Part shown: piece after piece, positions 1 to 64,000 of the stretch
Numbering within the stretch: position 1 is the stretch's first letter
Layout: each line of letters opens with the position of its first letter
NCBI GenBank assembly: GCA_963826225.1
Contig: CAWGWF010000001.1
Location: 988,391 to 1,052,390 of the forward strand
Source of the DNA: an uncultured Chloroflexia bacterium
Lineage (GTDB): Bacteria > Chloroflexota > Limnocylindria > Limnocylindrales > CSP1-4
Length of the DNA stretch: 64,000 nucleotides
Direction of reading: 5' to 3'
Position numbers and translations under genes: made by a program
Notes under the pieces: generated by a model
Databases searched by the model: none
What the model was told of the DNA's origin: nothing
The model's input: the letters and a program-made list of their open reading frames with translations, nothing else

Positions 1-1
1 C

Positions 2-814
2 CGATCCTTGCTGACCGAGGAGAGCACGCGCCTCGGCCCCATCCGCCTGCCACCGATCCCGTACCTCGCGCCGATGGTGGCGATGTGGGCGATCGCGCTG
101 GGGGTCGTGGTCGTCCAGCGTGATCTGGGCGCCGCGCTCCTGCTGTTCGCGGTGTTCCTTGGCCTCCTGTACGTGGCGACCGACCGCCCGTCGTACGTCG
201 TCGGCGGGGTGCTGCTGTTCCTCGCCGGCTCGTGGGTGCTGTACAACCTGTTCGGCCACGTCCAACTGCGGGTGGACAACTGGCTCGACCCGTGGGCCGA
301 TCCCCTGGGCGCCGGGTTCCAGGCGGTCCAGGGGCTGTACGCGTTCGGCCGGGGCGGGCTGCTGGGCGTGGGACTGGGCGCCGGCCTGCCAACGATCGCG
401 GGACGGCTGCCGGTCCCGGCGGTGCACACCGACTATCCACTGGCGGCGCTCGGCGAGGAGATCGGGCTGATCGGTCTGCTCGCGGTCCTGGGCCTGTACC
501 TCGTCATCGTGCTGCGGGGGCTTCGGATCGCCGCCGCCGCCCACGACGACTTCCGCGCGCTCCTGGCGGCCGGGCTGTCGCTGGTGGTGGGCGTCCAGGC
601 GTTCATCATCGCGGCCGGCAACCTCAAGCTCATCCCCCTGACCGGGATCACCCTGCCGCTCGTCTCGTACGGCGGCTCGTCGCTGCTGGCCAACGCTCTC
701 GTCGTCGGCCTGCTGCTGGCACTCTCGGACCGGGGTGCCGAGCCACCCGAGCCGCCCCGGCCCGCCGGCGTCGGGCAGGGCCGGCTCGGTCGATTGCGCC
801 GGAGCCGGGCGTGA
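2..814 (+). CDS. SEDS-family peptidoglycan glycosyltransferase (FtsW/RodA), C-terminal part; the gene starts upstream of the window
   Basis: The 268-aa translation is polytopic membrane protein with SEDS C-terminal blocks (GITLPLVSYGGSS...). The stop overlaps the start of the downstream PBP gene (GTGA). Confidence 0.85.
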   Translation, partial: RSLLTEESTRLGPIRLPPIPYLAPMVAMWAIALGVVVVQRDLGAALLLFAVFLGLLYVATDRPSYVVGGVLLFLAGSWVLYNLFGHVQLRVDNWLDPWADPLGAGFQAVQGLYAFGRGGLLGVGLGAGLPTIAGRLPVPAVHTDYPLAALGEEIGLIGLLAVLGLYLVIVLRGLRIAAAAHDDFRALLAAGLSLVVGVQAFIIAAGNLKLIPLTGITLPLVSYGGSSLLANALVVGLLLALSDRGAEPPEPPRPAGVGQGRLGRLRRSRA

Positions 815-2316
815 GCGGGCAGGTTCGCCGCGTGCGACCGATCGGGCCGAGCGTGGTCAGGACCGGCGTCGCTGTGGCGTGCGCGTTCGCGGTCCTTGCG
901 GTGGGCGCGGGCTGGTGGCAGGTGGTCGAGGCACAGCGCCTCTCGACCGCCGGCGACAATCCGATCGTGATCGCCGCCGCCCGACGGACTCTCCGGGGCC
1001 CGATCGTCGACCGCGACGGGCGGTGGCTGGCGCGCAGCTCCCGGGATGAGAACGGCGAGGCGCTCCGCGAGTACCGGGATCGATCGATCAGCCACGTCGT
1101 GGGCTACGCGTCGCGGCAGTTCGGCGAGGCGGGTCTCGAGCGCGCGTACAACGCCGAGCTGCTGGGCCTCTCCGGCAGCGCCCCGCTGGGCGGCCTGCTG
1201 GACAAGTTCGACCCCACGCCGCGCGACCCGCTCGGCCTGCGGCTGACGATCGACCTGCGGCTGCAGCGGGCGGCCGCGGAGGGGTTGGGCCGGAACCGCG
1301 GCGCCGTGGTCCTGCTCGATCCGTCGACCGGGGAGGTGCTGGCGCTCGCTTCAACCCCGACCTATGACGCATCCGCCATCGCGGACCCGGAGACGGCTGC
1401 CGGCGCCTTCGCGGCCCTGCGCGAGGACAAGGCGCAGGCACTCCTTCCCCGCGCGACGCTCGGGCGCTATGTGCCGGGGTCGGTGTTCAAGATCGTGACC
1501 GCGGCCGCGGCGCTTGACAGCGGCACCCTGTCGCCGGCGACCACGTTCCCGGAGCAGCCCCCGGCCGAGGAGGACGGCCTGCTCGTGGAGGGGTACCGGA
1601 TCCGGGACGGCCACCACCCGCAGACCGGCGACACCGCGCTGGACCTGGTCGGGGCGACGGAGGCCTCGTGCAACATCTGGTACTCGCTGGCCGGCCTCGA
1701 GACCGGCGGCGACCGGCTCGTGGACTTCGCCTCGCAACTGGGCTTCGGGGCGGCGATCCCGTTCGACCTGCCGGTGGCCGTCAGCCGGGTCACGGACGGG
1801 GACGGCGGCGCACCCGGCGGGTTCACGGACGACGTGGAGCTGGCCTCGGCCTCGTTCGGGCAGGGCGAGACGTTCGTCACGCCGCTCCAGATGGCCCTGG
1901 TCGCGGCGACGATCGCCAACGACGGAACCTCGATGCGGCCGCACCTCGTCGCCGAGCTGACGGGCGCCGGTCCAGGTGCACGGACGATCGACGCGGACGC
2001 CTGGAGGCGCGTGCTGTCGGCAGAGGACGCGCGCTCGGTCCAGGCGGCGATGCGGCAGGCGATCGAGGGCCGGATCGGGCGCCAGTTCACGCAGGGGGCG
2101 AAGGTCCCGGGCGTGCCGACCGCCGGCAAGTCGGGCACGGCCGAGCTGGGCGGCACGGGCGAGCCGCATTCCTGGTTCATCGGCTTCGCCCCGGTGGATG
2201 ACCCGCGAATCGCGATCGCCGTGCTCGTGGAACGGGGCGGCCGAGGCGGCGATCGGGCCGCCCCGCTGGCCGGCGAGATGATGCGCCGCTACTTCGAGCT
2301 GTACGGGCGTCCCTGA
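811..2316 (+). CDS. Class B penicillin-binding protein (PBP2-like D,D-transpeptidase)
   Basis: N-terminal TM segment. Transpeptidase motifs SVFK (SxxK), SCN (SxN) and KSGT (KTG-type) are present. The GTG start at 811 overlaps the SEDS stop. The in-frame ORF 232-2316 upstream of 811 is shadow sequence over the SEDS gene. Confidence 0.85.
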   Translation: MSGQVRRVRPIGPSVVRTGVAVACAFAVLAVGAGWWQVVEAQRLSTAGDNPIVIAAARRTLRGPIVDRDGRWLARSSRDENGEALREYRDRSISHVVGYASRQFGEAGLERAYNAELLGLSGSAPLGGLLDKFDPTPRDPLGLRLTIDLRLQRAAAEGLGRNRGAVVLLDPSTGEVLALASTPTYDASAIADPETAAGAFAALREDKAQALLPRATLGRYVPGSVFKIVTAAAALDSGTLSPATTFPEQPPAEEDGLLVEGYRIRDGHHPQTGDTALDLVGATEASCNIWYSLAGLETGGDRLVDFASQLGFGAAIPFDLPVAVSRVTDGDGGAPGGFTDDVELASASFGQGETFVTPLQMALVAATIANDGTSMRPHLVAELTGAGPGARTIDADAWRRVLSAEDARSVQAAMRQAIEGRIGRQFTQGAKVPGVPTAGKSGTAELGGTGEPHSWFIGFAPVDDPRIAIAVLVERGGRGGDRAAPLAGEMMRRYFELYGRP

Positions 2317-2350
2317 ACGCCACGCGGGTCCGACGCGGTACGCTGCCCGG

Positions 2351-2641
2351 GTGAGTGAGCCGCAGCGTCCCGATCCCGCCGCCGAGGACGGCCCGAAGCA
2401 GGCGGGCGCACCCGATCGCACCCCCGGCACCCCCAGCGCCGATGGGCCTGCGCCGGATCGACGCCCGCGGCCCGTCGTCGAGCGCGTGGGCATGGCCGCG
2501 ATCGCTCTCGTCATGGCCGTCCTGTTCGCGCTCGTTGGTGCGGCGGCCTTCATCGGCGGCGAGCCGTTCCTGGGCGTGATGGGCGTGTGCGGCTGCCTGA
2601 TGGTGCTGTGGGTGGGCGGCATCTCCGCGCTCCGCGGCTGA
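2351..2641 (+). CDS. Hypothetical small membrane protein
   Basis: 96-aa ORF with a GTG start and a strongly GC3-biased codon pattern. It has a polar N-terminus and two C-terminal hydrophobic helices. I did not recognise a domain. Confidence 0.4.
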   Translation: MSEPQRPDPAAEDGPKQAGAPDRTPGTPSADGPAPDRRPRPVVERVGMAAIALVMAVLFALVGAAAFIGGEPFLGVMGVCGCLMVLWVGGISALRG

Positions 2642-2851
2642 CCGCACCCGCGGTGCCCGGGAGCCTGAGCACCCGGCGGCAAGCCCTCGCGAGACCGATT
2701 CGGATGCCGGTCGTACACTTGGCCGACCGGTAGGCGTCGCCGCGTCCCGCGGTCCCGTTGCAGCGCCGTCACCGGGGGAACCGCGCCGGGCGTCCGGGAC
2801 GTCGGGGCGGAAGCAGCCGCTGCAGGTGCAGCCGCACACGACGGGAGTCCG

Positions 2852-3838
2852 ATGAGCAACATCCAGCAGGCCGGCGACCGGGTCCTCGCCAACGTCGAAC
2901 GAGTTATCGTCGGGAAGCACCACGAGGTCCGCCTCGCCCTGGTCGCCCTGCTGTGCCGGGGCCATCTGCTGATCGAGGACGTGCCGGGCACCGGCAAGAC
3001 CGTGCTGGCCAAGGCGATTGCCAGGAGCCTCGGCTGCTCCTTCCGGCGCATCCAGTTCACGCCGGACCTGCTGCCGTCGGACGTGACCGGGCTCTCGATC
3101 TACAACCAGAAGACGCAGGAGTTCGAGTTCCGACCGGGGCCGATCATGAGCCAGGTGGTGCTCGCCGACGAGATCAACCGCGCCACCCCCAAGACCCAGA
3201 GCTCGCTGCTGGAGTGCATGGAGGAGCGGCAGGCGACGATCGACGGCGTGACCCACCCGATGCCGGACCCGTTCCTCGTCATCGCCACCCAGAATCCGAT
3301 CGAGTACGAGGGCACGTTCGCGCTGCCGGAGGCACAGCTGGACCGCTTCATGCTCCGCATCCGGCTGGGCTACCCGGCCCTCCTGGACGAGATCGTGATC
3401 CTTGACGAGCAGAAGCGGACGCACCCGCTGGAGGATCTGTCCGAGGTCTGCTCGGTGGAGGAGCTGCGGAGCCTCCAGGGCTCGGTCCGGGAGATCTACG
3501 TCGACCCGGCGGTCAGCGACTACATCGTCCGCCTGGTGTCCTCGACACGATCCCATCCCGACGTCTACCTGGGCGCCAGCCCGCGCGGCTCGATCAGCCT
3601 GTACCGCTCGTCGCAGGCGCTGGCCGCCCTGCTGGGGCGCGACTACGTCATCCCCGACGACATCAAGGCGCTGGCCGAGCCGGCGCTGGCACACCGCGTG
3701 ATCATCAAGACCTCGTCGTCCATCCACGACGTCAGCGCCGCGCACGTGATCCGTGAGCTCCTCGACTCCACCCCGATCGAGGCGGCCCGCCAGACCGGTG
3801 GGCCGCGGGAGGTCCAGCCGGGAACCCCGGCCGCCTGA
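2852..3838 (+). CDS. moxR: MoxR-family AAA+ ATPase
   Basis: Walker A GTGKT, Walker B LADEINRA and the MoxR-type architecture. It is the first gene of a MoxR-DUF58-transglutaminase triad. Confidence 0.9.
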
Positions 3839-3891
3839 CAGCCGGGGCGACCGCCCCAGTCCAAGACCGCGACCCAGGGAGGACCGACCGC

Positions 3892-5109
3892 TTGTTCCGT
3901 CGGCTCCAGCTTCTCGTCCTGGTGGTGATCCTCGTCGTCGCCGCCTTCTCGACGGGTGAGCCGTTCCTGTTCTTCCTGCTGTACGCGGGGCTGCTCGTGG
4001 GCGGCGGCAGCTACGCCCTCACCCGCCTGGGCCTGACCGACCTCGAGGCCGGGTATGCCGTCGGCCAGCTCAGCGGGCACGTGGGCGATCGCATTCGGGT
4101 CACCTACACGCTCCGCAACACCGGCCGCCTGCCGAAGCCGTGGCTGGAGGTTCACAACCCGACGACCCTGCCCGGGGGCCTGCCGGGGCGGGCGATCTCG
4201 CTCTCGGGCCGAAGCGAGCGATCCTGGCTCGTCCGAACGCCGCTCGCCCGTCGCGGGCATTTCCGGGTGGAGCCCCTCCAGATCCGAGCCGGCGACCCGT
4301 TCGGCTTCTTCGAGGCCTCGGCCAGCGTGGGCCAGGGTCTGACGCTGGTCGTCTACCCGCGCATCGAGGCCCTGCCCCTGTGGCGCCTGCCACCGGCCAA
4401 CGTCGAGGGCGCGCATGCATCGCCGGAGCGGACGCTCCAGACGACACCCCTCGCCACCACCGTTCGGCCGTACGCCCCCGGCGACTCGATGAACCGGATC
4501 CACTGGCGCTCGACGGCGCGCCTGGGCGAGATCCAGGTGAAGGAGTTCGAGCTCGAGCGGACCGCCGACGCCTGGCTGTTCCTGGACCTCGACGCGTCCG
4601 CCGAGGCCGGCGATGGCGACCGGTCCACGACGGAGGTCGCGGTGCGGGTGGCCGCGTCCATCGCCGACAAGGCGATCGCCGAGAACCGGGCGGTGGGGCT
4701 CACGGTCAACGCCCATCGGCGGACCATCCTGCCCGCGGATCGCGGCGCCCGCCAGCGGCTCAAGATCCTGCAGCTGCTGGCCGCGGTGGAGGCCGACGGG
4801 AGGTCGCCGCTCTCGGAGACGCTGGTCACGGGGCTCAGCCGGCTTCGGCGAGGGATGACGGCGATCCTGATCACGTCGTCGACCGACCCGTCGTTCATCC
4901 GACCGGTCGCCGCGCTTCGCTCGCGGGGCATCGGGACCGTCGTGGTGCTGCTCGAGGCCGCGGCGTTCGAACCGGCGCCGGTGGACACGCCGGAGGCGGA
5001 GGCCCAGCTGCAGCGGGCTCGCGCGCTCCGACACGCCCTGGCGGAGTACGAGCTGCCGGTCTTCACGGTCGGCCCTGACCAGGTGCTGGCGGAGGCCCTC
5101 TCGCGATGA
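3892..5109 (+). CDS. DUF58 (VWA-like) domain protein
   Basis: N-terminal TM segment plus the typical DUF58 core (RPYAPGDSMNRIHWRSTARLGEIQVKEFE). It lies directly downstream of moxR, and its stop overlaps the start of the next gene. Confidence 0.8.
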   Translation: MFRRLQLLVLVVILVVAAFSTGEPFLFFLLYAGLLVGGGSYALTRLGLTDLEAGYAVGQLSGHVGDRIRVTYTLRNTGRLPKPWLEVHNPTTLPGGLPGRAISLSGRSERSWLVRTPLARRGHFRVEPLQIRAGDPFGFFEASASVGQGLTLVVYPRIEALPLWRLPPANVEGAHASPERTLQTTPLATTVRPYAPGDSMNRIHWRSTARLGEIQVKEFELERTADAWLFLDLDASAEAGDGDRSTTEVAVRVAASIADKAIAENRAVGLTVNAHRRTILPADRGARQRLKILQLLAAVEADGRSPLSETLVTGLSRLRRGMTAILITSSTDPSFIRPVAALRSRGIGTVVVLLEAAAFEPAPVDTPEAEAQLQRARALRHALAEYELPVFTVGPDQVLAEALSR

Positions 5110-7394
5110 AGCCGTTCCGACTCCACCGTCCCGAGGAGGGCTGGCTGCCGCCGGCCATGATCCTGGTCATGGTGCTGGTCCTGGCCTGGGCGGTGGACGA
5201 GCCGGGCTGGGTGAACGGCCGTGCGTCGCTGACGGACGGGCTGCCCCTGATCGCCCTGCTCGGGCTCGCGGTCGGGATCCTGGGACCCAAGCTGGGCTGG
5301 AGCCGCTGGACCACGCACCTGGTCGGCGCCGTGTTCGCGGGCATCCTGATCCCGGTGCTCGCCGGTTGGGCCTATCTTCCGGGCAGCTCGATGTCCGAGG
5401 CGTTCACGGCGACGGCCTCCGGGACCGTCAACGCCTACCTGGACATCGCGTGGCGGGGTCGCCGGTTCACCAGCGAGGAGATCCACTACATCCTCGTCCT
5501 GGGGATTCTCCTGTGGGCGACCGCGCAGTTCGCCGCCTACGCCGTGTTCGGCCACCGCCGCCCGTTCAACGCGGTCATCGCGGTCGGGCTGGCGCTGGTC
5601 GCCAACATGGCCCTCACCAGCCGCAACCAGCTGCCGCTCCTGGTGGTGTTCACCGGCGCCTCCCTGTTCCTGCTCATCGGCATGCACGCGTTCGACGAGC
5701 GCACCACCTGGATCCGCCGGCGGATCGGCGATCCGTCCGGCCTGGCCGGCCAATACCTCCGCGGCGGCACCGTGTTCATCGTCGCCGCCCTGGCCGGCTC
5801 GCTCGCGCTCACCACGCGGGCCGCGTCGGACCCGCTCGCGGACGCATGGAAGGGGCTCGACGACCAGCTGATCGAGATCGGCGAGACCGTCGGGCGGCTG
5901 TTCCCGGTGGGCGGCGACCTGCGGGCAGGAGCCGGCGTCAGCTTCGGCACGAGCGCGCAGATCTCCCCGCAGTGGTTCAGCAACCAGGAGGTCGCCTTCG
6001 TCGCGGTGCTGCCCGCCGCGGAGGAGGAGGCCATGAAATGGCGGGTCAGGGCGTACGACCGGTTCGAGCTCGGGGGCTGGGAGCAGACCGACATGCGCGG
6101 CACGGACGTGGAGGCCGAGTTCCCGCTGCTCGCCGGGACGCCCGAGGACCCGTCGACCGACCTGACCCGGGAGGTCACCGTCGACGTTCAGCCGGATGAC
6201 TACGGGCAGCACCTCCTGCTCAGCCCGGGCACCCCCGTGTTCGTCACCCGGGACGCAAGCGTCCGGCTGGGCGGGAATGAGCGCTGGTTCGGCAGCGTGG
6301 AGCTGGACGAGCCGAGGCCCGGCTACCGGGTGACCGCGCGGATCCTCCGGCTCGGCGACGAGGACGTGATCAGCCAGAACCGCCTCGAGGCCGCGTCCGA
6401 GGCCTACCCGCCGGAGATCACCGCCCGGTTCACGGACGTGCCGCCGGGCGCGATCGGCCCGGATGCGACGGCGCTGCTGGCGGAGATGCGGGCGACCGCG
6501 GAATCCGAGGATCCCTACCACCTGGCCAGGGCGTTCGAGACCTTCCTCCAGGACGACCCGCGCTTCCGGTACACGACGGATCTCCGGGATGTCGACTGCC
6601 GGGACCCGAGCGCGGTCGAGTGCTTCGCCCGCACCAACGAGGGCTACTGCCTCCACTACGCGTCCACGATGGCGATCCTGCTGCGGGCGGCGAACCCGGC
6701 CAACCCGATCCCGACCAGGCTCGTCCAGGGATTCCTGCCCGGCAAGCGCGTCGCCGGGCAGGAGACGGTGCGCAACGACGGGGCCCACGCCTGGGTGGAG
6801 GTCTACTTCCCGGGCTACGGCTGGATCCCGTTCGACCCCACCGGCGGCGGGGTGGGGCAGCCATCGGTCATCCAGGAGGGCCCCGAGGTGGCGCCTGCCT
6901 CGCCGACGCCCGCGTCCGCCCCGGGCACGGAGCTGCCCGACCCGACGCGCCGGATCCCGCGGGAGGATGTCGACGGCGGCGCGCTGGGACCCCGGCCCGG
7001 CGGCAGCCCCGGCGACCGGACGCTGCTCATCCTCGCCACCGTTGTCCTCGCGCTGCTGGTCGTCGGGATCGCCCTGGCCGCCCGGCTTCGCGGTCCGCGC
7101 GGCGAGCTGAGCCCCGACGGCGCCTGGCGGACGCTGTCGCGCGGCGCCGGGCGCCTGGGATTCGCGCCGCGACCCACGCAGACGGTGTACGAGTACGCGG
7201 CCACGCTGGGCGAGCTGGTGCCGGTGGCCCGCGACGACCTGCGGGTCGTGGCGGACGCGAAGGTCGAGACCGCCTACGCGCGCGCGGACCTCGCCGGCGA
7301 TCGCCTGCGTGCCGTGGGCGAGGCCACCCGACGCCTCCGGCTGTCGCTGCTGCGGCTGCTGTTCAGGCGCGGCCCGGGGCGCCGGCGCCGATAG
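5106..7394 (+). CDS. Transglutaminase-like membrane protein (TgpA-like)
   Basis: Multiple N-terminal TM helices and a transglutaminase core with the Cys-His-Asp arrangement (GYCLHYAS ... GAHAWVEVYFPGYGWIPFDPTGG). It has a C-terminal TM segment. It overlaps the DUF58 gene stop (ATGA). Confidence 0.85.
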   Translation: MKPFRLHRPEEGWLPPAMILVMVLVLAWAVDEPGWVNGRASLTDGLPLIALLGLAVGILGPKLGWSRWTTHLVGAVFAGILIPVLAGWAYLPGSSMSEAFTATASGTVNAYLDIAWRGRRFTSEEIHYILVLGILLWATAQFAAYAVFGHRRPFNAVIAVGLALVANMALTSRNQLPLLVVFTGASLFLLIGMHAFDERTTWIRRRIGDPSGLAGQYLRGGTVFIVAALAGSLALTTRAASDPLADAWKGLDDQLIEIGETVGRLFPVGGDLRAGAGVSFGTSAQISPQWFSNQEVAFVAVLPAAEEEAMKWRVRAYDRFELGGWEQTDMRGTDVEAEFPLLAGTPEDPSTDLTREVTVDVQPDDYGQHLLLSPGTPVFVTRDASVRLGGNERWFGSVELDEPRPGYRVTARILRLGDEDVISQNRLEAASEAYPPEITARFTDVPPGAIGPDATALLAEMRATAESEDPYHLARAFETFLQDDPRFRYTTDLRDVDCRDPSAVECFARTNEGYCLHYASTMAILLRAANPANPIPTRLVQGFLPGKRVAGQETVRNDGAHAWVEVYFPGYGWIPFDPTGGGVGQPSVIQEGPEVAPASPTPASAPGTELPDPTRRIPREDVDGGALGPRPGGSPGDRTLLILATVVLALLVVGIALAARLRGPRGELSPDGAWRTLSRGAGRLGFAPRPTQTVYEYAATLGELVPVARDDLRVVADAKVETAYARADLAGDRLRAVGEATRRLRLSLLRLLFRRGPGRRRR

Positions 7395-7413
7395 CCGCCG
7401 CCGGTGGCGGCCG

Positions 7414-8247
7414 TCACATCGCCCCCGACCGCGCGCGCCGCTCCGCCTCCTCCTGCGCCTGCTCGTCGAGCAGCGCGGCCAGGTGCTCGGTGAGGTTGTG
7501 GGCGCGCAGGACTGCCCGGCCGCCGCGGAACTCGACCACCGTGATCCCGCACAACGCGAACGTGAACATCCAGAACCGATCCAGCGGCAGATCGAACAGG
7601 GTGAGCAGGACGATCTTGAACACGCCGTCGTGGCCGACGAGGATCGACCACGGCTGGCCCGCGGCCGGCCCGACGCCCACGTACCCGCCCACCTGGGGTC
7701 GGTCGAGGCTGCCCCGGGGGAAGTCCCGGCCGAGGCGCTCCAGGATCGCGGCCAGGGCCGGCCGGACCCGCGCCCGCACGTCGGCGATTGACTCCCCGCC
7801 GGGCGCCCACGCCTGGTGGGGATGCCGCCGCCAGGCCGCGAGCTCGGCGGGCCAGCGGCGCATGATCTCGTCGTGGGTCTCGCCCTCCCACGCGCCCTGG
7901 CCGATCTCCATGATCCCGGCCTCGGGGCGCACGGCGGATCCATGGTCCATGGCGGCCGCGACGGCCTCCGCCGTCTCCCGCGTCCGGGCGAGGGGGGAGT
8001 GCACGATCTCGAGCGGGAGCCCGATGGGCAGCGGGAGCGCCGGTGGCGCGTGGGGTTCGGCCAGCCGGGCGGCGGCCAGCGCGGCCTGCCGGCGTCCGAC
8101 CGCGGACAGGGGCGTCTCCGCCTGGCCCTGGAAGCGGTTCTCGCGGATCCACTCGGACTCGCCGTGACGCAGCAGGACCAGCGTCGCGTCCAGGCCCTCG
8201 GGGATCAGCGGTGCGACGGTCGGAGCTGCGGCCGCATCGCCCGTCAT
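7414..8247 (-). CDS. Histidine phosphatase family protein (phosphoglycerate-mutase-like)
   Basis: RHGESEWIRENRFQG catalytic motif near the N-terminus. The ATG at 8247 overlaps the serA stop (ATGA). It lies convergent to the transglutaminase gene. Confidence 0.8.
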   Translation of the reverse strand: MTGDAAAAPTVAPLIPEGLDATLVLLRHGESEWIRENRFQGQAETPLSAVGRRQAALAAARLAEPHAPPALPLPIGLPLEIVHSPLARTRETAEAVAAAMDHGSAVRPEAGIMEIGQGAWEGETHDEIMRRWPAELAAWRRHPHQAWAPGGESIADVRARVRPALAAILERLGRDFPRGSLDRPQVGGYVGVGPAAGQPWSILVGHDGVFKIVLLTLFDLPLDRFWMFTFALCGITVVEFRGGRAVLRAHNLTEHLAALLDEQAQEEAERRARSGAM

Positions 8248-9830
8248 CGGTCGCGTCCCAGGCGGATCGTCCAGACGTCGATGACCGCCGCCTCCCGGCG
8301 GATCGCATCCGCAACGGACTCCGGCACATCGTCGTCCAGGGCCAGGACCATGAACGCGTCGGCCCGCGGCGCCGAGCGGGCGAGGGTCATCGCGCTGATG
8401 TTGACGTCCGCCTCGCCCAGGATCTGGCCGATCCGACCCATCGTCCCGGGCTGATCGTGGTGGAGCGTGATGAGCATGCTGTCCGCCGGTGCGAGGTCCA
8501 TCGCGTACTCGTCGAGCCGCACGATCCGGGGCTCGCCGTTGGCGACGGTGCCGGCGACGACCGCCGTTCGCCCGCCGGCCTCCGCCGCGAGCGTGAGCCG
8601 GGCGGCGAACGGTCCCGCGTCGGGTGTCTTGCGCTCCTCCAGCGTGATCCCGCGCGCCTTGGCCAGCGACGCTGCGTTGACCAGGTTGACACGCTCCGTG
8701 ATCGTGGTCTCCAGCAGGCCGCGCACGGCCGCCGCCACCAGCGAGGACGCGTCGTGGGCCGCGGGCTCGCCGGCGATCTCGAGCGTCAGGCGCTGGGGTG
8801 CGGTCCGCAGGAGCTGGGCGACGAATCGACCCAGCGTCTCGGCGAGCGGCAGGAAGGGCGCGATCGCCTGCGCGGTCTCGGGCGTGAGCAGGGGTGCGTT
8901 GACCGCGTGCCGGGCCGGACGCCCGTCGAGGACCGCGATGACCTCTGCCGCGACCTCCTCGGCCACCGCGACCTGCGCCTCCGCGGTGGACGCGCCGAGG
9001 TGCGGCGTGAGCAGCGTGCCGGGTGCGTCCAGCAGCGGGGAGCCGGCCGGCGGCTCCGTCTCGAACACGTCGAACGCCGCGCCGCCGATCCGGCCCTCGC
9101 GCAGGGCGGCGGCCACGGCCGTCTCGTCCAGGATCCCGCCCCGCGCCACGTTGAGCAGCAGCACGCCCGGCTTCATCCGGGCGATCGTGTCGGCATTGAC
9201 CAGGCCTCGGGTCGCACGGGTCATCGGCACGTGGACGCTGATTGCGTCGGAGCGCGCGACGAGGTCGTCGAACGAGACCAGCTCCACGCCCAGGCCGGTC
9301 GCCTGGTCGGCGGTCACGAACGGGTCCGTCCCGATGACCGTCATCTCCATCGCCCGGGCTCGCACGGCGATGGCCTGCCCGATCTTGCCAAGGCCGACGA
9401 TGCCCAGTGTCTTGCCGCGCAGCTCGGTGCCGGTGAACTGCGAGCGCTTCCACTCGCCACGGCGCATGGACGCGTCCGCGGCCGCGATCCGGCGGGCCAG
9501 CCCGTAGAGCAGCGCGAGGGTGTGCTCCGCAGCGGCGATCGTGTTGCCGGTCGGCGCGTTGACGACGGTGATCCCGGCCCGCGTCGCGGCTTCCAGGTCC
9601 ACGTTGTCCACGCCGACGCCGGCGCGGCCGATGACGGCGAGGCGAGTCCCGGCCGAGATCAACCCGGCGTCAACCCTGACCCCGCTGCGCACGATCAGGG
9701 CGTCGTACTCGGGCAGGATCGCGACCATCTCCGCCGGGGAGAGGCCCAGTCGCTCGTCCACCTCGTGGCGCGCGCGCAGCAGCTCCAGGCCCTCGACGGC
9801 AAGGGCCTCGGCAACGAGGATCCGCATCAC
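8244..9830 (-). CDS. serA: D-3-phosphoglycerate dehydrogenase with a C-terminal ACT domain
   Basis: Full-length 528-aa 2-hydroxyacid dehydrogenase with the NAD-binding motif GIVGLGKIGQ, catalytic region and ACT domain. It is typical long-form SerA. Confidence 0.9.
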   Translation of the reverse strand: MMRILVAEALAVEGLELLRARHEVDERLGLSPAEMVAILPEYDALIVRSGVRVDAGLISAGTRLAVIGRAGVGVDNVDLEAATRAGITVVNAPTGNTIAAAEHTLALLYGLARRIAAADASMRRGEWKRSQFTGTELRGKTLGIVGLGKIGQAIAVRARAMEMTVIGTDPFVTADQATGLGVELVSFDDLVARSDAISVHVPMTRATRGLVNADTIARMKPGVLLLNVARGGILDETAVAAALREGRIGGAAFDVFETEPPAGSPLLDAPGTLLTPHLGASTAEAQVAVAEEVAAEVIAVLDGRPARHAVNAPLLTPETAQAIAPFLPLAETLGRFVAQLLRTAPQRLTLEIAGEPAAHDASSLVAAAVRGLLETTITERVNLVNAASLAKARGITLEERKTPDAGPFAARLTLAAEAGGRTAVVAGTVANGEPRIVRLDEYAMDLAPADSMLITLHHDQPGTMGRIGQILGEADVNISAMTLARSAPRADAFMVLALDDDVPESVADAIRREAAVIDVWTIRLGRDR

Positions 9831-10066
9831 AGCGCCCGCTCGGCGGCCCGCATCATCGGAGACCGTCGGACGGACGCGGGCCGGGCCAGCCGGCCGGGGA
9901 TGCGGAGGTTCGGCTCGAAGCGGGTCACGCAGGATCTCCTGGCAGTCGCGGGGATGCCACGATGGTGCCCGACGGTTCCCGTACCGTCCAGCGCGGGCGG
10001 GGAATCACGGACCCGGGACCGGCGAGCCGGCCCCGGGTCCCGACGAGCGACGGACCGTCCCGCCGG

Positions 10067-10711
10067 TCAGCCGCGCTTGACCACCACGGTGGCGGCCTGG
10101 ACGTCGTGGAACCCCTGGCGCTTGGGGCTCTGCGACACGCTGTACAGCAGGTAGAGGGCGTAGCCGATGGCCAGCAGGCCCACCAGGGACCCGAGGACAC
10201 CCAGCACACCCGGCGCGTAGCCGAGGGCCGATCCCAGGGCGAAGGGGCCGAACAGGAAGGCCCAGCGGCGGATCGCCTGGTCGCGGGTGAGCGTGGCACC
10301 GTCTGCTGCGTTGACCGTCTCGAGGCTGAGCATCTTCTGGCCCGGGGACGCGCGCATCGTGGTCCAGAAGTAGACGAAGTAGATCGCGCTGCCCACGAGA
10401 CTGAGCGCCACGAGGAGCACGGTCCCGATCAGCTCGACGACCCCGCCGCCCGCGAAGATGCCCACGACGATGATGCTGCCGAGCACCACGGCCACGATGA
10501 AGAAGATGATGGAGTCGATGATGTACGCGACGATGCGCATCACCAGGTCTGCGTAGGTGACGCCCGGCGCCGGGCCCGCGGCCACCGGCGCCCCGAACCC
10601 GCCGGGCGCCGGCGCCTGGGGCGGGGCCTGCCACCCGGCCTGGACGGGCGGCGGCGCGGGCGCCTCACCCGGATCTCCCGGGGCGGGGGGCCCACCAACA
10701 GGTTCCGTCAT
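10067..10711 (-). CDS. RDD family membrane protein with a Pro-rich N-terminus
   Basis: The C-terminal 150 aa has the RDD architecture (YADLVMRIVAYIIDSIIF ... SPGQKMLSL ... RQGFHDVQAATVVV). I chose the ATG at 10711. The longer ORF that reaches 11221 is low-complexity shadow sequence. Confidence 0.65.
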   Translation of the reverse strand: MTEPVGGPPAPGDPGEAPAPPPVQAGWQAPPQAPAPGGFGAPVAAGPAPGVTYADLVMRIVAYIIDSIIFFIVAVVLGSIIVVGIFAGGGVVELIGTVLLVALSLVGSAIYFVYFWTTMRASPGQKMLSLETVNAADGATLTRDQAIRRWAFLFGPFALGSALGYAPGVLGVLGSLVGLLAIGYALYLLYSVSQSPKRQGFHDVQAATVVVKRG

Positions 10712-10967
10712 CCGAACACCTCCCTCGCCGGCGTCATCCGCGCCGCATTGGCGGAGGATACGACCGACGACTCGCCCCCGGAGGCCTGTTCCGCATTCGC
10801 ACCGTGCGCCGAGGTGGAATGTGAATCGGGAGAGTGAACGGACCCTGCCCCGCACATGAAACGGGACGATGTCGCCGGCCCGGGCGGCGGTGTTCACGAT
10901 CGGCGGTTCCATGTCATCATCTGCTCGCCCATCGGCGTCTCGCCATGCCTCGAGGAGTGAACCACCG

Positions 10968-11282
10968 ATGCGAATCCGCGCAGCGAAGCTCGAGGAGCTC
11001 GTGCCGAAACCGAGAGAGCGCGCCCTGTCACCCCGCCAGCTCGCCGCCCTGCAGCGCGAGGACGAGATCCGCAAGGCGCTGGCCAGGCTCCGATCGGAGG
11101 AGGACGTGATCGCGGTGGAGCTCGATCCGCCGGAGAAGATCCCGACCATGCGCGCGGCGGTGAAGAAGGCGATCGCGGCCCACAAGCCGGGCACCAACAT
11201 GGCGATCCGCGGCCGGACCATCTACCTGTCCACGGGCAAGCTGCCGGGCGGCCGCCGGGGCCGGCGCCCGAAGGCCGGCTGA
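10968..11282 (+). CDS. Hypothetical small basic protein
   Basis: An ATG preceded by GAGGAG (RBS) and GC3-biased codons. There is a K/R-rich C-terminus and no recognised domain. Confidence 0.35.
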   Translation: MRIRAAKLEELVPKPRERALSPRQLAALQREDEIRKALARLRSEEDVIAVELDPPEKIPTMRAAVKKAIAAHKPGTNMAIRGRTIYLSTGKLPGGRRGRRPKAG

Positions 11283-11361
11283 CGGCGACGCGGCACCACG
11301 TCGCACCGGGCAGTCCCCGCCCGTCTCTCGGGCGGCCAGTCCCGCCTCGGAGCCGGATCGC

Positions 11362-12300
11362 ATGACCTCCTCCCGCCCGCATCGCCGCCGCCGCCGGCGG
11401 TACGCCGTCGTCGCGGTGCTGGCCGCCGCGGCGCTGCTCGGGATCCTCGCCCTGTGGTCCAACGTCCTGGGGGTGGGCGACCGTCTGGCCGGTGTCGCCC
11501 ATCGGATCGAGCTGATCGTGGATCCACCGCCGGACCGGCCGATCGAGGCGGAGGTGCGGGTCACGCCGCGGCCGGTCCCCACGCCGGCGGGAACCGTGAC
11601 CCCGGTGCCGTCGCCCACCGGCTCCGCTGATCCAGCGGCGCCTGCGCCCGCGCCGTCCGCGACGCCCAGACCCACGCCGGAGCGCGCGAGCGTGGACGTG
11701 ACGCTGCTGCGTCGTCCCGAGCGCTGGTTCATCAGCCAAACAGACAAGGATTGGTGCGCGGTGGCCGGCACGCAGATGGTGTTGGCGATCCATGGCCGTG
11801 CACCGCTGACCGCCGCCTTCCAGCGGGAGCTGGCGTCCCGGATCGATGAGTGGGAGAGCCGGCGCGACAGCCACAACGGCGGCTGGGGCCCGGCCGCGAT
11901 GGTCGGGGCCCTGGAGGCGCACGGAGTGCACGGCTACGAGGTCCGCGCCTACGACCGACGCTCGGACGCGCTACGTGATGCCGCGGTCGCGATCTCCACC
12001 TATCACGCGCCGGTGATCCTGCTCACCTGGAAAGGGGCGCACACCTGGGTGATGACCGGCTACCGTGCGGACGGCGATCCCACGGTGTTCGACGACGCCC
12101 GCGTCACCGGGACCTACATCCTCGACCCCTGGTACCCGCGCGTGTCCTCGATCTGGGGTCCCTCGGACCCGGCCGGGACGTTCCAGGACGGCGCCGAGAT
12201 GCGCCGCAACTACCTGCCCTGGAAACGACCCGAGGGCAAGTACCCGAGCCGCGACGGCCTGTTCATCGCGGTCATGCCGACGGTACCGCTGGACCGCTGA
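11362..12300 (+). CDS. Membrane-anchored secreted protein with a possible C39-like cysteine-peptidase fold
   Basis: Arg-rich N-terminus plus a TM anchor, then a Pro/Thr/Ala linker. The C-terminal domain has a candidate Cys (DKDWCAVAGTQMV) and His (GAHTWVMTGY). The 3' end overlaps murJ convergently by 29 bp. Confidence 0.55.
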   Translation: MTSSRPHRRRRRRYAVVAVLAAAALLGILALWSNVLGVGDRLAGVAHRIELIVDPPPDRPIEAEVRVTPRPVPTPAGTVTPVPSPTGSADPAAPAPAPSATPRPTPERASVDVTLLRRPERWFISQTDKDWCAVAGTQMVLAIHGRAPLTAAFQRELASRIDEWESRRDSHNGGWGPAAMVGALEAHGVHGYEVRAYDRRSDALRDAAVAISTYHAPVILLTWKGAHTWVMTGYRADGDPTVFDDARVTGTYILDPWYPRVSSIWGPSDPAGTFQDGAEMRRNYLPWKRPEGKYPSRDGLFIAVMPTVPLDR

Positions 12301-13624
12301 CCGGGCTCCGGAGCCGGCGCACGACGGCCCCGACCAGCAGGATCGTCTTGGCGGCGGAGCCCGCCGCGAAGCCCAGCGGGATCGCCAGCACCCCCGCAGG
12401 TTCGACGAGCGCGAGCGTGATCCCGACCGTCACGCCGAAGCCGGCCAGCGAGGCGAGCACGGCCAGGATCGTGTTGTGGGTCGAGTACACGGACCGCGCC
12501 AGCAGGTGGCCGAGCGCCTCGAACGGCACGGACAGCGCGAACGCGGCGAGGATTCCCGCCGTGAGCGCGACGTCGTCGGGGCCGAACTCCCCGCCGCCCA
12601 GCAGGACGTCGATCGCGATCGGCCCCACGATCACGAGGCCGACGGCGGCTGCCACGGTGACGACCGCGATCGTCGTCGCGTTGGTCCTCACGAGGCGCCG
12701 GAAGCCGGCCCGGTCCCCGGTCGCCCAGGCTGCCGAAAGCGCCGGGAACGCCGCCACCGAGATGGCGACGCCGATCAGCGACACGGGCACGCTCTGGAAG
12801 TTGCGCGCGAAGCTGACGGCCGTGACGCTGCCGGCCGCGAGCGTGGTGGCGACCGCGGTGAAGAACAGGAACGTCAGGGGCTCGATCGGATGGGCGAGCA
12901 TCTTGGGCAGCATCAGGCGCCCGAACTCGCGCAGCTCGGGCATCCGCAGGTCCAGGCGGGGCCGCAGCCGGATGGAGGTCCGCCGGATCCCCACCAGGCG
13001 GATGCCCAGGTGCAGCAGCGCGCCCGCGACCGCGCCGACGGCGGCGGCGCGAATGCCGATCGAGTCGTGGAGCAGCACGGTCCCCGCGACGATGCCGGCG
13101 TTGTACAGGATCGGCGCCAGCGCGTAGAACAGGAAGCGACGCTCGGCGACCAGGATCTCGCCCAGCGTGATCGAGGCCGCGAACAGGATCGGCGTGGCGA
13201 GCATCAGCTGGAACAGCTCGAGATACCGGGCCCGCTGGGCGGGATCGAAGCCCGGAGCCACGAGGTCCGCCGTCGCGGGCGCCACCGCGAGCAGCACCAG
13301 GCACGCCGCCGCCATCACGGCGACCGCGAGCGTGAGCACGGTCTGGGCGAACCGGGTGGCCGCGGCGGCATGGTCGCGCCGCAGGGTGCTGAAGATGGGC
13401 ACGAACGGGGCCGTCAGCCCGCTCGCGACCAGCACGTCGAGGGCGAGCTCCGGGAGCACGAACGCGGCGTTGTAGGCGTCCAGCTCCGCGCCCGCCCCGT
13501 ACGTCCGCGCGAACACGCGGTCGCGGACGAGGCCCATCGCGTAGCTGGCGAAGGTCAGCACCGACAGCAGCACCGCGCCCTGGGGCAGGAAGCGCGCGAC
13601 GAGCGACCGGCTGTAGCTGACCAC
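12272..13624 (-). CDS. murJ: Lipid II flippase MurJ/MviN
   Basis: A 14-TM MOP-superfamily profile (MGLVRDRVFARTYGAG ... LMLPKML). The GTG start at 13624 is preceded by GGAGGAG. Confidence 0.8.
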   Translation of the reverse strand: MVSYSRSLVARFLPQGAVLLSVLTFASYAMGLVRDRVFARTYGAGAELDAYNAAFVLPELALDVLVASGLTAPFVPIFSTLRRDHAAAATRFAQTVLTLAVAVMAAACLVLLAVAPATADLVAPGFDPAQRARYLELFQLMLATPILFAASITLGEILVAERRFLFYALAPILYNAGIVAGTVLLHDSIGIRAAAVGAVAGALLHLGIRLVGIRRTSIRLRPRLDLRMPELREFGRLMLPKMLAHPIEPLTFLFFTAVATTLAAGSVTAVSFARNFQSVPVSLIGVAISVAAFPALSAAWATGDRAGFRRLVRTNATTIAVVTVAAAVGLVIVGPIAIDVLLGGGEFGPDDVALTAGILAAFALSVPFEALGHLLARSVYSTHNTILAVLASLAGFGVTVGITLALVEPAGVLAIPLGFAAGSAAKTILLVGAVVRRLRSPVSGPAVPSA

Positions 13625-13641
13625 GTGCTCCTCCGGGGGCG

Positions 13642-13740
13642 GGTTCGGCGCGGCTGTGACGCGCGGTGCCCGCCGGGTGGGACGGTACCGGGTCGGGCGA
13701 CCGTTGGCGACGGAACCGGGCCCGCATCCTGCGCGGTCCC
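13642..13740 (+). repeat. Copy A of a roughly 100-nt direct-repeat element
   Basis: The core ttcggcgcggctgtgacgcgcggtgcccgccgggtgggacggtaccgg ... gggcccgcatcctgcgcgg aligns at about 85-90% identity with copy B at 17941-18047. It lies in the divergent intergenic region between murJ and the repeat-protein gene. Confidence 0.7.
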
Positions 13741-14032
13741 CGGTCCTGCCCTCGGGTCGTTGACCCGTCGCACCGGCAAACGTCACCGACGCACGGGGGC
13801 GACGTCACCGCAGGCACCCCCGGCCACCTCGACCGCACATCGCACCGTGACCAACGTCCGGGGGTCGCCCGGGACCCCGCCCGGTGCGCGCACCGCACGG
13901 GGCGGTGCACCCGGGAACATGGTCCCATCGTGCGGCTGGTACGAGCGCCCGGACAGCCCGACTCTGGCGGTGCGTACCGGGGGGACGCCACGTCGGCCGG
14001 AGCCGGCGCGCCACCACCGCCGGGGGTTGAAG

Positions 14033-15421
14033 ATGCACAGGGCCACGCTCCACAGGGGACCGATCGCGATCTCGCTCGCGCTGGCGGCTGCCATCTCGGT
14101 GGGCGTCTGGCCGACGGCCCCGTCGACCGCGATCGCGGCGCCGGGCGATCCGATCCTGGACGTCGAGCTCGACGTCGCGAGCGTCGTCGTGGGTGCCACG
14201 GTCCAGCTCACCGCGACGATCCACGGTGCAGACGGGAGCCTGCTGACGGGTCCGTCGACAAACACCCAGGTCCGCTTCGACTTCCTCCCGGGCAGCGCAA
14301 ACGCGCCCGTTGGTGGGGGCGGGGCGGACATGCGGTGCCACACCGGCCTGGTCGGCACCTGCACCGTGAGCTACGTGGCGGCCGCCGTCGGCACGGACGT
14401 CATCTGCGCGAGGACGACGAACGGCAGCGACACGTGCTTGGAGGATGTCGCCGCCCCCGAACGGGTCGATGCCTTCGACACCGTGCAGCGGACGGTCGTG
14501 GCCGCCGACCCGACGCCCGCACCCGACGCCGACCCGACGCCCGCACCCGACGCCGACCCGACGCCCGCACCCGACGCCGACCCGACGCCCGCGCCCGACG
14601 CCGACCCGACGCCCGCGCCCGACGCCGACCCGACGCCCGCGCCCGACGCCGACCCGACGCCCGCGCCCGACGCCGACCCGACGCCCGCGCCCGACGCCGA
14701 CCCGACGCCCGCGCCCGACGCCGACCCGACGCCCGCGCCCGACGCCGACCCGACGCCCGCGCCCGACGCCGACCCGACGCCCGCGCCCGACGCCGACCCG
14801 ACGCCCGCGCCCGACGCCGACCCGACGCCCGCGCCCGACGCCGACCCGACGCCCGCGCCCGACGCCGACCCGACGCCCGCGCCCGACGCCGACCCGACGC
14901 CCGCGCCCGACGCCGACCCGACGCCCGCGCCCGACGCCGACCCGACGCCCGCGCCCGACGCCGACCCGACGCCCGCGCCCGACGCCGACCCGACGCCCGC
15001 GCCCGACGCCGACCCGACGCCCGCGCCCGACGCCGACCCGACGCCCGCACCCGACGGCAGCCAGGACCCGAAGACGGCCCTGGTGCTCCCCGTTGGCGAG
15101 GGCGGGCCCTCCGGTCCGCGCAGCTCCGGCGATGGCCCGGCCGGGCCGCGCAGCGACAGCATGGTTGGTCCGGCACCGGGGCTGCAGCCCGATGGGCCCT
15201 CCTCCGCCCTGGGCATCGCGCTCGAGGGCGCGGCGCGGCTCTTCCGGCCGGAGGTTGCGGCGACCGTCGCCACGGTCTTCGGGTTCCCGATCCTCCTTGC
15301 GCTGCTCGTCCTGCTGTTCCTGCTCGTGCAGTCCCGGGTTGACCACCGGGACCCGAAGCTCCGGGCAGCGCCGCTGACGCTGGCCGACACGCTCGTCCCG
15401 TTCGCGGATGACGCACCGTGA
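14033..15421 (+). CDS. Secreted, membrane-anchored surface protein with 23 tandem DPTPAPDA octapeptide repeats
   Basis: Signal peptide (ISLALAAAISVGVWP...AIAAP) followed by an N-terminal domain of about 120 aa. Then 23 copies of DPTPAPDA, a Gly/Pro/Ser-rich segment, and a C-terminal TM helix (VFGFPILLALLVLLFLLV) with a short tail. The stop overlaps the start of the downstream GGDEF-EAL gene (ATGA). Confidence 0.75.
   Translation: MHRATLHRGPIAISLALAAAISVGVWPTAPSTAIAAPGDPILDVELDVASVVVGATVQLTATIHGADGSLLTGPSTNTQVRFDFLPGSANAPVGGGGADMRCHTGLVGTCTVSYVAAAVGTDVICARTTNGSDTCLEDVAAPERVDAFDTVQRTVVAADPTPAPDADPTPAPDADPTPAPDADPTPAPDADPTPAPDADPTPAPDADPTPAPDADPTPAPDADPTPAPDADPTPAPDADPTPAPDADPTPAPDADPTPAPDADPTPAPDADPTPAPDADPTPAPDADPTPAPDADPTPAPDADPTPAPDADPTPAPDADPTPAPDADPTPAPDADPTPAPDGSQDPKTALVLPVGEGGPSGPRSSGDGPAGPRSDSMVGPAPGLQPDGPSSALGIALEGAARLFRPEVAATVATVFGFPILLALLVLLFLLVQSRVDHRDPKLRAAPLTLADTLVPFADDAP
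14507..15058 (+). repeat. Tandem repeat, 23 copies of a 24-bp unit (gacccgacgcccgcgcccgacgcc), inside the CDS
   Basis: Direct inspection: the 19 internal copies are 100% identical. The first three copies and the last copy differ at a single synonymous position (gca instead of gcg). The last copy ends in ggc. Confidence 0.95.
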
Positions 15422-17916
15422 CGGCGGATCGGGCGAGGACCGACTACGCGATCCTCGGTGACCGGCTTCGCTACCTCCTGGGCCTGCGGTTCGCGCTTGC
15501 CGCCGTCACCATCGGCCTCGGGCTGGCGAGCCCCGCGACGCTCGGCGTTCCACTCCCGTCGCTGGTCACGACGGCGATCGCCTACCTGGGCCTGGCCCTC
15601 GCAATGGAATGGGTCGGCTGGCGATGGCCGAAGGCCACGTTCGCCACGATGACGGTCATGCTCCTGGTCGACGGGCTGTTCCTCGCCGCCACGATGTACG
15701 CGACGGGCGGAAGCGGGAGCCCGATGCGCTTCCTTGTCTACCTCCATCTCGTCGCCGTGACCCTGCTCGCCTCGTACCGGACGGGGCTCAAGATCGCACT
15801 CTGGCACTCGCTCCTGCTGTTCGTCGTGCTGTACGCACAGGCGGCGGCCCTGCTGCCGCCTGTGGAAGTGCTGCCAGGCCGGGCTATCGAGCTCCAGGGC
15901 ACGCCGGCCCTCAACGTCACGGCCTTCTGGCTGTTCGCCCTGGCGACGGCGGTGTTCTCGGCGCTCAACGAACGCGAGCTCCGCCAGCGACGCACCGACT
16001 TGGAGACGCTCGTCGCCGTTGGCTCGCGACTCGACGATGAGGGCGATCCGATCCACCAGGCGCAGATCGTCCTGGAGGCGCTTGCCGAGCGCTACGGCTT
16101 TGTCCGTGGCGTCGTCCTCGGCGCATCCGACGACCGGCTGCTCGCCCTGGGCTCGTTCGGCATGCCATTCACGCAGCATGGGCAGCCGCTGCCCGTGGAC
16201 CCGATCGTGGAGCGAGTGTGGGCGACGCGTGCCCCGCTGGCCGTGCGACGGCTGAACGCGGACCGCGACCCGGTCGTGGCAGGGCTGCTGCCCGAGGCGA
16301 GGAACGTCATCGTCGCGCCGATGTTCGCCGATGGCCGACCGGTGGGCGCCGTCATCCTCGAGCGGCCCGGCCGGGCAGTGGCCGGGATCGAGCGCCGGAT
16401 CATGAGCGTCGTCGCCCAGCTCGCGTCGATCGCGGCGCTGAACCTGCGCAACGCCGTGCTGCTCAAGCGGGTCCAGGACCTGGCCGAGCGAGACTCACTC
16501 ACGGGCGCCGCGAACCGGTATTCGTTCCAGGCCAGCCTCAAGCGCGTGCTCGACGATGGCCAGGAGCCGGACCGGATCTCGGCGGTCCTGTTCATCGATC
16601 TCGACGACTTCAAGATCGTCAACGACAGCCTCGGTCACGCGGCAGGCGACGAGCTCCTGGTGGCGGTGACGCGGCGCATCTCGTCGCTCGTCCGTGACGA
16701 CGACCTCGTGGCCCGGTTGGGGGGCGACGAGTTCGCCGTCCTGACGCACGACCAGCCAGACCTGCGGCGCTCGCGCGCGATGGCCGAGCGCCTGGTGCGC
16801 GACCTCCGCGCGCCGTACCTGGTGGCCGGTCAGCCGGTGTCCATCTCGGCCAGCATCGGCATCGCCGGCGCCCGGGACGCGATCGACGGTGCCGGCGACA
16901 TGGTCCGCAATGCAGACGTCGCGATGTACATGGCAAAGGCCGGCGGCAAGGCAGGCTTCGCCATCTTCGATCCAGGCATGCACCAGGCGATCCGGGAGCG
17001 GCACGAGCTGGCGCTGGAGCTCAAGCAGGCGGTCGACCTCCAGCAGTTGGTCCTTCGCTACCAGCCCATCATCGACCTCGCCACCAACCGCCTGGCAGGC
17101 GTCGAGGCGCTCGTTCGCTGGCGGCACCCCGAGCGCGGGCTCATCCCGCCCGGCCAGTTCATCGAGATCGCCGAGGAGGCTGGCTCGATCCTGCCGATCG
17201 GCCGCTGGGTGCTCCGCGAGGCCTGCCGCCAGGCGGCGGCATGGGGGGCGCAGGCCTCGACCCCGGCGGACATGTTCGTCGGCGTCAACGTATCGGCCCG
17301 TGAAGTCCAGGAGCAGGGGTTCATCGAGGGTGTCCGGGAGGCGCTGTCCGATCACGGCGTCGCCGCGTCGCGGCTGGTCATCGAGATCACCGAGACAGCC
17401 CTGCTGCGGGCGACGCCGACGACGGTCGAGACGCTCCAGGACCTGCGTGACCTGGGGGTGCGGGTGGTCATCGACGACTTCGGCACCGGGTACTTCTCGC
17501 TGAGCCACCTTCGCCAGTTCCCTGTCGACGCCCTGAAGATCGCGGGCGAGTTCACGCAGGAAGGCGAGTCGGAGACCGCGACCCGCTCGTCTGCGCTGGC
17601 GGCGGCGATCGTCGCGATGGCCCGATCGCTGGGCATCGACACCGTGGCTGAGGGTATCGAGACGCCGGCCCAGGCCGAGCGGATGCGATCGCTCCGCTGC
17701 ACCTACGGCCAGGGGTTCCACTTCGCCCATCCGATGCTGGCCGACGAGATTCCGGCTGCGGCACGGGGCGTCGAGGCGGCCCTGGCGGAGGCGGCCGCGG
17801 AGGCCGAGGTGATGGCCGAGATGGAGGCCGGGCGCGCCACGACCCCGCGTTCGCGTCGCCGCGCGTCGGCACGGCGGACTGGGCAGCCCGCGGCCACGCG
17901 AGCGGCACCCGCCTGA
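15418..17916 (+). CDS. Membrane-bound GAF-GGDEF-EAL protein (c-di-GMP cyclase/phosphodiesterase)
   Basis: Six predicted N-terminal TM helices and a GAF-like region. The GGDEF motif (RLGGDEFAV) and the EAL motif (EALVRW ... DDFGTGYSS-like) are both intact. Confidence 0.9.
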   Translation: MTADRARTDYAILGDRLRYLLGLRFALAAVTIGLGLASPATLGVPLPSLVTTAIAYLGLALAMEWVGWRWPKATFATMTVMLLVDGLFLAATMYATGGSGSPMRFLVYLHLVAVTLLASYRTGLKIALWHSLLLFVVLYAQAAALLPPVEVLPGRAIELQGTPALNVTAFWLFALATAVFSALNERELRQRRTDLETLVAVGSRLDDEGDPIHQAQIVLEALAERYGFVRGVVLGASDDRLLALGSFGMPFTQHGQPLPVDPIVERVWATRAPLAVRRLNADRDPVVAGLLPEARNVIVAPMFADGRPVGAVILERPGRAVAGIERRIMSVVAQLASIAALNLRNAVLLKRVQDLAERDSLTGAANRYSFQASLKRVLDDGQEPDRISAVLFIDLDDFKIVNDSLGHAAGDELLVAVTRRISSLVRDDDLVARLGGDEFAVLTHDQPDLRRSRAMAERLVRDLRAPYLVAGQPVSISASIGIAGARDAIDGAGDMVRNADVAMYMAKAGGKAGFAIFDPGMHQAIRERHELALELKQAVDLQQLVLRYQPIIDLATNRLAGVEALVRWRHPERGLIPPGQFIEIAEEAGSILPIGRWVLREACRQAAAWGAQASTPADMFVGVNVSAREVQEQGFIEGVREALSDHGVAASRLVIEITETALLRATPTTVETLQDLRDLGVRVVIDDFGTGYFSLSHLRQFPVDALKIAGEFTQEGESETATRSSALAAAIVAMARSLGIDTVAEGIETPAQAERMRSLRCTYGQGFHFAHPMLADEIPAAARGVEAALAEAAAEAEVMAEMEAGRATTPRSRRRASARRTGQPAATRAAPA

Positions 17917-17940
17917 CAGTCAGCAGTCGGCGTCTCACCG

Positions 17941-18047
17941 GTTTCGGCGCGCCTGTGACGCGCGGTGCCCCCGAGTGGGCCGGTACCGGCCCTGGTGGGC
18001 CGGGCGTGACGTGAAGGGGCCCCGCATCCGGCGGATGCGGGGCCCGG
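17941..18047 (+). repeat. Copy B of the roughly 100-nt direct-repeat element, ending in a GC-rich hairpin
   Basis: It contains ttcggcgcgcctgtgacgcgcggtgcccccgagtgggccggtaccgg and ends with the palindrome gggccccgcatccggcggatgcggggccc (18017-18045). It is in the same orientation as copy A and lies between the convergent genes. Confidence 0.7.
18017..18045. terminator. Bidirectional intrinsic terminator-like hairpin
   Basis: A near-perfect 13-14 bp GC-rich palindrome between the convergent stop codons at 17916 and 18069. There is no strong U-tract, which is usual for high-GC actinobacteria. Confidence 0.5.
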
Positions 18048-18068
18048 GTGGGTCGAGGTGGGGGATCG

Positions 18069-19598
18069 CTACTGGGTGACTGGGGCGTGATCGGGGTCGG
18101 GCGAAGGTTCGAGCGTGCCGGGCTTGAAGTTGCCCTTGCCCTTGACGCCGTTGACGTCGGAGGTGTTCTGCGCGTACTGGAGCGTCGCATAGGCGACGGC
18201 ATCGGAGTTCACGTCGAGCGCCGAGAGGTTGATGTTGTCGAAGGTGTCGCAGGCTAGGTGGTAGCAGGGGTCGTACTGGTCGCCCGCGGTACCGCCCCAC
18301 ATGGCGGCCTCGTCGGGCGTCTTGATCCCCTCGGCGCCGGTGAACAGCCCGCCGGCGGGGATGCCGACCGCGATGAACGGGCCGTAGTCGGACCGGCCGC
18401 TGAAGTCGGTGCCCTTGAAGGGGATCCCGCGCTGAGCGTAGAAGCGCTCGAAGGTCTTCTCGATCTCGGCCGAGCCCGCGGGTCCCGGACCGGCGCCGGC
18501 CCCGTCGCTGTCATCGCCGTCGTAGACGAAGAAGACATGGTTCGGCGAGCCGATCATGTCGAAGTTGAGGTAGAGCGTGATCCTGTCCACCTCCTCCGGG
18601 CTGAGATTGTTGACGTAGTGGGTCGATCCGACCAGGCCCGACTCCTCGGCACCCCAGAGGGCGAAGCGGACCTTGTTCCGTGGGTTGGCCTTGCTCATCT
18701 GCTGAGCCACCTCGAGGATCGCAGCCGAGCCCGAGCCGTTGTCCTGGATCCCCGGGCCGGCGTTGACGGAATCGAGATGGGCGCCGACCACGACCACGTT
18801 GTCCGGGTCGCCGCCGGGAGTCTCTGCGAGGACGTTGGAGGTGGTCGCGATGCCGCGGAAGGTCTCGGTCTTGAGGCGCATGATGAGGCCCGGGGTCGCC
18901 GCCAGCTGCTGGCCGACCGCCTGGGTCACCGACGTCACCGGGATGTTCAGCGTGAAGCCGTTGCCGAGTGTGCCGTTGAGCACTCCCGCGGCATTGTTGT
19001 AGATGACCACGCCCGAGGCGCCCGCGTTGTAGGCGTTGGTCGCCTTGATCGCGAAGGTGCAGGTGCCCCGGCTGATGAGCGCGATGTTCCCGGCCGGGAA
19101 GCCGGCGAAGTCGGCCGCGTTGCAGCCCCGGAAGTCGCTCACGGTGCTGACGGCTGCCGTGACGTCGCCGCTGCCCGAGTAGCTGAAGATGTTGTTCGTG
19201 ATCGGCCCGGCCGGCGGCGGCGAGACCTGCTCCAGGATCGACGGCGCGAGCGAGATGAACGTCTGGAACTGGAACTCCTGGACGGTCACGTCGTAGCCGG
19301 CGGCACGGAACACCGCTTCGGCATAGTCCGCAGACTGGTCGTAGCCGGGCGAGCCCGACACCCGAATGCCGTTGTTCGCGTCGGCGATCGTCTGGAGCGC
19401 GGCCTGGTGCTCGCGGACGCCCTCGAGCGTCACGCACTCGAGCAACTTCTTGAAGTTGTCGTTGGTCCGCGTGTCGCAGGCGGGGTCACCCGCCGACACG
19501 AGCGCCGCGGGGACGACGACGACCGCGGGCGCGGCCAGCACGAACGCCACGAGGATGCCGATCCTGCCGAGCCGTCGCCGGCCGGGATTGGTGCGCAT
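18069..19598 (-). CDS. Secreted M28-family aminopeptidase with an inserted PA domain (SGAP-like)
   Basis: Signal peptide, PA domain, M28 zinc ligands (HLDSV, DNGSG, EESG, FDM) and a C-terminal HLACDT motif. The ATG at 19598 is preceded by GGAGGAGGGG. Confidence 0.85.
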   Translation of the reverse strand: MRTNPGRRRLGRIGILVAFVLAAPAVVVVPAALVSAGDPACDTRTNDNFKKLLECVTLEGVREHQAALQTIADANNGIRVSGSPGYDQSADYAEAVFRAAGYDVTVQEFQFQTFISLAPSILEQVSPPPAGPITNNIFSYSGSGDVTAAVSTVSDFRGCNAADFAGFPAGNIALISRGTCTFAIKATNAYNAGASGVVIYNNAAGVLNGTLGNGFTLNIPVTSVTQAVGQQLAATPGLIMRLKTETFRGIATTSNVLAETPGGDPDNVVVVGAHLDSVNAGPGIQDNGSGSAAILEVAQQMSKANPRNKVRFALWGAEESGLVGSTHYVNNLSPEEVDRITLYLNFDMIGSPNHVFFVYDGDDSDGAGAGPGPAGSAEIEKTFERFYAQRGIPFKGTDFSGRSDYGPFIAVGIPAGGLFTGAEGIKTPDEAAMWGGTAGDQYDPCYHLACDTFDNINLSALDVNSDAVAYATLQYAQNTSDVNGVKGKGNFKPGTLEPSPDPDHAPVTQ

Positions 19599-19633
19599 CG
19601 AGACCCCTCCTCCATCACGCCCCGGCATCGTGG

Positions 19634-19667
19634 TCTCGCGCGGGGTGGGACGCGGCCCCGCGCGAGA
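19634..19667. terminator. Hairpin downstream of rarA (minus strand)
   Basis: The 12-bp stems tctcgcgcgggg and ccccgcgcgaga flank a 10-nt loop. It lies between the rarA stop and the aminopeptidase start. Confidence 0.4.
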
Positions 19668-19755
19668 TGTCGACTGGATGGGGCGAACAATGGCGAGCCT
19701 TGCGGGTGCCGTCCAGACCTTCGTCCAGGCGTTGCGCCCAGCGAACCGGCCGGGG

Positions 19756-21297
19756 TCAGGACCCGGCTTCTTCGGAGCCCCCATCGCCGGCGTCCCGGCG
19801 CTGCCCGTCGGCCATGGCGCGGCGGTTCGTTTCACGGAGCCGCGTGACCTTCGCCGCGGAGCCCATGCCGTCCACCTGGGGCCCGGGGACCGGGTTGCGC
19901 GGCGTCCGACCGCGGGCGCGGGCATCGTCCCGCGCCGCCTCCCGGGCCGCCATCCGTTCGCCGATCGTGCGCTCGTACCCCTGGTCCGAGGGCAGGTAGT
20001 AGCGGCGCCCGGCGAGCTCGTCCGGCAGGTACTGCTGGTCGACGTCGTGACCCTCGAACTCGTGGGGGTAGCGGTAGCCGACGCCGATCCCGTGGTGCTT
20101 CATCCGACGGTCCGCGGCGTTCCGCAGGTGGAGCGGGACCGGCAGCGAGCCGCGGTCCACGACGTCCGCGACGGCCGCCCAGTAGCCAGTGCCCGCCCGG
20201 TTGGACTTGGGCGCCGTTGCGATGTAGGCGGCGGCCTGGGCGAGGGCGTACTGGGCCTCCGGAAGCCCGACGTGGTCGAGCGCCTGGGCGGCCGAGATCG
20301 CCACCTGCAGGGCCCGTGGATCCGCGTTGCCCACATCCTCCGAGGCGCTGATGATCAGCCGGCGGGCGATGAACCGGGGGTCCTCGCCGGCCGCGACCAT
20401 CGCCGCCAGCCAGTACAGCGCGGCGTCCGGGTCGCTGCCTCGCAGGCTCTTGATGAACGCCGACACCGTGTCGTAGTGGCCGTCGCCGGCGCGGTCGTAG
20501 CCCAGCACCCGCTGCTGGGCAGCGGCCTCGACGTCGGCCAGGGTGGGGGAGACGGCGCCCCCTTCCGAACGGTGAGCCTCGTCCTCGGCCAGGGCGATCG
20601 AACCCTCGAGCACGTTGAGCGCCTGGCGCGCGTCGCCGCCCGCGAGGTCCACGAGGTGGTCGAAGGGTTCAGCTGCGAGCGTCACCCCGCCGCGCGGACC
20701 GAGTGGACCGGCCAGGCCGCGCTCTGCGTCCTCGAGGGCGCGGCGGATGATCGTGGCGACGTCCTCGTCGGCGAGGGGCTCCAGGCGCCAGACCCGCATC
20801 CGCGACAGGAGGGCGGCGTTGACCTCGAAGTAGGGGTTCTCGGTGGTGGCGCCGATCAGCGTGACGGTGCCGTCCTCCACGTGCGGAAGGAGCGCATCCT
20901 GCTGCGCCTTGTTGAAGCGATGGATCTCGTCGATGAACAGGACCGATCGACGACCCTCGAGGGTCAGCCGCTCCTGTGCCTCGGCGACGGTCGCCCGGAC
21001 CTCGGCCACGCCGGACATGACCGCGGAGATCGTGTGGAACCGGGCACCGACCGCGTCGGCAAGGAGCCGGGCGAGGGACGTCTTGCCGGTCCCGGGCGGA
21101 CCCCAGAGAAGCAGCGATGCGAGATGGCCCCGGCCCACCGAGCGGCGGAGCGGGCCCCGCTCGCCCACGAGGTGGTCCTGCCCGACGAACTCGTCCAGCG
21201 CGCGCGGCCGCATGCGGGCGGCGAGCGGCTGTCGTTCGGGGGGCGGGCGGAACAGGGCCTCGGGTCGGGCGCCGGGAACCGCGCGCCTGGTGGGCAT
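19756..21297 (-). CDS. rarA: Replication-associated recombination protein A (AAA+ ATPase)
   Basis: Walker [10 protein letters not shown], Walker B FIDEIHR and the MgsA/RarA C-terminal domain (PKSNRAGTGYW). Full length. Confidence 0.9.
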   Translation of the reverse strand: MPTRRAVPGARPEALFRPPPERQPLAARMRPRALDEFVGQDHLVGERGPLRRSVGRGHLASLLLWGPPGTGKTSLARLLADAVGARFHTISAVMSGVAEVRATVAEAQERLTLEGRRSVLFIDEIHRFNKAQQDALLPHVEDGTVTLIGATTENPYFEVNAALLSRMRVWRLEPLADEDVATIIRRALEDAERGLAGPLGPRGGVTLAAEPFDHLVDLAGGDARQALNVLEGSIALAEDEAHRSEGGAVSPTLADVEAAAQQRVLGYDRAGDGHYDTVSAFIKSLRGSDPDAALYWLAAMVAAGEDPRFIARRLIISASEDVGNADPRALQVAISAAQALDHVGLPEAQYALAQAAAYIATAPKSNRAGTGYWAAVADVVDRGSLPVPLHLRNAADRRMKHHGIGVGYRYPHEFEGHDVDQQYLPDELAGRRYYLPSDQGYERTIGERMAAREAARDDARARGRTPRNPVPGPQVDGMGSAAKVTRLRETNRRAMADGQRRDAGDGGSEEAGS

Positions 21298-21326
21298 CGG
21301 GCCGGCCGTTGGGTGGCCTGCCGGCC

Positions 21327-21734
21327 TCAGGCGATCGTGATCACGCCCGCGACGTCGATCACGAGCCAGAGGGCGATCAGGATGCCGAACAGGAGGGTGG
21401 CGATCCGGACGATGTCCTTCACGTCCCTCGCCACGTAGGCGTACTCGGTTTCGGCGCGGACGGCGAGGGTGCCGGCGGGTGCAACGTCGCGGACCGCCGT
21501 GCCGCGCTCCCGTGTCCGCTTGCGGGACTGCTCGGCGGCGCGTTCCTCCGCCAGCAGCTGCGCCTCAAGCTCGGCGGCGCGCGCGGCCTCCGCGTCGGTC
21601 AGGCCCGTGGGGCGGGGCGCGACGGGTGCGGCGGGCTTGGACGCCGCCGGCGCCGCGGCGGATGCCGCTGCCGGGCGTCGGGAGATCGGCCGGCGCTGGC
21701 CGGGGCGGACACTGCCGCGGGCGCGCTTCGCCAT
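21327..21734 (-). CDS. Hypothetical membrane protein (basic N-terminus, C-terminal TM)
   Basis: 135-aa ORF with an ATG start, directly upstream of rarA on the same strand. It has a coiled-coil middle and a C-terminal TM segment (ATLLFGILIALWLVIDVAGVITIA). Confidence 0.45.
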   Translation of the reverse strand: MAKRARGSVRPGQRRPISRRPAAASAAAPAASKPAAPVAPRPTGLTDAEAARAAELEAQLLAEERAAEQSRKRTRERGTAVRDVAPAGTLAVRAETEYAYVARDVKDIVRIATLLFGILIALWLVIDVAGVITIA

Positions 21735-21877
21735 GGCGTGGCTGAGGCCTCCTCGGTCGGGGCTGCCGCGGGCGCGGCACCGTCGGCGGCAGAGGATACA
21801 CCGGTCCGGGGACCGGGGCCGTGAGTGGTGCGAGAGAACCTGCTGGTAGACTCGACCCGCCCCGGACGGAGGACCTC

Positions 21878-22399
21878 GTGGACGATCTCAACGCGCTCGT
21901 GAGCCCATCGATCGGCGCCATCGCCGTGGCGCTCGGGATCGCTTGTGGCGTGCTGATCGTGGCGGTGGTGATCCTCTGGCGCCGCACGTCCCGGCTGGAC
22001 CGGCGTCTGCAAGGGCTGACTCGTGGCGCGGAGGGGCAGAGCCTCGAGGCCATCCTCGACGCGCACCTGGACAAGGTGTACGCGGTGGCCCGCGACGTGG
22101 ACGAGCTTGCCGCGCGCTCGGCTGTCCTGGAGGCGACCCAGCGGCGGACCCTGCAGCGCATCGGGCTCGTGCGGTTCAATCCCTTCGAGGACACCGGCGG
22201 CAACCAGAGCTTCGCACTGGCCGTCCTCGACGCGCGCGGCGACGGGTTCGTCGTGAGCAGCCTGCACGCCCGGACCGGCACCCGCGTCTACGGCAAGGCG
22301 GTCGCCGGCGGGCGCTCGGAGTCCAACCTCTCGGCCGAGGAGGCCGAGGCGGTGCGGCTCGCGCTGGCCACCGGGACGGGCGCGACCGGCGGCTCCTGA
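21878..22399 (+). CDS. DUF4446-like protein
   Basis: N-terminal TM segment and the conserved block RFNPFEDTGGNQSFALAVLDARGDGFVVSSLHARTGTRVY. I chose the GTG at 21878, which is preceded by GGAGGA. The ORF also extends to a GTG at 21821. Confidence 0.6.
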   Translation: MDDLNALVSPSIGAIAVALGIACGVLIVAVVILWRRTSRLDRRLQGLTRGAEGQSLEAILDAHLDKVYAVARDVDELAARSAVLEATQRRTLQRIGLVRFNPFEDTGGNQSFALAVLDARGDGFVVSSLHARTGTRVYGKAVAGGRSESNLSAEEAEAVRLALATGTGATGGS

Positions 22400-22453
22400 T
22401 CGCCGCGCGGCCGTGACACCGGAGCTGGCACGGACTCACGCCATCCTGGCGGC

Positions 22454-25400
22454 ATGCCCCCTATCGAGCGTCCCACGCGACCCGCTCCCCCTGTACGTCC
22501 GGCGCCCGCTGCGGGCGCCCGCCCCGTGAAACGCCGTTCTCCACGGGGTGACCCGGCCCAGCTGGTGCAGATCCCGGTCTGGGGCCAGGTGGAGGTGACC
22601 GCGGACGAGCCGGAGCCCGAGTCCGGGCTCGAGAGCCTTCTCGCCGGGTTGAACCCGGAGCAGAAGCGCGCAGTGACGCACGGCGACGGGCCGCTGCTGG
22701 TCGTGGCCGGCGCGGGCACGGGCAAGACCCAGGTCATCACGCGGCGGATCGCGTGGCTCATCGCCACCCGCCGAGCCCGTCCCGCGGAGATCCTCGCCCT
22801 GACCTTCACGGACCAGGCGGCGGACGAGATGCAGGTCCGGGTGGACCAGATGGTCCCGTACGGGTATACGGACACGGCGATCTCCACGTTCCACGCGTTC
22901 GGTGACCGGCTGATCCGGGAGTTCGCCCTGGAGCTCGGGCTGCCGACGGACGTCCGCGTCCTGTCGCGGCCGGAGACCGTCGTGTTCATGCGGGAGCGCC
23001 TGTTCGAGCTCGGGCTGGACGAGTACCGGCCACTGGGGGACCCCACCCGGTTCCTGGACGCGCTGGCCACGCTGTTCTCGCGGGCCAAGGACGAGGACGT
23101 GTCGCCGGACGCCTTCCTTGCCCACGCGGACCGGTTGGGCGCCGGCGCACTGGAGGCCGCACGCACGCTCGAGGCGGCCGGAGGGGACGCCCTCGAGGCG
23201 GACCGGAGCGCCGCGGCGGCGCTGGACGAGGACGCGCGCCGGACCCGCGAGCTGGCCCGGGCCTACGGCCGCTACCAGGCGCTCCTCGCCTCCGTCGGAG
23301 CGGTCGACTTCGGGGACCAGGTCGCCCTCGCGCTGCGCCTGCTGCGCGAGTCGCCGGCCGCGCGGGACGTCGTTCAGCGCCGGTTCCGGTATGTCCTGGT
23401 GGACGAGTTCCAGGACACGAATCGCGCCCAGGCGGAGCTGGTCGCGCTGGTCGCGCAACGGCACCGGAACGTGACGGTGGTCGGGGACGACGACCAGTCG
23501 ATCTACAAGTTCCGCGGCGCCGCGATCAGCAACATCCTGGAGTTCCGGGAGCGGTACCGGCATGCGAAGGTCGTCGTCCTGCGGCGCAACTACCGCTCGC
23601 GCGGCCCGATCCTGGACGCGGCCTACCGGCTGGTGCGCCACAACGACCCGGACCGCCTGGAGGTGCGGGCGGGCATCGTGAAGCGCCTGGTCGCGGAGCG
23701 CGGGAGCGAAGGGGCTCCGGCCGTGCGCCACGAGGCATTCGCGACCGGTGCAGAGGAGGCGGACTGGATCGCCGCGGACATCGCGCGGCGCGTGCGGGAC
23801 GGGGCGGCGCCGCGAGATATGGCGATCCTGGTCCGGGCGAACGCCACCGCGGACCCCGTCATGCGCTCGCTCAACCTGGAGGGAATCCCCTGGCGGTTCT
23901 CGGGGACCTCCGGCCTGTACGCCCGGCCGGAGGTCAAGCTGCTCCTCGCCTTCCTGCGCGCGATCGCGGACCTCGAGTCGTCGGTGGACGTGTACGCCCT
24001 GGCCGCGTCGGAGCTGTACCGGCTGGGCGGCGAGGACCTGGTCGCGATCGTGAACATGGCGCGCCGCCGGAACCGGTCGGTGTTCGAGATCCTCGACGAG
24101 CTTGGCCGCCAGCCCGGGATCCTGCGCCTCTCGCCGGAGACGCGAGCCTCGGCGGCCGTGCTGGTGGCGGACCTGCGGCAGTACGCCGCCCTGGGCCACG
24201 AGCGGCCGGCCGGCGAGGTCATGTATGCGTTCCTCAAGGGGACCGGCTGGCTGGGACGCCTCGCCGGCGCCGAGTCGGTCGCGGCGGAGGAGGCGCTGTC
24301 CAACATCGCGCGTTTCTTCGACATCGTCCGGGCGCAGTCCGCCCTGCTCGCGGACGACCGTGCGGTGTTCGTGGCACGTCACCTCCAGACGCTGATCGCC
24401 GCGGGGGACGACCCGCCGACCGCGGATATCGACCCGGACGCCGACGCCGTCGCCGTGATGACCGTGCACAAGGCGAAGGGCCTCGAGTTCCCGATCGTCT
24501 ACCTGCCCGGGCTCGTCACCGGCCGCTTTCCGGCCGTCGGGCGGCGGGAGCCGCTGGCCCTGCCGATCGAGCTGGTCAACGAGACGCTGCCGGAGGGTGA
24601 CTACCAGCTCCAGGAGGAGCGCCGGCTGTTCTACGTGGGCATGACCCGGGCGCGGGACGAGCTCGTGCTGTCGCACGCGGCGGACTACGGCGGCCAGCGG
24701 GCGCGTCGCGTGTCGCCGTTCGTGCTGGAGGCGCTGGACCTGCCGGTGGCCGCCGGCGCGGCGGGGGCCGGCGCGAAGCCGGTCTCGCCGCTGGAGCGCC
24801 TGGGAGGGCTGGACCGGACGGAGCCGTCGCCGGCCGCCGTCCGGGTGCGCGGGGACGAGCCGCTGATGCTCTCGTTCTACGCGATCGACGACTACCTGAC
24901 GTGCCCGCTCAAGTACAAGTACGCCCATCTGCTGCGCGTGCCGCTGGCGCCCCACCACTCGATCATCTACGGCTCCGCGCTCCATGCCGCCGTGTCCGAG
25001 TTCCATCGTCGCCACGCGCGCGGCGACGTGATGACCGAGGACGACCTGTATGCGTCGTTCCTGGGTGCCTGGACCAACGAGGGGTTTCTGTCGCGGGAGC
25101 ATGAGGAGGCGCGCCTGGCCGCGGGCCGCGAGGCGCTGCGTCGCTTCCGGGACGCGCAGCTCGCGCCCGGTGCGGTCGTGCCCGCGTACGTGGAGCGGGA
25201 GTTCAGCTTCCTGCTGGACGGGGATCGCGTCCGGGGGCGCTTCGATCGGGTCGACATCGTGCCACGCGATGCCGAGGGACCGGGGACGGCGCCAAGTGAG
25301 GGACCGGCGCCGGTCGCGGACGTCGTGGAACCCACCCTGGAGCTTTCGCCGGAGCTGGTGACGATCACGGACTACAAGTCCTCGGACGTGCGTGACCCCG

Positions 25401-25684
25401 CCAAGGCCCGGCAGCGCGCCAGGGACTCGCTCCAGCTGTCGATCTACGCCATGGGCTACGAGGCGATGACCGGTCGCCTGCCGGACGCCGTCGCGCTTCA
25501 CTTCCTCGAGTCGGGTCTGGTCGGGTCGGTGCCCGTGGACCGCAAGCGCATGGACAAGGCGCGAGGGTCGATCCGGGCGGCCGCCTCAGGGATCAGGGCC
25601 AGGGAGTTCGCGGCCAAACCTGACCGCCTGTCCTGCAACTACTGTGCCTTCCGGGAGATCTGCCCGGCGAGCGCGGTGCGGTGA
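22454..25684 (+). CDS. UvrD/PcrA-type DNA helicase with a C-terminal Fe-S PD-(D/E)XK (RecB/AddB/Cas4-like) nuclease domain
   Basis: Helicase motif I (VVAGAGTGKT), motif II (VDEFQD) and a 2B region. The C-terminus has a DYK nuclease motif (ITDYKSSD) and a four-Cys cluster (TCPLKY ... CNYCAFREIC). It is 1076 aa. Confidence 0.85.
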   Translation: MPPIERPTRPAPPVRPAPAAGARPVKRRSPRGDPAQLVQIPVWGQVEVTADEPEPESGLESLLAGLNPEQKRAVTHGDGPLLVVAGAGTGKTQVITRRIAWLIATRRARPAEILALTFTDQAADEMQVRVDQMVPYGYTDTAISTFHAFGDRLIREFALELGLPTDVRVLSRPETVVFMRERLFELGLDEYRPLGDPTRFLDALATLFSRAKDEDVSPDAFLAHADRLGAGALEAARTLEAAGGDALEADRSAAAALDEDARRTRELARAYGRYQALLASVGAVDFGDQVALALRLLRESPAARDVVQRRFRYVLVDEFQDTNRAQAELVALVAQRHRNVTVVGDDDQSIYKFRGAAISNILEFRERYRHAKVVVLRRNYRSRGPILDAAYRLVRHNDPDRLEVRAGIVKRLVAERGSEGAPAVRHEAFATGAEEADWIAADIARRVRDGAAPRDMAILVRANATADPVMRSLNLEGIPWRFSGTSGLYARPEVKLLLAFLRAIADLESSVDVYALAASELYRLGGEDLVAIVNMARRRNRSVFEILDELGRQPGILRLSPETRASAAVLVADLRQYAALGHERPAGEVMYAFLKGTGWLGRLAGAESVAAEEALSNIARFFDIVRAQSALLADDRAVFVARHLQTLIAAGDDPPTADIDPDADAVAVMTVHKAKGLEFPIVYLPGLVTGRFPAVGRREPLALPIELVNETLPEGDYQLQEERRLFYVGMTRARDELVLSHAADYGGQRARRVSPFVLEALDLPVAAGAAGAGAKPVSPLERLGGLDRTEPSPAAVRVRGDEPLMLSFYAIDDYLTCPLKYKYAHLLRVPLAPHHSIIYGSALHAAVSEFHRRHARGDVMTEDDLYASFLGAWTNEGFLSREHEEARLAAGREALRRFRDAQLAPGAVVPAYVEREFSFLLDGDRVRGRFDRVDIVPRDAEGPGTAPSEGPAPVADVVEPTLELSPELVTITDYKSSDVRDPAKARQRARDSLQLSIYAMGYEAMTGRLPDAVALHFLESGLVGSVPVDRKRMDKARGSIRAAASGIRAREFAAKPDRLSCNYCAFREICPASAVR

Positions 25685-26571
25685 CCGTGGCGCCGCTGCC
25701 GCCCGATGCCCGCGCGGCGATCGACGCCGTGCTGGACGCGGCCGCCGGCGGGGCGGTGGTCGAGGCGGACAACCTGGAGGTGATGCGCGCGTTGCCTGCG
25801 GGCGTGGTGGACCTCGTCTACGCGGATCCGCCGTTCGCGAGCGGCCGGTCTCGGCGCCTGGCCTCGATCCGGACCGGGACGGGTCGTCGGACCCGGCGCG
25901 GGTTTGGGGGTCGCGAGTACCGCTACGAGGTGGTGAGCGACCTCGCCTGGCAGGACGACCTCCCACTGGACGAGCATCTCGACGCGCTCCGCGTCAGGTT
26001 GATGGAGATCCGCCGTGTCCTCGCGGACCACGGATCGCTGTACCTCCACCTGGACTGGCGCACGGTTCACCACGTCCGCCTGCTGCTGGACGAGGTGTTC
26101 GGCGCCCAGCGGTTCCTGAACGAGCTCGTGTGGGCCTACGACTTCGGCGGCCGGTCCACTGACCGGTGGCCGCGCAAGCACGACACGATCCTGTGGTACG
26201 CGAAGGGGGACCGCTGGCTGTTCGACCGCGACGCGATCGACCGGATCCCGTACCTTGCTCCCGGGCTGGTGGGACCGGAGAAGGCGGCGCGCGGCAAGCT
26301 GCCGACGGACGTTTGGTGGATGACCATCGTCCCGCCGGGATCCGCAGAGCGGACCGGCTACCCCACCCAGAAGCCGGTGCGGCTCCTGGAGCGGATCGTG
26401 GCTGCCTCCAGCCGCCCGGGGGATCTCGTGCTGGACCCCTACGGGGGCAGCGGGACGACCGGGGTTGCCGCCGCCCGGGCCGGCCGCCGGTGGCTGCTGG
26501 TGGACCGGAATCCGGCGGCGGTGGCGATCGCCCGGGCCCGGCTCGCCGCGGAGCAGGCAGGCGGAACGTGA
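25681..26571 (+). CDS. Beta-class DNA methyltransferase (N6-adenine/N4-cytosine type, PF01555-like)
   Basis: Motif IV DPPF comes before motif I (DPYGGSGTT) and the FxGxG-like segment. The GTG start overlaps the helicase stop (GTGA). Confidence 0.8.
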   Translation: MTVAPLPPDARAAIDAVLDAAAGGAVVEADNLEVMRALPAGVVDLVYADPPFASGRSRRLASIRTGTGRRTRRGFGGREYRYEVVSDLAWQDDLPLDEHLDALRVRLMEIRRVLADHGSLYLHLDWRTVHHVRLLLDEVFGAQRFLNELVWAYDFGGRSTDRWPRKHDTILWYAKGDRWLFDRDAIDRIPYLAPGLVGPEKAARGKLPTDVWWMTIVPPGSAERTGYPTQKPVRLLERIVAASSRPGDLVLDPYGGSGTTGVAAARAGRRWLLVDRNPAAVAIARARLAAEQAGGT

Positions 26572-27347
26572 TCGAGGCGATCACGTTCGACTTCGGGAAC
26601 ACGCTGGTGCCGGTGGCCGGCCCCGGACTCCGAGGCGTGGTCTCCGCCACGGCGAACGAGATGGCAGTGCGACTCGGCCCATTCGACAGGGAGGCCGTCC
26701 TGGCGGCCTGGGCCGAGGAGCGCGAGCGGCAGTTCCGCGAGGAGGTGCCTCGGTTCCGGGAGGTGGACCTGGGCGAGCGGATCGTGCGAGTGCTGGCCCG
26801 CCTGCGCGGGATGCAGCCGCCACCCGCCGATGTGCCCTGGGACCAGGTGGCCGCCGCCCGCCTGAGTGAGCCCGAGGAGGTGGCCTGGATGATCGAGGTC
26901 TACTCGCGGGCATTCGTGGACGCGCTGCCGCCGCGCCCGGAGGTGGGCGACCTGCTGGCGCGGCTCGCGCTCCGCCACCGGCTGGCGATCCTGTCCAACT
27001 GGCCGCTTGCGGCGACCATCGACCGGTATGCCGAGGCCGCCGGCTGGATGCCGGCCCTGTCGGCGATCGTCGTCTCCCAGCGGGTGGGGGCGATCAAGCC
27101 GCACCCCGCCATCTTCGCTGCCGCCCGGGCGGCGCTCGGCGACCCGCCGCCGGGCAGCATCCTGCACGTCGGCGACGACTGGGCGGCCGATGTGGTGGGC
27201 GCCAAGGGCGCAGGCTGGCGGGCCGCCTACCTGACGGGGAGGCCGGACGACTCGCCGCTCCCCGGCAGCGAGCGGGACGGCTCAGTCAGCCCGGACCTCG
27301 AGATCGCGAGCCTCGAGGACCTCGAAGTGGCCCTCGCGCGCCCGTAG
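26568..27347 (+). CDS. HAD-superfamily hydrolase
   Basis: Motif I DxG (ITFDFGNT), motif III (K-loop) and GDD (VGDDWAADV). The GTG start overlaps the methyltransferase stop. Confidence 0.75.
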   Translation: MIEAITFDFGNTLVPVAGPGLRGVVSATANEMAVRLGPFDREAVLAAWAEERERQFREEVPRFREVDLGERIVRVLARLRGMQPPPADVPWDQVAAARLSEPEEVAWMIEVYSRAFVDALPPRPEVGDLLARLALRHRLAILSNWPLAATIDRYAEAAGWMPALSAIVVSQRVGAIKPHPAIFAAARAALGDPPPGSILHVGDDWAADVVGAKGAGWRAAYLTGRPDDSPLPGSERDGSVSPDLEIASLEDLEVALARP

Positions 27348-27432
27348 CCCGTCCTTCGGCGCAGGACCACGCTGGGCTCCGATCCTGGTCCGGCGACGCC
27401 GTGTCCTGCCCGGTCGGTAGACTCGACGGCTG

Positions 27433-27807
27433 ATGGAGACTCGCGACCGCATCGTCAACCTCGCGCTGCTGACCGCCGCGGGTCTCGCCTGGATCCTGGT
27501 GGCGCTCGTGGTGACGACTCGCGATCCCTATCAGGACCCGATGGCCGGCTACCTCGGGGCGCTGCTGATCGGCTTGGCCGCGGGCTTGGCGGCCGTTCCG
27601 CTCGCGTGGCTGGTCGTGTTCGGCCGGCACCGGCGGATCGCCTACCAGGGCGCCTGGATCCGGGCCACCAGGCGCGGGGCGTGGATCGGGCTGTTCGTCT
27701 CGGTGGTCGTTGTCCTGCGCCTCGTGGACGCGTTCCAGCTGCCCATCATCCTGTTCCTCGCCGCCATCTTCGTGGTCGCCGAGGTCACGCTCTCGGCCGA
27801 GCGCTAG
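27433..27807 (+). CDS. Hypothetical small membrane protein
   Basis: 124 aa with three or four TM helices, an ATG start and GC3-biased codons. Confidence 0.45.
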   Translation: METRDRIVNLALLTAAGLAWILVALVVTTRDPYQDPMAGYLGALLIGLAAGLAAVPLAWLVVFGRHRRIAYQGAWIRATRRGAWIGLFVSVVVVLRLVDAFQLPIILFLAAIFVVAEVTLSAER

Positions 27808-27815
27808 GAGGACCC

Positions 27816-29025
27816 GTGACACCGCCGCTCACCGCCGCCCGCCCCGCCGAACCGTTCGCGGACCTCAAGGCCCGCGCCGCCCGAGCCGTCGAGGATGCCC
27901 GGGCCGAGATCCTGGATCTGTCGCACCGGATCCACGCCACCCCGGAACCCGCGTTCGAGGAGCATCGGGCCGCGGCGTGGGTGGCCGAGGCCGTCGCCCG
28001 CCACGGCTACGCCGTCGAGCACCCGGCCGGCAGCCTGGCCACCGCGGTGCGGGGCCGGATCACCGGGGGCCTGGGCGCCGATGGCCCGCGGATCGGCGTG
28101 CTCGCCGAGTACGACGCGCTGCCGGGGCTGGGGCACGGGTGCGGCCACAACACGATGGCCGCATCGGGCGTGGGTGCCGCGATCGCGCTGGCGGCGGTCC
28201 GGGACGCATGGGCCGGCGAGGTCGTGTTCCTCGGCACGCCGGCAGAGGAGCGGGGGAGCGGCAAGGCCATCATGATCCGCGACGGCCTGTTCGAAGGCCT
28301 GGACGCGGCGCTCCTGTTCCACCCGTGCGACCGCAATCACGTCGAGAGCGCGGCGCTGGCCTCCGAGGACGTGACGGTCACCTTCACGGGCGTCGCCTCG
28401 CACGCCGCATCGGACCCGTGGAGTGGCCGCAACGCACTGGACGCGATGATCGCGCTGTACGTGTCGGTCGGCCTCTGGCGCCAGCAGCTGCCCACCCACT
28501 GCCGCGTGCACGGGATCATCCAGGAGGGCGGAACCGCGGCCAACATCATCCCGGATCGCACCCGCGCCTGGTTCATGATCCGCAGCGCCGACCAGCCGCT
28601 ACTACGAGGTCATGAAGGCGCGCTTCCGCGCCCTGTGCGAGGCGGCAGCCCAGGCCGCCGACGTGGCGGTGGAGGTCGAGTTCTCCGGCGGAGCCACCAC
28701 GATCAAGCCCAATCGCACGCTCGCCGCGCTGTGGGTGGCGAACGGCGAGGCCTACGGGATCCGCGACGAGGGCCCGGACCCGACCTCGGGCTCCACGGAC
28801 ATGGGCAACGTGTCGTGGGTGCTGCCGGCCATCCACCCCGACCTGTCGATCACGGACGGCCCGACGCCCGGCCACACGATCGAGTTCCGCGATGCCGCTG
28901 CCCAGCCCACCGCGGACCGGACGGTGCTCCTCGCGGCGACGCTCGTGGCGCAGACGGCGATCGACCTGTTGGGCGATCCGGGGCAGGTCGCGGCGGCGTG
29001 GCGCGAGTTCCGCGGGGAGGGGTAG
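27816..29025 (+). pseudogene. M20D-family amidohydrolase interrupted by a +1 frameshift near 28596-28600
   Basis: Frame 0 (27816 onward) encodes the N-terminal two thirds, including the HGCGHN metal site, and then decays after ADQP. Frame +1 (ORF 28612-29025) encodes the conserved C-terminus (YYEVMKARF ... GSTDMGNVS). This is consistent with a single extra base in ccgCtactac. Confidence 0.6.
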
Positions 29026-29119
29026 CGGCTCATCGTCGGTCGTTCGCGCTACGATGCCGCCCTGCGCGCCCCGCTGGACGGCGGACCCGAGCCGGCGGCG
29101 CCCCGCGAGAGGACCACAC

Positions 29120-30181
29120 GTGGCGCAACGCCCGCAAGATCCGGCCGACGTCGATTTCGCGGCGCGCAACGGCTGGGACCGCCCGTACGAGACGTTCGAC
29201 GACTTCGACCTGCCCACGTACGTCGGGCTGCCCACATTCCAGAAGCTGCCCTGGGTGACGGATCCCTCCGAGCTGCGCGCCCGCAACGTGGACGTCGCGA
29301 TCGTCGGGGCACCATTCGACGATGCGGTCAGCCACCGGCCGGGGGCCCGGTTCGGGCCGAGGGCGATCCGGGAGGCGCAGTACACCTCGGGCTCGATCCA
29401 CTCCCTCCAGCTGGGCGTGGAGCCGTTCGAGATCCTCGAGGTCGTGGACGCGGGCGACGCCAACATCATCCCGGCCTGGATCGACCGCGCCCACGCCCTG
29501 ATCTACCGCAAGGTCCACGAGGTTGCCGCGACCGGGGCGATCCCGATCGTCCTGGGCGGCGATCACTCCATCACCTGGCCGTCGGCGACGGCGATCGCGG
29601 ACGTTCGGCGGCCCGGCAGCATCGGCATCGTGCACTTCGACGCCCACGCGGACACCGCAGCCGACGACTGGGGCGTCCTGGCCGGCCACGGCACGCCCAT
29701 GCGGCGGCTGATCGAGTCCGGCGCGGTCAAGGGCCGCAACTTCGTCCAGGTCGGCCTGCGCGGCTACTGGCCGCCGGTCGAGACGTTCGAGTGGATGCGC
29801 GAGCAGGGCCTGCGCTGGCATCTCATGCGCGAGATCGAGGAGCGCGGTGCGGAGGCCGTCATCGACGACGCGATCGCCGAGGCGCTCGACGGGCCTGACG
29901 CGGTCTACATCTCCGTGGACATCGACGTCATCGACCCGGGCAGCGCGCCGGGCACCGGGACGCCGGAGCCGGGCGGGATGCTGCCGCGCGAGGTGCTCCG
30001 GGCGGTCCGCCGGATCGCGTCCGCGGTGGAGATCGCGGGCATGGACATCGTCGAGGTGTCGCCGCCCTACGACCATGCCGAGGTGACGGCGATGGCCGCC
30101 AACCGGGTCGCCCTGGAGCTGATCTCGGCCCTCGCGGCGAAGCGCCTGGCGGGCCACCCGATCCGGTTCGAGCGGCCGTGA
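29120..30181 (+). CDS. Agmatinase/arginase-family ureohydrolase
   Basis: Mn-binding motifs GGDHS, DAHAD and SVDIDVIDP. GTG start. Confidence 0.85.
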   Translation: MAQRPQDPADVDFAARNGWDRPYETFDDFDLPTYVGLPTFQKLPWVTDPSELRARNVDVAIVGAPFDDAVSHRPGARFGPRAIREAQYTSGSIHSLQLGVEPFEILEVVDAGDANIIPAWIDRAHALIYRKVHEVAATGAIPIVLGGDHSITWPSATAIADVRRPGSIGIVHFDAHADTAADDWGVLAGHGTPMRRLIESGAVKGRNFVQVGLRGYWPPVETFEWMREQGLRWHLMREIEERGAEAVIDDAIAEALDGPDAVYISVDIDVIDPGSAPGTGTPEPGGMLPREVLRAVRRIASAVEIAGMDIVEVSPPYDHAEVTAMAANRVALELISALAAKRLAGHPIRFERP

Positions 30182-30191
30182 CCGGGACGCC

Positions 30192-30980
30192 GTGGTCGTG
30201 ACCGGATCCGCGGCAGCCGCCCTCGCCCGGCTGTATGACCTGGACCTGGCCGAGGACCCCGGCGACCTCGACCTGTACCTTGCGCTCGCGGCGCGGACCG
30301 GTGGTCCCGTGCTCGAGCTGGCGGTCGGCACCGGCCGGCTCGCGGTCCCCCTCGCGGCTGCCGGGTTCGACGTGACGGGCGCCGACACGGACCCGGCGAT
30401 GCTGGCCCGGGCCCGCCTGCGCGCGGACGACGCGGGGAGCGCGGTCGGGCGACGGATCCGGCTCGTGGAGGGCGACGCGCGGGCGTTGCGGCTGGCGGAC
30501 GCTGGAAGCTTCGGCCTCGCGTTCATCGGCTTGAACTCCATCTTCCTGGTCGGCGATCGGGCCGGCCAGGCGGCCGCCGTGGCGACGCTCGCGGCCCACC
30601 TCGCGCCCGGCGGGCTGGCCGTCCTGGATGCATGGCTGCCCGACGCCGACGACCTCTCGCGCTACGACGGTCGGCTCGTGCTCGAGTGGATCCGCGATGA
30701 TCCACAGACCGGGCGGACCGTCACCAAGACCGGCAGCGCGGCGTACGACCCGGCAACGGGCAGCGTCCGTTTGACGACGATCTTCGAGGAGGGTCTGCCG
30801 GGCGAGCCGGCGGTCCGTTGGATCCGGACCGACGACCTCCGGCTGGTGGGGCCGGACGGGCTGGCCGGCTACGCGGAGGCCGCCGGCCTGGAGGTCGAGC
30901 TGCTCGCCGGCGGCTACGATCTCGATCCGCTCGCACCCGGCGCGGAGCGGGTGGTGCTCCTGGCGCGGCGGCCCCGCTGA
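30192..30980 (+). CDS. Class I SAM-dependent methyltransferase
   Basis: Motif I LELAVGTGR and a downstream acidic residue (DTD). 262 aa. Confidence 0.7.
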   Translation: MVVTGSAAAALARLYDLDLAEDPGDLDLYLALAARTGGPVLELAVGTGRLAVPLAAAGFDVTGADTDPAMLARARLRADDAGSAVGRRIRLVEGDARALRLADAGSFGLAFIGLNSIFLVGDRAGQAAAVATLAAHLAPGGLAVLDAWLPDADDLSRYDGRLVLEWIRDDPQTGRTVTKTGSAAYDPATGSVRLTTIFEEGLPGEPAVRWIRTDDLRLVGPDGLAGYAEAAGLEVELLAGGYDLDPLAPGAERVVLLARRPR

Positions 30981-31054
30981 CCCATGCGACCGGGTCCCGA
31001 TGGGACCATCGGGCGGCGGGTCCGGCGGCCGGGTCGCGTGGTAGAGTCGCGCCG

Positions 31055-32194
31055 ATGCCGGACCAGATCCGCCTGCTCGTCGTCGAAGACGTCCCCCAGG
31101 TCGCCCAGTACATCCGCGGGCTGCTCAACTCGCAGTCCGCGATCAAGCTGCTGGACGTCGTCAACGACGGGTCCCGCGTCGAGCGGCTGATGGCCGAGCT
31201 CCGCCCGGACGTGGTCCTCGTGGACGCCCTCCTGCAGGGCCGTATCAAGGGCATGGCGCTCGTGGAGCAGATCCATCGCTCCCCGAACCGGGTGCCGGTG
31301 ATCGTGCTCACGGTGCCCCAGCAGCCGGTGGCGACCGGCGTGGACCAGGGGATCCACGGGGTCCTGACGATGCCGTTCACCGGGTACGAGCTGGTGACCC
31401 GGCTCCAGGCCGTCCACCAGGCCGCGGCCGTGGCGGACAACGCGGGCACCGCGCGGATGATCACGGTCTTCGCCCCCAAGGGCGGCGTGGGCAAGACGAC
31501 GATCGCCTTCAATCTCGCGGTGGGGATCGGCCAGCTCGGGCAGCGCGTCGTGCTGATCGACGGCAGCATCCAGTTCGGCGACATGCGGGCGGTCCTCAAG
31601 GTCCCCCTCGAGACGCCGTCGCTCCTGGACCTGCCCACGGACCGGATCCAGGAGTCGGACCTGCAGGACGTGCTGTGGCGGGACCCGTCGGGGATCGACA
31701 TCCTGCTCGCCCCGCCGCGCGTCGAGATGGCCGAGATGGTGACCGTCCGCGACCTCGAGAAGACGCTCTCGCTGCTGCGCCGGGTCTACGACTTCGTGAT
31801 CGTGGACACGCCCGCGGTCGTCAACGACGTCAACCTCGCCTTCCTCGACGCGTCCGACACGATCCTCGAGGTCGTGACCTACGACTCGACCACGATCCAC
31901 AGCACGATGGTGATGGCCGACGCGTTCCGGATGATCGGCTACCAGCCGACCAAGGTCCGCTATATCGTGAACCGGGCGGATTCGCAGGGCGGGATCGACC
32001 CCGGGGTGCTCGAGCGCGCCCTGGGCCGCAAGCCGGAGTACCACGTCCGTTCCGGCGGGCCGCTGGTCACGAACGCCAACAACGAGGGGATTCCGTTCGT
32101 GCTGGCCGACCCGTCCGCGGACATCAGCCAGGACGTGATGCGGGTGGCGGCCGAGCTGGTCGGCCGGGGCGCAACCGCCGCGGGCCACAGGTAG
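31055..32194 (+). CDS. Receiver-like domain fused to a CpaE/TadZ-type ParA/MinD ATPase (paralog 1)
   Basis: The N-terminal REC-like domain has the Asp but carries MP instead of the conserved KP. The C-terminal deviant Walker A KGGVGKTT is intact. A TAGAGT -10-like hexamer ends 7 nt before the ATG. Confidence 0.8.
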   Translation: MPDQIRLLVVEDVPQVAQYIRGLLNSQSAIKLLDVVNDGSRVERLMAELRPDVVLVDALLQGRIKGMALVEQIHRSPNRVPVIVLTVPQQPVATGVDQGIHGVLTMPFTGYELVTRLQAVHQAAAVADNAGTARMITVFAPKGGVGKTTIAFNLAVGIGQLGQRVVLIDGSIQFGDMRAVLKVPLETPSLLDLPTDRIQESDLQDVLWRDPSGIDILLAPPRVEMAEMVTVRDLEKTLSLLRRVYDFVIVDTPAVVNDVNLAFLDASDTILEVVTYDSTTIHSTMVMADAFRMIGYQPTKVRYIVNRADSQGGIDPGVLERALGRKPEYHVRSGGPLVTNANNEGIPFVLADPSADISQDVMRVAAELVGRGATAAGHR

Positions 32195-32203
32195 CGGGCA
32201 CCC

Positions 32204-33127
32204 GTGTCCGACCCTCGACCGCTCGGGATCTTCGACTCGGGCGTCGGCGGGCTCACGGTCCTGCGCGAGATCCTGCGCCGCTCCCCCCACGAATCCACGA
32301 TCTACCTGGGCGACAACGCGCGCGCGCCGTACGGCACCCGAACCGACGACGAGGTCCGCCGGTTCTCCGCCCAGGCGCTGGACGAGCTGGCGCGCCGTGA
32401 CGTCAAGGCGCTGGTCGTGGCGTGCAACACGTCCACGGCCGTGGCGCTGCGCGACCTGCGCGCCCGCTACGACCTGCCGGTCCTGGGGGTCGTCCGCCCC
32501 GGGGCAGCCGCGGCGGCCCTGGCGACCCGGAACCGCCGGGTTGGCGTGATCGCCACGCCGGCCACCGTTCGCTCGCACGCGTACTTCAACGCGATCAAGG
32601 ACGAGAACCCCGCCGTCGAGGTCTACGAGCACGCCACGCCCCGGTTCGTGCCCATGGTCGAGGCCGGGATCCTGTCCGGGCCGGAGCTCCAGGCAGTCGT
32701 GGACGAGGAGCTGTCGCCGCTGCTGGGCGAGCGGGACGGGGCGGGGGAGTTCGTGTTCCCTCGGCCGCCGTCCGCCAAGATCGACACGCTGCTGCTGGGC
32801 TGCACCCACTACCCGCTGCTGCGACCGATCCTGACGGCCGCCGTGGGGGACCGGGTGGCGATCGTGGATTCGGCGACGGCCACGGCCGCCACCCTGGCCG
32901 AGCTGCTCTCCGTGAACGGCCTCGAGTCGCCCGGCACGACCCGTGGCACCGCCGCCGATCCGGGCGCGGCGGGTCATGCGCGACCGGCGGAGCGGTACGA
33001 CGGCCGGCCGGCGACGCACACGCAGCTCACGACCGGGGACGTTCAGCGCTTCCGCGCGATCGCCTCGCGGATGTTCGGCGATTCGTTCCCGGACGTCGAT
33101 CCGGTCGAGCTGGCCGGGACCGCCTGA
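32204..33127 (+). CDS. murI: Glutamate racemase
   Basis: FDSGVGGLTV and CNTS catalytic-cysteine motifs. Full length. Confidence 0.9.
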   Translation: MSDPRPLGIFDSGVGGLTVLREILRRSPHESTIYLGDNARAPYGTRTDDEVRRFSAQALDELARRDVKALVVACNTSTAVALRDLRARYDLPVLGVVRPGAAAAALATRNRRVGVIATPATVRSHAYFNAIKDENPAVEVYEHATPRFVPMVEAGILSGPELQAVVDEELSPLLGERDGAGEFVFPRPPSAKIDTLLLGCTHYPLLRPILTAAVGDRVAIVDSATATAATLAELLSVNGLESPGTTRGTAADPGAAGHARPAERYDGRPATHTQLTTGDVQRFRAIASRMFGDSFPDVDPVELAGTA

Positions 33128-34389
33128 TGCCGGCCCGGGGTTCGGCGGGCGGCGGTCGCGGCGCCGCCGGCGGCCGCCGGGGCCCGGCCGGGATCCCCGA
33201 GGAGCGGCTGTGGCAGGTCGGCTTCCTCGTCGGGTCGGTTCTGGGCGCCGCGATCACGGTCGCCGGACGGGAGCTCGAGCGGTCCGCCCGCCGGGCGGGA
33301 CTCGTCGACTGGGGCCGCGTGGAGGCGATCGCGGTCGCGCGCCTGCGAAACGCTCCCGGCGCGCTCCCGGAGGCGGAGCTGCGTGCCGTCGAGGGCGAGT
33401 ACGCGGAGGCGATGGCGCGGGTGGTGCCGGCACTGTCCCGCCATCTCGGGGTGGAGCTGCCGGGGGTCGTGGACCGCGTCGCGGTCGTGGACCGTGCGGC
33501 GTGGGTCCGGGCGAACACCTCGGCGTTCGCCGCCCTCATCGGCCGCCTGGAGGACGAGCTGCTGGACCAGCTGCTGCCGTCGGGCGGCGGCATGGGCAAG
33601 GCGACGATCACGCTCGCCAACCGCTGGGTCACCACGCGCCAGCTGGGACTGCTGCTGGGCTTCATGGGCCAGCGGGTGCTCGGCCAGTACGACATCGCCC
33701 TGCTGTCGGCCGAGACCACGCCCGGCCGTCTGCTGTTCGTCGAGGAGAACGTCCGCCGGACCGCGCGGGCGCTGGACGTCCCGGTCGGCCCGTTCCGGAC
33801 CTGGATCGCGCTCCACGAGACGACCCACGCGTTCGAGTTCGAGGCGCACCCGTGGCTCCGCCCGTACCTGGCCGATCGGCTGGAGCGGCAGGTCTCGATG
33901 CTGTCCCGGGACGTGAAGGTCATGGGGCGGGACGCGATGTCGGCGATCGGGGCTGCGCTCCGGGGCGACAACCGCCGCGAGGGACAGCACTGGCTGGAGC
34001 GGCTGATGTCCGACGAGCAGCGCCGCCTGTTCCGGGAGACCCAGGCGGTGATGAGCCTGCTCGAGGGGTTCGGCGACCACGTGATGGACGAGGTCGGGCG
34101 GGATCTCGTGCCGGGTGTCGAACGGATCTCGGCCCGGTTCCACGGCCGGCGCGAGCAGCGCACGCCGTTCGAACGCGCGATGCTGCGCATCACCGGGATG
34201 GACCTCAAGATGGAGCAGTACCGGAAGGGCGAGGCGTTCGTCGCGGAGATCGAGCGGCTGGCCGGCGCGGCGGCGCTGCGGCGCCTGTGGGATGGGCCCG
34301 AAACGCTGCCGACGCCCGAGGAGATCGAGCGACCGGCCGACTGGGTCCGGCGCCTTGGACTGAACCGGATCGCGGGAGGCGTGTCGTGA
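33127..34389 (+). CDS. Zinc metalloprotease-like hydrolase (HExxH, DUF2342-type)
   Basis: HETTHAFEF zincin motif. The ATG overlaps the murI stop, and the stop overlaps the next gene's start. Confidence 0.65.
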   Translation: MPARGSAGGGRGAAGGRRGPAGIPEERLWQVGFLVGSVLGAAITVAGRELERSARRAGLVDWGRVEAIAVARLRNAPGALPEAELRAVEGEYAEAMARVVPALSRHLGVELPGVVDRVAVVDRAAWVRANTSAFAALIGRLEDELLDQLLPSGGGMGKATITLANRWVTTRQLGLLLGFMGQRVLGQYDIALLSAETTPGRLLFVEENVRRTARALDVPVGPFRTWIALHETTHAFEFEAHPWLRPYLADRLERQVSMLSRDVKVMGRDAMSAIGAALRGDNRREGQHWLERLMSDEQRRLFRETQAVMSLLEGFGDHVMDEVGRDLVPGVERISARFHGRREQRTPFERAMLRITGMDLKMEQYRKGEAFVAEIERLAGAAALRRLWDGPETLPTPEEIERPADWVRRLGLNRIAGGVS

Positions 34390-35474
34390 CCGACGAGTCG
34401 GCGAGCAGGATGGACGGTGCGGCGGCGGGCGACCCCGGGCGCGGGTCCGGACCCGGTGGGGTCCCGGCGGCAATCGGCCTGACGCCCATCCTGGCCGCTC
34501 GGTACCGGGCCCGGGATCTCGAGGCCATCCAGGCGGCCGCGCCGGGCGCACGCCTGGTCACGATCGGTTTCGACGGCCACGCGGAGGGACCGCTCGACGA
34601 CGTCGAGGTGATGCTCCGCGGCCGCCTGCCGGCCGAGACGTTCGACCGGATCCTGGCCCGCGCGCCCTCGCTGCGCTGGGTCCACTCCGCGACTGCGGGT
34701 GTCGAGCGCGTGCTCACCCCGTCCAGCCGGTCGCGCGGCCTGGTCATCACGAACGCGCGGGGCGTCTTCTCGCGCCCGATCGCCGAGTACGTGATGCTGA
34801 TGATCCTGGCCGTGGCGCGCCGCCTGCCGCAGCTCCTGGAGCTCCAGGCCGAGCGGACGTGGCAGCCCCTCGAGTCCCGCGAGCTGCGCGACGTCACGGT
34901 GGGCATCGTGGGGCTGGGATCGATGGGCCGTGCGGTCGGGGCCCTGGCCACTGCGTTCGGCTGCCGGGTGATGGCAACGCGACGTCGGCCGGAGGCCGGC
35001 CATCACGCTGCGGACGGCGCCGGCGACGAGCCGTTCCTCGGCACGCTCATGCTGGATCGTGTCCTGCCGCCCGAGCGCTTGTCCGAGCTCCTGGCCGAGT
35101 CGGACTTCGTGGTGCTGGCGGCACCGCTGACCTCGGACACGGCAGGCTTGATCGGGGATGCGGCGATCGCGCAGATGAAGCCCGGCGCCTGGGTGATCAA
35201 CGTCGCCCGAGGCGAGCTGGTGGACGAGCGTGCGCTCGTCCGTGCCCTTCGGGACGGCCGGCTCGGCGGCGCGGTCCTGGACACGTTCCGGGAGGAGCCG
35301 CTGTCGCCGTCGTCGCCGCTGTACGAGCTGTCGAACGTGATCCTCACGCCGCACACGTCCTGGTCGTCCACGCGCGTGCTGGACCGCTCCGTGGAGCTGT
35401 TCTGCGAGAACCTGCGCCGGTACGCCGACGGGCGGCCGCTGCTCAACGTGGTGGACCCGAGCGCGGGCTACTGA
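34386..35474 (+). CDS. D-isomer-specific 2-hydroxyacid dehydrogenase
   Basis: NAD-binding motif GIVGLGSMGRAV and the catalytic region (NVARGELVDE ... TPHTSW). Confidence 0.8.
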   Translation: MTDESASRMDGAAAGDPGRGSGPGGVPAAIGLTPILAARYRARDLEAIQAAAPGARLVTIGFDGHAEGPLDDVEVMLRGRLPAETFDRILARAPSLRWVHSATAGVERVLTPSSRSRGLVITNARGVFSRPIAEYVMLMILAVARRLPQLLELQAERTWQPLESRELRDVTVGIVGLGSMGRAVGALATAFGCRVMATRRRPEAGHHAADGAGDEPFLGTLMLDRVLPPERLSELLAESDFVVLAAPLTSDTAGLIGDAAIAQMKPGAWVINVARGELVDERALVRALRDGRLGGAVLDTFREEPLSPSSPLYELSNVILTPHTSWSSTRVLDRSVELFCENLRRYADGRPLLNVVDPSAGY

Positions 35475-35524
35475 GCTTCGGCACGAAGGCCGCAGCGGGA
35501 GCTGATGCGGGGCACAATCAGCCC

Positions 35525-36631
35525 ATGCAGATCGCGATCGTCGGGCTTGCCGGGTGCGGCAAGACCACCGTGTTCAACACGCTCACCCGGGGCCACGCCG
35601 AGACGGGCGGCTACGGAGGGCTCCAGCTCAACGTGGGCGTGGTCAAGGTCCCCGACGCCCGCCTCGAGCGCCTGGCCGAGATCTTCCGGCCGAAGAAGAT
35701 CGTCCACGCGGACGTCACCTACGTGGACCTGCCGGCCCCGCCCGCCTCGTCCGAGGGTCACGTCGGCACCGAAGAGCTGCCCGCGGAGCACCTGGCCCGC
35801 CTGCGGGAGGCGGACGCGCTGATCCACGTCGTCCGGGCCTGGGACTCGCCGGCCCACCCGCATCTCGCCGGCTCCGTTGATCCAGCGCGAGACCTGGAAC
35901 AGCTGGACCTGGAGTTCGTGCTGTCCGACCTCGCGATGATCGACCGGCGGCTGGAGCGGCTGCACGCCGGTGGTGGGCGCCACGGCACGCCCGCGGAGCG
36001 GGAGGCGAACGAGCACGAGGAACGGATCCTGGTCGTGCTCAAGGCGGTCCTGGAGGCCGGTCGCCCGATCCGGGACGAGACGCTGGATCCGGACGACGAG
36101 AAGGCGATCCGCGGCTTCCGGTTCCTGACCCAGAAACCCGTGCTCATGCTGCTCAACGTGGGCGAGGGCGACCTGGCGGCGGCGCCTGCCCTCGTGGAGC
36201 GGATCGCGGCCGGCTATCCGCACCGGCACGCGCAGGTGGACTCGCTGTCCGCGAAGATCGAGATGGAGCTGGGCGAGCTCGAACCCGACGAGGCGGCCGT
36301 GTTCATGGAGGAGCTCGGCCTGGCAGAGTCCAGCCTGGACCGCGTGATCCGGCTCTCGTACCAGCTCGTGGGGCTCATCTCGTTCCTCACCGCCGGCCCG
36401 GACGAGGTGCGGGCATGGCCGGTCCCGGACGGGTCGACGGCGGTGGACGCCGCGGGCGCGATCCACACCGACCTCGCCCGAGGCTTCATCCGCGCCGAGA
36501 CGATCGCCTACGAGGACCTCCTGGTCATGGGCACCATGGCCGAGGCCAAGCGCCACGGCAAGGTCCGGTCCGAGGGCCGGTCCTACCGGGTCCGCGACGG
36601 TGACGTGATCGAGATCCTGTTCAGCCGCTGA
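35525..36631 (+). CDS. ychF: Redox-regulated ATPase YchF (Obg family)
   Basis: The G1 motif has the YchF-specific form (GLAGCGKTT). There is a TGS domain at the C-terminus. Confidence 0.9.
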   Translation: MQIAIVGLAGCGKTTVFNTLTRGHAETGGYGGLQLNVGVVKVPDARLERLAEIFRPKKIVHADVTYVDLPAPPASSEGHVGTEELPAEHLARLREADALIHVVRAWDSPAHPHLAGSVDPARDLEQLDLEFVLSDLAMIDRRLERLHAGGGRHGTPAEREANEHEERILVVLKAVLEAGRPIRDETLDPDDEKAIRGFRFLTQKPVLMLLNVGEGDLAAAPALVERIAAGYPHRHAQVDSLSAKIEMELGELEPDEAAVFMEELGLAESSLDRVIRLSYQLVGLISFLTAGPDEVRAWPVPDGSTAVDAAGAIHTDLARGFIRAETIAYEDLLVMGTMAEAKRHGKVRSEGRSYRVRDGDVIEILFSR

Positions 36632-36704
36632 CCGCGGCGGAGGTTGCTCCGGCCCCGGCGGGGCTGGCCTGGACCGGCGATGCGCCGATCCGGGGCGCCC
36701 GGCC

Positions 36705-37046
36705 TCAGTTCTGCCGCCCGCCCGCCTCGAGGTCCGCGAGGATCATCGCGTAGTCCACGCCTTCGTCGGGCGCCTCGAGGTCGGCGAGGAAGTTCTCCTC
36801 CTCGTCCCGGGACACGTTGACCGCGGCCGTCAGGCGGTCCTCGGTGATCGCGATGAAGTCGTGGTCCCGCTCCAGCTCCTCGGCGATCGCCTCGACCAGC
36901 GTGTCCTGCTCGAATCCATCCAGGACGCGCCGGCGGATCGACTGGACGAGCTGGAAGAACTCCTCGGGCTCCATCTCGTCCTCGCGGGCGAGCAGGAGGT
37001 CGGCGAACACGTCGTTGTCGCCTTCGTGCAGCTCGTAGAAATGCAT
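36705..37046 (-). CDS. Hypothetical highly acidic small protein
   Basis: 113 aa, Asp/Glu-rich throughout, with an ATG start and GC3-biased codons. It lies divergent from the pfkB-family gene. Confidence 0.45.
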   Translation of the reverse strand: MHFYELHEGDNDVFADLLLAREDEMEPEEFFQLVQSIRRRVLDGFEQDTLVEAIAEELERDHDFIAITEDRLTAAVNVSRDEEENFLADLEAPDEGVDYAMILADLEAGGRQN

Positions 37047-37150
37047 GGGATCCTCGGGGTGCGCGGGTTGGGCGGGATTCCCCCGCCCGGACAGGCGAGA
37101 ATGGAACCCAAGTATAGGCGGCGCTCCCTCGCGGACCGCCGGGAGGTGGG

Positions 37151-38065
37151 ATGAGCAGCACGCCCGCGGTGGTGGTGGTTGGCTCCGCGTGCCGGGATCT
37201 CGTCGACGATGACGAGCGGGGCTGGCGGCTGGGCGGAGGGGCGTCCTTCTCCGCGCTCGCGCTCGCGCGCCTGGGTCTCTCGGTCGGAGCCCTCGTCGTG
37301 GCGGACCCGCTCGCCGAGTCCTCGACCGAGATCCAGATGATCCGTGACGCGGGCGTCGAGGTCGTCGTCGTGCCCGGCCTCCGGGGTCCCGTGTTCATCA
37401 ACACCGAGACACCGACCGGGCGGATCCAGCACACCCCGCAGGTGTCGGACCCGGTGCCCGTCGCGGCGCTGCCGCCGCACTGGCGCGGCGCCGACGCCTG
37501 GGTGTTCGCACCGGTCGCGGCCGAGGTGACCGACGACTGGGCCCCCGTCCCGCCGGAGGGCGCCCTCGTCGCGCTGGGCTGGCAGGGCCTGCTCCGCGTG
37601 CTCATCGCCGGCGGGCCGGTGACCCACCTCCCACCGGGCCCTTCGCCCGTCGTGAGGCGCGCGGACCTCATCGGCGTCGGTCGCGACGACTTCGACGTGT
37701 CCGTCACGCCGGCCGACCTGCTCCAGTTCGTCCACCCCGGGGCCACCCTGCTGCTGACCGACGGGGTGCACGGGGGTGTTGCCGTGGACGCGGGGCCGGG
37801 CGCGACGGAGGCACGCCGCCGCCCGTGGCGCAGCATCCCCATTGCCGCGTACGTGGACGCGGTGGGGGCAGGCGACACGTTCCTCTCGGGTGTGTTTGCG
37901 GCGCGGGTGGAACCTGCGCTGACCTCGTCGTGGACGGGCGAGGACCCGGATCTGCGCCTGGGCGCCGCGATGGGATCGCTCATCCTCGAGGGCCCGGGCC
38001 TGTTCGGTGTGGCCGACCGGGAGACCGCGATCGGCCGGATGTTCGGCGGCACCAACCCGGACTAG
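37151..38065 (+). CDS. PfkB-family carbohydrate/nucleoside kinase
   Basis: N-terminal GG region (VVGSACRDL) and the C-terminal GAGDTF anion-hole motif. Confidence 0.75.
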   Translation: MSSTPAVVVVGSACRDLVDDDERGWRLGGGASFSALALARLGLSVGALVVADPLAESSTEIQMIRDAGVEVVVVPGLRGPVFINTETPTGRIQHTPQVSDPVPVAALPPHWRGADAWVFAPVAAEVTDDWAPVPPEGALVALGWQGLLRVLIAGGPVTHLPPGPSPVVRRADLIGVGRDDFDVSVTPADLLQFVHPGATLLLTDGVHGGVAVDAGPGATEARRRPWRSIPIAAYVDAVGAGDTFLSGVFAARVEPALTSSWTGEDPDLRLGAAMGSLILEGPGLFGVADRETAIGRMFGGTNPD

Positions 38066-39549
38066 GGAGCCCCCTCAGCGCTGCTCCGGGAGCGCCGGCG
38101 CAGGCGGTCCACCAGGCGGCGCCCGCGGCGCTGCAGGTCCGCCTCGAGGCGTGGGTGGGGGCGCCCGAGCGCCCGCTCACGCTCCAGTGTGCGCCACGCC
38201 GCGCGGGTTGCCGCGAGCGCGCCCGCCGGATCGCCGAGGCGGTGCTCGCGCAGCTTCGCGACCTCGATCCACGCGATCGCGCCGAGGCCGCCCCCGCCCG
38301 CGGCCGCCATCTGCCAGGCCTCGGCAGCCTCAGCCCAGCGGCCGAGGCGCCGGAGCACACGCGCCCGTTCCGCGGCCAGGTGCTCGTCCGTCCAGCGGTC
38401 CGGTGAGCCCCACGCCGCCGCGCCCGGCGCCGGACCGAGCGCTCCGCCCCGTCCGTTCGCCAGGTGCCCGCGCCACCCGGCCCGCGGCGGGGCGCCGCCG
38501 AAGTGCGGGCGGGTCCTGGCCTCCCACCACGGCTCCAGCTCATCCGCCCGCGCCTCCCGGATCCGCGCCGGGGTGACGGGCGTCCGGCCGAACGGATCGC
38601 GGGCCGGGGACGGGGAGGCGAGCGCATCGTCGAGGCAGTCCAGCGCGTCCGCATGGCGCCGCTCCCGGCCGTACGCGCGGGCGAGGCCCGCCAGGTCTCC
38701 GCGGGGCGCGGCGAAGCGCTCGCTACGCTCGCCGTACCGCCGTTCCACGTGGGCCAGCAGCAGCCCCAGCGAGCGGACGTCCTTCTCGTTGTGGATCACG
38801 ACCCCGGCCAGCCGCTCCACCGGGCCGCCGCGCAGCACATCAAGGTAGATGCCCGGGATCTCCCAGCCCTCGACGTCGCCAGTCCGGCTGATCCCCAGCA
38901 GCTCGCCCTCCACCGTCTGCAGGCGGGCATCCTCCATGCGGTGACGAAACACGCGCCGGACGAAGGGCAGCAGGTCCAGGTGACCCGCGTGGACCGGCGC
39001 GGCCCGGCCGGCCAGCCGGTACCGGGCCTCGATCAGCGGCCAGTCGAAGCCGCGGCCGTTGTAGGTCACCAGCCAGGTCTCCGGCGTCACCCAGGCCTCG
39101 ATCTCGGCCAGGAGCGCCGGCTCGTCGGCGTGGTCGGGCAGCAGAAGCTGGGTCTGGCGGAACTCGCCACCGTCCCAGCGGGCGAGGCCGACCAGGAACG
39201 CGAGCGTGCCGGCGGCCGTCGCGAGCCCGGTGGTCTCCGTGTCCAGGCAGACCAGCGGCGCGTCCGCAGGCGGATGGCCGGGCAGGCAGGCAAGCCGTTC
39301 CCGGTCCAGGGGGATGTCGACCGCGGCCACGACACGCCGTACGAGCGCGCCCGCCGGCGTGTCCGCGACATCCGCGCCGAGCGCGATCGCCAGGCGTGCC
39401 GCCAGCGCCGCGCTCCGGCGCCCCGCGAACGGGGCTCGCGCCGGTGGCTGCTCCGGTCCGACGGGCGGCCCGCCGGCCCGGGCGAGAGTCGCCCGCAGGT
39501 TCGCCAGCCGCCGCTCGCGGCCGACCGCCGCGAGGGGCTCCGCCGTCAT
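38062..39549 (-). CDS. MrfB/YprB-like DEDD-family 3'-5' exonuclease with C-terminal TPR-like repeats
   Basis: RNase H-like fold with LVCLDTETTGL, YNGRGFDWPL and H-x-D motifs. The C-terminal half is a helical repeat. The ATG at 39549 overlaps the stop of the upstream helicase gene (ATGA). Confidence 0.75.
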   Translation of the reverse strand: MTAEPLAAVGRERRLANLRATLARAGGPPVGPEQPPARAPFAGRRSAALAARLAIALGADVADTPAGALVRRVVAAVDIPLDRERLACLPGHPPADAPLVCLDTETTGLATAAGTLAFLVGLARWDGGEFRQTQLLLPDHADEPALLAEIEAWVTPETWLVTYNGRGFDWPLIEARYRLAGRAAPVHAGHLDLLPFVRRVFRHRMEDARLQTVEGELLGISRTGDVEGWEIPGIYLDVLRGGPVERLAGVVIHNEKDVRSLGLLLAHVERRYGERSERFAAPRGDLAGLARAYGRERRHADALDCLDDALASPSPARDPFGRTPVTPARIREARADELEPWWEARTRPHFGGAPPRAGWRGHLANGRGGALGPAPGAAAWGSPDRWTDEHLAAERARVLRRLGRWAEAAEAWQMAAAGGGGLGAIAWIEVAKLREHRLGDPAGALAATRAAWRTLERERALGRPHPRLEADLQRRGRRLVDRLRRRSRSSAEGAP

Positions 39550-41852
39550 GCGACCGCGGCCCGCTCCCCGGCCGCCGCGCCCAGCGCCGCGAGGAGCCGC
39601 AGGGCGAGTGCCTTGCCGTCCACCTCCGGCTCCAGCCGCGGACCGGTGCAGGCCGGGCATCCCGCGTCGCACGGGCAGGCTTGGAGCAGCTCGGCTGCCC
39701 CCGGCACCAGCTCCGCGTGGCGAGCGAACAGGCGCTCGGACAGGCCCACCCCGCCGGGCATCGCCTCGTACAGGTAGATCGTGGGCGCCTCGTGGTGCGG
39801 CGATCGCACCTGGGACACGAGCCCGAGATCCCGCGGATCCACCATCAGCAGCACCGCGGCGACCGCCTGGATGGCCCGCCCGGCGCCGATCAGCGCCACG
39901 TCCAGCTCGTCCCGCCGCCAGCCCTGCGCCGCCCCCTCCGCGGTCAGCCAGTAGGCCGTCGTCTGGAGCTCGATCTCCGGCAGGTCGATGGGCCCCCAGC
40001 CCACGTTCTCGTCGGTCACGAACTTCAGCTTCTTGTAGAGGGTCACGAGGCTGGCGACCATGACCTCGCCGTGAACCCGGGTGCCGCCGGTGGCGGGTGA
40101 CGTCGCGAACACGTCCAGGGGCTTGAGGGTCACCGCCCGGTTGGCGTACGTGTAGTGGTCCGCGTCGATCCGGTGGACGTACGCCTTCCGCTCGCCCCAC
40201 TCGAGGCGATCCACGTGGTACTGGGCCGACTCGTGCATGTAGATCGCGTGCTCGTGGACCAGCACCTGGGCGCTGAACAGGTCCACCTCGCCCAGGACCC
40301 GCGGCCGGTCGGGGGTCGTGTCGATGATCACGACGTTCTCGGGGGCGGCGGCTCGCAGGGAGACCTCGGACGCGGGGAAGTTCTCCGAGCTCCAGTACCA
40401 CCGGCCGTCGTCGGCCTGGCGCACGTGCCCGCCCTCGCCCAGGAAGGCGAGCAGCTCGTCGGCGGGGCCGGGGCCGAACCACTCGCCGGGCTCGAACGGG
40501 AGCTCGAACGTTGCCGCCCGCAGGTGGGCGAGCAGGACGTGCAGGTTGTCCGGGTCCAGCCGCGCCTCCTCCGGCCGACCGCCGAGCACGAACTCCGGGT
40601 GGTGGATGACGTACTGGTCAACGGGCGCCGGTGACGCGACCACGATCGCGACGCTCACGTCCCCCCGACGTCCGGCCCGGCCCATCTGCTGCCAGGTGCC
40701 GGCGATCGAGCCCGGGTAGCCGGCCAGCACGGCGACGTCCAGCCGTCCGATGTCCACGCCCAGCTCCAGGGCATTGGTGCTGACCACGCCCAGGATCTCG
40801 CCGTCGCGGAGGCCCCGCTCGATGGCCCGCCGCTCCGTGGGCAGGTAGCCGCCGCGGTAGCCGCGGACGCGGGTCCGCGGACCCAGGTCCTGGCGCAGCC
40901 GCTCGCGCAGGTTGGAGAGCATGATCTCCACCGCCACCCGGGACTTGCCGAACACCACGGTCTGGCGGCCGGCGCGCAGGAACGGCAGGGCCCAGCGCTC
41001 CGCCAGGGTCAGCGCGGAGCCGCGCGCCCCGGTGGAACCGTCCAGGATGGGCGGGTCCACCAGCAGGATGTGCTTCTCGCCGGACGGCGCGCCGTTGCGG
41101 TCCACGAGCTGCACCGGGCGTCCGGTGAGCGTCTCGGCCAGCTCCGCCGGGTTGCCGATGGTGGCCGAGCAGCAGACGATGACCGGGTGGCTGCCGTAGT
41201 GCGCGCACAGCCGCAGAAGCCGGCGCAGCACGTTCGCGACGTGGCTGCCGAACACGCCCCGGTAGGTGTGCAGCTCGTCCACCACGATGACCCGCAGCTG
41301 CTCGAACAGCTGGAACCACTTGGTGTGGTGGGGGAGGATCGCGGAGTGGAGCATGTCCGGGTTGGTGACGACGACCTGGCCCGCCTTGCGGATGGCGGAG
41401 CGGATGGGCGCCGGCGTGTCCCCGTCGTAGCAGGCGGCCGAGACCTCGAGCCCGGCGTCCCGGACCAGCTCCCCGAACTCCGAGACCTGGTCCTGTCCGA
41501 GGGCCTTGGTGGGGAACAGGAACAGCGCCCGGGCCGACGGGTCCTCGGCCAGGGCCTGGAGGACGGGCACCGTGTAGCACAGCGACTTGCCGGACGCCGT
41601 GGGCGTGACCACCACGATGTCCCGGCCCTCGTGCACGGCCTCGATCGCCTCCGCCTGGTGGACGTACGGGCGCTCGATGCCGCGACCGGCGAGCCCGGCC
41701 CGGATCCGCGCGTCCAGCCAGTCCGGCCAGTCCCCGTGAACCGCCTCACGGACCGGGATGACCTCGTGATGGACCACGCCCCGGGCCAGCGACGGCTCCG
41801 CCAGCAGCCGGTCCAGCACGGCCTTCGTGGGCGCGGGGGCATAGGTGCGCAT
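39546..41852 (-). CDS. MrfA/YprA-like DEAD/DEAH-box helicase with a C-terminal DUF1998 zinc-ribbon domain
   Basis: Walker A TPTASGKS and DEAH-type motif II (VDELH). The C-terminus has CPCDAGCPACTG (DUF1998 four-Cys). RBS GGAGG. Confidence 0.85.
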   Translation of the reverse strand: MRTYAPAPTKAVLDRLLAEPSLARGVVHHEVIPVREAVHGDWPDWLDARIRAGLAGRGIERPYVHQAEAIEAVHEGRDIVVVTPTASGKSLCYTVPVLQALAEDPSARALFLFPTKALGQDQVSEFGELVRDAGLEVSAACYDGDTPAPIRSAIRKAGQVVVTNPDMLHSAILPHHTKWFQLFEQLRVIVVDELHTYRGVFGSHVANVLRRLLRLCAHYGSHPVIVCCSATIGNPAELAETLTGRPVQLVDRNGAPSGEKHILLVDPPILDGSTGARGSALTLAERWALPFLRAGRQTVVFGKSRVAVEIMLSNLRERLRQDLGPRTRVRGYRGGYLPTERRAIERGLRDGEILGVVSTNALELGVDIGRLDVAVLAGYPGSIAGTWQQMGRAGRRGDVSVAIVVASPAPVDQYVIHHPEFVLGGRPEEARLDPDNLHVLLAHLRAATFELPFEPGEWFGPGPADELLAFLGEGGHVRQADDGRWYWSSENFPASEVSLRAAAPENVVIIDTTPDRPRVLGEVDLFSAQVLVHEHAIYMHESAQYHVDRLEWGERKAYVHRIDADHYTYANRAVTLKPLDVFATSPATGGTRVHGEVMVASLVTLYKKLKFVTDENVGWGPIDLPEIELQTTAYWLTAEGAAQGWRRDELDVALIGAGRAIQAVAAVLLMVDPRDLGLVSQVRSPHHEAPTIYLYEAMPGGVGLSERLFARHAELVPGAAELLQACPCDAGCPACTGPRLEPEVDGKALALRLLAALGAAAGERAAVA

Positions 41853-41863
41853 GCCGCCTCCGG

Positions 41864-41875
41864 TTCGATATCGAA
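41864..41875. promoter_or_regulatory. Perfect 12-bp palindrome TTCGATATCGAA, 12 nt upstream of the mrfA-like start codon
   Basis: Seen directly in the sequence, adjacent to the RBS. The half-site order is GTTC-N6-GAAC, which is not the GAAC-N4-GTTC LexA box. Confidence 0.35.
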
Positions 41876-42033
41876 CAGATGAGCGAATTGTGCCGCGAGT
41901 CTACGACACCGTAGGCCGGACGTGGTGACAGCTCTGGTGTCACGGCCGTGCGACACCGGCGCGGATACCGAGGCACCGCCGGGAGGCGATTCCGATTTGA
42001 CACGCCGATTCGGGCGCAGCTACCCTCGGCCCG

Positions 42034-42597
42034 ATGCCTCGACGTGCCGCGCGCCCGACCGCCGCCGCCGACCCCCGGGAGGACCCCGCCGAGGAGGCCG
42101 CCCCGGATCCCACGGTCGCCTCGCCGACGCCGGCTGCGGCCGCCGCGTTGGGATCGCTGGCGGACCTGCCGGTCGCCGGCCTGACCCGACGCCGGGTCGC
42201 GCTGCTCCTGGGCGCGCTGCTGGCCGCCTGGGTGATCCTGCTGTTCGCCCGCCAGGTCGGAGAGGCCAGCGAGGCCAGCTCGCGGGCCGACGCGATGCGT
42301 GCGTCCAACGCGGCGCTCGAGGTCGAGGTGTCGGCGCTCCAGGGCGAGCTGGCCCTGATCCAGCGCGAGGCCTACATCGTGCAGCAGGCGCGGCAGTACC
42401 GGTTGGGCACGTCGCGCGAGATTCCGTTCATCCTGGCCGACGACGCCCCGCCGCTGGCGCCGGACGCGCCCGGCTCGGCCGCCGTTCGGCTGGGGGCCGT
42501 CACCGAGCGGACGTCGCCGCTGGAGTCGTGGCTGGACCTGCTGTTCGGGTCCGGCGAGGACCCGGGCGAGCCCACGGAGGCGTCCGCCGGCGGCTGA
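42034..42597 (+). CDS. Septum-formation-initiator family protein (FtsB/DivIC-like)
   Basis: Pro-rich N-terminus, a single TM segment, then a coiled-coil with a leucine-zipper-like heptad (ALEVEVSALQGELALIQRE). Confidence 0.5.
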   Translation: MPRRAARPTAAADPREDPAEEAAPDPTVASPTPAAAAALGSLADLPVAGLTRRRVALLLGALLAAWVILLFARQVGEASEASSRADAMRASNAALEVEVSALQGELALIQREAYIVQQARQYRLGTSREIPFILADDAPPLAPDAPGSAAVRLGAVTERTSPLESWLDLLFGSGEDPGEPTEASAGG

Positions 42598-42731
42598 TCC
42601 GTCGGACCCTTCCGGGGTCGCGTCTCCCGGTGCCGCGATCGGGCCGAAATGGCCTTTCGCCGCGTGCTGCGGGCGCCTATGCTGCCCGGAGGCGCCTCAA
42701 GGCGGGTCGCCAGGGGAGGTGTGGACGTCGG

Positions 42732-43289
42732 ATGATCACGATCCCGGTTGAGGACTGGGTGTTCGCCGTCGCGGCCCTGGTCGGGGGTGTGCTGCTGCTG
42801 ATCATGGTGGTGTTCGACGACATCGTCGGCGGCCTGCTGGACGGGTTCGGCTTCGATGTCGGCGGGACGTCGATCACGCCGATCCTGCTCGGATTCATCG
42901 GGATGTTCGGGGCCGGTGGCCTGTTCGCCACCCAGATCCTGGACGTCCACGGCGGGCAGGCGGCGATCATCGGCGTGATCTCCGGGATCGGCGGAGCGGC
43001 TCTCGCCGCCGGACTGTTCGGGCTGCTCAAACGCAGTGAGACCGAGGAGCCCTTCAACCTCACGGACCTGGTGGGTGGTACGGCCTACGTGTCGGTCGCC
43101 ATCCCGGCCAGCCGGTTCGGCAGCATCCTGGTCAAGGCCGAAGGCCAGACACACGAGTTCGCGGCGACGTCCGACCAGGACATCCCGGCCGGCCGGACGG
43201 TCACGATCACGGGAACGGCCGGCAGCGGCGTCATCGTCCGGGACGATACGTCGATCGTCACGCACACGGCTTCGGCCGGGGAGGGCTAG
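42732..43289 (+). CDS. NfeD-like (short form) membrane protein with an OB-fold
   Basis: Two N-terminal TM helices and a C-terminal beta-rich domain. It lies directly upstream of the flotillin gene and abuts it (TAG then GTG). Confidence 0.7.
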   Translation: MITIPVEDWVFAVAALVGGVLLLIMVVFDDIVGGLLDGFGFDVGGTSITPILLGFIGMFGAGGLFATQILDVHGGQAAIIGVISGIGGAALAAGLFGLLKRSETEEPFNLTDLVGGTAYVSVAIPASRFGSILVKAEGQTHEFAATSDQDIPAGRTVTITGTAGSGVIVRDDTSIVTHTASAGEG

Positions 43290-45341
43290 GTGCTCGACTC
43301 GCTGTTCAACTTCCTGGGCGGTGGGGTGCTCATCGCACTCATCGGCGTCCTGATCATCGTCCTGATCGTCGCCTACGCGACGGGTCGCTTCAAGGTCGCC
43401 GGTGCCAACGAGGCCCTAGTGAGGACGGGCGGCACCCAGCTCAAGGTGGTTCGCGCGGGCCGCGTGATCGTCCTCCCGCTCATCCACAAGCTTGGCCGGC
43501 TCCACCTCTCGGCCCGCCAGATCAATGTCAACCTCTCCGACGCCGTCACCAAGCAGGGCATCAAGGTCGCCGTGCAGGGCGTGGCGACGGTCAAGATCGG
43601 CGGCGACGACGAGTCCATCCGCAACGCCGCCGAGCGGTTCGTGGACCGCGAGGACCAGATCGACTCGATCGTCAAGAACGTGCTCGAGGGCTCGCTCCGC
43701 TCGATCGTCGGCACGCTCACGGTCGAGGAGCTCAACTACGACCGCCAGAAGTTCCAGCAGGAGGTCCAGAGCGCGGCCAAGGGTGACCTCGCCACCTCCG
43801 GTCTCACGATCGACAACTTCACGATCCAGGCCATCCGCGACGAGGTCGGCTACATGGACCTCATCGGCCAGCAGGAGACGGCGCGCCGCGAGCGCGACGC
43901 CCGGATGGCCAAGGCGTCGGCCGACCAGGAGGCCGCCGTCCGCGAGGCCGAGGCCCAGCAGATCAAGCTCAATGCGCAGCGGGACGTCGCGCTCCGCGAG
44001 GCCGAGGTCGAGGCGCTGACCGCGGCCGCCGAGGCGAAGGCCGCCCAGGCGGGCCCGCTCGCCCAGGCCGAGGCCCAGCAGGAGGTCACCCGCCGCCAGA
44101 CCGAGCTCGCCCAGCTGGAGGCGGATCGCAAGCAGAAGGAGCTGATCGCCAGCACGATCCGCCCGGCCGAGGCCGAGGCGGAGGCCCAGGTCCGCCGCGC
44201 CGAGGGCGACAAGGGCGCACGGATCGCGCAGGCGCAGGCCGAGGCGGAGCGCGTCAAGCTCGCAGGCCAGGCCGAGGCCTCCGTCCAGGTCACCAAGGGC
44301 GAGGCGCTGGCCCGCGTCACCCTGGTCAACGCGGAGGCGACCGCCAAGCAGACGACCCTCGAGGGCAACGCCGAGGCCGGGATCACGTTCACCAAGGGCG
44401 AAGCGGAGGCCAAGGCGCTGGCCCTGCGCGCCGACGCCTACCGCCAGTTCAACGAGGCGGCCATCATCTCGACCGTCCTCTCGATGCTGCCGGAGATCGT
44501 CCGCGCCGCCGCAGAGCCGATCGGCCGGATCGAGAGCCTGACCGTGCTCTCGTCGGAAGGCGCGTCGGACATCGTCAAGACCACGACCCGGACGCTGGCC
44601 GAGGCATCGGCGACCGTCAAGGGCCTGACCGGGATCGACGTCCCGGAGCTGCTCCAGTCCGCGCTGGGCAGCGAGACCGCGGCGGCGCCGATGACAAGGG
44701 CCACGGCCGTGACCCGCCGGGCGAAGCCGGACGAGGACGAGGGTGACAAGGGCGGCGGGGCCGGCGGCGGCGCAGGCGACGGGGGGACCCCGGCCGCCGG
44801 TGGGTCGGGGCCGGCCGGGGACGCCGGCGGATCGGCGGCCGGCGCGTCCGCGCCGGGGGTGCCCGAGGCTCCCGTCGCCACGGCCGCGGCTGCGCCGGCC
44901 GCCGGCGAGTCACCGGAGGAACGCTTCGCGAAGGCCGCGGAGTCGATGCGCACCGCCGGGACCATGGCGGCCGCGCCGGCCGGTGACGCGCTCGGGGGAC
45001 TGACATCCGCCCTGCCGCCACATCCGCCGGTGTCGGACGTCCGGCCGTCGGACCGCCGCCGCAAGGCCGCCAACGCCGTCCTCGGCGCCGCAGGGCTCAG
45101 CGAGCAGGCGAGCCTCGAGGAGGCGGCCGTGAAGCTCGCCGAGGAGCTCCGCCGGATCCCCGGCATCGAGCGCTTCGGGGGCACGCGGCTGTCGGATCTC
45201 GAGCGGAGCGGCCCGCGCACCTTGCGCACCCTGTGGCGCGATGCACGCGGCGAGCTGCAGGCCCGCTACGAGGACGTGACGATCGGGATGCTGCTCGACC
45301 GGTACGAGCAGGCGCAGGGCGGAACAAGCCCGGAGCGTTGA
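43290..45341 (+). CDS. Flotillin-like SPFH/band-7 protein with a long low-complexity C-terminal extension
   Basis: N-terminal TM segment, SPFH domain, and the flotillin EA-rich coiled-coil repeats. There is a Gly/Ala/Pro-rich segment of about 150 aa, followed by a conserved C-terminal tail. Confidence 0.85.
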   Translation: MLDSLFNFLGGGVLIALIGVLIIVLIVAYATGRFKVAGANEALVRTGGTQLKVVRAGRVIVLPLIHKLGRLHLSARQINVNLSDAVTKQGIKVAVQGVATVKIGGDDESIRNAAERFVDREDQIDSIVKNVLEGSLRSIVGTLTVEELNYDRQKFQQEVQSAAKGDLATSGLTIDNFTIQAIRDEVGYMDLIGQQETARRERDARMAKASADQEAAVREAEAQQIKLNAQRDVALREAEVEALTAAAEAKAAQAGPLAQAEAQQEVTRRQTELAQLEADRKQKELIASTIRPAEAEAEAQVRRAEGDKGARIAQAQAEAERVKLAGQAEASVQVTKGEALARVTLVNAEATAKQTTLEGNAEAGITFTKGEAEAKALALRADAYRQFNEAAIISTVLSMLPEIVRAAAEPIGRIESLTVLSSEGASDIVKTTTRTLAEASATVKGLTGIDVPELLQSALGSETAAAPMTRATAVTRRAKPDEDEGDKGGGAGGGAGDGGTPAAGGSGPAGDAGGSAAGASAPGVPEAPVATAAAAPAAGESPEERFAKAAESMRTAGTMAAAPAGDALGGLTSALPPHPPVSDVRPSDRRRKAANAVLGAAGLSEQASLEEAAVKLAEELRRIPGIERFGGTRLSDLERSGPRTLRTLWRDARGELQARYEDVTIGMLLDRYEQAQGGTSPER

Positions 45342-45401
45342 GCTCCGGGTACCCCGACGGCCCTGACCGCTTGGCCGATCTGGCCTACAATCCGTGCCCG
45401 T

Positions 45402-45476
45402 GGCTGGGTAGCTCAGTGGTAGAGCAAGCGGCTCATAATCGCTAGGTCACAGGTTCGAATCCTGTCCCAGCTACCA
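45402..45476 (+). tRNA. tRNA with a CAU anticodon (elongator Met or Ile2 type), CCA encoded
   Basis: Manual fold. Acceptor stem GGCTGGG/CCCAGCT (G1-U72). D-arm GCTC-AGTGGTA-GAGC. Anticodon arm AGCGG-CTCATAA-TCGCT. T-arm ACAGG-TTCGAAT-CCTGT. Discriminator A plus CCA. Confidence 0.8.
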
Positions 45477-45488
45477 CGTCGATCATCC

Positions 45489-45512
45489 GACGCCCGGGCT
45501 CGCCCGGGCGTC
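45489..45512 (+). terminator. Perfect 10-bp stem hairpin immediately downstream of the tRNA
   Basis: gacgcccggg-ctcg-cccgggcgtc, followed by gtatgtt. Confidence 0.5.
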
Positions 45513-45711
45513 CGTATGTTCCGGCTGCGACGGGCGGCCGCTCGGAACGAACGCCGCCGGGGCTCGGACGATCGGGCCGACGCGCGCCGGGCTCCGATCC
45601 GGGAACGTGGCGAGACCTGAACCGGACCTCAACCGGGATTCAGCGACCCCGGCGCTATACTCGCCCGCGTGCCGGCTGCTGCCGGTCGTCGGACCCGGAG
45701 GCCTGTCCGTT

Positions 45712-47643
45712 TTGAATGCCAAGTTCCTGCGCAACGGAATCGTCATGCTCGTCCTGGTGGCGGGAACCGTTGCGCTGCTCTTCACGTGGGTGAGCCAGTC
45801 CACTCCCCAACCGTCCAAGGGCTACTCGGACTTCTACGAGGACGTGAAGTCCGGCGCGGTGATCGAGGTCACCCAGGACGGGGAGACCCTGACGGTCAAG
45901 ACGGGTGGCAGCACGTACACGGTGGTCGTCAGCAACTCGATCACCGGCGACGTCTACGCGGACATGCAGAAGGCCACGGCCGAGGGAGGCCAGCCCAAGG
46001 TTCCGCCGTTCACCAAGAAGCCGACCCAGGACACCGGGTGGATCGGCCTCCTGCTGACGGGACTCCTGCCGCTGCTCATCATCGGCGGCTTCATCTTCTT
46101 CATGATGCGCCAGGCCCAGGGCACCAACAACCAGGCTCTCTCGTTCGGCAAGAGCCGGGCGCGGATGTTCCTGGGCAACAAGACGGTCGTGACCTTCGCG
46201 GACGTCGCCGGGGTGGACGAGGCCAAGACGGAGCTCCAGGAGGTCGTGGAGTTCCTCAAGTACCCCGAGAAGTTCAACTCGCTGGGCGCGCGCATCCCGC
46301 GCGGCGTGCTGCTGGTGGGCCCTCCGGGCACGGGCAAGACCCTGATGGCCCGCGCCGTGGCCGGCGAGGCCGGGGTGCCGTTCTTCTCCATCTCCGGCTC
46401 CGAGTTCGTCGAGATGTTCGTGGGCGTCGGCGCCAGCCGCGTGCGCGACCTGTTCGACCAGGCCAAGCGCAACAGCCCGTGCATCGTGTTCGTGGACGAG
46501 ATCGACGCGGTCGGCCGCCAGCGCGGGGCAGGCCTCGGCGGCAGCCACGACGAGCGCGAGCAGACGCTCAACCAGATCCTGGTCGAGATGGACGGCTTCG
46601 ACACCAACACCAACGTGATCGTCGTTGCCGCCACCAACCGGCCGGACGTCCTGGACCCGGCGCTGCTGCGCCCCGGCCGGTTCGACCGCCAGGTCATCCT
46701 GGACCGCCCGGACATGCGCGGCCGCGTGGCGATCCTCAAGGTGCACACCAAGGGCAAGCCCCTCGACAAGGGCATCGTGGTCGAGGAGATCGCGCGCCAG
46801 TCGCCCGGCTTCTCCGGCGCGGACCTCGCCAACCTCGTCAACGAAGCGGCGATCCTGTCCGCGCGCCGGAACAAGAAGGTCATCGGCATGAACGAGTTCT
46901 CCGAGGCCCTGGAGCGCATCGTCGCCGGCCCGGAGCGCAAGAGCCGGGTCATCAGCGACGAGGAGAAGCGGATCATCGCCTACCACGAGGGCGGCCACGC
47001 CGTCGTGCAGCGGATCCTGCCCAAGTGCGATCCGGTGGCCAAGGTCACGGTGATCAGCCGCGGCATGGCCCTGGGCTACACGATGGCGCTGCCCACCGAG
47101 GACCGCTACCTCCAGAGCAAGACGGAGTTCGAGGACAAGATCGCCGGCCTGCTGGGCGGCAACGTCGCGGAGCGCCTCGTGTTCGATGACACGACCACGG
47201 GCGCCAGCAACGACATCGAGAAGGCGACCGACCTCGCGCGCCGGATGGTGACCGAGTTCGGCATGAGCGACCGGCTCGGCCCGCTGTCGTTCGGCAAGCG
47301 CGACGAGCTGGTGTTCCTGGGCCGCGAGATCGGTGAGCAGCGGAACTACTCGGACAACGTCGCGATGATGATCGACGAGGAGGTCCGGGCGATCATCGAC
47401 CGGGCCTACGAGCGGGCGACCGAGGTGCTGACGACCCACCGGGACCGGCTTGACCGCCTGGCGGAGAAGCTGATCGCCGAGGAGACGGTCGACTCGGACG
47501 GGTTCGAAACGCTGTTCGATGGCCTGCCTCCCAAGCCCGCCCGCACCGCCGGCATCCCGCGCGTCATCGCACCCGGCACGGATGGCGGTACCTCGGCGGG
47601 TCCCGGCAGTCCCACCCCTAGCCCGTCGCCGCAGCCGGCCTGA
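45712..47643 (+). CDS. ftsH: ATP-dependent zinc metalloprotease FtsH
   Basis: Two TM helices flank a periplasmic domain. AAA motifs GPPGTGKT and DEIDA, the SRH, and the zinc motif HEGGH. The TTG start at 45712 is preceded by GGAGG. Confidence 0.9.
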
Positions 47644-47665
47644 CGGCGGCGCCGGAACGGCAAGG

Positions 47666-47691
47666 AAGGGCGGACGCGGCGGTCCGCCCTT
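47666..47691 (+). terminator. Hairpin downstream of ftsH
   Basis: aagggcggac-gcggcg-gtccgccctt, then tcatcgtgtc. Confidence 0.45.
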
Positions 47692-47762
47692 CATCGTGTC
47701 GGGCGACGGGCGCCCGGCGCCGCGCTACGATCGTTCCGCGCCCCGCGAGCCACGGAGATCCG

Positions 47763-49361
47763 ATGAGCGACTTCACCTTCAGGTCCGAGCCGCCGCCGAG
47801 CGAGCCCGAGTCGCCGCCGCCGGGCGAGCCCGAGGAGCCGCCCGAGGCGGCGTCGCCGGTTGCCGGGGGGGCACCGAGCGAACCCGAGGCGGCCCCGGGC
47901 GAACCGGAGGCGTCGCCGCCCGAGCCGCAGCTGCCGCCCACGCCGTCACCGAGCCCTCGCGGCCACGCGTTCGGATCCACGCCGATCCACCCGGCCGTGG
48001 AGAGCGCGCTCGTGATGTCTGCCGAGGCGCGGCGGGAGGCCCTGCTGGAGCTTGCCCGCATCCCGAGCGTCTCCACCCTGCCCGTCCACCGGGAGGCCAT
48101 GGTCACCGCAGCCGAGTGGGTGGCGGACCGGCTCCGGCGCGTCGGAGCCCAGGGGGTGGAGGTCGTGCGCACGGATCTCCATCCGATCGTCACGGGCTCG
48201 ATCCACGAGGCCCCGGACGCTCCGACGGTGCTCGTCTACTGCCACTACGACGTCCAGCCGGTGGACCCGGAGGACCTGTGGGAGACGGCGCCCTTCGACC
48301 CGTTCATCCGGGACGGGCGGTTCGTCGGCCGCGGGGTCGCCGACGACAAGGGCCAGCTGGTGATGCACCTGTCGGCGATCGAGGCTCTGCGTGCCGCGGG
48401 TCTCTCGCCCGCCGTGAACCTGACGTTCGTGTTCGAGGGCGAGGAGGAGTTCGCCTCCACCAGCCTGTTCCGCTGGATCGATGCCAACCGGGACCGGCTC
48501 GCCGCCGACGTGGCCGTGATCAGCGACACGGGGTTCTTCGAGGGCAACGTGCCCGCGATCACCGTGGGCCTGCGCGGGATCATGTACGCGCAGATCGACG
48601 TCGTCGGACCGCCCCTGGACCTCCATTCGGGCTCCTACGGGGGCACCGTGCAGAACCCGGCCAACGCGCTGGCCTCGATCATCGCCGCGCTCAAGGGTCC
48701 CGACGGTCGGGTCCGCATCCCCGGCTTCTACGACGACGTGGTGACGCTCTCCGACGCCGACCGTGCCGCGATGGCCGCGCTGCCCTTCGACGAGGAGGCG
48801 TTCCGGGCGGGGATCCCGGTTCCGGCGCTGGTCGGAGAGGCCGACTGGACGACCCTGGAGCGCAAGGGCGCTCGCCCCACGCTGGACGTCAACGGCATCT
48901 GGGGCGGCTTCTGCGACGAGGGAGCCAAGACGATCATCCCGGCCCATGCGCACGCGAAGGTGTCCACCCGCCTGGTGTCGCACCAGGATCCGACGCGCAT
49001 CTATGAGGCGTTCCGGGACTTCGTGGCGGAGATCGCGCCGCCTGGCGTGACCGTCACCACGCAGTACATCCACGGAGGCAGCCCCAGCCTCACGCCGACC
49101 GACCATCCCGCGACCCGCGCCGCGGCTCGTGCGATCGAGGCCGTCTACGGACGCCCGCCCGTGTACATCCGCGAGGGTGGCTCCATCCCGGTCACCGCGG
49201 CCTTCGACCAGGTCCTCGGGCTGCCCGTGGTCCTGCTCGGCTTCGCCAATCCCGGCGCCAACACGCACGCCCCCAACGAGTGGTTCGGGGTCGAGAACTT
49301 CGAGCGCGGCACACGGGTCATCGTGCGCCTGTGGGACGAGCTGGCCCGCCTCTCCGGCTGA
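47763..49361 (+). CDS. M20-family dipeptidase with a Pro/Glu-rich N-terminal extension
   Basis: M20 metal-binding blocks (HYDVQP, GRGVADDKG, EGEEE) and a dimerisation domain. The N-terminus has 70 aa of PE-rich low complexity. Confidence 0.8.
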   Translation: MSDFTFRSEPPPSEPESPPPGEPEEPPEAASPVAGGAPSEPEAAPGEPEASPPEPQLPPTPSPSPRGHAFGSTPIHPAVESALVMSAEARREALLELARIPSVSTLPVHREAMVTAAEWVADRLRRVGAQGVEVVRTDLHPIVTGSIHEAPDAPTVLVYCHYDVQPVDPEDLWETAPFDPFIRDGRFVGRGVADDKGQLVMHLSAIEALRAAGLSPAVNLTFVFEGEEEFASTSLFRWIDANRDRLAADVAVISDTGFFEGNVPAITVGLRGIMYAQIDVVGPPLDLHSGSYGGTVQNPANALASIIAALKGPDGRVRIPGFYDDVVTLSDADRAAMAALPFDEEAFRAGIPVPALVGEADWTTLERKGARPTLDVNGIWGGFCDEGAKTIIPAHAHAKVSTRLVSHQDPTRIYEAFRDFVAEIAPPGVTVTTQYIHGGSPSLTPTDHPATRAAARAIEAVYGRPPVYIREGGSIPVTAAFDQVLGLPVVLLGFANPGANTHAPNEWFGVENFERGTRVIVRLWDELARLSG

Positions 49362-49509
49362 CGGCAGCCGCCGCGGCGACATTGCCCGCCGGGGCCGGCC
49401 CGCCGCCGGTACATGACGGAGCGGACCCGTACCATCGGGTGGTGCTGGGTCCGCGAAACGCGGTGCTAGGATGCACCCACGGCTACCGCTGGCGGGAGGA
49501 CGCGATCAC

Positions 49510-50580
49510 GTGACGACGGAGACGGGGGCAACGCCGAAGTCGGCCTGGCGCCTTGATGGACCGAACGGGAGCATGGCCCCGCGCTCGGCCATGGATGTGC
49601 TGGTCGACCTCAACGAGAAGGTCGCGAGCGGCCGGGTAGGGGAGTACCAGCCCGTTCCGCTCGGGTTCACGCCGCTGGACAAGACGATCGGCACCGGGCT
49701 GCGGGCCGGCGAGCTGCTGCTCATCGGCGGTGCGCAGGGCACCGGCAAGACCACGATGGCCCTCCAGATGGCGCGCAACATCGCGTCCGGCGGACAGGCC
49801 AACGTGCTCTACCTGTGCTTCGAGCACGACGAGCTGTACCTGCTCAATCGGCTGATCGCGGCGGAGTCCGCGCTCGCCCATCTGCCGCACAAGACCGGCG
49901 CGATCAAGATCCAGGACGTCCGCAAGGAGATCCTCGGCACCTGGATGGCGGAGGGCGGCGGGGCCGCCCAGCTGGCGGCCAACCCGCGCCTGCGTCCGTC
50001 GCTCGACCGCATCGCTCGCTACGGGCAGAACCTGTTCCTGCTGCGCGGATCGCAGACGGCCAGCACCATCGACGGCATCCGCGAGCTCGTCAGCCAGCAC
50101 CGGGTCCTGTCCGGAGACCGCCGGCTGGTGGTCGTCGTGGACTACATGCAGAAGGTGCCGGTGATCCCCGAGCCGCCGACCGAGGCCGAGAAGGTCACGT
50201 TCGTCATCAACGGCCTCAAGGACATCGCGCTCACCGAGGACGTCCCGATGATGGCGATCGTGGCCGCGGACAAGGAGGGCCTCAAGGCCTCGCGGCTGCG
50301 CAACTACCACCTGCGTGGCTCGTCGGCGATCAACTACGAGGCCGACATCATCCTGATCCTCAACGAGAAGTACAACATCGTCGCCAAGGTCAACATCGAG
50401 TTCAACCCGTACCAGGCGCAGCGCTTCCGGGACTGGGTGATCGTGTCGGTGGAGAAGAACCGCGGCGGACAGGACCAGGTGGACCTCGAGTTCGAGAAGC
50501 ACTTCGAGTTCTCGTGCTTCGACCCCAACGGGCGCACGGTGCAGGAGAAGCTGATCGAGGAGCGCCTCTACAACGACTGA
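49510..50580 (+). CDS. Stand-alone DnaB-C-terminal-like / KaiC-like RecA-fold ATPase
   Basis: Walker A GGAQGTGKTT and Walker B VVVVDYMQ. There is no DnaB N-terminal or linker domain. The GTG at 49510 has a GGGAGGA RBS. The ORF also opens earlier, at 49471. Confidence 0.65.
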   Translation: MTTETGATPKSAWRLDGPNGSMAPRSAMDVLVDLNEKVASGRVGEYQPVPLGFTPLDKTIGTGLRAGELLLIGGAQGTGKTTMALQMARNIASGGQANVLYLCFEHDELYLLNRLIAAESALAHLPHKTGAIKIQDVRKEILGTWMAEGGGAAQLAANPRLRPSLDRIARYGQNLFLLRGSQTASTIDGIRELVSQHRVLSGDRRLVVVVDYMQKVPVIPEPPTEAEKVTFVINGLKDIALTEDVPMMAIVAADKEGLKASRLRNYHLRGSSAINYEADIILILNEKYNIVAKVNIEFNPYQAQRFRDWVIVSVEKNRGGQDQVDLEFEKHFEFSCFDPNGRTVQEKLIEERLYND

Positions 50581-50588
50581 CGCACCGA

Positions 50589-50740
50589 CTGATCCGCCGC
50601 CATCGCGGCGTTGTCGCCTGCGGTCCTCGTTCACGCACATCCAGGTGCGCTCGCTCCGGTTCTCGGCTCCGCCTTGCGCTGACGACGGCTGAGCCGGCGC
50701 CGCTGCGGTGCTGATCCGCCGCCATCGCGGCGTTCTCGCC
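50589..50740. repeat. Two copies of the 30-nt direct repeat ctgatccgccgccatcgcggcgtt(g/c)tcgcc, at 50589-50618 and 50711-50740
   Basis: Seen directly in the sequence. 29 of 30 positions are identical and the spacing is 122 bp. Each copy contains a small imperfect inverted repeat (gccgc-catc-gcggc). The pair lies in the intergenic region upstream of ppa. Confidence 0.6.
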
Positions 50741-50764
50741 CCGGCCGCGCGGTAGAGTTGGCTG

Positions 50765-51283
50765 ATGAGCACCGCCAACACGGACGCCTTCCCGGGCGTC
50801 GTCGAGATCGTGGTCGAGATCCCGCGGGGGAGCCGCAACAAGTACGAGTTCGACGAGGTTGCCGGCGTCTACCGCCTGGACCGCGTGCTCTCGTCCGCGG
50901 TGTTCTACAACTTCGACTACGGGTTCATCGAAGGAACACGGGCGGACGACGGGGACCACACCGACGCCCTGCTGATCATCGACGAGCCAACGTTCACCGG
51001 CTGCCACGTCTGGGCACGCCCGATCGGCGGCCTCGAGATGCGCGACGAGAAGGGCTTCGACTTCAAGACCCTGTGCGTCGCGATCGGCGACCCGCACCAG
51101 CAGCACATCGAGCGCCTGGAGCAGATGCGCCCGCACCGCCTCATCGAGATCGAGCACTTCTTCAACACCTACAAGATGCTCGAGAACAAGGCGGTCGAGA
51201 TGGTGGGCTGGCGCGACCTGGAGCGGGCGCTGGAGGTGCTCACCGAGGACCGTGCGCGCTGGCACCGGGAGCACGGTGCCTGA
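50765..51283 (+). CDS. ppa: Inorganic pyrophosphatase (family I)
   Basis: Conserved DGDHTD-type region (ADDGDHTDALLI) and the C-terminal block FFNTYK. A TAGAGT hexamer ends 6 nt before the ATG. Confidence 0.9.
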   Translation: MSTANTDAFPGVVEIVVEIPRGSRNKYEFDEVAGVYRLDRVLSSAVFYNFDYGFIEGTRADDGDHTDALLIIDEPTFTGCHVWARPIGGLEMRDEKGFDFKTLCVAIGDPHQQHIERLEQMRPHRLIEIEHFFNTYKMLENKAVEMVGWRDLERALEVLTEDRARWHREHGA

Positions 51284-51863
51284 GGGCGCCCACCGGCTGT
51301 TCGTCGCCGTCCCCGTGCCGCCGCAGGCGCGTGACGCGTGCCGCACGCTGATCGACGGCGTCCGCCGTGGACCTGCCGGGCGCGGGGTCCGGTGGGTTCG
51401 GACGGAGAACCTGCACCTGACCCTGCGGTTCCTGGGCGACACGCCTGCGGACCGGGTGCCTGCGGTGGCGGAGGCGGTCAGGCGAGCGGCCGGTGACACG
51501 CGCGCCTTCGACGTCCGGCTCGCGGGCGCCGGATCCTTCCCGTCGTCGGGCCGCCCGCGGGCGCTGTGGCTGGGCATCGTCCAGGGCGCCCCGGAGCTCG
51601 GCGCGATCGCATCGGCCCTGGAACCACCGCTCGCGGAGCTCGGCTGGCCGCCGGAGGGCCGTCCGTTCCGGCCGCACCTCACCGTGGCTCGCACGGACGC
51701 GGCTTCGATCACCGACGGCGCCCGGACCGCGGCGGACCTGGTCGCGGCGGCCGCCGGCTGGACGGCGTCGTTCGGGGCCGATCGCGTCGTGCTCTACCGC
51801 AGCCACCTGCGGGCCGGACCGCCGGTCTACGAGCCGGTCGCCGAGGTTCTGTTGGTCGGCTGA
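51276..51863 (+). CDS. thpR: RNA 2',3'-cyclic phosphodiesterase (2H phosphoesterase, ThpR/LigT-like)
   Basis: Two H-x-T-x motifs (HLTLRFLG and HLTVAR). The GTG start overlaps the ppa stop. An alternative GTG lies at 51252. Confidence 0.75.
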   Translation: MPEGAHRLFVAVPVPPQARDACRTLIDGVRRGPAGRGVRWVRTENLHLTLRFLGDTPADRVPAVAEAVRRAAGDTRAFDVRLAGAGSFPSSGRPRALWLGIVQGAPELGAIASALEPPLAELGWPPEGRPFRPHLTVARTDAASITDGARTAADLVAAAAGWTASFGADRVVLYRSHLRAGPPVYEPVAEVLLVG

Positions 51864-51955
51864 GGCCCGGGCGCGCCGCGCGACGCCCGTTGTCGCGCCC
51901 GGCATGAGGCGGTACCCTCCTCAATCCCCAGCCCCACCTCGGAGGACTCCCCGCG

Positions 51956-53329
51956 ATGGCCACCGCCCCCTCCAGCCGGACGCAGTTCCCGCTCGCCGAG
52001 GACCGGATCCCGAGGGCCTGGTACAACATCGCGGCGGACCTGCGGAACCCGCCGCCGCCGCCGCTCCACCCGGGCACCCTCCAGCCGATCGGGCCCGCGG
52101 ATCTCGCGCCCCTGTTCCCGATGGCACTGATCCAGCAGGAGGTCAGCGCCGAGCGCGAGATCGAGATCCCGGACCCCGTCCGCGAGGCGTACGCGCTCTA
52201 CCGGCCGTCGCCGCTCCACCGGGCGCGCCGCCTGGAGAAGGCGCTCGATACGCCGGCCCACATCTACTACAAGTACGAGGGCACCAGCCCGGCCGGCAGC
52301 CACAAGCCGAACACCGCGCTCGCCCAGGCGTTCTTCAACAAGCAGGAAGGCGTCAAGCGCCTGGCGACCGAGACCGGCGCCGGCCAATGGGGGAGCGCGC
52401 TGGCGTTCGCAGGTGCCGTGTTCGGGCTCGAGGTCAAGGTCTACATGGTGCGGGCCAGCTACGACCAGAAGCCGTACCGCCGGATGCTCATGGAGACGTA
52501 CGGAGCCCAGGTGGTAGCCAGCCCCAGCCCCACCACCAGCTACGGGCGCAGCGTGCTCGAGGCCACCCCGGACTCGCCCGGCTCGCTGGGCATCGCGATC
52601 AGCGAGGCGGTCGAGGACGCGGCCACGCGCGACGACACGAGGTACTCGCTGGGATCGGTGCTCAACCACGTCCTGCTCCATCAGACGGTGATCGGTCTCG
52701 AGGCCATGGAGCAGATGGCGATGGCAGGCGAAGAGCCGGAGATCATCATCGGTTGCGCCGGCGGCGGGTCCAACTTCGCGGGCCTGGCGTTCCCGTTCCT
52801 CGGCCGTGTGCTCCGCGGTGAGGCCAGCTACCGCGTGATCGCCGCCGAACCCGAGGCCGCACCGTCCCTCACCCGGGGCGTCTACACCTACGACTTCGGG
52901 GACACCGGGCACATGGCGCCGATCGTGAAGATGTACACCCTGGGCTCCGAGTTCATCCCGGAGCCGATCCACGCCGGCGGCCTCCGCTACCACGGCATGT
53001 CGCCGCTCGTGTCGCAGCTCAAGGCGGAGGGCATGATCGAGGCGCGGAGCGTCCACCAGCGCGCGTGCTTCGAGGCCGGCGTCCGGTTTGCCCGTGCCGA
53101 GGGGATCCTTCCCGCGCCCGAGCCGACCCATGCGATCAAGGTGGCGATCGACGAGGCGCTCGCCGCCCGCGAGGCCGGCGAGGCGCGCGTGATCCTGTTC
53201 AACCTGTGCGGCCACGGCCACTTCGACCTGTCCGCCTACGAGCGGTATCTCCAGGGCCGTCTCGAGGACTACGAGTACCCGGCCGAGAAGGTCGCCGCGG
53301 CCCTCGCCGATCTGCCGCGGGTCGGCTGA
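51956..53329 (+). CDS. TrpB-like PLP enzyme (tryptophan synthase beta, type 2)
   Basis: PLP lysine region ([11 protein letters not shown]) and the TrpB2-type N-terminal extension. There is no trpA nearby. Confidence 0.8.
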
Positions 53330-53361
53330 CCGCGCGGGCCGCGGGACCTGGCGCCGCCGCC

Positions 53362-53601
53362 ATGTCGAAGCTCGCCTGCCGAACGTGTGGCCGCCAGGTC
53401 TTCGTTGCCGTTCCCCTCGAAGCGCTGCACGCCGACGACCGCCGCTGCCCGCGCTGCGGCATGCGCCTGGACCGGGAGCGCCGGGACGCCGACCGGAGGC
53501 TGTGGGAACGGCGTCGCACCCGTCCGGAGGATCCGGGACCGCCTGCCGCCACCGGGGAGCGACGCGTCCGGGAGCGCCGGAAGCGGCAGCGGCGACGATA
53601 A
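53362..53601 (+). CDS. Small zinc-ribbon protein with an Arg-rich tail
   Basis: CRTCGR ... CPRCG (two CxxC pairs) followed by a highly basic C-terminus. ATG start. Confidence 0.45.
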   Translation: MSKLACRTCGRQVFVAVPLEALHADDRRCPRCGMRLDRERRDADRRLWERRRTRPEDPGPPAATGERRVRERRKRQRRR

Positions 53602-53608
53602 TCGCCCG

Positions 53609-54481
53609 ATGCGGATCGCATTCCTCGGGCTCGGGCTGATCGGCGGGTCGATCGCCCACGCCCTGCGCCCGGGTGCCTCGGGCGGAGAGACCCCTGAGAT
53701 CGCGGCCTGGAGCGAGGGCGGCACCGGACCTCGGGCGGCGCTGGCCGCGGGGGTCATCGACGCCGCCGCGGCCACCCCCGGCGCGGCGGTCGAGGGTGCC
53801 GACCTGGTCGTGCTGGCGGCTCCGCCGCTAGCCTGCGTGTCGTTGCTCGGCCGCCTCGGCCGTGACGGCGACCTGGGCGCGCGGCTGCTGCCCGGCGCGA
53901 CCGTCACGGACGTCGCCTCCACGAAGTCGGCGCTGCTGGCGGCGGCCCGGGTGTCCGGCGCGCCGTTTGCCGGCGGTCACCCCATGGCCGGCCGCGAGAC
54001 GAGCGGTTTCGGGGCGGCGGACGGCGACCTCTTCCGCGACCGGGCATGGGTCGTCACCGAGGCCGTCAACGGGGGTGATCCCGCCCGCGTCCGGGCGCTC
54101 GCGGGAGCCTGCGGCGCGCGCGTCGTGGAGATGGACGCGGCCACCCACGACCGCCTCGTCGCCGCGATCAGCCACCTGCCGCTGCTGGCCGCCGTCGCGC
54201 TCGTGGAGGCCGTGGCGGGCGTGGAGGGGGCGCGCGGCGACTGGGGCGCCGCGTCCGGCCTGACCGCGAGCGGTTGGCGGGACACGACGCGCCTCGCCCG
54301 CGGTGACGTGACGATGGGCGCGGAGATCGCGGTCACCAACGCGGCGGAGATCGCGACACGGCTCCGGGACCTGCGCTCGGCCATCGATGCCTGGATCGAG
54401 GCGCTCGAGGCACCCGGTGGCCCGGACCCGGACGCGATCCGCCGCCGCCTGGCCGCCGCCCGCCGCCGCCTGGAGGGCTGA
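53609..54481 (+). CDS. tyrA: Prephenate dehydrogenase
   Basis: Rossmann motif FLGLGLIGGS and the TyrA catalytic region (GGHPMAG, SHLP). Confidence 0.8.
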   Translation: MRIAFLGLGLIGGSIAHALRPGASGGETPEIAAWSEGGTGPRAALAAGVIDAAAATPGAAVEGADLVVLAAPPLACVSLLGRLGRDGDLGARLLPGATVTDVASTKSALLAAARVSGAPFAGGHPMAGRETSGFGAADGDLFRDRAWVVTEAVNGGDPARVRALAGACGARVVEMDAATHDRLVAAISHLPLLAAVALVEAVAGVEGARGDWGAASGLTASGWRDTTRLARGDVTMGAEIAVTNAAEIATRLRDLRSAIDAWIEALEAPGGPDPDAIRRRLAAARRRLEG

Positions 54482-54483
54482 CG

Positions 54484-55062
54484 GTGGGCGACCCGGGCGA
54501 GCTGGTGCTCGTCGTGCCGCGGGAGATCGTCGTCCCGGGCAAGGGCTGGCTGGGTGTCCGCCGGGAGGGGATGGACGCCGCGCTCGAGGCTGCCGCCCGG
54601 CACGGCTTCTTCATGGCCCGTGAGGCCGCCGAGCATGACCCGACCCACAAGCAGGTGATCCCGTACCTCGTCCTTCGAGACGGTGAGCGCTGGTTCCTCA
54701 TGCGCCGCACTCGCGCCGGCGGGGACGCGCGCCTCCACGACCGCTGGTCGATCGGCGTGGGCGGACACCTCAACCCGGGCGATGCGGACGTCGAGGGCTG
54801 CCTCCGGCGCGAGTGGGCGGAGGAGCTGGTCGCGGACTTCGTGCCCGGGTTCGCGCCCGTCGGGCTGCTCAACGACGACACCACGGCGGTCGGCGCCGTC
54901 CACGTCGGCTTCGTCTACCGTGCCGATGCGGCCGGGCGGGAGGTGGCGATCCGTGAGACGGACAAGCTCTCCGGCTCGTTCGCCTCGACCGCGCAGGTCG
55001 CCGCCGTCCGCGAGGACATGGAGACCTGGAGCCGGCTCGCCTTCGACGCCCTGGCCGGCTGA
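54484..55062 (+). CDS. NUDIX hydrolase
   Basis: A Nudix box variant (GGHLNPGDADVEGCLRREWAEEL). GTG start. Confidence 0.7.
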   Translation: MGDPGELVLVVPREIVVPGKGWLGVRREGMDAALEAAARHGFFMAREAAEHDPTHKQVIPYLVLRDGERWFLMRRTRAGGDARLHDRWSIGVGGHLNPGDADVEGCLRREWAEELVADFVPGFAPVGLLNDDTTAVGAVHVGFVYRADAAGREVAIRETDKLSGSFASTAQVAAVREDMETWSRLAFDALAG

Positions 55063-55360
55063 CACGATGGGACGGCTCCCTCGTCGGTCGCGGCGGGGCT
55101 CCCGACGGGAGGCCCTGACCGCAATCCGGTGCGCCAGACATCGAGGAGGTCAGGGCACCGGATCCCGTGCATGTCCCGCCGCACCGTCACGGGCGTCGCC
55201 TGGACAGCGACCTCGGCCTGGATGCGGGGACGCCCACCCCCATGACGCTCCGGGGGCGCGGTTTCTCCAAGGGCGAAGCGGCCATTTCTGAGCGCGGTCG
55301 GGCCGAATGCCCCGCGTCGAGCGCGGCGGGCGGTGAGATACTCAGGCCGAGGTACCGAGA

Positions 55361-56722
55361 TTGCACGCGCCGTCACCGATCATTCGCGGCCTCAGCCGGG
55401 TCCTGGTGCTGCTGGGCCTGCTCCTGCTCGCGGCTCCTGTGCGAGGCGCGACGCCGGAGGTCGTCGTGCTCTCGGCGACCGGGGTCGTGGACAGCGTGCT
55501 CGCGGGCTACCTGGAGGAGGGGATCGCGCAGGCGGCCGAGGGCGGTGCGGCGGCGGTCGTCGTCGAGCTCAACACCCCGGGCGGGAGCCTCGATGCCACG
55601 CAGCGGATCACGAGCGCCCTGCTGGAGGCACCGCTCCCCGTCATCGTGTGGGTCGCGCCGGCAGGCGGGCGTGCCGCCAGCGCCGGGACGTTCATCACGC
55701 TTGCCGCCCATCTCGCATACATGGCACCCGGCACGAACATCGGGGCGGCCTCGCCCGTCGGCAGCGGTGGCGAGGACATCGAGGGGACGATGGGCGACAA
55801 GGTCCGGAACGACACCATCGCCAACATCACGGCGATCGCGGAGGCGCGGGGCCGCCCGGTGGACTGGGCCGTGCAGACGGTGACGGACGCACGATCCTCA
55901 CCTGCAAGCGAGGCCGTGGAGCTGGGTGTCGTGGACGGGATCGCAAGCACGATCGAAGAGGTGCTGGAGCAGGCGGACGGGCAGGAGGTGACCGTCGCCG
56001 GCCGGACCTATCCCCTGGAGCTCACGGGGGCCACCGTGACCGAGACATCGATCAACCCGCTCCAGGGCCTGCTGCATCTGCTGTCGGACCCCAACATCGC
56101 GTTCGTGCTGTTCACGATCGGCGTGTACGGGCTGATCTTCGAGCTCCAGAACCCGAACTTCGTGACCGGGATCCTGGGCGCGCTCGCGATCATCCTCGCC
56201 TTCATCGGGTTCGGCAGCCTGCCCCTCAACCTGGCCGGCCTCCTGCTCCTCGCGCTCGGCGTCGTCCTGTTCGTGCTGGAGACGCAAGTCGTCAGCCACG
56301 GGCTGCTCACGATCGGGGGGATCATCTGCTTCGTGCTGGGCGCATCCGCCCTGTACACCCAGCCCGGCGACCCGACCGGCCCGATCGTGGAGGTCGCCAC
56401 GCCGCTGATCGTCGTGTCCACGGCGACCACGGCCATCCTGATGGGCCTGCTCGCAGTCGCCGCCGTCCGCACCCGGCGGATGCGGGCCCCGGCGGGCACG
56501 GTCGGGGCGCCGGTCCCGATCGGCGCCAGCGGGATCGTCCAGTCGCCGCTTGCCCCGGTGGGCACGGTGTTCCTTGCCGGCGAACCCTGGAGCGCCCGGA
56601 CCGCGGACGGAGCGTCCCTGCCGCGGGAGGCGCACGTCCGCCTCGTCGCCTTCGACGGCCTGACGGCCGTCGTCGAGCCTTCACCAGAGCCACCGTCCTC
56701 GGCGCCCGCCGACGACACCTGA
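55361..56722 (+). CDS. NfeD-family membrane protein (long form, with a ClpP-class serine-protease-like domain)
   Basis: Signal/TM segment, a ClpP-like domain (VVELNTPGGSLDAT ... SAGTFI), four or five TM helices and a C-terminal OB-fold. It is followed by the stomatin gene. Confidence 0.8.
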   Translation: MHAPSPIIRGLSRVLVLLGLLLLAAPVRGATPEVVVLSATGVVDSVLAGYLEEGIAQAAEGGAAAVVVELNTPGGSLDATQRITSALLEAPLPVIVWVAPAGGRAASAGTFITLAAHLAYMAPGTNIGAASPVGSGGEDIEGTMGDKVRNDTIANITAIAEARGRPVDWAVQTVTDARSSPASEAVELGVVDGIASTIEEVLEQADGQEVTVAGRTYPLELTGATVTETSINPLQGLLHLLSDPNIAFVLFTIGVYGLIFELQNPNFVTGILGALAIILAFIGFGSLPLNLAGLLLLALGVVLFVLETQVVSHGLLTIGGIICFVLGASALYTQPGDPTGPIVEVATPLIVVSTATTAILMGLLAVAAVRTRRMRAPAGTVGAPVPIGASGIVQSPLAPVGTVFLAGEPWSARTADGASLPREAHVRLVAFDGLTAVVEPSPEPPSSAPADDT

Positions 56723-56736
56723 TCAAGGAGGCACCC

Positions 56737-57651
56737 ATGGAGCTCGCCGTCTTGCTCGCGACTCTCGCGTTCCTCGCGGTCGTCGCGCTCGTGCTCCTGT
56801 ACCTGTCCGTCCGGATCGTGCAGCAGTACGAGCAGATGGTCGTGTTCCGCCTCGGCAAGACGGACCCAAGCCTGGTCCGGGGCCCGGGCCTGCGGTTCCT
56901 GATCCCGGTCGTGGACCGGCCCGTCAAGGTGGACATGCGCGAGCAATTCATCGAGGTTCCCAGCCAGACCACGATCACCCGGGACAACGCGCCCATCAAC
57001 GTGGACTTCCTGATCTACTGGCGGATCGTCGACCCGCTCAGGAGCATCGTGAACGTCGCCTTCTTCTCGGGTGCCCTGCAGGGCGTCGCGACGACGACGT
57101 TGCGGGCCGTGATCGGCGACATCCTGCTCGACGAGGTGCTGTCCCGCCGCGAGCAGATCAACGAGGTCCTGCGCACCAAGCTGGACGAGGTCACCGAGCG
57201 CTGGGGCGGCAAGGTGACGACTGTCGAGATCCGCGAGATCACCCCGCCCCGTGACGTCCAGGACGCCATGAACCGGCAGCTGTCCGCGGAGCGGACGCGG
57301 CGCGCAGTGATCACGGAGTCCGAGGGCAATCGGCAGGCCGCGATCAACGTCGCCGAGGGCCAGAAGCAGTCCGAGATCCTCAAGGCCGAGGGCGAGCGCC
57401 AGGCTGCGATCCTGCGAGCGGAGGGCTTCAGCCAGGCGCTGGAGCGGATCTTCGCCGCAGCCCACCTGGTGGACGAGAAGACGATGGCCCTCCAGTACCT
57501 CGAGGCGCTCAAGGCGCTGGGCGCCGGCCCGTCGACGAAGTTCCTGATCCCCACGGAGTTCTCGCGTCTCGCCGAGCAGATCGGCGACTACGTCCAGGGC
57601 GGGATCGCTCCCCGTGCGACCGGCGGTGTCCCACCCGACACCGTCGCCTGA
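56737..57651 (+). CDS. Stomatin/band-7 (SPFH) family protein
   Basis: N-terminal TM segment and an SPFH domain (VVFRLGK ... RQAAINVAEGQKQSEILKAEGE). Strong RBS AAGGAGG. Confidence 0.9.
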   Translation: MELAVLLATLAFLAVVALVLLYLSVRIVQQYEQMVVFRLGKTDPSLVRGPGLRFLIPVVDRPVKVDMREQFIEVPSQTTITRDNAPINVDFLIYWRIVDPLRSIVNVAFFSGALQGVATTTLRAVIGDILLDEVLSRREQINEVLRTKLDEVTERWGGKVTTVEIREITPPRDVQDAMNRQLSAERTRRAVITESEGNRQAAINVAEGQKQSEILKAEGERQAAILRAEGFSQALERIFAAAHLVDEKTMALQYLEALKALGAGPSTKFLIPTEFSRLAEQIGDYVQGGIAPRATGGVPPDTVA

Positions 57652-58667
57652 TGCGCCGCATCCTCGTCGCCGCCGCCGCGCCGGTCGTCGCGGCCCTCTC
57701 GGTGCGGCCGCTGGCGGACCGGATCGCAACCCGCCTGATGGACGCGCCCCGCCGGCTGCCCGAGGAGGCGGGAATGACGTCCGCCCTCGATGCGCTGGGC
57801 GGCGAGGTCGTGCGGCTGCGGGCACGGGACGGGGTGCGGCTCACGGGGCGCTGGCTGGCGGCGGACCCGGGTGCCCCGGGAGCTGCGGGCGACGACGCCG
57901 CCCCCGACGCCGCGCCGGCCTGGACGCCGGACCCGCGCGAGGCGATCCTGCTGCTTCACGGCTGGAGCGGTTCGGCCACGCCGGACCTGGTGGAGATGGG
58001 CCCGTTCCTGCGCCGGACGGCGGGCGTGCTGGGCCTCGACTTCCGCGGCCACGGCGGGTCCGACGATGGGCCGACGACGTTCGGCCTGCTCGAGGTCGAG
58101 GACGTCGCCGGCGCGCTCGCGTGGCTGGGCGAGCGGGGGATCTCGCGGGTGGCCCTCGTCGGCTCCTCGATGGGCGGCGTCACCGCGATCGCGGCCGTCG
58201 CCGTGCTGGGTGACGGGCGCCTGCCCTCCGCGGACCTCGATCCCGCCGCGCCGGTGTCGCCGGGGCCGCCGCCGCGTCCTCGGATCATCGCCGTCGTGGC
58301 CGATTCGGTGGAGCCCGAGCTGGAGCCGCTGATCGCCCGCCGGATCGGCCGGCCGCTCGGCCGCCTGCTGGCCGGGCGGGCCTTCGGCCGCGTCGCGCGA
58401 CGGGTGGGCGGCGATCCGCGGCAGACGCAGCCCATCGCCATGATCGGCCTCCTGGAGGAGCTGCCGCTGCTGCTGGTCCACCTCAATGCCGACCCGCTCA
58501 TCCCGCTTGCGGAGGGCCGGCGCCTGGCCGCGGCCGCTCCGCCCGGCGCCCGCCACCTGGTGATCGAGGGCGCCGGGCACGGCGCGGCGCACGCCGCGGA
58601 CCCCGCCCGCTACGAGGCGGAGGTGGGCGCGCTGCTGCGGGGAGCCTTTGCCGCGGCGCGAGCGTAG
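57651..58667 (+). CDS. Alpha/beta-hydrolase fold protein
   Basis: Nucleophile elbow GSSMGG, with HGW upstream. The start overlaps the stomatin stop (TGATG). Confidence 0.7.
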   Translation: MRRILVAAAAPVVAALSVRPLADRIATRLMDAPRRLPEEAGMTSALDALGGEVVRLRARDGVRLTGRWLAADPGAPGAAGDDAAPDAAPAWTPDPREAILLLHGWSGSATPDLVEMGPFLRRTAGVLGLDFRGHGGSDDGPTTFGLLEVEDVAGALAWLGERGISRVALVGSSMGGVTAIAAVAVLGDGRLPSADLDPAAPVSPGPPPRPRIIAVVADSVEPELEPLIARRIGRPLGRLLAGRAFGRVARRVGGDPRQTQPIAMIGLLEELPLLLVHLNADPLIPLAEGRRLAAAAPPGARHLVIEGAGHGAAHAADPARYEAEVGALLRGAFAAARA

Positions 58668-58762
58668 GCGGGCGGTTCGGGCACGACCCCTATACTTCTC
58701 GGCGGCACCCATCGGGGACGAGCGCGGGGCTCGTAATCGCCGGTGCCATTCCAGGAGATCGG

Positions 58763-59935
58763 ATGACCGGGAAGGTCCTCGTCGTCGATGACGACGCGAG
58801 CGTCCAGCGCCTCCTCCAGTACACCCTCAAGCAGGAGGGGTACGAGGTCGTCCTCGCCGCTGACGGGGCGGAGGCCATCGCCCTGTGGGCGAGCGAGTCC
58901 CCGGACCTCGTCCTGCTCGACGCCACGCTGCCGACGCTCGACGGTTTCGAGGTCGCGACGCGGATCCGGGCCGAGGAAGGCCCGGGCTTCCACGTCCCGA
59001 TCATCATGCTCACCGCGGACCGTGACGTGCAGCAGAAGGTCCGCGCGCTGCGGGCCGGCTCGGACGACTACCTGATCAAGCCATTCCATCCGGCCGAGCT
59101 GCTTGCCCGGATGAAGAGCCTGATCGCCCGTTTCGCGCCCGGCGACACGCTGGTCGGGCGTCCGCCGATGGGCCGCATCCACGCCTACTACGGTGCCAAG
59201 GGCGGTGTCGGCACGACGACGATCGCGATCAACGCCGCGATTGCGCTCCACAACCTCGGGCGGCGGGTCTGCCTCGTGGACGGCAATCTCCAGTTCGGCG
59301 ACCACCGCGTGTTCCTGGATCTCGGCCTGGACCGCAAGAGCATCGCGGATGTCGTCAGCGCCCCCACCATGGACGCGGACCTGATCCGGCGCATCGTGCA
59401 GCCACACGAGTCCGGCGTGGACCTGCTCCTGGCGCCACCGACCCCCGAATCCGCGGATCTCGTCACGGCCGCGCACATGCACCAGATCCTGGACCTGCTT
59501 GGCGGCATGTACGACTACGTGATCGTGGATATCGACAAGCGGCTCGAGGACGTGAACCTCATGGTCCTCGACATCGCGGAGACGATCTTCGCGGTCATGA
59601 CGGCCGACCTTTCGTGCCTCAAGAACGTCCGCCTGGTGCTCGAGACCATCGGCCACCTCGGTTACGAGGCGAACAAGCTCAAGCTCGTGCTCAACCGGTC
59701 CAACGCCTTCACCGGCATCAACGTGAAGAGCGCCGAGGGTGCGCTCAAGCGGCCGATCGAGTACCAGATCGTGAACGAGTACCGGGGTGCGATCTCCGCG
59801 CTGAACACGGGGGCCCCGTTCATGCTGGGCAAGGCGGACTCGGTCCTGGGGCGGTCGGTGCTCGACTTCGCGCGGGCGGTGGACAAATCCGGTCCGGCGG
59901 CCGTGGCCCAGCTGGCCCCCGTCGCCGGGAGGTAG
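58763..59935 (+). CDS. Response-regulator receiver fused to a CpaE/TadZ-type ParA/MinD-like domain (paralog 2, degenerate Walker A)
   Basis: Canonical REC domain (VVDDD, LLDATLP, KPF). The ATPase domain reads GAKGGVGTTT, so the signature GKT lysine is replaced by Thr. A TATACT hexamer lies upstream. Confidence 0.8.
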   Translation: MTGKVLVVDDDASVQRLLQYTLKQEGYEVVLAADGAEAIALWASESPDLVLLDATLPTLDGFEVATRIRAEEGPGFHVPIIMLTADRDVQQKVRALRAGSDDYLIKPFHPAELLARMKSLIARFAPGDTLVGRPPMGRIHAYYGAKGGVGTTTIAINAAIALHNLGRRVCLVDGNLQFGDHRVFLDLGLDRKSIADVVSAPTMDADLIRRIVQPHESGVDLLLAPPTPESADLVTAAHMHQILDLLGGMYDYVIVDIDKRLEDVNLMVLDIAETIFAVMTADLSCLKNVRLVLETIGHLGYEANKLKLVLNRSNAFTGINVKSAEGALKRPIEYQIVNEYRGAISALNTGAPFMLGKADSVLGRSVLDFARAVDKSGPAAVAQLAPVAGR

Positions 59936-60008
59936 CGCCGGCAGCCGGTCCCGGCCGGGAGCGTCCCTGATAAGTGCGTGGTGAGCGCCTGGGCCTACCG
60001 TCTGCCCC

Positions 60009-61604
60009 GTGCTTGCGACCCTGCTCTCCGCCACGCTCCACGGGATCACCGGCCGTGTCGTGCGGGTGGAGGTGGACGTGGCGCCCGGCCTGCCGGGGTT
60101 CACGATCGTCGGGCTGCCGGATGCCGCCCTGTCCGAGGCGCGGGAGCGGGTCCGCGGGGCGCTCCGCAACGCAGGATTCCACCACCCGCCGCGCCGGATC
60201 ACGGTCAACCTCGCCCCGGCCGAGCTGCGCAAGGCAGGCGCCTCGCTGGACCTCGCCATCGCGCTCGGGATCCTGCTGGGCTCGGAGCAGGTGCGCCCCC
60301 GGCCCGGTCGCGTCGGGCTGATCGGGGAGCTGGGTCTGGGCGGGGAGGTGCGGCCCGTACCGGGAATCCTGCCGATGTGCCTGTCGCTCGCCCGTCACGG
60401 TGTCCGGCGCGTCCTGGTGCCCCGGGAGGCCGTGGCGGAGGCCCGGCTCGCCCCCGGCATCGATCCGGTCGCCGTGGCCAGCGTCTCCGAGGCGGCCGAG
60501 GCACTGCGGGCGCCGCGCTCCCGGCGGCCCGCCCCGATGCCTCTGCCACGCGCCGGGGAACCCGCCGGGACGCCGGAGGCGCGAACGGACGCCACCTCCG
60601 CAGGCGTACCGGCGGAGGGCGGCCGCTCCGCAGCAGACGGCGTCGTGGACCTGGCGGACGTCCGCGGCCAGGTGGTTGCCCGCCGGGCGCTGGAGATCGC
60701 CCTTGCCGGCGGCCACGCGCTGCTGCTCATCGGACCGCCGGGCGCCGGCAAGACGCTGCTTGCGCGGACCATTCCCGGGCTGCTCCCGGACCTCGGGGAC
60801 GCGGCGGCCCTGACGGCGACGATGGTCGCGTCCGTGGCCGCTGTTCGCCCGCTGGATGCCCTCGTTCGCCGGCCACCGGTCCGCATGCCACACCACACAA
60901 CCTCGTATGCCGGGATGGTCGGTGGCGGGCCGCGCATGTCGCCCGGGGAGGTGACGCTGGCCCACGAGGGCGTGCTGTTCTGCGACGAGCTGCCGGAGTT
61001 CGGTCGGGACGTCCTCGAGGCCCTCCGGCAGCCTCTGGAGGACGGTGCGGTCAGCGTGGTGCGCGTGGGACGTGCGGAGACGTTCCCGGCCCGCTTCACG
61101 TTCGTGGCCGCGATGAACCCCTGTCCCTGCGGCCAGCATGGGTCCGCGGACCGCAGCTGCTCCTGCCCGCCGGGGATCCCGGAGCGGTACTTGCGCAAGG
61201 TGTCCGGGCCGCTGCGGGACAGGATCGACCTGTGGGTCGTCGTGGACCGCGTCCCCCCTGCGGTCCTCGTGGCCGGGACGGCGCCGGAGTCGAGCGAGAC
61301 CGTCGCCGGGCGGATCGCGGACGCCCGCGCCCGCCAACGGGGACGCGCCGGCGAGCAGCCGAACGCGCGCGTGCGTGGCCGCGCGCTGCGCGAAGCCTGC
61401 GCCCTGGACGCATCGACGCAGACCCATGCGATCCTCCTCGCCGAGCTGGAGGGCCTGTCCGGGCGCGGCACCGATCGGCTGCTGCGCGTCGCGCGCACGA
61501 TCGCCGATCTCGACGGCTCGGCCGGCGTCGAGGCGCGACATCTCGACGAGGCGGCACGGTTCCGGGTCCCGGTGGACCGGATGGCGCTGGGACGGGCCGG
61601 GTGA
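60009..61604 (+). CDS. YifB/ComM-family Mg-chelatase-like AAA+ ATPase
   Basis: N-terminal Lon-SSD-like domain, Walker A GPPGAGKT, and the C-terminal Mg-chelatase ChlI-like domain. Confidence 0.85.
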   Translation: MLATLLSATLHGITGRVVRVEVDVAPGLPGFTIVGLPDAALSEARERVRGALRNAGFHHPPRRITVNLAPAELRKAGASLDLAIALGILLGSEQVRPRPGRVGLIGELGLGGEVRPVPGILPMCLSLARHGVRRVLVPREAVAEARLAPGIDPVAVASVSEAAEALRAPRSRRPAPMPLPRAGEPAGTPEARTDATSAGVPAEGGRSAADGVVDLADVRGQVVARRALEIALAGGHALLLIGPPGAGKTLLARTIPGLLPDLGDAAALTATMVASVAAVRPLDALVRRPPVRMPHHTTSYAGMVGGGPRMSPGEVTLAHEGVLFCDELPEFGRDVLEALRQPLEDGAVSVVRVGRAETFPARFTFVAAMNPCPCGQHGSADRSCSCPPGIPERYLRKVSGPLRDRIDLWVVVDRVPPAVLVAGTAPESSETVAGRIADARARQRGRAGEQPNARVRGRALREACALDASTQTHAILLAELEGLSGRGTDRLLRVARTIADLDGSAGVEARHLDEAARFRVPVDRMALGRAG

Positions 61605-62941
61605 TGCTGGGGATCGGGCGCTCCGGGCCGACCGGGGGCGAGTCGCCACCGGACGCCGCCGCAACGCGCAGCGCCGGCACCGGCCCGGGGATCCCCGATC
61701 GGGAGCGCGACGCATGGGTGGTCCTGGCCGGGGTCACCGGCGTCGGCCCGGTGTCGTTCGGGCGCCTCGTCGCCGCCTTTGGGAGCGCGTCGGCCGTCCT
61801 GGTGACGGCCGGCGCGCCCGGAGCGGTCGCGCGCCTCGTCGACGCGTGCATGGACCCGGACGGCGGCCCGGCCACGCTCGGCCCGGACGCGGCCCGGGCG
61901 ATCGCCGAGGCGGCACAGGAGGCGGAACGGCGGCTGGCGCCGGTCCGGGCAGCGGGCGTGCACGTCATCACCCTCGCCGACGAGAGCTACCCGGCGCGCG
62001 TCCGCAGGATCGAGCTGCCGCCGCCGGTGCTGTTCCTGCGGGGGGACCCCGCGTCACTGGACCGGGAACGGGCAGTCGCGATCGTCGGGACGCGACGACC
62101 CACGGAGGCGGGCCGCCAGCTGGCCGCGCGGATCGCAGAGGCCGTCGGCGGACTCGGGGCCATCGTCGTGTCAGGTCTCGCGCTCGGAATCGACGGTGCC
62201 GCGCACGCCGCCGCCATCCGGTCGGGGACGCCGACCGTCGCGGTGATCGGCGGCGGTCACTCGCGGCTGTACCCCGCTGCGCACCGAGGGCTGGCGGACG
62301 CGATCGTGGCCGGCGGCGGCGCCGTCGCGAGCGAGTTCCCGCCGGACACCATCCCAACCCGGGGGACGTTCCCGCGTCGGAACCGGATCATCAGCGGGCT
62401 CGCGGACGCGACGGTCGTCGTGGAGGCCGGGGCCCGGAGCGGTGCCCTCACGACGGCCGCCTGGGCGCTGGAGCAGGGGCGGGGGCTTCACATCGTGCCC
62501 GGGCGGGTCGGGGACCCGGCGGTCGCCGGCTGTCTCGCGTTCCTGCGGGAGGCAGCCGGCGAGGCCCGGATCGTGGTGGGCGTCGCGGAGCTGCTCGAGG
62601 ACCTCGGACTCCTCACCAGCCGCGGTGCCGCGCGCGGCGACGCCGCGACGACCTCGGGGCTGGAGCAGATCAGCATGGATGCCCTCATCGCGACCCTTGC
62701 CCCGGCGGAGCGGTCGGTGGCGCGGGAGCTCGTGGGTGGCACGGGCTCGGTGGACGAGCTGGCGGCCGCCACGGGATACCCGGGCGCCACGTTGCTCGGG
62801 GTGCTGACGTCCCTCGAGGTGCGGGGCATGGTGTTGGAGGCCTTCGGCCGCTACCGGGCGGCGGGTCCGCTGGCCCGCACGGGCCAGGTGGATCGCCCCA
62901 AGACCCTGCGCCGCGGCGGCGGCCGGCGGCGCGCGGCGTGA
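61604..62941 (+). CDS. dprA: DNA-processing protein DprA (Smf)
   Basis: Rossmann-like DprA core (GLALGIDGAAH ... RNRIISGL) and a C-terminal winged-helix domain. The ATG overlaps the comM-like stop (ATGA). Confidence 0.8.
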   Translation: MLGIGRSGPTGGESPPDAAATRSAGTGPGIPDRERDAWVVLAGVTGVGPVSFGRLVAAFGSASAVLVTAGAPGAVARLVDACMDPDGGPATLGPDAARAIAEAAQEAERRLAPVRAAGVHVITLADESYPARVRRIELPPPVLFLRGDPASLDRERAVAIVGTRRPTEAGRQLAARIAEAVGGLGAIVVSGLALGIDGAAHAAAIRSGTPTVAVIGGGHSRLYPAAHRGLADAIVAGGGAVASEFPPDTIPTRGTFPRRNRIISGLADATVVVEAGARSGALTTAAWALEQGRGLHIVPGRVGDPAVAGCLAFLREAAGEARIVVGVAELLEDLGLLTSRGAARGDAATTSGLEQISMDALIATLAPAERSVARELVGGTGSVDELAAATGYPGATLLGVLTSLEVRGMVLEAFGRYRAAGPLARTGQVDRPKTLRRGGGRRRAA

Positions 62942-63076
62942 GCGAGGTTGCCCGTCCGTGCGGGGCGGTGCTACGCTCCGGTCGACTTCCAGCCCGTTGC
63001 GGCCCCCGCACAATCACTGGCTGGAGGTCAGGCCCGTGTCGCTGGGCATCGGCTGCGCGGACCTGGAGGAGACGTA

Positions 63077-64000
63077 TTGCGGAAGCTCGGCGCGCTCGCG
63101 CTCGCCGTCCCGGTGGTGGTCGGCATCTACCTCGCATCCCTCGCCCGCGCGGGCATGGTGGGCCGCATCGGTTCGGGGATCGCTGCGTTCGCGATCGTTG
63201 GCTTGGTCGTCGTCGCGAGTCTGCCGCCTGCGCCCAGCAGTGCCGCCCCCGTGTCGGGCACGCCCGAGCCGGTGGATGCCCGGTTCCTCGATGCGGTGCA
63301 GACGGGGCACGGGCTCGCGTCCCCGTTCGTCGTCCAGTTCGACGCCCCGATGGATGCCGCGTCGGTCGCCGCTGTGCTGCGCCTCGACCCGGACGGCCCG
63401 ATCTCGCTGGCCTGGGACGCGTCCGGGAGCCGGCTGACCATCGCCCCCGTGGAGCACTGGACGCCCGACACGCTGTACCGGATCACGATCGGGGCCACGG
63501 CCCGCGCCGCCGCCGGTGGCACGCTCGGGGCGCCGCTGCGCGCGCTGGTGCTCACGGAGGCGGCGGCGGAGGCCCGCCTCGAACCGATCGCCAAGGCCGG
63601 CAAGGCCGTCCTCCTCGACACCGCCTTCCGCATCGCCACGACCCGCGAGGTCAGTGCCGAGTCCGTCCGCCGCGCGCTGCGAACCGAACCGGCCGTCACC
63701 GGAGAGGTCGTCGCGGGTGACGCCCCGGGCGAGCTCCTGTTCCGGCCGACCGCCCCCCTCGCACCCGGGACGACCTACCGGATCTGGCTCGAGGGTCTCC
63801 GTGATACGGATGGCATCGCGTTCGGCGCCCTGCCGTCGATCAAGGTGAGGACCGTCGCAGCTCCACAGGTCGTCCGCTTCCGGCCGCGCAACGGCAGCGA
63901 GGGGGCGGCCCGCACCGACGCGATCTCGGTCCGCTTCACCGAGGCCATGAACCGGAAGGTCACGGCCGCGGCGTTCCGGGTGACCGTGAACGGCAAGGCC
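63077..64000 (+). CDS. Membrane-anchored protein with tandem Ig-like (Big/SbsA-type) domains, 3'-partial (it runs off the window)
   Basis: Not in the ORF track because there is no stop in the window. My manual translation, from a TTG preceded by GGAGGAG, gives an N-terminal TM/signal segment and then repeated units of about 90 aa (VVQFDAPMDAASVAAVLRL..., AFRIATTREVSAESVRRALR..., VVRFRPRNGSEGAARTDAISVRFTEAM...). Confidence 0.55.
   Translation, partial: MRKLGALALAVPVVVGIYLASLARAGMVGRIGSGIAAFAIVGLVVVASLPPAPSSAAPVSGTPEPVDARFLDAVQTGHGLASPFVVQFDAPMDAASVAAVLRLDPDGPISLAWDASGSRLTIAPVEHWTPDTLYRITIGATARAAAGGTLGAPLRALVLTEAAAEARLEPIAKAGKAVLLDTAFRIATTREVSAESVRRALRTEPAVTGEVVAGDAPGELLFRPTAPLAPGTTYRIWLEGLRDTDGIAFGALPSIKVRTVAAPQVVRFRPRNGSEGAARTDAISVRFTEAMNRKVTAAAFRVTVNGKA

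Follow-up and report, generated by a model that had tools for sequence, protein, structure and literature searches.

That a segment between two direct repeats can be deleted ('pop-out'), whether through homologous recombination or through slippage during replication, is established bacterial genetics, and such deletion is also known for the remnants of tandem and segmental duplications. The locus described here resembles such cases. Same-orientation paralogous repeats of local origin, termed copies A and B, flank a segment of two genes next to murJ, there are natural alleles that lack exactly the bracketed segment and retain one repeat unit, and gene conversion between A and B is hinted at. 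The repeats are, however, only about 100 nt long and now share 79% identity, with a longest perfect stretch of 18 nt, so that recombination between them today would be inefficient, and the proposed event is reconstructed from sequence comparison. Direct repeats that bracket a module are also found at the attL/attR borders of islands and prophages, and as in those, close relatives (L001, L002, L021) have a site with a single repeat copy and no module, but no integrase or recombinase is detected by Pfam in or beside the module (the neighbours are MurJ, an M28 peptidase, and MgsA), the repeat is a gene's own probable promoter/leader region and neither a tRNA nor a short core site, and the cargo, which is probably ancestral at the locus, has no foreign signature in composition, phylogeny, or patchy location, with the same synteny in four relatives. 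Like in the case of transposon target-site duplications, host sequence is directly duplicated on both sides of a segment, but such duplications typically have 2-15 bp, whereas this one has about 100 nt, there is no transposase at the locus by Pfam, none of the inverted repeats listed forms a pair at the ends of the module, and the module appears vertically inherited. With REP, BIME, or MITE elements the repeat shares that it is a GC-rich intergenic sequence with hairpins in more than one copy, but it occurs in only two copies at one locus, and the relatives have one each at the orthologous position upstream of murJ. There is finally a likeness to duplication-degeneration-complementation, as the core of the repeat is kept at A and its hairpin at B while the other half decays in each; that concept mostly concerns genes with their enhancers, whereas the segment here is a 100-nt bacterial intergenic one with putative promoter/leader and terminator functions.

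The analysis corrects an earlier interpretation, which considered a possible new family of RNAs or a mobile cassette with its borders, and in place of which a local duplication of the murJ upstream region is now proposed. The locus represents ordinary genome evolution, neither a new RNA nor a mobile element; both processes involved are textbook, and there is nothing surprising in them to a specialist. It is a clean natural example, from uncultured high-GC Chloroflexota, of the complementary decay of a duplicated intergenic segment, and also an example of a presence/absence polymorphism of a c-di-GMP module that is bounded exactly by direct repeats.

The repeat pair and the genes at the murJ locus

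The window, which is the whole stretch of 64 kb that was analysed, contains two copies of the repeat in the same orientation (Table 1). The earlier note had described two copies of about 100 nt, and this is confirmed by BLASTN, which aligns 13640-13733 with 17939-18033 (79% identity over 96 columns, E about 6e-16), as well as by the exact count of the core 28-mer TTCGGCGCGSCTGTGACGCGCGGTGCCC, which has exactly two occurrences in the window (+ strand, 13644 and 17943) and no match in 100 shuffles. There are four differences across the 48-nt core (about 92% identity), and the similarity continues past the core as far as the hairpin's first arm, a part in which it is significant on its own (p about 0.003-0.008, 2000 shuffles). 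The longest exact match between today's copies has 18 nt, which makes them poor recombination substrates in their present form. No third copy is found in the window by profile search, and as a statement about the source genome this copy number covers 64 kb of a 2.69-Mb contig. The positions given before were right as well: the start-to-start spacing of 4299 nt agrees with copies about 4.3 kb apart that flank a two-gene module, copy A begins 18 nt from the murJ start codon, and copy B ends in a hairpin between convergent genes (stem arms 18017-18029 and 18033-18045). The murJ start itself is confirmed by a database protein that is 100% identical across all 450 aa.

Table 1. Features of the murJ locus (positions in the window)
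Feature	Position	Strand	Remarks
murJ (lipid II flippase)	12272..13624	-	starts with GTG at 13624; Shine-Dalgarno sequence GGAGGAG about 10 nt before it
Copy A	13640..13741		core 13644-13691, spacer, eroded hairpin remnant 13718-13741
GTACCGTCCCA motif (murJ sense strand)	13678..13688	-	putative -10/TSS region or murJ leader element
Second conserved block ACATGGTCCCATCGTGCG	13917..13934	+	murJ-X intergenic region, about 100 nt upstream of X
Gene X	14033..15421	+	signal peptide, N-terminal domain, about 27 PTPAPDAD repeats, C-terminal membrane anchor
Membrane-bound GAF-GGDEF-EAL protein	15418..17916	+	c-di-GMP turnover; stop at 17916
Copy B	17939..18045		core 17943-17989 with lineage-specific changes, spacer, intact 13-bp hairpin
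Motif in copy B	17976..17986	-	GTACCGGCCCA, otherwise invariant T changed to G
GC-rich hairpin	18017..18045		13-bp stem, 3-nt loop, between convergent genes
PA-domain M28 peptidase	18069..19925	-	stop at 18069

The module between the copies consists of gene X and the GGDEF-EAL gene, and the stop of X overlaps the start of the latter (GTGA). X has no Pfam match, and a homology search with its N-terminal domain yielded just two weak matches. Copy B stands beyond this module, beside the terminator hairpin of the M28 peptidase gene, and takes up the greater part of the 152 nt that separate the convergent GGDEF-EAL and peptidase genes. As the ORFs of the peptidase and MgsA overlap and the peptidase homologue of L001 is just 514 aa long, the true peptidase start is probably downstream of 19925.

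It is likely that the repeat goes back to an old local segmental duplication and that its copies serve as substrates for the recombinational loss of the module. About 100 nt immediately upstream of murJ, with the probable murJ promoter/leader core and an adjacent hairpin, would have been duplicated to give the paralogues A and B, of which A would have remained before murJ, while B would have come to lie across the resident module at the 3' end of the peptidase gene, and each copy would retain the half that is useful at its place, the core at A and the terminator hairpin at B. The duplication may have arisen, for example, by a tandem duplication of a core-X-DGC unit and a subsequent loss of the second gene pair. 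As the copies are direct repeats, recombination between A and B would remove the 4.3-kb module precisely and leave one unit behind, as it is seen in close relatives.

The resident module and alleles without it

X and the GGDEF-EAL gene are divergent from murJ also in L008, L010, L012, and L015, and the murJ-X intergenic region is collinear across these loci. The GGDEF-EAL identity follows the MurJ identity in L012, L010, and L008 (80/78, 78/77, and 75/74%), and the GC content of the module (0.70-0.72) is close to that of its flanks (0.72-0.74). Since the divergence tracks MurJ and the GC matches the flanks, the module is resident and not an inserted cassette. In a single-gene neighbour-joining tree of MurJ, computed without support values, the sister group of the window clade has four members, and all of them carry the module. 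The module is thus probably an ancestral neighbour of murJ, and the repeats mark a site of loss, not of entry.

Relatives without the module are found close to the window. L001, L002 (MurJ 96%), and L021 (MurJ 94%) show the order peptidase, hairpin, core, Shine-Dalgarno sequence, and murJ, and their single peptidase-murJ intergenic region of 148 nt is exactly one repeat unit, in which the peptidase side matches copy B of the window and the murJ side matches copy A. Among the three readings offered in the earlier note, the borders of an inserted cassette therefore came closest: the one-unit site without the module does exist in close relatives, but the polarity is probably the reverse. The three module-free alleles come from metagenome contigs of 3.7-6 kb, and they may represent assembly mis-joins across the repeat. 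L009, which has the module and the B junction, is 96.7% identical to the module-free L001 over the peptidase 3' end and the intergenic region, and the window is 91.5% identical to either of them over the same stretch. As the closest relative of L001 has the module, at least the L001 allele is a loss. Four-fold sites give the tree ((window, L001), L021), and with this topology the module must have been lost twice independently, or lost once and regained. Module-free murJ neighbourhoods occur also in L004 and L007.

These alleles could also be read the other way round. The close clade would then have been ancestrally module-free, and X and the GGDEF-EAL gene would have re-entered with a duplication of the about 100-nt intergenic region on both sides, either by a Campbell-type single crossover of a circle that carried one intergenic copy or by an insertion that made a very long target duplication. 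In both copies the hairpin adjoins the core, and it is only in the module-free arrangement that the terminator of the peptidase gene and the core of murJ are natural neighbours, in this order; this counts against a duplication upstream of murJ, as an insertion into a module-free site would explain it equally well. An insertion would also agree with the absence of the module in L021, the outgroup of the window and L001 by four-fold sites, and in the L004 and L007 neighbourhoods. It is at odds with the sister clade, whose four members all have the module at this very place and with a collinear murJ-X region, with the native GC and the divergence that tracks MurJ, with the pairing of L009 and L001, which calls for a loss in any case, and with the lack of a recombinase gene in the module. 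In addition, A has diverged in its hairpin half from the conserved hairpin by about 35%, in comparison to roughly 7-11% per lineage at four-fold sites within the close clade, and by this difference the duplication looks older than the clade. Such a re-entry is thus unlikely, and we infer that a deletion gave rise to the module-free alleles, and not an insertion to the full one.

It is highly improbable that the c-di-GMP module is a recombination-controlled on/off cassette at the population level, which would be lost and possibly re-gained via a circular intermediate, much as excision elements with short direct repeats at their ends, with copy B being kept for the switch or as an antisense promoter into the GGDEF-EAL gene. 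If this were true, the GTACCGTCCCA...GCGCGTCACAGGCGCGC core would be a previously undescribed murJ cis-regulatory element in this Chloroflexota lineage.

Tests for a structured RNA and for dispersed copies

The element had also been considered as a small structured RNA or a terminator family, for which we find no support. Rfam at gathering thresholds detects one tRNA only in the whole window, and at E up to 10 it gives three chance-level matches in 13400-18300, none of which overlaps A or B. The core folds no better than shuffled sequences (z = -0.60 for A and +0.06 for B on the + strand, -1.28 for A and -0.92 for B on the - strand). In favour of an RNA, the core has a short GC hairpin whose TCACAG loop is conserved, and copy B taken as a whole is more stably folded than its shuffles (z = -2.1 and -3.6 on the + and - strands, respectively), which is due to its terminal hairpin. 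RNAalifold with nine homologues results in -7.18 kcal/mol in murJ sense and -4.48 kcal/mol on the opposite strand, and the covariation terms are unfavourable on both (+0.74 and +0.35, respectively); most of the pairs do not vary, and several, such as a stem pair in L021, are disrupted with no compensatory change.

A ubiquitous high-copy REP-like element, which the earlier note had named as the finding that would speak against its view, was looked for and not found. There are no dispersed REP- or MITE-like copies in the 64 kb, where both copies lie at the murJ locus, and a search of the relatives' loci (248 kb) gave one match per locus. While a strict 25-mer had no match in the species genomes, a relaxed pattern matched nine times in 185,579 of them (596 Gb), once per genome, and all three matches in relatives are upstream of murJ. 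The other six, in Streptomyces (two), Bradyrhizobium, Rhizobacter, Amnibacterium, and Rubrobacteraceae, have no murJ nearby and were treated as chance. In metagenomes, one contig was matched, again with the element upstream of murJ, in a set of samples separate from those that hold L001, L002, and L021. With one element per genome in relatives, always before murJ, a small structured RNA or a dispersed terminator or REP-like family is extremely improbable and largely refuted.

Core, hairpin, and the decay of the two copies

All relatives retrieved have a single-copy element right in front of murJ, to which copy A is orthologous, and the core is directly 5' of murJ also in L010/L017, L012, L015, and L020. 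Within it, GTACCGT precedes the murJ start codon in 11 of 11 loci at a distance of 60-84 nt, mostly 64-65 nt, and it is kept regardless of whether the upstream neighbour of murJ is X, the M28 peptidase, a gene of the xanthine dehydrogenase family, or VanW. This strongly conserved motif at a roughly fixed distance 5' of the lipid II flippase gene is a candidate promoter/leader, and from its conservation the core is predicted to be the murJ promoter/leader. The TACCGT within the motif fits TANNNT. A sigma-70 consensus scan of 13400-18300 found nothing, a null result that is expected and uninformative in a genome of 73% GC. By inspection, an ECF-type site was rejected for want of a conserved AAC -35 at the right spacing, and a CRP-type site as there is just one TGTGA half-site; TACCGTCCCA and ANNGTCCCAY, considered as a general promoter motif, show no enrichment in the window.

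Copy B is a paralogue that is restricted to the close lineage of the window, and a search for it in the more distant module-bearing relatives L008 and L010 found none. Its hairpin is nearly identical in L001, L002, L009, and L021, where it follows right after the peptidase stop codon, and it is a putative bidirectional terminator. A 26-nt match to it at 56467-56492 could have been a second such hairpin, but it is apparently inside a coding sequence and was taken as chance.

The two halves of the repeat differ in what they preserve. In the hairpin and spacer half, copy B agrees with L001 and the B of L009, and about 25 of 74 columns are different in A; in the core it is A that agrees with L001 and the B of L009, and the B of the window has about 8 private changes in 75 columns, including the T>G in the invariant motif. 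As judged from these alignments, the decay is complementary, with the hairpin eroding in A and the core in B. The B of L009 has lost the CTGTGAC hairpin and retains the GTACCGTCCCA motif. An AC dinucleotide is common to A and B of the window, where L001, the B of L009, and L021 have GT, and from this a gene conversion between A and B is possible. The L001 intergenic region was also considered as a mosaic of A and B, which was rejected, as the comparison showed no crossover and the private changes are in A for the hairpin half and in B for the core. In a comparison aimed at whether the hairpin at A is ancestral, the post-core segment of the window proved too diverged to be aligned with the A-site intergenic regions of distant relatives.

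This pattern bears also on the suggestion of a shared regulator-binding region, which for copy B is not upheld: B is absent from L008 and L010, although they have the module, and it erodes differently in the two genomes that contain it. More generally, both copies might be functional in cis, as sites of one regulator or as two promoters, and couple expression at the two ends of the module, for example with an antisense transcript that copy B drives into the GGDEF-EAL gene. The strong conservation of the core upstream of murJ and the motif that persists in the B of L009 would fit such a role, but the T>G in the B of the window hits a motif that is invariant across all other aligned sequences, the CTGTGAC block lost from the B of L009 is otherwise conserved, and the private changes in the B core of the window are at or above the four-fold-site rate, which suggests no constraint. 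A regulatory role of both copies is thus very unlikely, and the preferred reading remains that of a local duplication with subsequent decay.

Outside the repeat there is the second conserved block in front of X, which belongs to the module's own upstream region. It is nearly invariant in the window, L012, L015, and L010, with one difference, in L010.

The repeat pair and its surroundings

That two ~100-nt copies lie in the same orientation, as the earlier note had claimed, was borne out by reading and aligning both regions: 13640-13733 matches 17939-18033 with 79% identity over 96 columns (BLASTN, E ~6e-16), and a 28-nt core pattern has two matches in the 64-kb window (13644 and 17943, both on the plus strand) and none in 100 of 100 shuffles. 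The copies differ at 4 positions in a 48-nt core, TTCGGCGCG(G/C)CTGTGACGCGCGGTGCCC...GGTACCGG, and behind it the similarity (GACG-GAACCGGGCCCGCATCCTGCG vs GACGTGAAGGGGCCCCGCATCCGGCG) is weaker, yet significant alone (p ~0.003-0.008), so that the repeat unit extends into the hairpin's first arm. Searching the window with a core-derived profile gave no third copy.

Features at and around the repeat pair
Feature	Position	Strand	Remarks
tRNA-Arg (GCG)	7599-7691	-	ARAGORN, 93 nt
MurJ	12272-13624	-	Pfam
Copy A	13640-13741		
ACATGGTCCCATCGTGCG	13917-13934	+	~100 nt upstream of X
Gene X	14033-15421	+	signal peptide, N-terminal domain, ~27 PTPAPDAD repeats, C-terminal anchor
24-nt tandem array in X	14335-15200		array core 14503-15056; 23 copies, 99% identity
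GAF-GGDEF-EAL membrane protein	15418-17916	+	Pfam
Copy B	17939-18045		
PA-domain M28 peptidase	18069-19925	-	Pfam
MgsA/RarA	19756-21297	-	Pfam
CGATGGTCCCATCG	30998-31011	-	apparently intergenic
tRNA-Met	45402-45473		Rfam, gathering threshold
Match to copy B hairpin	56467-56492		26 nt, 92% identical

The divergent intergenic region of murJ and X is 408 nt long, and copy A makes up its first 100 nt, beginning, as previously noted, 18 nt from the murJ start, a GTG that is confirmed by a 100% identical database protein over all 450 aa. The GGDEF-EAL and peptidase genes converge on a 152-nt gap that copy B largely fills, and the hairpin end of this copy, with a 13-bp stem, lies there as described. 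The similar stretch at 56467-56492 was read by eye as coding (a membrane anchor, then an Arg-rich stretch) and taken as chance.

The stop codon of X, which has no Pfam match, overlaps the GGDEF-EAL start. The array in X is flanked on both sides by decayed copies and encodes (PTPAPDAD)n between the N-terminal domain and the C-terminal membrane anchor; being near-perfect, it is probably length-variable. In the more distant relative L008, a gene has been called on the opposite strand across the region homologous to X, which may be the reason for the near absence of X homologues from databases.

Copy A as an upstream element of murJ

In an alignment of eleven sequences (nine murJ-upstream regions and two B copies), GTACCGT(C)CCA varies little or not at all, and with two further loci (L020, L021) added, all 11 orthologous murJ-upstream regions have GTACCGT at 60-84 nt before the start codon (64-65 in most). 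The identity of the upstream gene makes no difference to this: it may be X, the M28 peptidase, a xanthine-dehydrogenase-family gene (L004) or VanW (L007). In most of these regions the motif is followed by a second block, GCGCGTCACAGGCGCGCCG, and then by the SD. As the distance is kept whatever the upstream gene, and as block and SD follow, the element belongs to murJ. From the sequence we infer that TACCGT (TANNNT) is a candidate -10 region and the remainder a putative 5' leader of ~50 nt; within the window, the motif is not a general promoter signal. A scan for the sigma-70 consensus gave no match in 13400-18300, as is expected at 73% GC, and carries no weight for or against this promoter.

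A structured RNA family, which had been considered for the repeat, is disfavoured: Rfam has no match at copy A or B up to E = 10, the cores fold like shuffles (z -1.3 to +0.06), only the terminal hairpin of B folding exceptionally, and RNAalifold with nine homologues (-7.2 kcal/mol on one strand, -4.5 on the other) gave unfavourable covariation terms where compensatory changes were sought. A REP-like high-copy element was not found either, as the strict core pattern has no match in 185,579 species genomes and the relaxed pattern nine, one per genome, with two copies in the window. Three of the nine are in Chloroflexota MAGs (L012, L015 and L017, which is the L010 contig), all directly upstream of murJ, as is the one match of a metagenome scan; the remaining six, which lack a neighbouring murJ, were treated as chance. 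The repeat is neither a new RNA family, nor a REP element, nor a mobile cassette.

In the murJ-X intergenic region, ACATGGTCCCATCGTGCG is nearly invariant in four relatives, with one difference (L010). A related near-palindrome, CGATGGTCCCATCG, is found near 31000; the two could be a candidate operator for one regulator. L010 also has a perfect 12-bp hairpin (8207-8234, CTGCCCGGTGCC-GGAG-GGCACCGGGCAG) after the murJ core, at the relative position of the eroded hairpin of copy A and unrelated in sequence, and the region may long have had a hairpin between its two divergent promoters (murJ and X).

Decay of the copies, module-free alleles and history

Site by site, copy B in the hairpin/spacer half equals the module-free close relative L001 and the B copy of the module-bearing close relative L009, with A divergent, while in the core it is A that equals both; here about eight changes are private to window B, among them a T>G in GTACCGTCCCA, which does not vary otherwise. 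Each copy thus keeps just the locally useful part: A its murJ core, B its terminator, which lies between convergent genes. This complementary decay speaks against regulation through B and hence against the suggested shared regulator-binding site. The L009 B copy has retained GTACCGTCCCA and lost the CTGTGAC hairpin. An AC dinucleotide common to both window copies, GT in L001, L009 B and L021, weakly hints at A-B gene conversion.

The module of X and the GGDEF-EAL gene is resident and no foreign insert. Four more distant relatives (L008, L010, L012, L015) have murJ divergent from X and GGDEF-EAL, with proteins 74-80% identical, and the murJ-X regions of the window, L012, L015 and L010 are collinear, with the core and the ACATGGTCCCATCGTGCG block conserved. 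GGDEF-EAL and MurJ identities to the window run parallel (80/78, 78/77, 75/74%), module GC equals flank GC, and Pfam reveals no recombinase or transposase. In a single-gene NJ tree of MurJ, without support values, the window clade is sister to a clade with the module in 4/4 members, and the module-free L004 and L007 are more distant.

Three contigs from three JGI samples, L001 and L002 (MurJ 96%) and L021 (MurJ 94%), are module-free, with the order MgsA/peptidase, stop codon, hairpin, core, SD, murJ and a single 148-nt intergenic region. From the peptidase stop up to a point just short of the SD, across hairpin and core, this region is matched by copy B; copy A matches it from the core onwards, through the SD and into murJ, with divergence on the hairpin side, so that these contigs carry exactly one unit without the intervening 4.3 kb. 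An assembly mis-join across the repeat in these short metagenome contigs is unlikely.

L009 (GGDEF-EAL 97%) covers GGDEF-EAL, B copy, hairpin and peptidase 3' end. Over 211 nt of peptidase 3' end and intergenic region, it is 96.7% identical to L001, the window is 91.5% identical to either, and L021 ~78% to all three; as the closest pair is unlike in module state, at least L001 represents a loss between the repeats. Four-fold-site divergence (window-L001 0.148, L001-L021 0.194, window-L021 0.218) yields ((window, L001), L021), and any scenario needs either two losses or one loss plus a regain. Against the conserved B/L001/L009 consensus, the hairpin half of A has differences at ~25/74 columns, far above the roughly 7-11% four-fold divergence per lineage in the close clade, an excess that speaks for a duplication before the origin of this clade.

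The single-unit alleles are what speaks for the remnant cassette borders proposed before, and for entry of the module by Campbell-type integration; with a resident module that has no recombinase, loss is favoured over entry, and such an integration is improbable. Synteny in four relatives, the L009/L001 pair and the divergence of A favour an ancestral module, in which case module and repeats would already have been present in the ancestor of the close clade, and module-free alleles would derive from A x B recombination. With at most 18 nt of perfect identity, the present copies are poor recombination substrates; the losses probably date to when or where A and B were more alike. The duplication itself may have arisen by tandem duplication of core-X-GGDEF-EAL and later loss of the second gene pair, which fits the observed order, or by an ectopic repair event giving the same order. 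The feature is well explained by ordinary processes: the region upstream of murJ underwent a local segmental duplication, and its copies bracket a resident, deletion-prone c-di-GMP module.

The peptidase gene has a GC of 0.67-0.68 (0.72-0.74 around it), reaches only 86% identity to the L001 homologue (against 96% for MurJ), and has a 618-aa ORF vs 514 aa in L001; in L021 (1-483), an internal deletion has left only a remnant. The slot between MgsA and murJ/GGDEF-EAL holds another gene in each relative, such as TetR in L008 and VanW in L007. Elsewhere in the window, the tRNA-Arg call may be spurious or reflect an unusual tRNA, the Rfam model giving only the tRNA-Met.

Follow-up and report, generated by a model that had tools for sequence, protein, structure and literature searches.

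We suggest that two adjacent genes of an uncultured Chloroflexota bacterium, here called gene A and gene B, encode what looks like an undescribed two-part surface sensor. Both lie on the forward strand of the window, the 64,000 nucleotides of contig that were analysed. Gene A (14033..15421) encodes a 462-aa type I single-pass surface protein, as judged from its ORF, its translation and homologues with a matching layout, and gene B (15418..17916) encodes an 832-aa 6TM-GAF-GGDEF-EAL protein, recognised from its ORF and from Pfam and NCBIfam. The reading we favour, with a probability of roughly 0.6, is that the two proteins constitute a membrane signalling module in which A would sense outside the cell and feed c-di-GMP signalling via B. 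We favour it because the membrane module of A is invariant while its ectodomain varies widely, because B has no outside domain and shows extreme conservation of its helices 4 and 5, and because the pairing of the two genes is obligate, with the junction overlap conserved and the enzyme motifs kept.

Comparison of sequences across relatives strongly supports the view that genes A and B represent one translationally coupled module. The initial annotation had proposed such a co-expressed module, joined by an ATGA stop/start overlap. The module and the 4-nt overlap both stand, but the junction (15418..15421) reads GTGA: gene B starts with GTG at 15418, gene A stops with TGA at 15419-15421, and the ATG at 15408 lies in the third frame, where it opens a 17-codon ORF only. 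An NTGA overlap is found at 48 of 52 distinct junctions (35 GTGA, 12 ATGA, 1 TTGA), with the start placed 1-3 nt past the stop at the other four. A GGAG/GAGG/AGGA core falls within the last codons of gene A at 49 of these 52 junctions, the window junction being one of the three without a clear Shine-Dalgarno core.

A homologue of B directly follows an A-type gene at all 14 Chloroflexota genome loci with downstream DNA, and the same order is seen in three further metagenome contigs. Metagenome loci seeded with the C-terminal module of A only are followed by B in 40 of 46 cases; the six exceptions comprise two contig ends, two loci with a second A copy before the contig end, one weak match and one rearranged contig in which B still starts. 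An independent look-up of distant B homologues gave five loci, all five with an A-type gene ahead of B and at least two of them labelled Actinomycetota/Actinobacteria. The pairing thus extends over 14 Chloroflexota genomes, about 43 metagenome contigs and the five distant loci, and the co-occurrence search that the initial annotation had called for finds A and B syntenic wherever a related locus has sufficient downstream DNA. Over 25 long loci A-B is the sole conserved gene pair, no other neighbour being conserved, and the ratio is one A per B, occasionally two. The hosts are about 60 soil bacteria, all of them uncultured. A structural complex without a sensing role would be compatible with strictly stoichiometric co-transcription too, as would a role of A as the target and not the input.

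Gene B had been described as a 6-TM GAF-GGDEF-EAL protein with both catalytic motifs intact, and Pfam domains, a six-helix model and the full motif set bear this out. Its GAF domain (aa 212-339; 16051..16434, forward strand) is matched by Pfam GAF (29.1 bits against a cut-off of 22.4) and GAF_2 (29.7 against 28.6). The GGDEF domain (PF00990; aa 357-511; 16486..16950, forward strand) scores 135.7 bits against a cut-off of 23.8 (1.6e-39) and contains DLDDFK at aa 394-399 and RDDD-LVARL-GGDEF at aa 426-439 (nt 16693-16734), the RxxD of the I-site standing five residues before GGDEF. The EAL domain (PF00563; aa 534-772; 17017..17733, forward strand) scores 244.3 bits against a cut-off of 31.3 (1.4e-72), and its catalytic motifs are complete (EALVR, EITE, DDFGTG, EGIE, GQG). 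GGDEF, RxxD and EAL motifs are kept in the complete family members save one, which is frameshift-damaged. Judging by these motifs, gene B can both make and degrade c-di-GMP.

The membrane domain of B (aa 1-200; 15418..16017, forward strand) is of the PilS-like or cyclase-anchor type, and exposes almost nothing outside. A model of residues 1-200 gives six helices with short outside loops (pLDDT 88.9), in agreement with hydropathy, and the positive N-terminus together with the cytoplasmic catalytic domains would place both ends in the cytoplasm. The 6TM_PilS profile (PF25323) gives 20.8 bits over the full length of B and 25 bits over residues 1-200, against a Pfam cut-off of 27; it is matched by 20 of 21 family members at E <= 0.1 (best E-value 7.5e-8), and several database relatives carry a precomputed PF25323 match. 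In the family comparison helices 4 and 5 are extremely conserved, and helices 3-5 hold the conserved polar residues D85, S101, H110, R121 and K125. As modelled, the bundle most resembles the anchors of adenylyl cyclases and ImcA of P. aeruginosa.

Gene A has no family matches in NCBIfam, nor in Pfam at E <= 0.01. From N- to C-terminus its product consists of a signal peptide, an Ig-like domain, a repeat stalk, a spacer and a conserved membrane module. Its earlier description as a protein with a signal peptide and a transmembrane anchor agrees with the hydropathy scan, which shows a signal-like segment at aa 11-29, with AIA/AP after it, and a single strong helix towards the C-terminus (aa 414-432). 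The signal peptide (aa 1-36; 14033..14140, forward strand), the position of which is kept in relatives, is likely cleaved at AIA/AP. Upstream, an intergenic region (13787..14032) separates gene A from a divergent MurJ gene (12272-13786, reverse strand) in the gene map; this is a presumed promoter region, although a sigma-70 consensus scan found nothing. We rejected gene A as an LPXTG sortase-anchored or MSCRAMM Sdr protein: it has no LPXTG motif, and its repeat region scores far under the NCBIfam cut-offs for SdrD (14.6 bits; cut-off 2,500) and SdrC (13.5 bits; cut-off 1,700).

The N-terminal domain of about 120 residues, which the initial annotation could not identify and for which it asked a structure check, can now be assigned as an intimin/invasin-type bacterial Ig-like domain (aa 37-158; 14141..14506, forward strand). 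It folds as an Ig-like β-sandwich that superimposes on intimin/invasin domains, as expected of the Big_1 fold, while the Big_1 sequence profile (PF02369) has no match in gene A at E <= 0.01 and a precomputed match in one distant relative only (P0014). It differs from the intimin/invasin Big_1 domains in its four conserved cysteines (102, 110, 125 and 135) and in being a solitary domain on a stalk, where theirs form tandem rods. A fold as generic as the Ig-like one offers no hint of a ligand.

The stalk includes a tandem array of 23 units of 24 bp (552 bp in codon register; aa 159-342; 14507..15058, forward strand), the sole strong tandem array within the 64-kb window. Tandem Repeats Finder places it at 14503-15056 (period 24, 23.1 copies, score 1080), with 99% matches and without indels. 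The earlier count of 23 units stands, as does that of nineteen units identical at the nucleotide level (GACCCGACGCCCGCGCCCGACGCC), but not the claim of 23 identical DPTPAPDA repeats: 22 units read DPTPAPDA and one reads DPTPAPDG. Units 1-3 have GCA in place of GCG, and unit 23 has GCA, with GGC at its end. The array holds 69 Pro and 46 Asp, with a net charge of -46, and is followed by a non-repetitive Gly/Pro/Ser-rich spacer (aa 343-391; 15059..15205, forward strand), defined by translation and composition, which varies in relatives.

A stalk is present throughout the family with no conservation of its sequence. The comparison of repeats across related genomes that had been asked for shows that units, copy numbers and stalk lengths differ, and two near-identical strains (470/470 identical nucleotides in the Ig-domain DNA, 99.3% identity in their B genes) differ in their stalks by 72 bp (3 x 24) inserted or deleted in frame. 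These observations lend indirect support to the recent expansion and length variation previously proposed, and the array is best read as a recently expanded, length-variable spacer, grown by unit duplication, and not as a recognition element. The array was also considered as a phase-variable contingency locus, in which slippage switches expression because the unit length is no multiple of three or the repeat sits in a promoter; we rejected this, as the 24-bp unit lies within the coding region and copy changes stay in-frame.

It is improbable, in our estimate, that the array is in part an artefact of a collapsed or expanded assembly, in which case neither the copy number nor the recent homogenisation could be relied upon. 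Near-identical units spanning 552 bp do exceed a typical short read of about 150 bp, the stalk is a frequent breakpoint in short-read contigs of relatives (L018 and L020 end within it, and many loci begin 100-600 nt upstream of the module), and eight of 14 long-read genome assemblies are frameshifted there. However, the array keeps the reading frame exactly, and its variant units sit at the two edges of a uniform core, as is usual in real arrays; the source contig, at 2.69 Mb, points to assembly from long reads, the overall length of the stalk lies inside the family range, and relatives carry independent arrays of 10-12 copies built from other units. Since the stalk frameshifts mark the region as error-prone in assemblies, the copy number of 23 should be taken as assembled and provisional.

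The part of A that is conserved is its C-terminal module (aa 392-462; 15206..15418, forward strand; family alignment A4), which consists of RPE..AA.VA, FGFP (416-419), the transmembrane helix (414-432), Q433, DHRDPKLR (437-444), AP and an acidic tail, and which has no match in Pfam, NCBIfam or PDB. Invariant in the alignment are F, P, L, Q, D, D, P, L and F, far more, on the sequence evidence, than a passive anchor would need. The module is common to Chloroflexota and to Actinomycetota/Actinobacteria-labelled versions with unrelated ectodomains, which range from one to several Ig-like domains, through a protein exceeding 1,666 aa that carries NHL and Big_13 domains, to a disordered Thr/Gly/Asp-rich region alone.

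This distribution bears on whether A could simply be a surface adhesin or envelope structural protein in the operon of B, serving as the output of c-di-GMP, as LapA does for LapD, or being co-regulated without the two proteins touching. The resemblance of its Ig-like domain to adhesin domains (intimin, invasin, FdeC), a stalk-plus-head layout typical of adhesins, the weak SdrC/SdrD matches and the giant multi-domain surface proteins among family members would all suit such a role. Yet the ectodomain is dispensable or replaceable in the family, one member having the disordered region only, and what is conserved is the membrane module and the 4-nt overlap; an adhesin anchor would have no need of the invariant F-x-F-P...Q..D..DP.L motif, and no other conserved output gene lies nearby. 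We consider the adhesin role unlikely, in both of its forms, although it is the more serious competitor to a sensor.

The tripartite build of the module (FGFP, helix, R..D.RDPKLR) also has the look of a sorting or processing signal of the PEP-CTERM/GlyGly-CTERM kind, for which the six-helix domain of B, with its conserved polar residues in helices 3-5, would be the processing or anchoring enzyme. This seems very improbable to us, as the B bundle matches cyclase-type anchors and ImcA, with no rhomboid- or sortase-like fold among the top 60 matches, and H110 is swapped for D or Q in some members. Moreover, some 20 further conserved residues follow the basic cluster of the module, unlike in known sorting signals, and there is one A (occasionally two) per B instead of many substrates per enzyme. 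NCBIfam, which also covers C-terminal sorting-signal models and includes models named for some surface-anchoring families, gave no match.

In the sensor reading, A is exported and anchored by its single C-terminal helix, N-terminus outside and a 30-residue tail inside, and would provide the outside sensing part that is absent from B. It displays the intimin-like Ig domain atop a proline-rich, strongly acidic stalk of about 255 residues, 184 of them contributed by the 23 repeat units, and an extended stalk may reach tens of nanometres, enough to cross the cell wall. The helix and the juxtamembrane motif FGFP...Q..DHRDPKLR would dock on the six-helix bundle of B, so that a surface or wall event, be it ligand binding, contact or strain on the stalk, could be relayed laterally through the membrane and tip B from synthesis to hydrolysis or back. 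The array would act as a spacer whose length changes in frame without turning the gene off. The anatomy, the conserved pairing and overlap, the intact catalytic motifs, the variability of ectodomain and stalk and the fold relationships are shown directly by the analysis; that A touches B, which way signalling runs and what kind of signal is sensed are inferred.

A more far-reaching and more tentative possibility is that A-B represents an unrecognised class of two-part surface receptor, present in Chloroflexota and seemingly also in Actinomycetota, in which a tunable wall-spanning stalk with an interchangeable head serves as a mechanical or wall-state probe of contact, wall thickness or wall gaps. 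The signal would then travel solely via the membrane-helix module to the cyclase-type bundle and the bifunctional c-di-GMP switch. If so, repeat slippage that changes the length of the stalk would retune the reach of the sensor.

Several elements of the proposed sensor have counterparts in known systems. In P. aeruginosa, the partner membrane protein IsmP controls the activity of ImcA via membrane contacts (PA2072 / PA1851; PMC10904736). IsmP is, however, a large protein of CHASE4-PAS-GGDEF-EAL architecture whose gene lies at a separate locus, whereas A is a single-pass stalked Ig-like protein without sequence relationship to IsmP, encoded immediately upstream of B with a 4-nt overlap; B has GAF and EAL domains in addition to what is found in ImcA, and IsmP senses iron. 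The six membrane segments of PilS interact directly with the bitopic pilin PilA in P. aeruginosa (PMC6058289), and in Caulobacter c-di-GMP synthesis responds to a pilin helix of 17 residues, from PilA to PleC/PleD (PMC7196804). The membrane domain of the B family shares the 6TM_PilS match (20/21, the window protein falling under the Pfam cut-off), but the output of PilS is a histidine kinase and that of B is GGDEF-EAL. A was rejected as a type IV pilin: pilins have a prepilin signal and an N-terminal helix in the opposite orientation, whereas the signal of A is of the Sec type, with an AxA site, and the conserved helix of A is C-terminal. B is also like the six-helix anchors of membrane adenylyl cyclases (human AC5 and AC9; M. 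tuberculosis Rv1625c), at 9-11% identity and with GGDEF/EAL in place of their class III cyclase domain. A receptor role has been proposed for these cyclase anchors and is debated.

For the stalk, the closest parallels are wall-spanning sensors, which sometimes bear a folded binding head at the end. Like A, RsgI of B. subtilis and clostridia is a single-pass protein with a long disordered or Pro/Thr/Ser-rich region that extends into or through the wall, and in B. subtilis this region works even with a scrambled sequence (PMC9732909). The always-present, sequence-free stalk of the A family parallels it. RsgI itself is oriented oppositely to A and acts through regulated proteolysis on a sigma factor, with neither a c-di-GMP link nor homology to A. 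We rejected gene A as an RsgI-type anti-sigma sensor, a class defined by a cytoplasmic anti-sigma domain at the N-terminus and an autoproteolytic domain next to the membrane; neither Pfam nor NCBIfam finds such domains in A. Yeast Wsc1 and Mid2 are comparable wall-spanning stalked sensors, although Wsc1 signals to Rho1 and has no c-di-GMP link or sequence homology to A. Gram-positive stalks such as the Ser-Asp repeats of SdrC, SdrD and ClfA, or Pro-Thr linkers, are likewise tandem repeats of a short unit, acidic or proline-rich, which vary in copy number and project a binding domain away from the cell, whereas A, free of LPXTG, has as its anchor a membrane helix that is paired with an enzyme.

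Gene A (14033-15421, + strand) is an open reading frame that translates into 462 residues. A hydropathy scan places a signal-like segment at residues 11-29, followed by AIA/AP, and a single strong C-terminal helix at residues 414-432. The N-terminal domain is Ig-like, an assignment with which Foldseek concurs, and a profile search of the PDB returned weak filamin-repeat matches as the only hits for this region. Four cysteines in the domain are conserved among relatives, consistent with an extracytoplasmic position. Following the repeat array of the stalk, a Gly/Pro/Ser spacer leads into a C-terminal module that occupies the last ~70 residues and comprises, in order, RPE.AA.VA, FGFP, the helix, Q, DHRDPKLR, AP and an acidic tail. 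Pfam and NCBIfam contain no family for gene A, either whole or for its C-terminal part; these searches gave nothing beyond negligible matches to the Ser-Asp repeats of SdrC and SdrD. Nor did a profile search of the PDB turn up anything related to the module.

A word-indexed search of 5.8 billion proteins recovered four relatives besides the gene A protein itself, a profile of the Ig-like domain added a dozen, and an exhaustive profile search returned several dozen cluster representatives sharing the gene A layout, with two to four Ig-like domains in some relatives ahead of the proline-rich stalk and the C-terminal module. The profile alignment of gene A contained the stalk and drew many low-complexity Pro/Thr matches, and we kept only matches spanning the Ig domain or the module. 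With each species represented by a single genome, a scan gave 16 loci, all from Chloroflexota metagenome-assembled genomes, some of them labelled Candidatus Limnocylindrales, a lineage from which the window probably derives as well. Gene A is followed by a homologue of gene B, with its four parts all recognisable, in every one of the 14 genome loci with downstream DNA, and a B homologue likewise follows on three metagenome contigs. When metagenomes were scanned with the C-terminal module alone, 46 loci were found and a B homologue was the next gene in 40. Two of the exceptions are contig ends (L028, L048), two carry a second copy of A before the contig ends (L022, L024), one is a weak match with B present nonetheless (L066), and one lies on a rearranged contig where B is still begun (L046). 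A further locus, L023 (489-6203), has the order A, A, B, the first A with two Ig-like domains and the second with one, and the module in each.

The pairing is also seen from the side of gene B. Five distant B homologues, at least two of them from assemblies labelled Actinomycetota or Actinobacteria, were picked independently through a search with the B membrane domain, and for four of them (L068-L071) the gene ahead ends in the module; frameshifts in the upstream genes of the remaining one, L067, leave none readable. These upstream proteins are diverse: the protein of L069 (1-5789, assembly labelled Actinomycetota) exceeds 1,666 aa and carries NHL and Big_13 domains, that of L070 is an Ig-plus-Pro/Thr protein, and that of L071 (2199-3807, assembly labelled Actinobacteria) has 293 aa and an ectodomain that is purely a disordered Thr/Gly/Asp-rich repeat, each ending in the module, while the module-bearing gene of L068 is a fragment. 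A 6TM_PilS-type gene follows A in both L069 and L071. No gene pair other than A-B is conserved over the 25 long loci compared, and the proposal of the initial annotation that the two genes form one module is strongly supported by the conserved order and overlap among relatives. Apparently anchorless forms consisting of an Ig domain and a Pro/Thr tail (proteins P0005-P0008) were considered and set aside, at least one of them (P0006, from locus L019) having been cut short by a frameshift, with B and the module still lying downstream. On the contig of L004, an Ig-like domain with a Pro/Thr tail but no module (1300-2025) is followed by a gene on the opposite strand and no B; this could be a genuine secreted paralogue or a chimeric contig.

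At the junction in the window, the stop codon of gene A (TGA, 15419-15421) overlaps the GTG start of gene B (15418-17916, + strand, 832 aa) as GTGA, rather than as the ATGA reported initially. An ATG at 15408 was rejected as the start of B since its frame differs. The first residues of B are conserved (MTADR.RTDYA.LGDRLRYLL) and there is no alternative in-frame start near the junction, which together support the overlapping start. Of the 52 distinct junctions compared, GTGA accounts for 35, ATGA for 12 and TTGA for one, and in the remaining four B starts 1-3 nt past the stop of A. Forty-nine of the 52 carry a GGAG/GAGG/AGGA core 4-18 nt ahead of the B start, within the codons of the acidic tail of A (F-E-x-E-D/E), which is encoded by GAGGAG-like codons. 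Judged from sequence, the acidic-tail codons double as the predicted ribosome-binding site for B across these junctions, and with the core inside its codons the tail may be subject to constraint both as protein and as RNA. The window (15390-15421) is among the three junctions in which the core is absent, here having been lost: GCGGATGAC.

The GAF, GGDEF and EAL domains of B all score well above the Pfam cut-offs, and the motifs DLDDFK, RDDD-x5-GGDEF, EALVR, EITE, DDFGTG, EGIE and GQG are all present, in agreement with the earlier claim of intact catalytic motifs. All complete family members but one, which a frameshift has damaged, carry the GGDEF motif, the RxxD site and the motifs of the EAL domain, so that synthesis and hydrolysis of c-di-GMP are probably both retained. 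A confident model of residues 1-200 (pLDDT 88.9, pTM 0.82) shows six helices and exposes no more than short loops beyond the membrane; within the family, the loop SYRTGLK and helices 4-5 hardly vary. Pfam 6TM_PilS matches 20 of 21 family members (best E-value 7.5e-8), the B protein of the window giving a weak match just below the cut-off. A PDB profile search with the membrane domain gave no match. The module of A might be a sorting signal and B its processor, yet rhomboid or sortase-like folds are absent among the top fold matches of the B membrane domain, and neither the 1:1 ratio of A to B genes nor the long conserved tail of the module suits such an arrangement.

Most simply, A and B are read as a two-part receptor, given that B has no outside domain of its own, that A keeps its membrane helix and flanking motifs, that the two are produced jointly, and that the ectodomain is exchangeable. 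Under this scheme A and B would be made together from the overlapping junction and A would act as the outside probe. We infer that A docks onto the six-helix bundle of B via its membrane module and that this docking determines how B is poised between making and breaking down c-di-GMP; the contact itself, the sign of the regulation and the signal all belong to this putative part of the scheme. There are three precedents. In Pseudomonas aeruginosa, ImcA, the closest bacterial fold match of the B membrane domain, is inhibited by the separate membrane sensor IsmP in an interaction that requires both membrane regions and is abolished by point mutations in the IsmP helix (PMC10904736). PilS contacts the pilin PilA directly via its six membrane segments (PMC6058289), and in Caulobacter it is a pilin helix that drives c-di-GMP synthesis (PMC7196804). 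The disordered region of Bacillus subtilis RsgI senses gaps in the wall and functions even with a scrambled sequence (PMC9732909), and by analogy the stalk of gene A, indifferent to sequence and predicted to reach into the wall, may resemble it. Alternatively, A may be an adhesin simply co-expressed with B or under its control, as its adhesin-like fold and the giant members of the family would suggest; however, the head is replaceable across the family while the membrane module is invariant, which speaks against an adhesin.

A proline-rich stalk of ~170-340 residues is found in every intact family member, and its sequence is not conserved. Tandem Repeats Finder detected a single array in gene A (14503-15056; period 24, 23.1 copies, 99% matches, 0 indels), the only strong tandem array within the 64-kb window. 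In codon register it spans 14507-15058 (+ strand; 23 x 24 = 552 bp) and encodes residues 159-342 (69 Pro, 46 Asp, 45 Ala, 23 Thr), whose net charge is -46. At the DNA level 19 units are exact copies of one another; GCA replaces GCG in units 1-3 and 23, and since unit 23 terminates in GGC, the protein has 22 DPTPAPDA repeats and one DPTPAPDG. The 23 units, 552 bp and 19 identical copies of the initial annotation stand, but not the 23 identical DPTPAPDA repeats.

A repeat array as such is ordinary in the stalks of surface proteins. Arrays of 24-bp period with differing units arose separately in relatives (L003, 10.2 copies, 98%; L015, 10 copies, 92%; L011, 11.7 copies, 85%), that of the window being the longest and most perfect of those compared. 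Between L002 and L005 the Ig-domain DNA is identical (470/470) and the B genes are 99.3% identical, whereas the stalk DNA is just 90% identical with one indel of 72 bp (3 x 24). These separate arrays and this indel support the earlier suggestion of a fast-evolving, length-variable region. Each unit spans a whole number of codons, so slippage alters the length of the stalk and not expression. Short-read contigs of relatives frequently break within the stalk, and in eight of 14 long-read Chloroflexota assemblies (L007, L009, L012, L014-L017, L019) it is frameshifted at ~8350-9300 of the locus with the Ig domain, module and B intact, more probably through sequencing errors in C-rich runs than through genuine frame-switching. 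The copy number of 23 should therefore be regarded as provisional and might be an assembly artefact, although the presence of the array and its in-frame structure are beyond doubt whatever that number is.

The enzyme domains, the Ig-like fold and the repeat stalks are of known kinds. The module is undescribed in Pfam, NCBIfam and the PDB, and literature searches for the A-B pairing found nothing. What appears to be undescribed is the conserved C-terminal membrane module of A, its distribution over Chloroflexota and relatives labelled Actinomycetota or Actinobacteria, and the way it is paired, seemingly obligately and, judging from the gene overlaps, by translational coupling, with a six-helix GAF-GGDEF-EAL protein of the cyclase type. 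We rate A-B as belonging with the partner-controlled membrane c-di-GMP enzymes. The inputs of GGDEF/EAL enzymes are mostly obscure, and many have membrane domains exposing nothing outside; for the family of B, the candidate input lies in a second, single-pass protein, translationally coupled to B and recognised through its conserved membrane module. The series F-x-F-P, helix, Q, D-x-R-D-P-K-L is a simple sequence handle that could uncover further pairs, and the module could aid the study of how one helix can govern a cyclase-type anchor of six helices, a question that applies equally to membrane adenylyl cyclases. The host bacteria are widely regarded as single-membrane, and the natural series of stalk lengths and heads offers material for the study of wall-spanning sensing.

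Upstream of the pair, a C39-like peptidase homologue (11362-12300, +) with its own Pro/Thr/Ala-rich linker is convergent with a MurJ lipid II flippase gene (12272-13786, -), the two overlapping by 29 nt at their 3' ends, and the MurJ gene is divergent from gene A. The trio of C39-like peptidase, MurJ and A, with an RDD-family gene (10067-11221), recurs in the closest relatives only (L001, L006-L008, L055). A consensus scan for promoters and terminators across 13600-18200 gave no sites and is uninformative at ~73% G+C (72.9% for the window). Elsewhere, a DUF58 gene and, after it, a transglutaminase-like/DUF4129 membrane protein gene with a stop/start overlap occupy 3892-7394 (+), and at 22454-26571 (+) a gene for a UvrD-type helicase/PD-(D/E)XK nuclease fusion of 1,076 aa and one for an N6/N4 DNA methylase share a 4-nt overlap. 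The tRNA-Met at 45402-45476 is the sole tRNA found by both ARAGORN and Rfam; a 93-nt tRNA-Arg(GCG) at 7599-7691 (-) is an ARAGORN call that lacks a match to the Rfam tRNA model at the gathering score. Two short imperfect tandem repeats with units of 24 and 21 bp (~2.3 copies each) at 47787-47912 (+) encode a Pro/Glu/Ser-rich N-terminal stretch of an M20 peptidase gene (47763-49361).

Follow-up and report, generated by a model that had tools for sequence, protein, structure and literature searches.

Fusions of an SF1 UvrD-like helicase with a Cas4-like, four-cysteine PD-(D/E)XK nuclease of the pfam12705 branch have been described as UvrD-Cas4-like proteins (Hudaiberdiev et al., 2017; PMC5704561). 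Their genes were reported beside those for Type III Mod/Res, Dcm/Vsr and WYL/HTH proteins; the same study also recorded stand-alone and non-conserved contexts and predicted a RecB/AddB-like role for the fusions. In AdnAB, the Fe-S nuclease resides on AdnA, the subunit with the non-driving motor (PMC8789073). We found no biochemical study in the literature of the helicase-nuclease family examined here.

The window, i.e. the whole 64-kb stretch of DNA that was analysed, contains three tightly packed genes on the forward strand (22454–27347, +) for a helicase-nuclease, a DNA methyltransferase and a HAD hydrolase. All three ORFs of the preliminary description are real and keep their coordinates. 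Third-position GC contents were 0.925 (helicase-nuclease), 0.909 (methylase) and 0.931 (HAD), second-position values ranged from 0.49 to 0.53, and the frame plot was concordant. An antisense ORF (22436–25501, −) is long but shows the GC pattern of non-coding DNA. As read directly from the sequence, the genes overlap head-to-tail in two GTGA tetranucleotides, as had been described: at 25681–25684 (+), the GTG start of the methylase gene (25681) precedes the TGA stop of the helicase gene (25682–25684), and at 26568–26571 (+), the GTG start of the HAD gene (26568) precedes the methylase stop (26569–26571). These overlaps are compatible with a single transcript for the three genes. Because the genome is compact, they are probably co-transcribed together with the genes downstream.

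A DUF4446 gene (21821–22399, +; Pfam DUF4446, 6.6e-40) ends 54 nt before the helicase start, and its position upstream of the helicase-nuclease gene is conserved in Limnocylindria (L001, L002, L012, L026, L162–L164 and metagenome loci). The next gene of the co-directional cluster after HAD encodes 124 aa (27433–27807, +). It had no match in Pfam, NCBIfam or PADLOC, but nearly every Limnocylindria locus with sufficient downstream flank carries it (54–81% identity); in L019 there is only a partial match of 43%. Genes for MgsA, SerA, MurJ, FtsH, an M20 peptidase and an arginase are also found in the window, and relatives retain the same run of co-directional genes. The surroundings consist of housekeeping genes rather than a defence island.

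The helicase-nuclease (22454–25684, +) comprises 1076 aa if translation begins with the ATG at position 22454. A second possible start, the GTG at 22565, yields 1039 aa, which is the length of the database protein P0001, whose start lies 37 codons inside the ATG of the window ORF. Pfam assigned UvrD-helicase (6.8e-71), UvrD_C (2.5e-43) and PDDEXK_1 (5e-29) to this protein and bore out the earlier domain calls for all three genes (UvrD-type helicase with RecB-like nuclease, methyltransferase and HAD). The helicase motifs are intact, namely the Walker A sequence GAGTGKT (aa 86–92), motif II (aa 317–323) with DEFQD at aa 317–321, motif III QSIYKFRGA (aa 348–356), motif V (aa 670–679) and motif VI VGMTRAR (aa 728–734). 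Together with the UvrD-helicase and UvrD_C domains, motifs I, II, III, V and VI place the motor among the SF1A UvrD/PcrA/Rep-like helicases. Structural database matches were strongest for PcrA (2.7e-88) and UvrD (3.7e-83), followed by AdnB (9.6e-49). None of the NCBIfam equivalog cut-offs was reached, with 408.5 bits for pcrA (cut-off 911), 325.7 for uvrD (1144) and 338.6 for rep (951), and the scores for addA and recB were far under their cut-offs. Orthologs in Limnocylindrales share 73–100% identity.

The C-terminal part of the protein (approximately aa 806–1076; 24869–25681, +) is a PD-(D/E)XK nuclease domain of the RecB/AddB/Cas4 type, as judged from the PDDEXK_1 match and from conservation. 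Its predicted catalytic residues are E914, D931, D973-Y-K975 and Q994..Y998; E914, D931, D973, K975 and Y998 are invariant in 67 of 67 orthologs and Q994 in 66 of 67. The entire protein contains only four cysteines, C817, C1061, C1064 and C1070 (C-x243-C-x2-C-x5-C), all of them invariant in 67/67 orthologs. These putative Fe-S ligands are encoded at 24902–24904, 25634–25636, 25643–25645 and 25661–25663 (+), respectively. Thus, the four-cysteine cluster of AddB/Cas4 type that had been noticed on a UvrD-type motor is indeed present. A profile built from the nuclease domains of 29 diverse orthologs matched the AdnA nuclease over its full length (~1e-12) as well as the AdnB core, ACE1, AddB and Cas4 SSO0001, and the cas4 model TIGR00372 matched at 8.2e-9, which is under its cut-off. 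With D...(D/E)xK, QxxxY, an upstream cysteine and the C-x2-C-x5-C triad, the domain has the features of an Fe-S RecB-family nuclease with predicted metal binding. The protein would be a single-chain DNA end-processing enzyme, in which an ATP-driven UvrD/PcrA-like motor, presumably of 3′-to-5′ polarity, would feed the unwound strand to a RecB-family nuclease stabilized by the Fe-S cluster. Homology and the occasional RmuC and RuvB neighbours of its orthologs suggest recombinational repair or the resection of DNA ends as its most likely function.

The second gene (25681–26571, +) encodes a solitary beta-class DNA methyltransferase of 296 aa (PADLOC MTase_II PDLC03300, 9.1e-111); an identical protein is present in the database (P0121). 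Motif IV DPPF (aa 49–52; 25825–25836) lies N-terminal to motif I GSGTT (aa 256–260; 26446–26460), which is the beta-class motif order, and the match to N6_N4_Mtase (PF01555, 6.1e-44) assigns the enzyme to the beta-class N6/N4 methylases. Its target base is probably N6-adenine. In the family alignment, 80 of 80 members are intact and 82 residues are invariant, among them D49, P50, P51, F52, G256, G258 and T259. In agreement with the preliminary description, no restriction endonuclease partner was recognizable in the 64-kb window. The methylase lacks the adjoining cognate endonuclease of a Type II restriction-modification pair, being flanked by the helicase and HAD genes with 4-nt overlaps. It presumably modifies a fixed genomic motif, which would give it an epigenetic role or protect the DNA from restriction-modification systems of the same family.

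The third gene (26568–27347, +) encodes a HAD-IA hydrolase of 259 aa (Pfam Hydrolase/HAD, PF00702, 1.1e-17) with motif I FDFGNT (aa 7–12; Asp+2 replaced by Gly), motif II LSNW (aa 142–145) and motif IV GDD (aa 202–204). All NCBIfam matches were sub-threshold except those to generic HAD-IA models (TIGR01549 HAD-SF-IA-v1, 32.7 bits with a cut-off of 23.3), which places the protein in subfamily IA of the HAD superfamily. In the methylase-free loci L001, L012, L026, L162 and L163 the HAD gene directly follows the helicase gene. It would be another neighbour, restricted to Limnocylindria.

To what extent helicase and methylase belong together can be read from their distribution. Adjacency is kept in every close relative, i.e. 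in some 37 metagenome loci whose upstream flank could be read, in L164 and in the window. A simple distance tree built from the nuclease domain unites the methylase-bearing loci in one clade, with six Limnocylindria loci without methylase (L001, L002, L012, L026, L162 and L163) as its sister clade; the methylase is also absent from the locus of the outgroup L019. Thus, 0 of 7 Limnocylindria loci outside the methylase clade carry the gene at this site. The gene tables show the order helicase–HAD in L001, L162 and L163 and helicase–methylase–HAD in L164. One methylase-bearing clade beside a sister clade with the order helicase–HAD points to a single insertion followed by vertical inheritance. 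The ancestor of that Limnocylindrales clade would have received the gene once, precisely between the helicase and HAD genes. Within the clade, the methylase is often translationally coupled to the helicase, and the gaps on either side of it are at most about 80 nt. Across these loci, identities range from 77 to 88% for the methylase and from about 61 to 83% for the helicase, so that the two are conserved to a similar degree. L152 has the same arrangement, yet in a simple NJ tree its methylase falls outside the main clade. Between the methylase-bearing and the methylase-free clade, the helicase differs by two fixed substitutions and a 1-residue indel, with no change of domains.

Full-length orthologs of the helicase-nuclease occur in Patescibacteria, Omnitrophota, Aminicenantes, Acidobacteriota and a Verrucomicrobiia MAG. 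A search with the methylase family HMM (613 kb) revealed no related methylase within 10 kb at any of 37 full-length ortholog loci in other phyla. Among 113 immediate neighbours at 35 loci outside Limnocylindria, FemAB (8), RmuC (5), DinB_2 (3) and RuvB (2) were recurrent; methylase and Res families were not. As judged from these genome comparisons, the helicase-nuclease is a housekeeping family, older and far wider spread than its association with the methylase. The methylase family, in turn, occurs away from the helicase with 62–71% identity in unrelated housekeeping contexts (pirin/MFS/HIT; APH/LysM-M23/RlmN) and with an ORF termed c16 near a serine recombinase. The three-gene synteny proposed as a check is therefore invariant inside one Limnocylindria clade and absent beyond it. 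A methylase out of synteny with the helicase in related genomes, named in advance as speaking against a joint system, is the outcome beyond this clade but not inside it.

We consider it likely that the site, a chromosomal housekeeping locus of a Limnocylindrales (Chloroflexota) genome, combines a housekeeping repair helicase-nuclease with a solitary methylase inserted once, each dispensable to the other, and that their adjacency reflects gene packing rather than a methylation-guided system. The suggestion that the two genes form a modification-dependent or modification-guided module is not upheld, as the adjacency is confined to one clade and methylases of this family are found apart from the helicase as well. 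Inside that clade, the invariant adjacency, the similar conservation of the two proteins and the frequent coupling of their genes would fit a functional link that may have been acquired there.

The methylase may have reached the locus as part of a Type II pair whose endonuclease was later lost, a history that we regard as possible though unlikely. At five loci among the closest methylases outside Limnocylindria, a conserved 180-aa ORF, c16, lies immediately 3′ of the methylase gene, and PADLOC places the methylase in Type II. By its D...E-x-K motif c16 is a candidate restriction enzyme, and in L130 it adjoins a serine recombinase gene and an AAA_25 gene. However, c16 matched nothing in Pfam, PADLOC, NCBIfam or PDB, and its role as a nuclease is inferred. 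Neither the window nor the methylase loci of the Limnocylindrales clade contain c16; the short gaps that flank the methylase there hold no endonuclease trace, and the sequence at the junction looks as if one ORF had been inserted cleanly.

A DNA-processing or defence module, in which the methylase labels self DNA and DNA without (or with) this label is degraded or processed by the helicase-nuclease in place of a classical restriction enzyme, appears very unlikely. The GTGA overlaps, the strict adjacency in all close relatives and the fact that no classical restriction enzyme turned up in the window would fit such a division of labour, and UvrD-Cas4-like fusions beside Mod/Res and Dcm provide a precedent (PMC5704561). 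Against this stand the lack of the methylase at the 7 Limnocylindria loci outside the clade and at the 37 loci in other phyla, a helicase whose domains and architecture are unchanged after methylase gain, the several contexts in which the methylase family occurs without the helicase, the housekeeping surroundings, and PADLOC results limited to generic GajB/UvrD-type and Type II methylase matches. A narrower version, in which a methylase co-opted inside the clade lets the coupled helicase-nuclease tell methylated self from unmethylated incoming DNA, is highly improbable; if true, a housekeeping resection enzyme would have given rise to a two-gene restriction-like system without a classical endonuclease. 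Methyl-directed repair by a Dam-like methylase and a helicase-nuclease merging MutH-like nicking with UvrD-like unwinding, modelled on the cooperation of Dam, MutH and UvrD in E. coli, is scarcely credible, as nothing but the adjacency and the UvrD-type motor speaks for it, the same distribution speaks against it, the nuclease belongs with the RecB/Cas4-type exonucleases and not with MutH, and mutS and mutL were not found among the annotated window genes.

The favoured reading, a repair enzyme beside a once-inserted methylase, illustrates that genes packed tightly and with overlaps, as in a compact high-GC genome, can look like a system and that comparative synteny resolves such cases. The helicase-nuclease family is widespread across little-studied phyla, the small-genome Patescibacteria among them, and could be the chief DNA-end resection enzyme in those lineages. 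The methylase family is a stably inherited solitary gene at differing chromosomal sites in several lineages, which makes it worth considering for metagenomic methylome studies.

Among known systems, Type III restriction-modification resembles the locus in that Mod and the methylase share a Pfam family and the gene beside the methylase codes for a helicase together with a nuclease. This identity was rejected on the basis of methylase size (296 aa; Mod, ~600), of model scores (368 bits for the Type II model and at most 108 for Type III) and of the motor, since Res is an SF2 enzyme whereas the helicase described here is of the SF1 UvrD type, lacks a ResIII match and is widespread without the methylase. 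The best PADLOC match of the helicase was GajB of Gabija (9.4e-92), through the common UvrD core. The PDB match to GajB, however, covers only about 90 residues (1e-11, compared with 2.7e-88 for PcrA), GajB has no Fe-S nuclease domain, and Gabija was dismissed with no GajA among the annotated window genes and the helicase flanked by DUF4446 and methylase genes. Like the orphan methylases CcrM and YhdJ, the methylase is a beta-class enzyme with DPPF, endonuclease-free, in a chromosomal housekeeping context and vertically inherited in its clade, but it is no ortholog of CcrM (90.5 bits; cut-off 830) or of YhdJ-type enzymes (91.3; cut-off 292). With mycobacterial AdnAB and Bacillus AddAB, the helicase-nuclease has in common a UvrD-like motor and a RecB-family nuclease, and its C-x2-C-x5-C triad with one upstream cysteine fits their Fe-S nuclease pattern. 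Whereas these are heterodimers, one chain here carries both a seemingly active motor and the Fe-S nuclease; no paralogous helicase partner was found in the 64-kb window, and UvrD or PDDEXK families did not recur as neighbours of the 35 orthologs, so that the two-subunit organization of AddAB/AdnAB does not apply. The UvrD-Cas4-like fusions (PMC5704561) show the same architecture, a likeness drawn from the domain composition, although the Mod/Res, Dcm/Vsr and WYL/HTH defence contexts are absent here and around 37 orthologs. Taken together, both components are of kinds already known, a UvrD-Cas4-like fusion, described computationally in 2017, and a domesticated solitary methylase.

Analysis of third-position GC and frame plots confirmed three co-directional genes in the window, whose GC content is 70-77%. 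They encode a helicase-nuclease of 1076 aa (22454-25684; Pfam UvrD-helicase, UvrD_C and PDDEXK_1), a DNA methylase of 296 aa (25681-26571; N6_N4_Mtase) and a HAD hydrolase of 259 aa (26568-27347; HAD). Stop and start codons overlap as GTGA at the helicase/methylase and the methylase/HAD junctions, so that the arrangement in the preliminary description was borne out in coordinates, domains and junctions. The GC pattern of a long antisense ORF (22436-25501) is non-coding. Co-transcription of the genes would follow merely from their compact packing. A scan for promoters and terminators on both strands of 21200-28200 found none, and such a scan is uninformative for a Chloroflexota genome of 73% GC. 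Rfam and tRNA scans gave no match close to the locus.

The neighbourhood of the locus is housekeeping. Upstream are genes for a GGDEF/EAL protein, an M28 peptidase, MgsA/RarA (- strand), a small ORF of 134 aa (- strand) and a DUF4446 protein (21821-22399, + strand); downstream come a conserved ORF of 124 aa, genes for an M20 peptidase and an arginase-family protein, and others. SerA, MurJ, FtsH, an MrfA-like helicase and a ComM-like protein are encoded farther away in the window. Neither a defence island nor a restriction enzyme nor a second subunit of the helicase-nuclease was found within the 64 kb, and PADLOC returned just generic GajB/DRT-helicase and Type II methylase matches with the system-specific partner absent.

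Three of these neighbours deserve a description of their own. The 124-aa ORF (27433-27807) is kept in nearly all Limnocylindria relatives with 54-81% identity, always behind the HAD gene or the helicase, and matches no family in Pfam, NCBIfam or PADLOC. A frameshift near 28596-28600 interrupts the M20 peptidase gene (27816-29013), as seen in the frame plot and in the alignment to the ortholog from the related locus L164, whose residues 1-260 correspond to 27816-28595 and whose residues 262-399 continue in a different frame at 28600-29013; the gene is either a pseudogene or carries an assembly indel. A second helicase of DNA-repair type (39546-41852, - strand) combines DEAD/Helicase_C with an MZB (MrfA Zn-binding) domain and a HRQ1-type winged helix, which by its domain content is MrfA/YprA-like. 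This family is tied to Cas4-like nucleases in some genomes (PMC5704561).

The closest protein matches of the helicase-nuclease come from Candidatus Limnocylindrales (Chloroflexota), including one identical helicase. At L164, where the helicase is 82% identical to that of the window, the gene order is DUF4446-helicase-methylase-HAD, and at three loci of a sister clade (L001, L162 and L163; helicase 73-75% identical) it is DUF4446-helicase-HAD. The order helicase-methylase-HAD was present in all metagenome loci with readable flanks and a methylase of at least 75% identity (77-88% in the best match). At approximately 40 loci with a methylase of 62-71% identity, the helicase was not nearby. Outside Limnocylindria, the methylase is missing from all full-length orthologous helicase loci. 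Among the 113 immediate neighbours of 35 such loci the recurrent Pfam families were FemAB (8), RmuC (5), DinB_2 (3) and RuvB (2), with neither methylase nor Res among them, and a family HMM run over 613 kb surrounding 37 loci detected no related methylase.

When the nuclease domains were placed in a neighbour-joining tree, all methylase-bearing loci formed one clade. The six loci of its sister clade and the outgroup L019 are without the methylase. The three-gene synteny is conserved within one Limnocylindrales clade but not in the sister clade, the outgroup or other phyla. The simplest history would be a single insertion of the methylase between helicase and HAD gene followed by vertical inheritance. 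After this gain the helicase shows no architectural change, with two fixed substitutions and one single-residue indel. Directly past the helicase stop, TGACCGTGGCG is common to the window (25682-25695), where the methylase comes next, and to L001 (13202-13215), where the HAD gene comes next. Although of low weight, the common junction fits a clean insertion near the former HAD start and suggests that the incoming methylase ORF landed a few codons inside the start of the ancestral HAD gene, whose start context it adopted. A further metagenome locus with the helicase-methylase-HAD order (L152, 849-1655) has a more divergent methylase of 65% identity. This methylase falls outside the main Limnocylindrales methylase clade in a neighbour-joining tree of methylases, and the accompanying helicase is basal to the methylase-bearing clade, which may reflect either deep divergence or replacement at the same site.

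A modification-guided helicase-nuclease arrangement had been proposed for this locus; support for it stops at co-inheritance inside one clade. We consider it highly improbable that a functional link between helicase and methylase has arisen inside the methylase-bearing clade.

The methylase has DPPF ahead of GSGTT, the motif order of the beta class; none of the 80 family members is disrupted, and 82 residues are invariant among them. PADLOC assigned it to Type II (368 bits) versus at most 108 bits for Type III. It would modify a fixed motif, and DPPF makes N6-adenine the probable target. Its role may be epigenetic or protective, against restriction-modification systems that share its specificity. 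For a solitary enzyme of this kind, avoidance of its motif in the genome would not be expected. Its relatives of 62-71% identity are found in several settings, some of them conserved but different housekeeping neighbourhoods (pirin/HIT/MFS; APH/LysM-M23/RlmN) and others beside the ORF c16 described below. In phage and plasmid collections all relatives have less than 40% identity, so that specificity and a mobile origin are not readable from them. Judged from these settings, the family seems to consist of Type II-type methylases that have repeatedly settled as solitary, stably maintained genes at arbitrary positions in the chromosome, and the window locus looks like one such site.

At five loci, a conserved 180-aa ORF (c16) is located directly downstream of a related methylase (L126:5831-6373, L130:5301-5864, L122:1651-2193, L121:1751-2290 and L156:1042-1347); at L130 it adjoins a serine recombinase and an AAA_25 gene. 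It matches nothing in Pfam, PADLOC, NCBIfam or PDB. Its position and a D...E-x-K motif, read as GD...PVE(I/V)K, make it a candidate for an uncharacterised family of Type II restriction endonucleases; it offers no hint of what the methylase targets. Neither the window nor the loci of the Limnocylindrales clade contain this ORF, which agrees with the earlier remark that no endonuclease partner is present.

Motif I of the HAD protein (26586-26603) reads FDFGNT, with Gly at Asp+2, as in L163 and L164. In typical HAD phosphatases, Asp+2 is the general acid/base. The protein may thus not be a standard phosphatase.

The motor of the helicase-nuclease matched PcrA (2.7e-88), UvrD (3.7e-83) and then AdnB (9.6e-49) in PDB; all helicase motifs are intact and no NCBIfam equivalog cut-off was reached. 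Motif III (23495-23521) reads QSIYKFRGA, with Phe immediately ahead of RGA at what we take to be the position equivalent to AdnB Trp325. Motif III of AdnB has Arg326 directly after this ratchet-pawl Trp325 (PMC8789073). Orthologs spanning the full length of the helicase-nuclease come from Patescibacteria, Omnitrophota, Aminicenantes, Acidobacteriota, a Verrucomicrobiia MAG and Chloroflexota. The enzyme contains only four cysteines, C817, C1061, C1064 and C1070, in the C...C-x2-C-x5-C pattern of Fe-S RecB-family nucleases. Orthologs from many phyla retain these cysteines and the conserved catalytic residues E914, D931, D973, K975 and Y998 without exception (67/67; Q994 in 66/67), in keeping with the Fe-S-type cluster on a UvrD-type motor recognized at the outset. 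The enzyme would translocate 3'-to-5' and degrade the unwound DNA, probably in recombinational repair.

A profile built from 29 diverse nuclease domains aligned with the entire AdnA nuclease, its Cys region included, and also matched the AdnB core, ACE1, AddB and Cas4. In AdnAB, the Fe-S cluster is located in AdnA and translocation is driven by AdnB (PMC8789073), whereas the window enzyme has an apparently active motor and an Fe-S-type nuclease in one chain. We found no biochemical study of this architecture in the literature; it has already been described computationally as a UvrD-Cas4-like fusion (PMC5704561).
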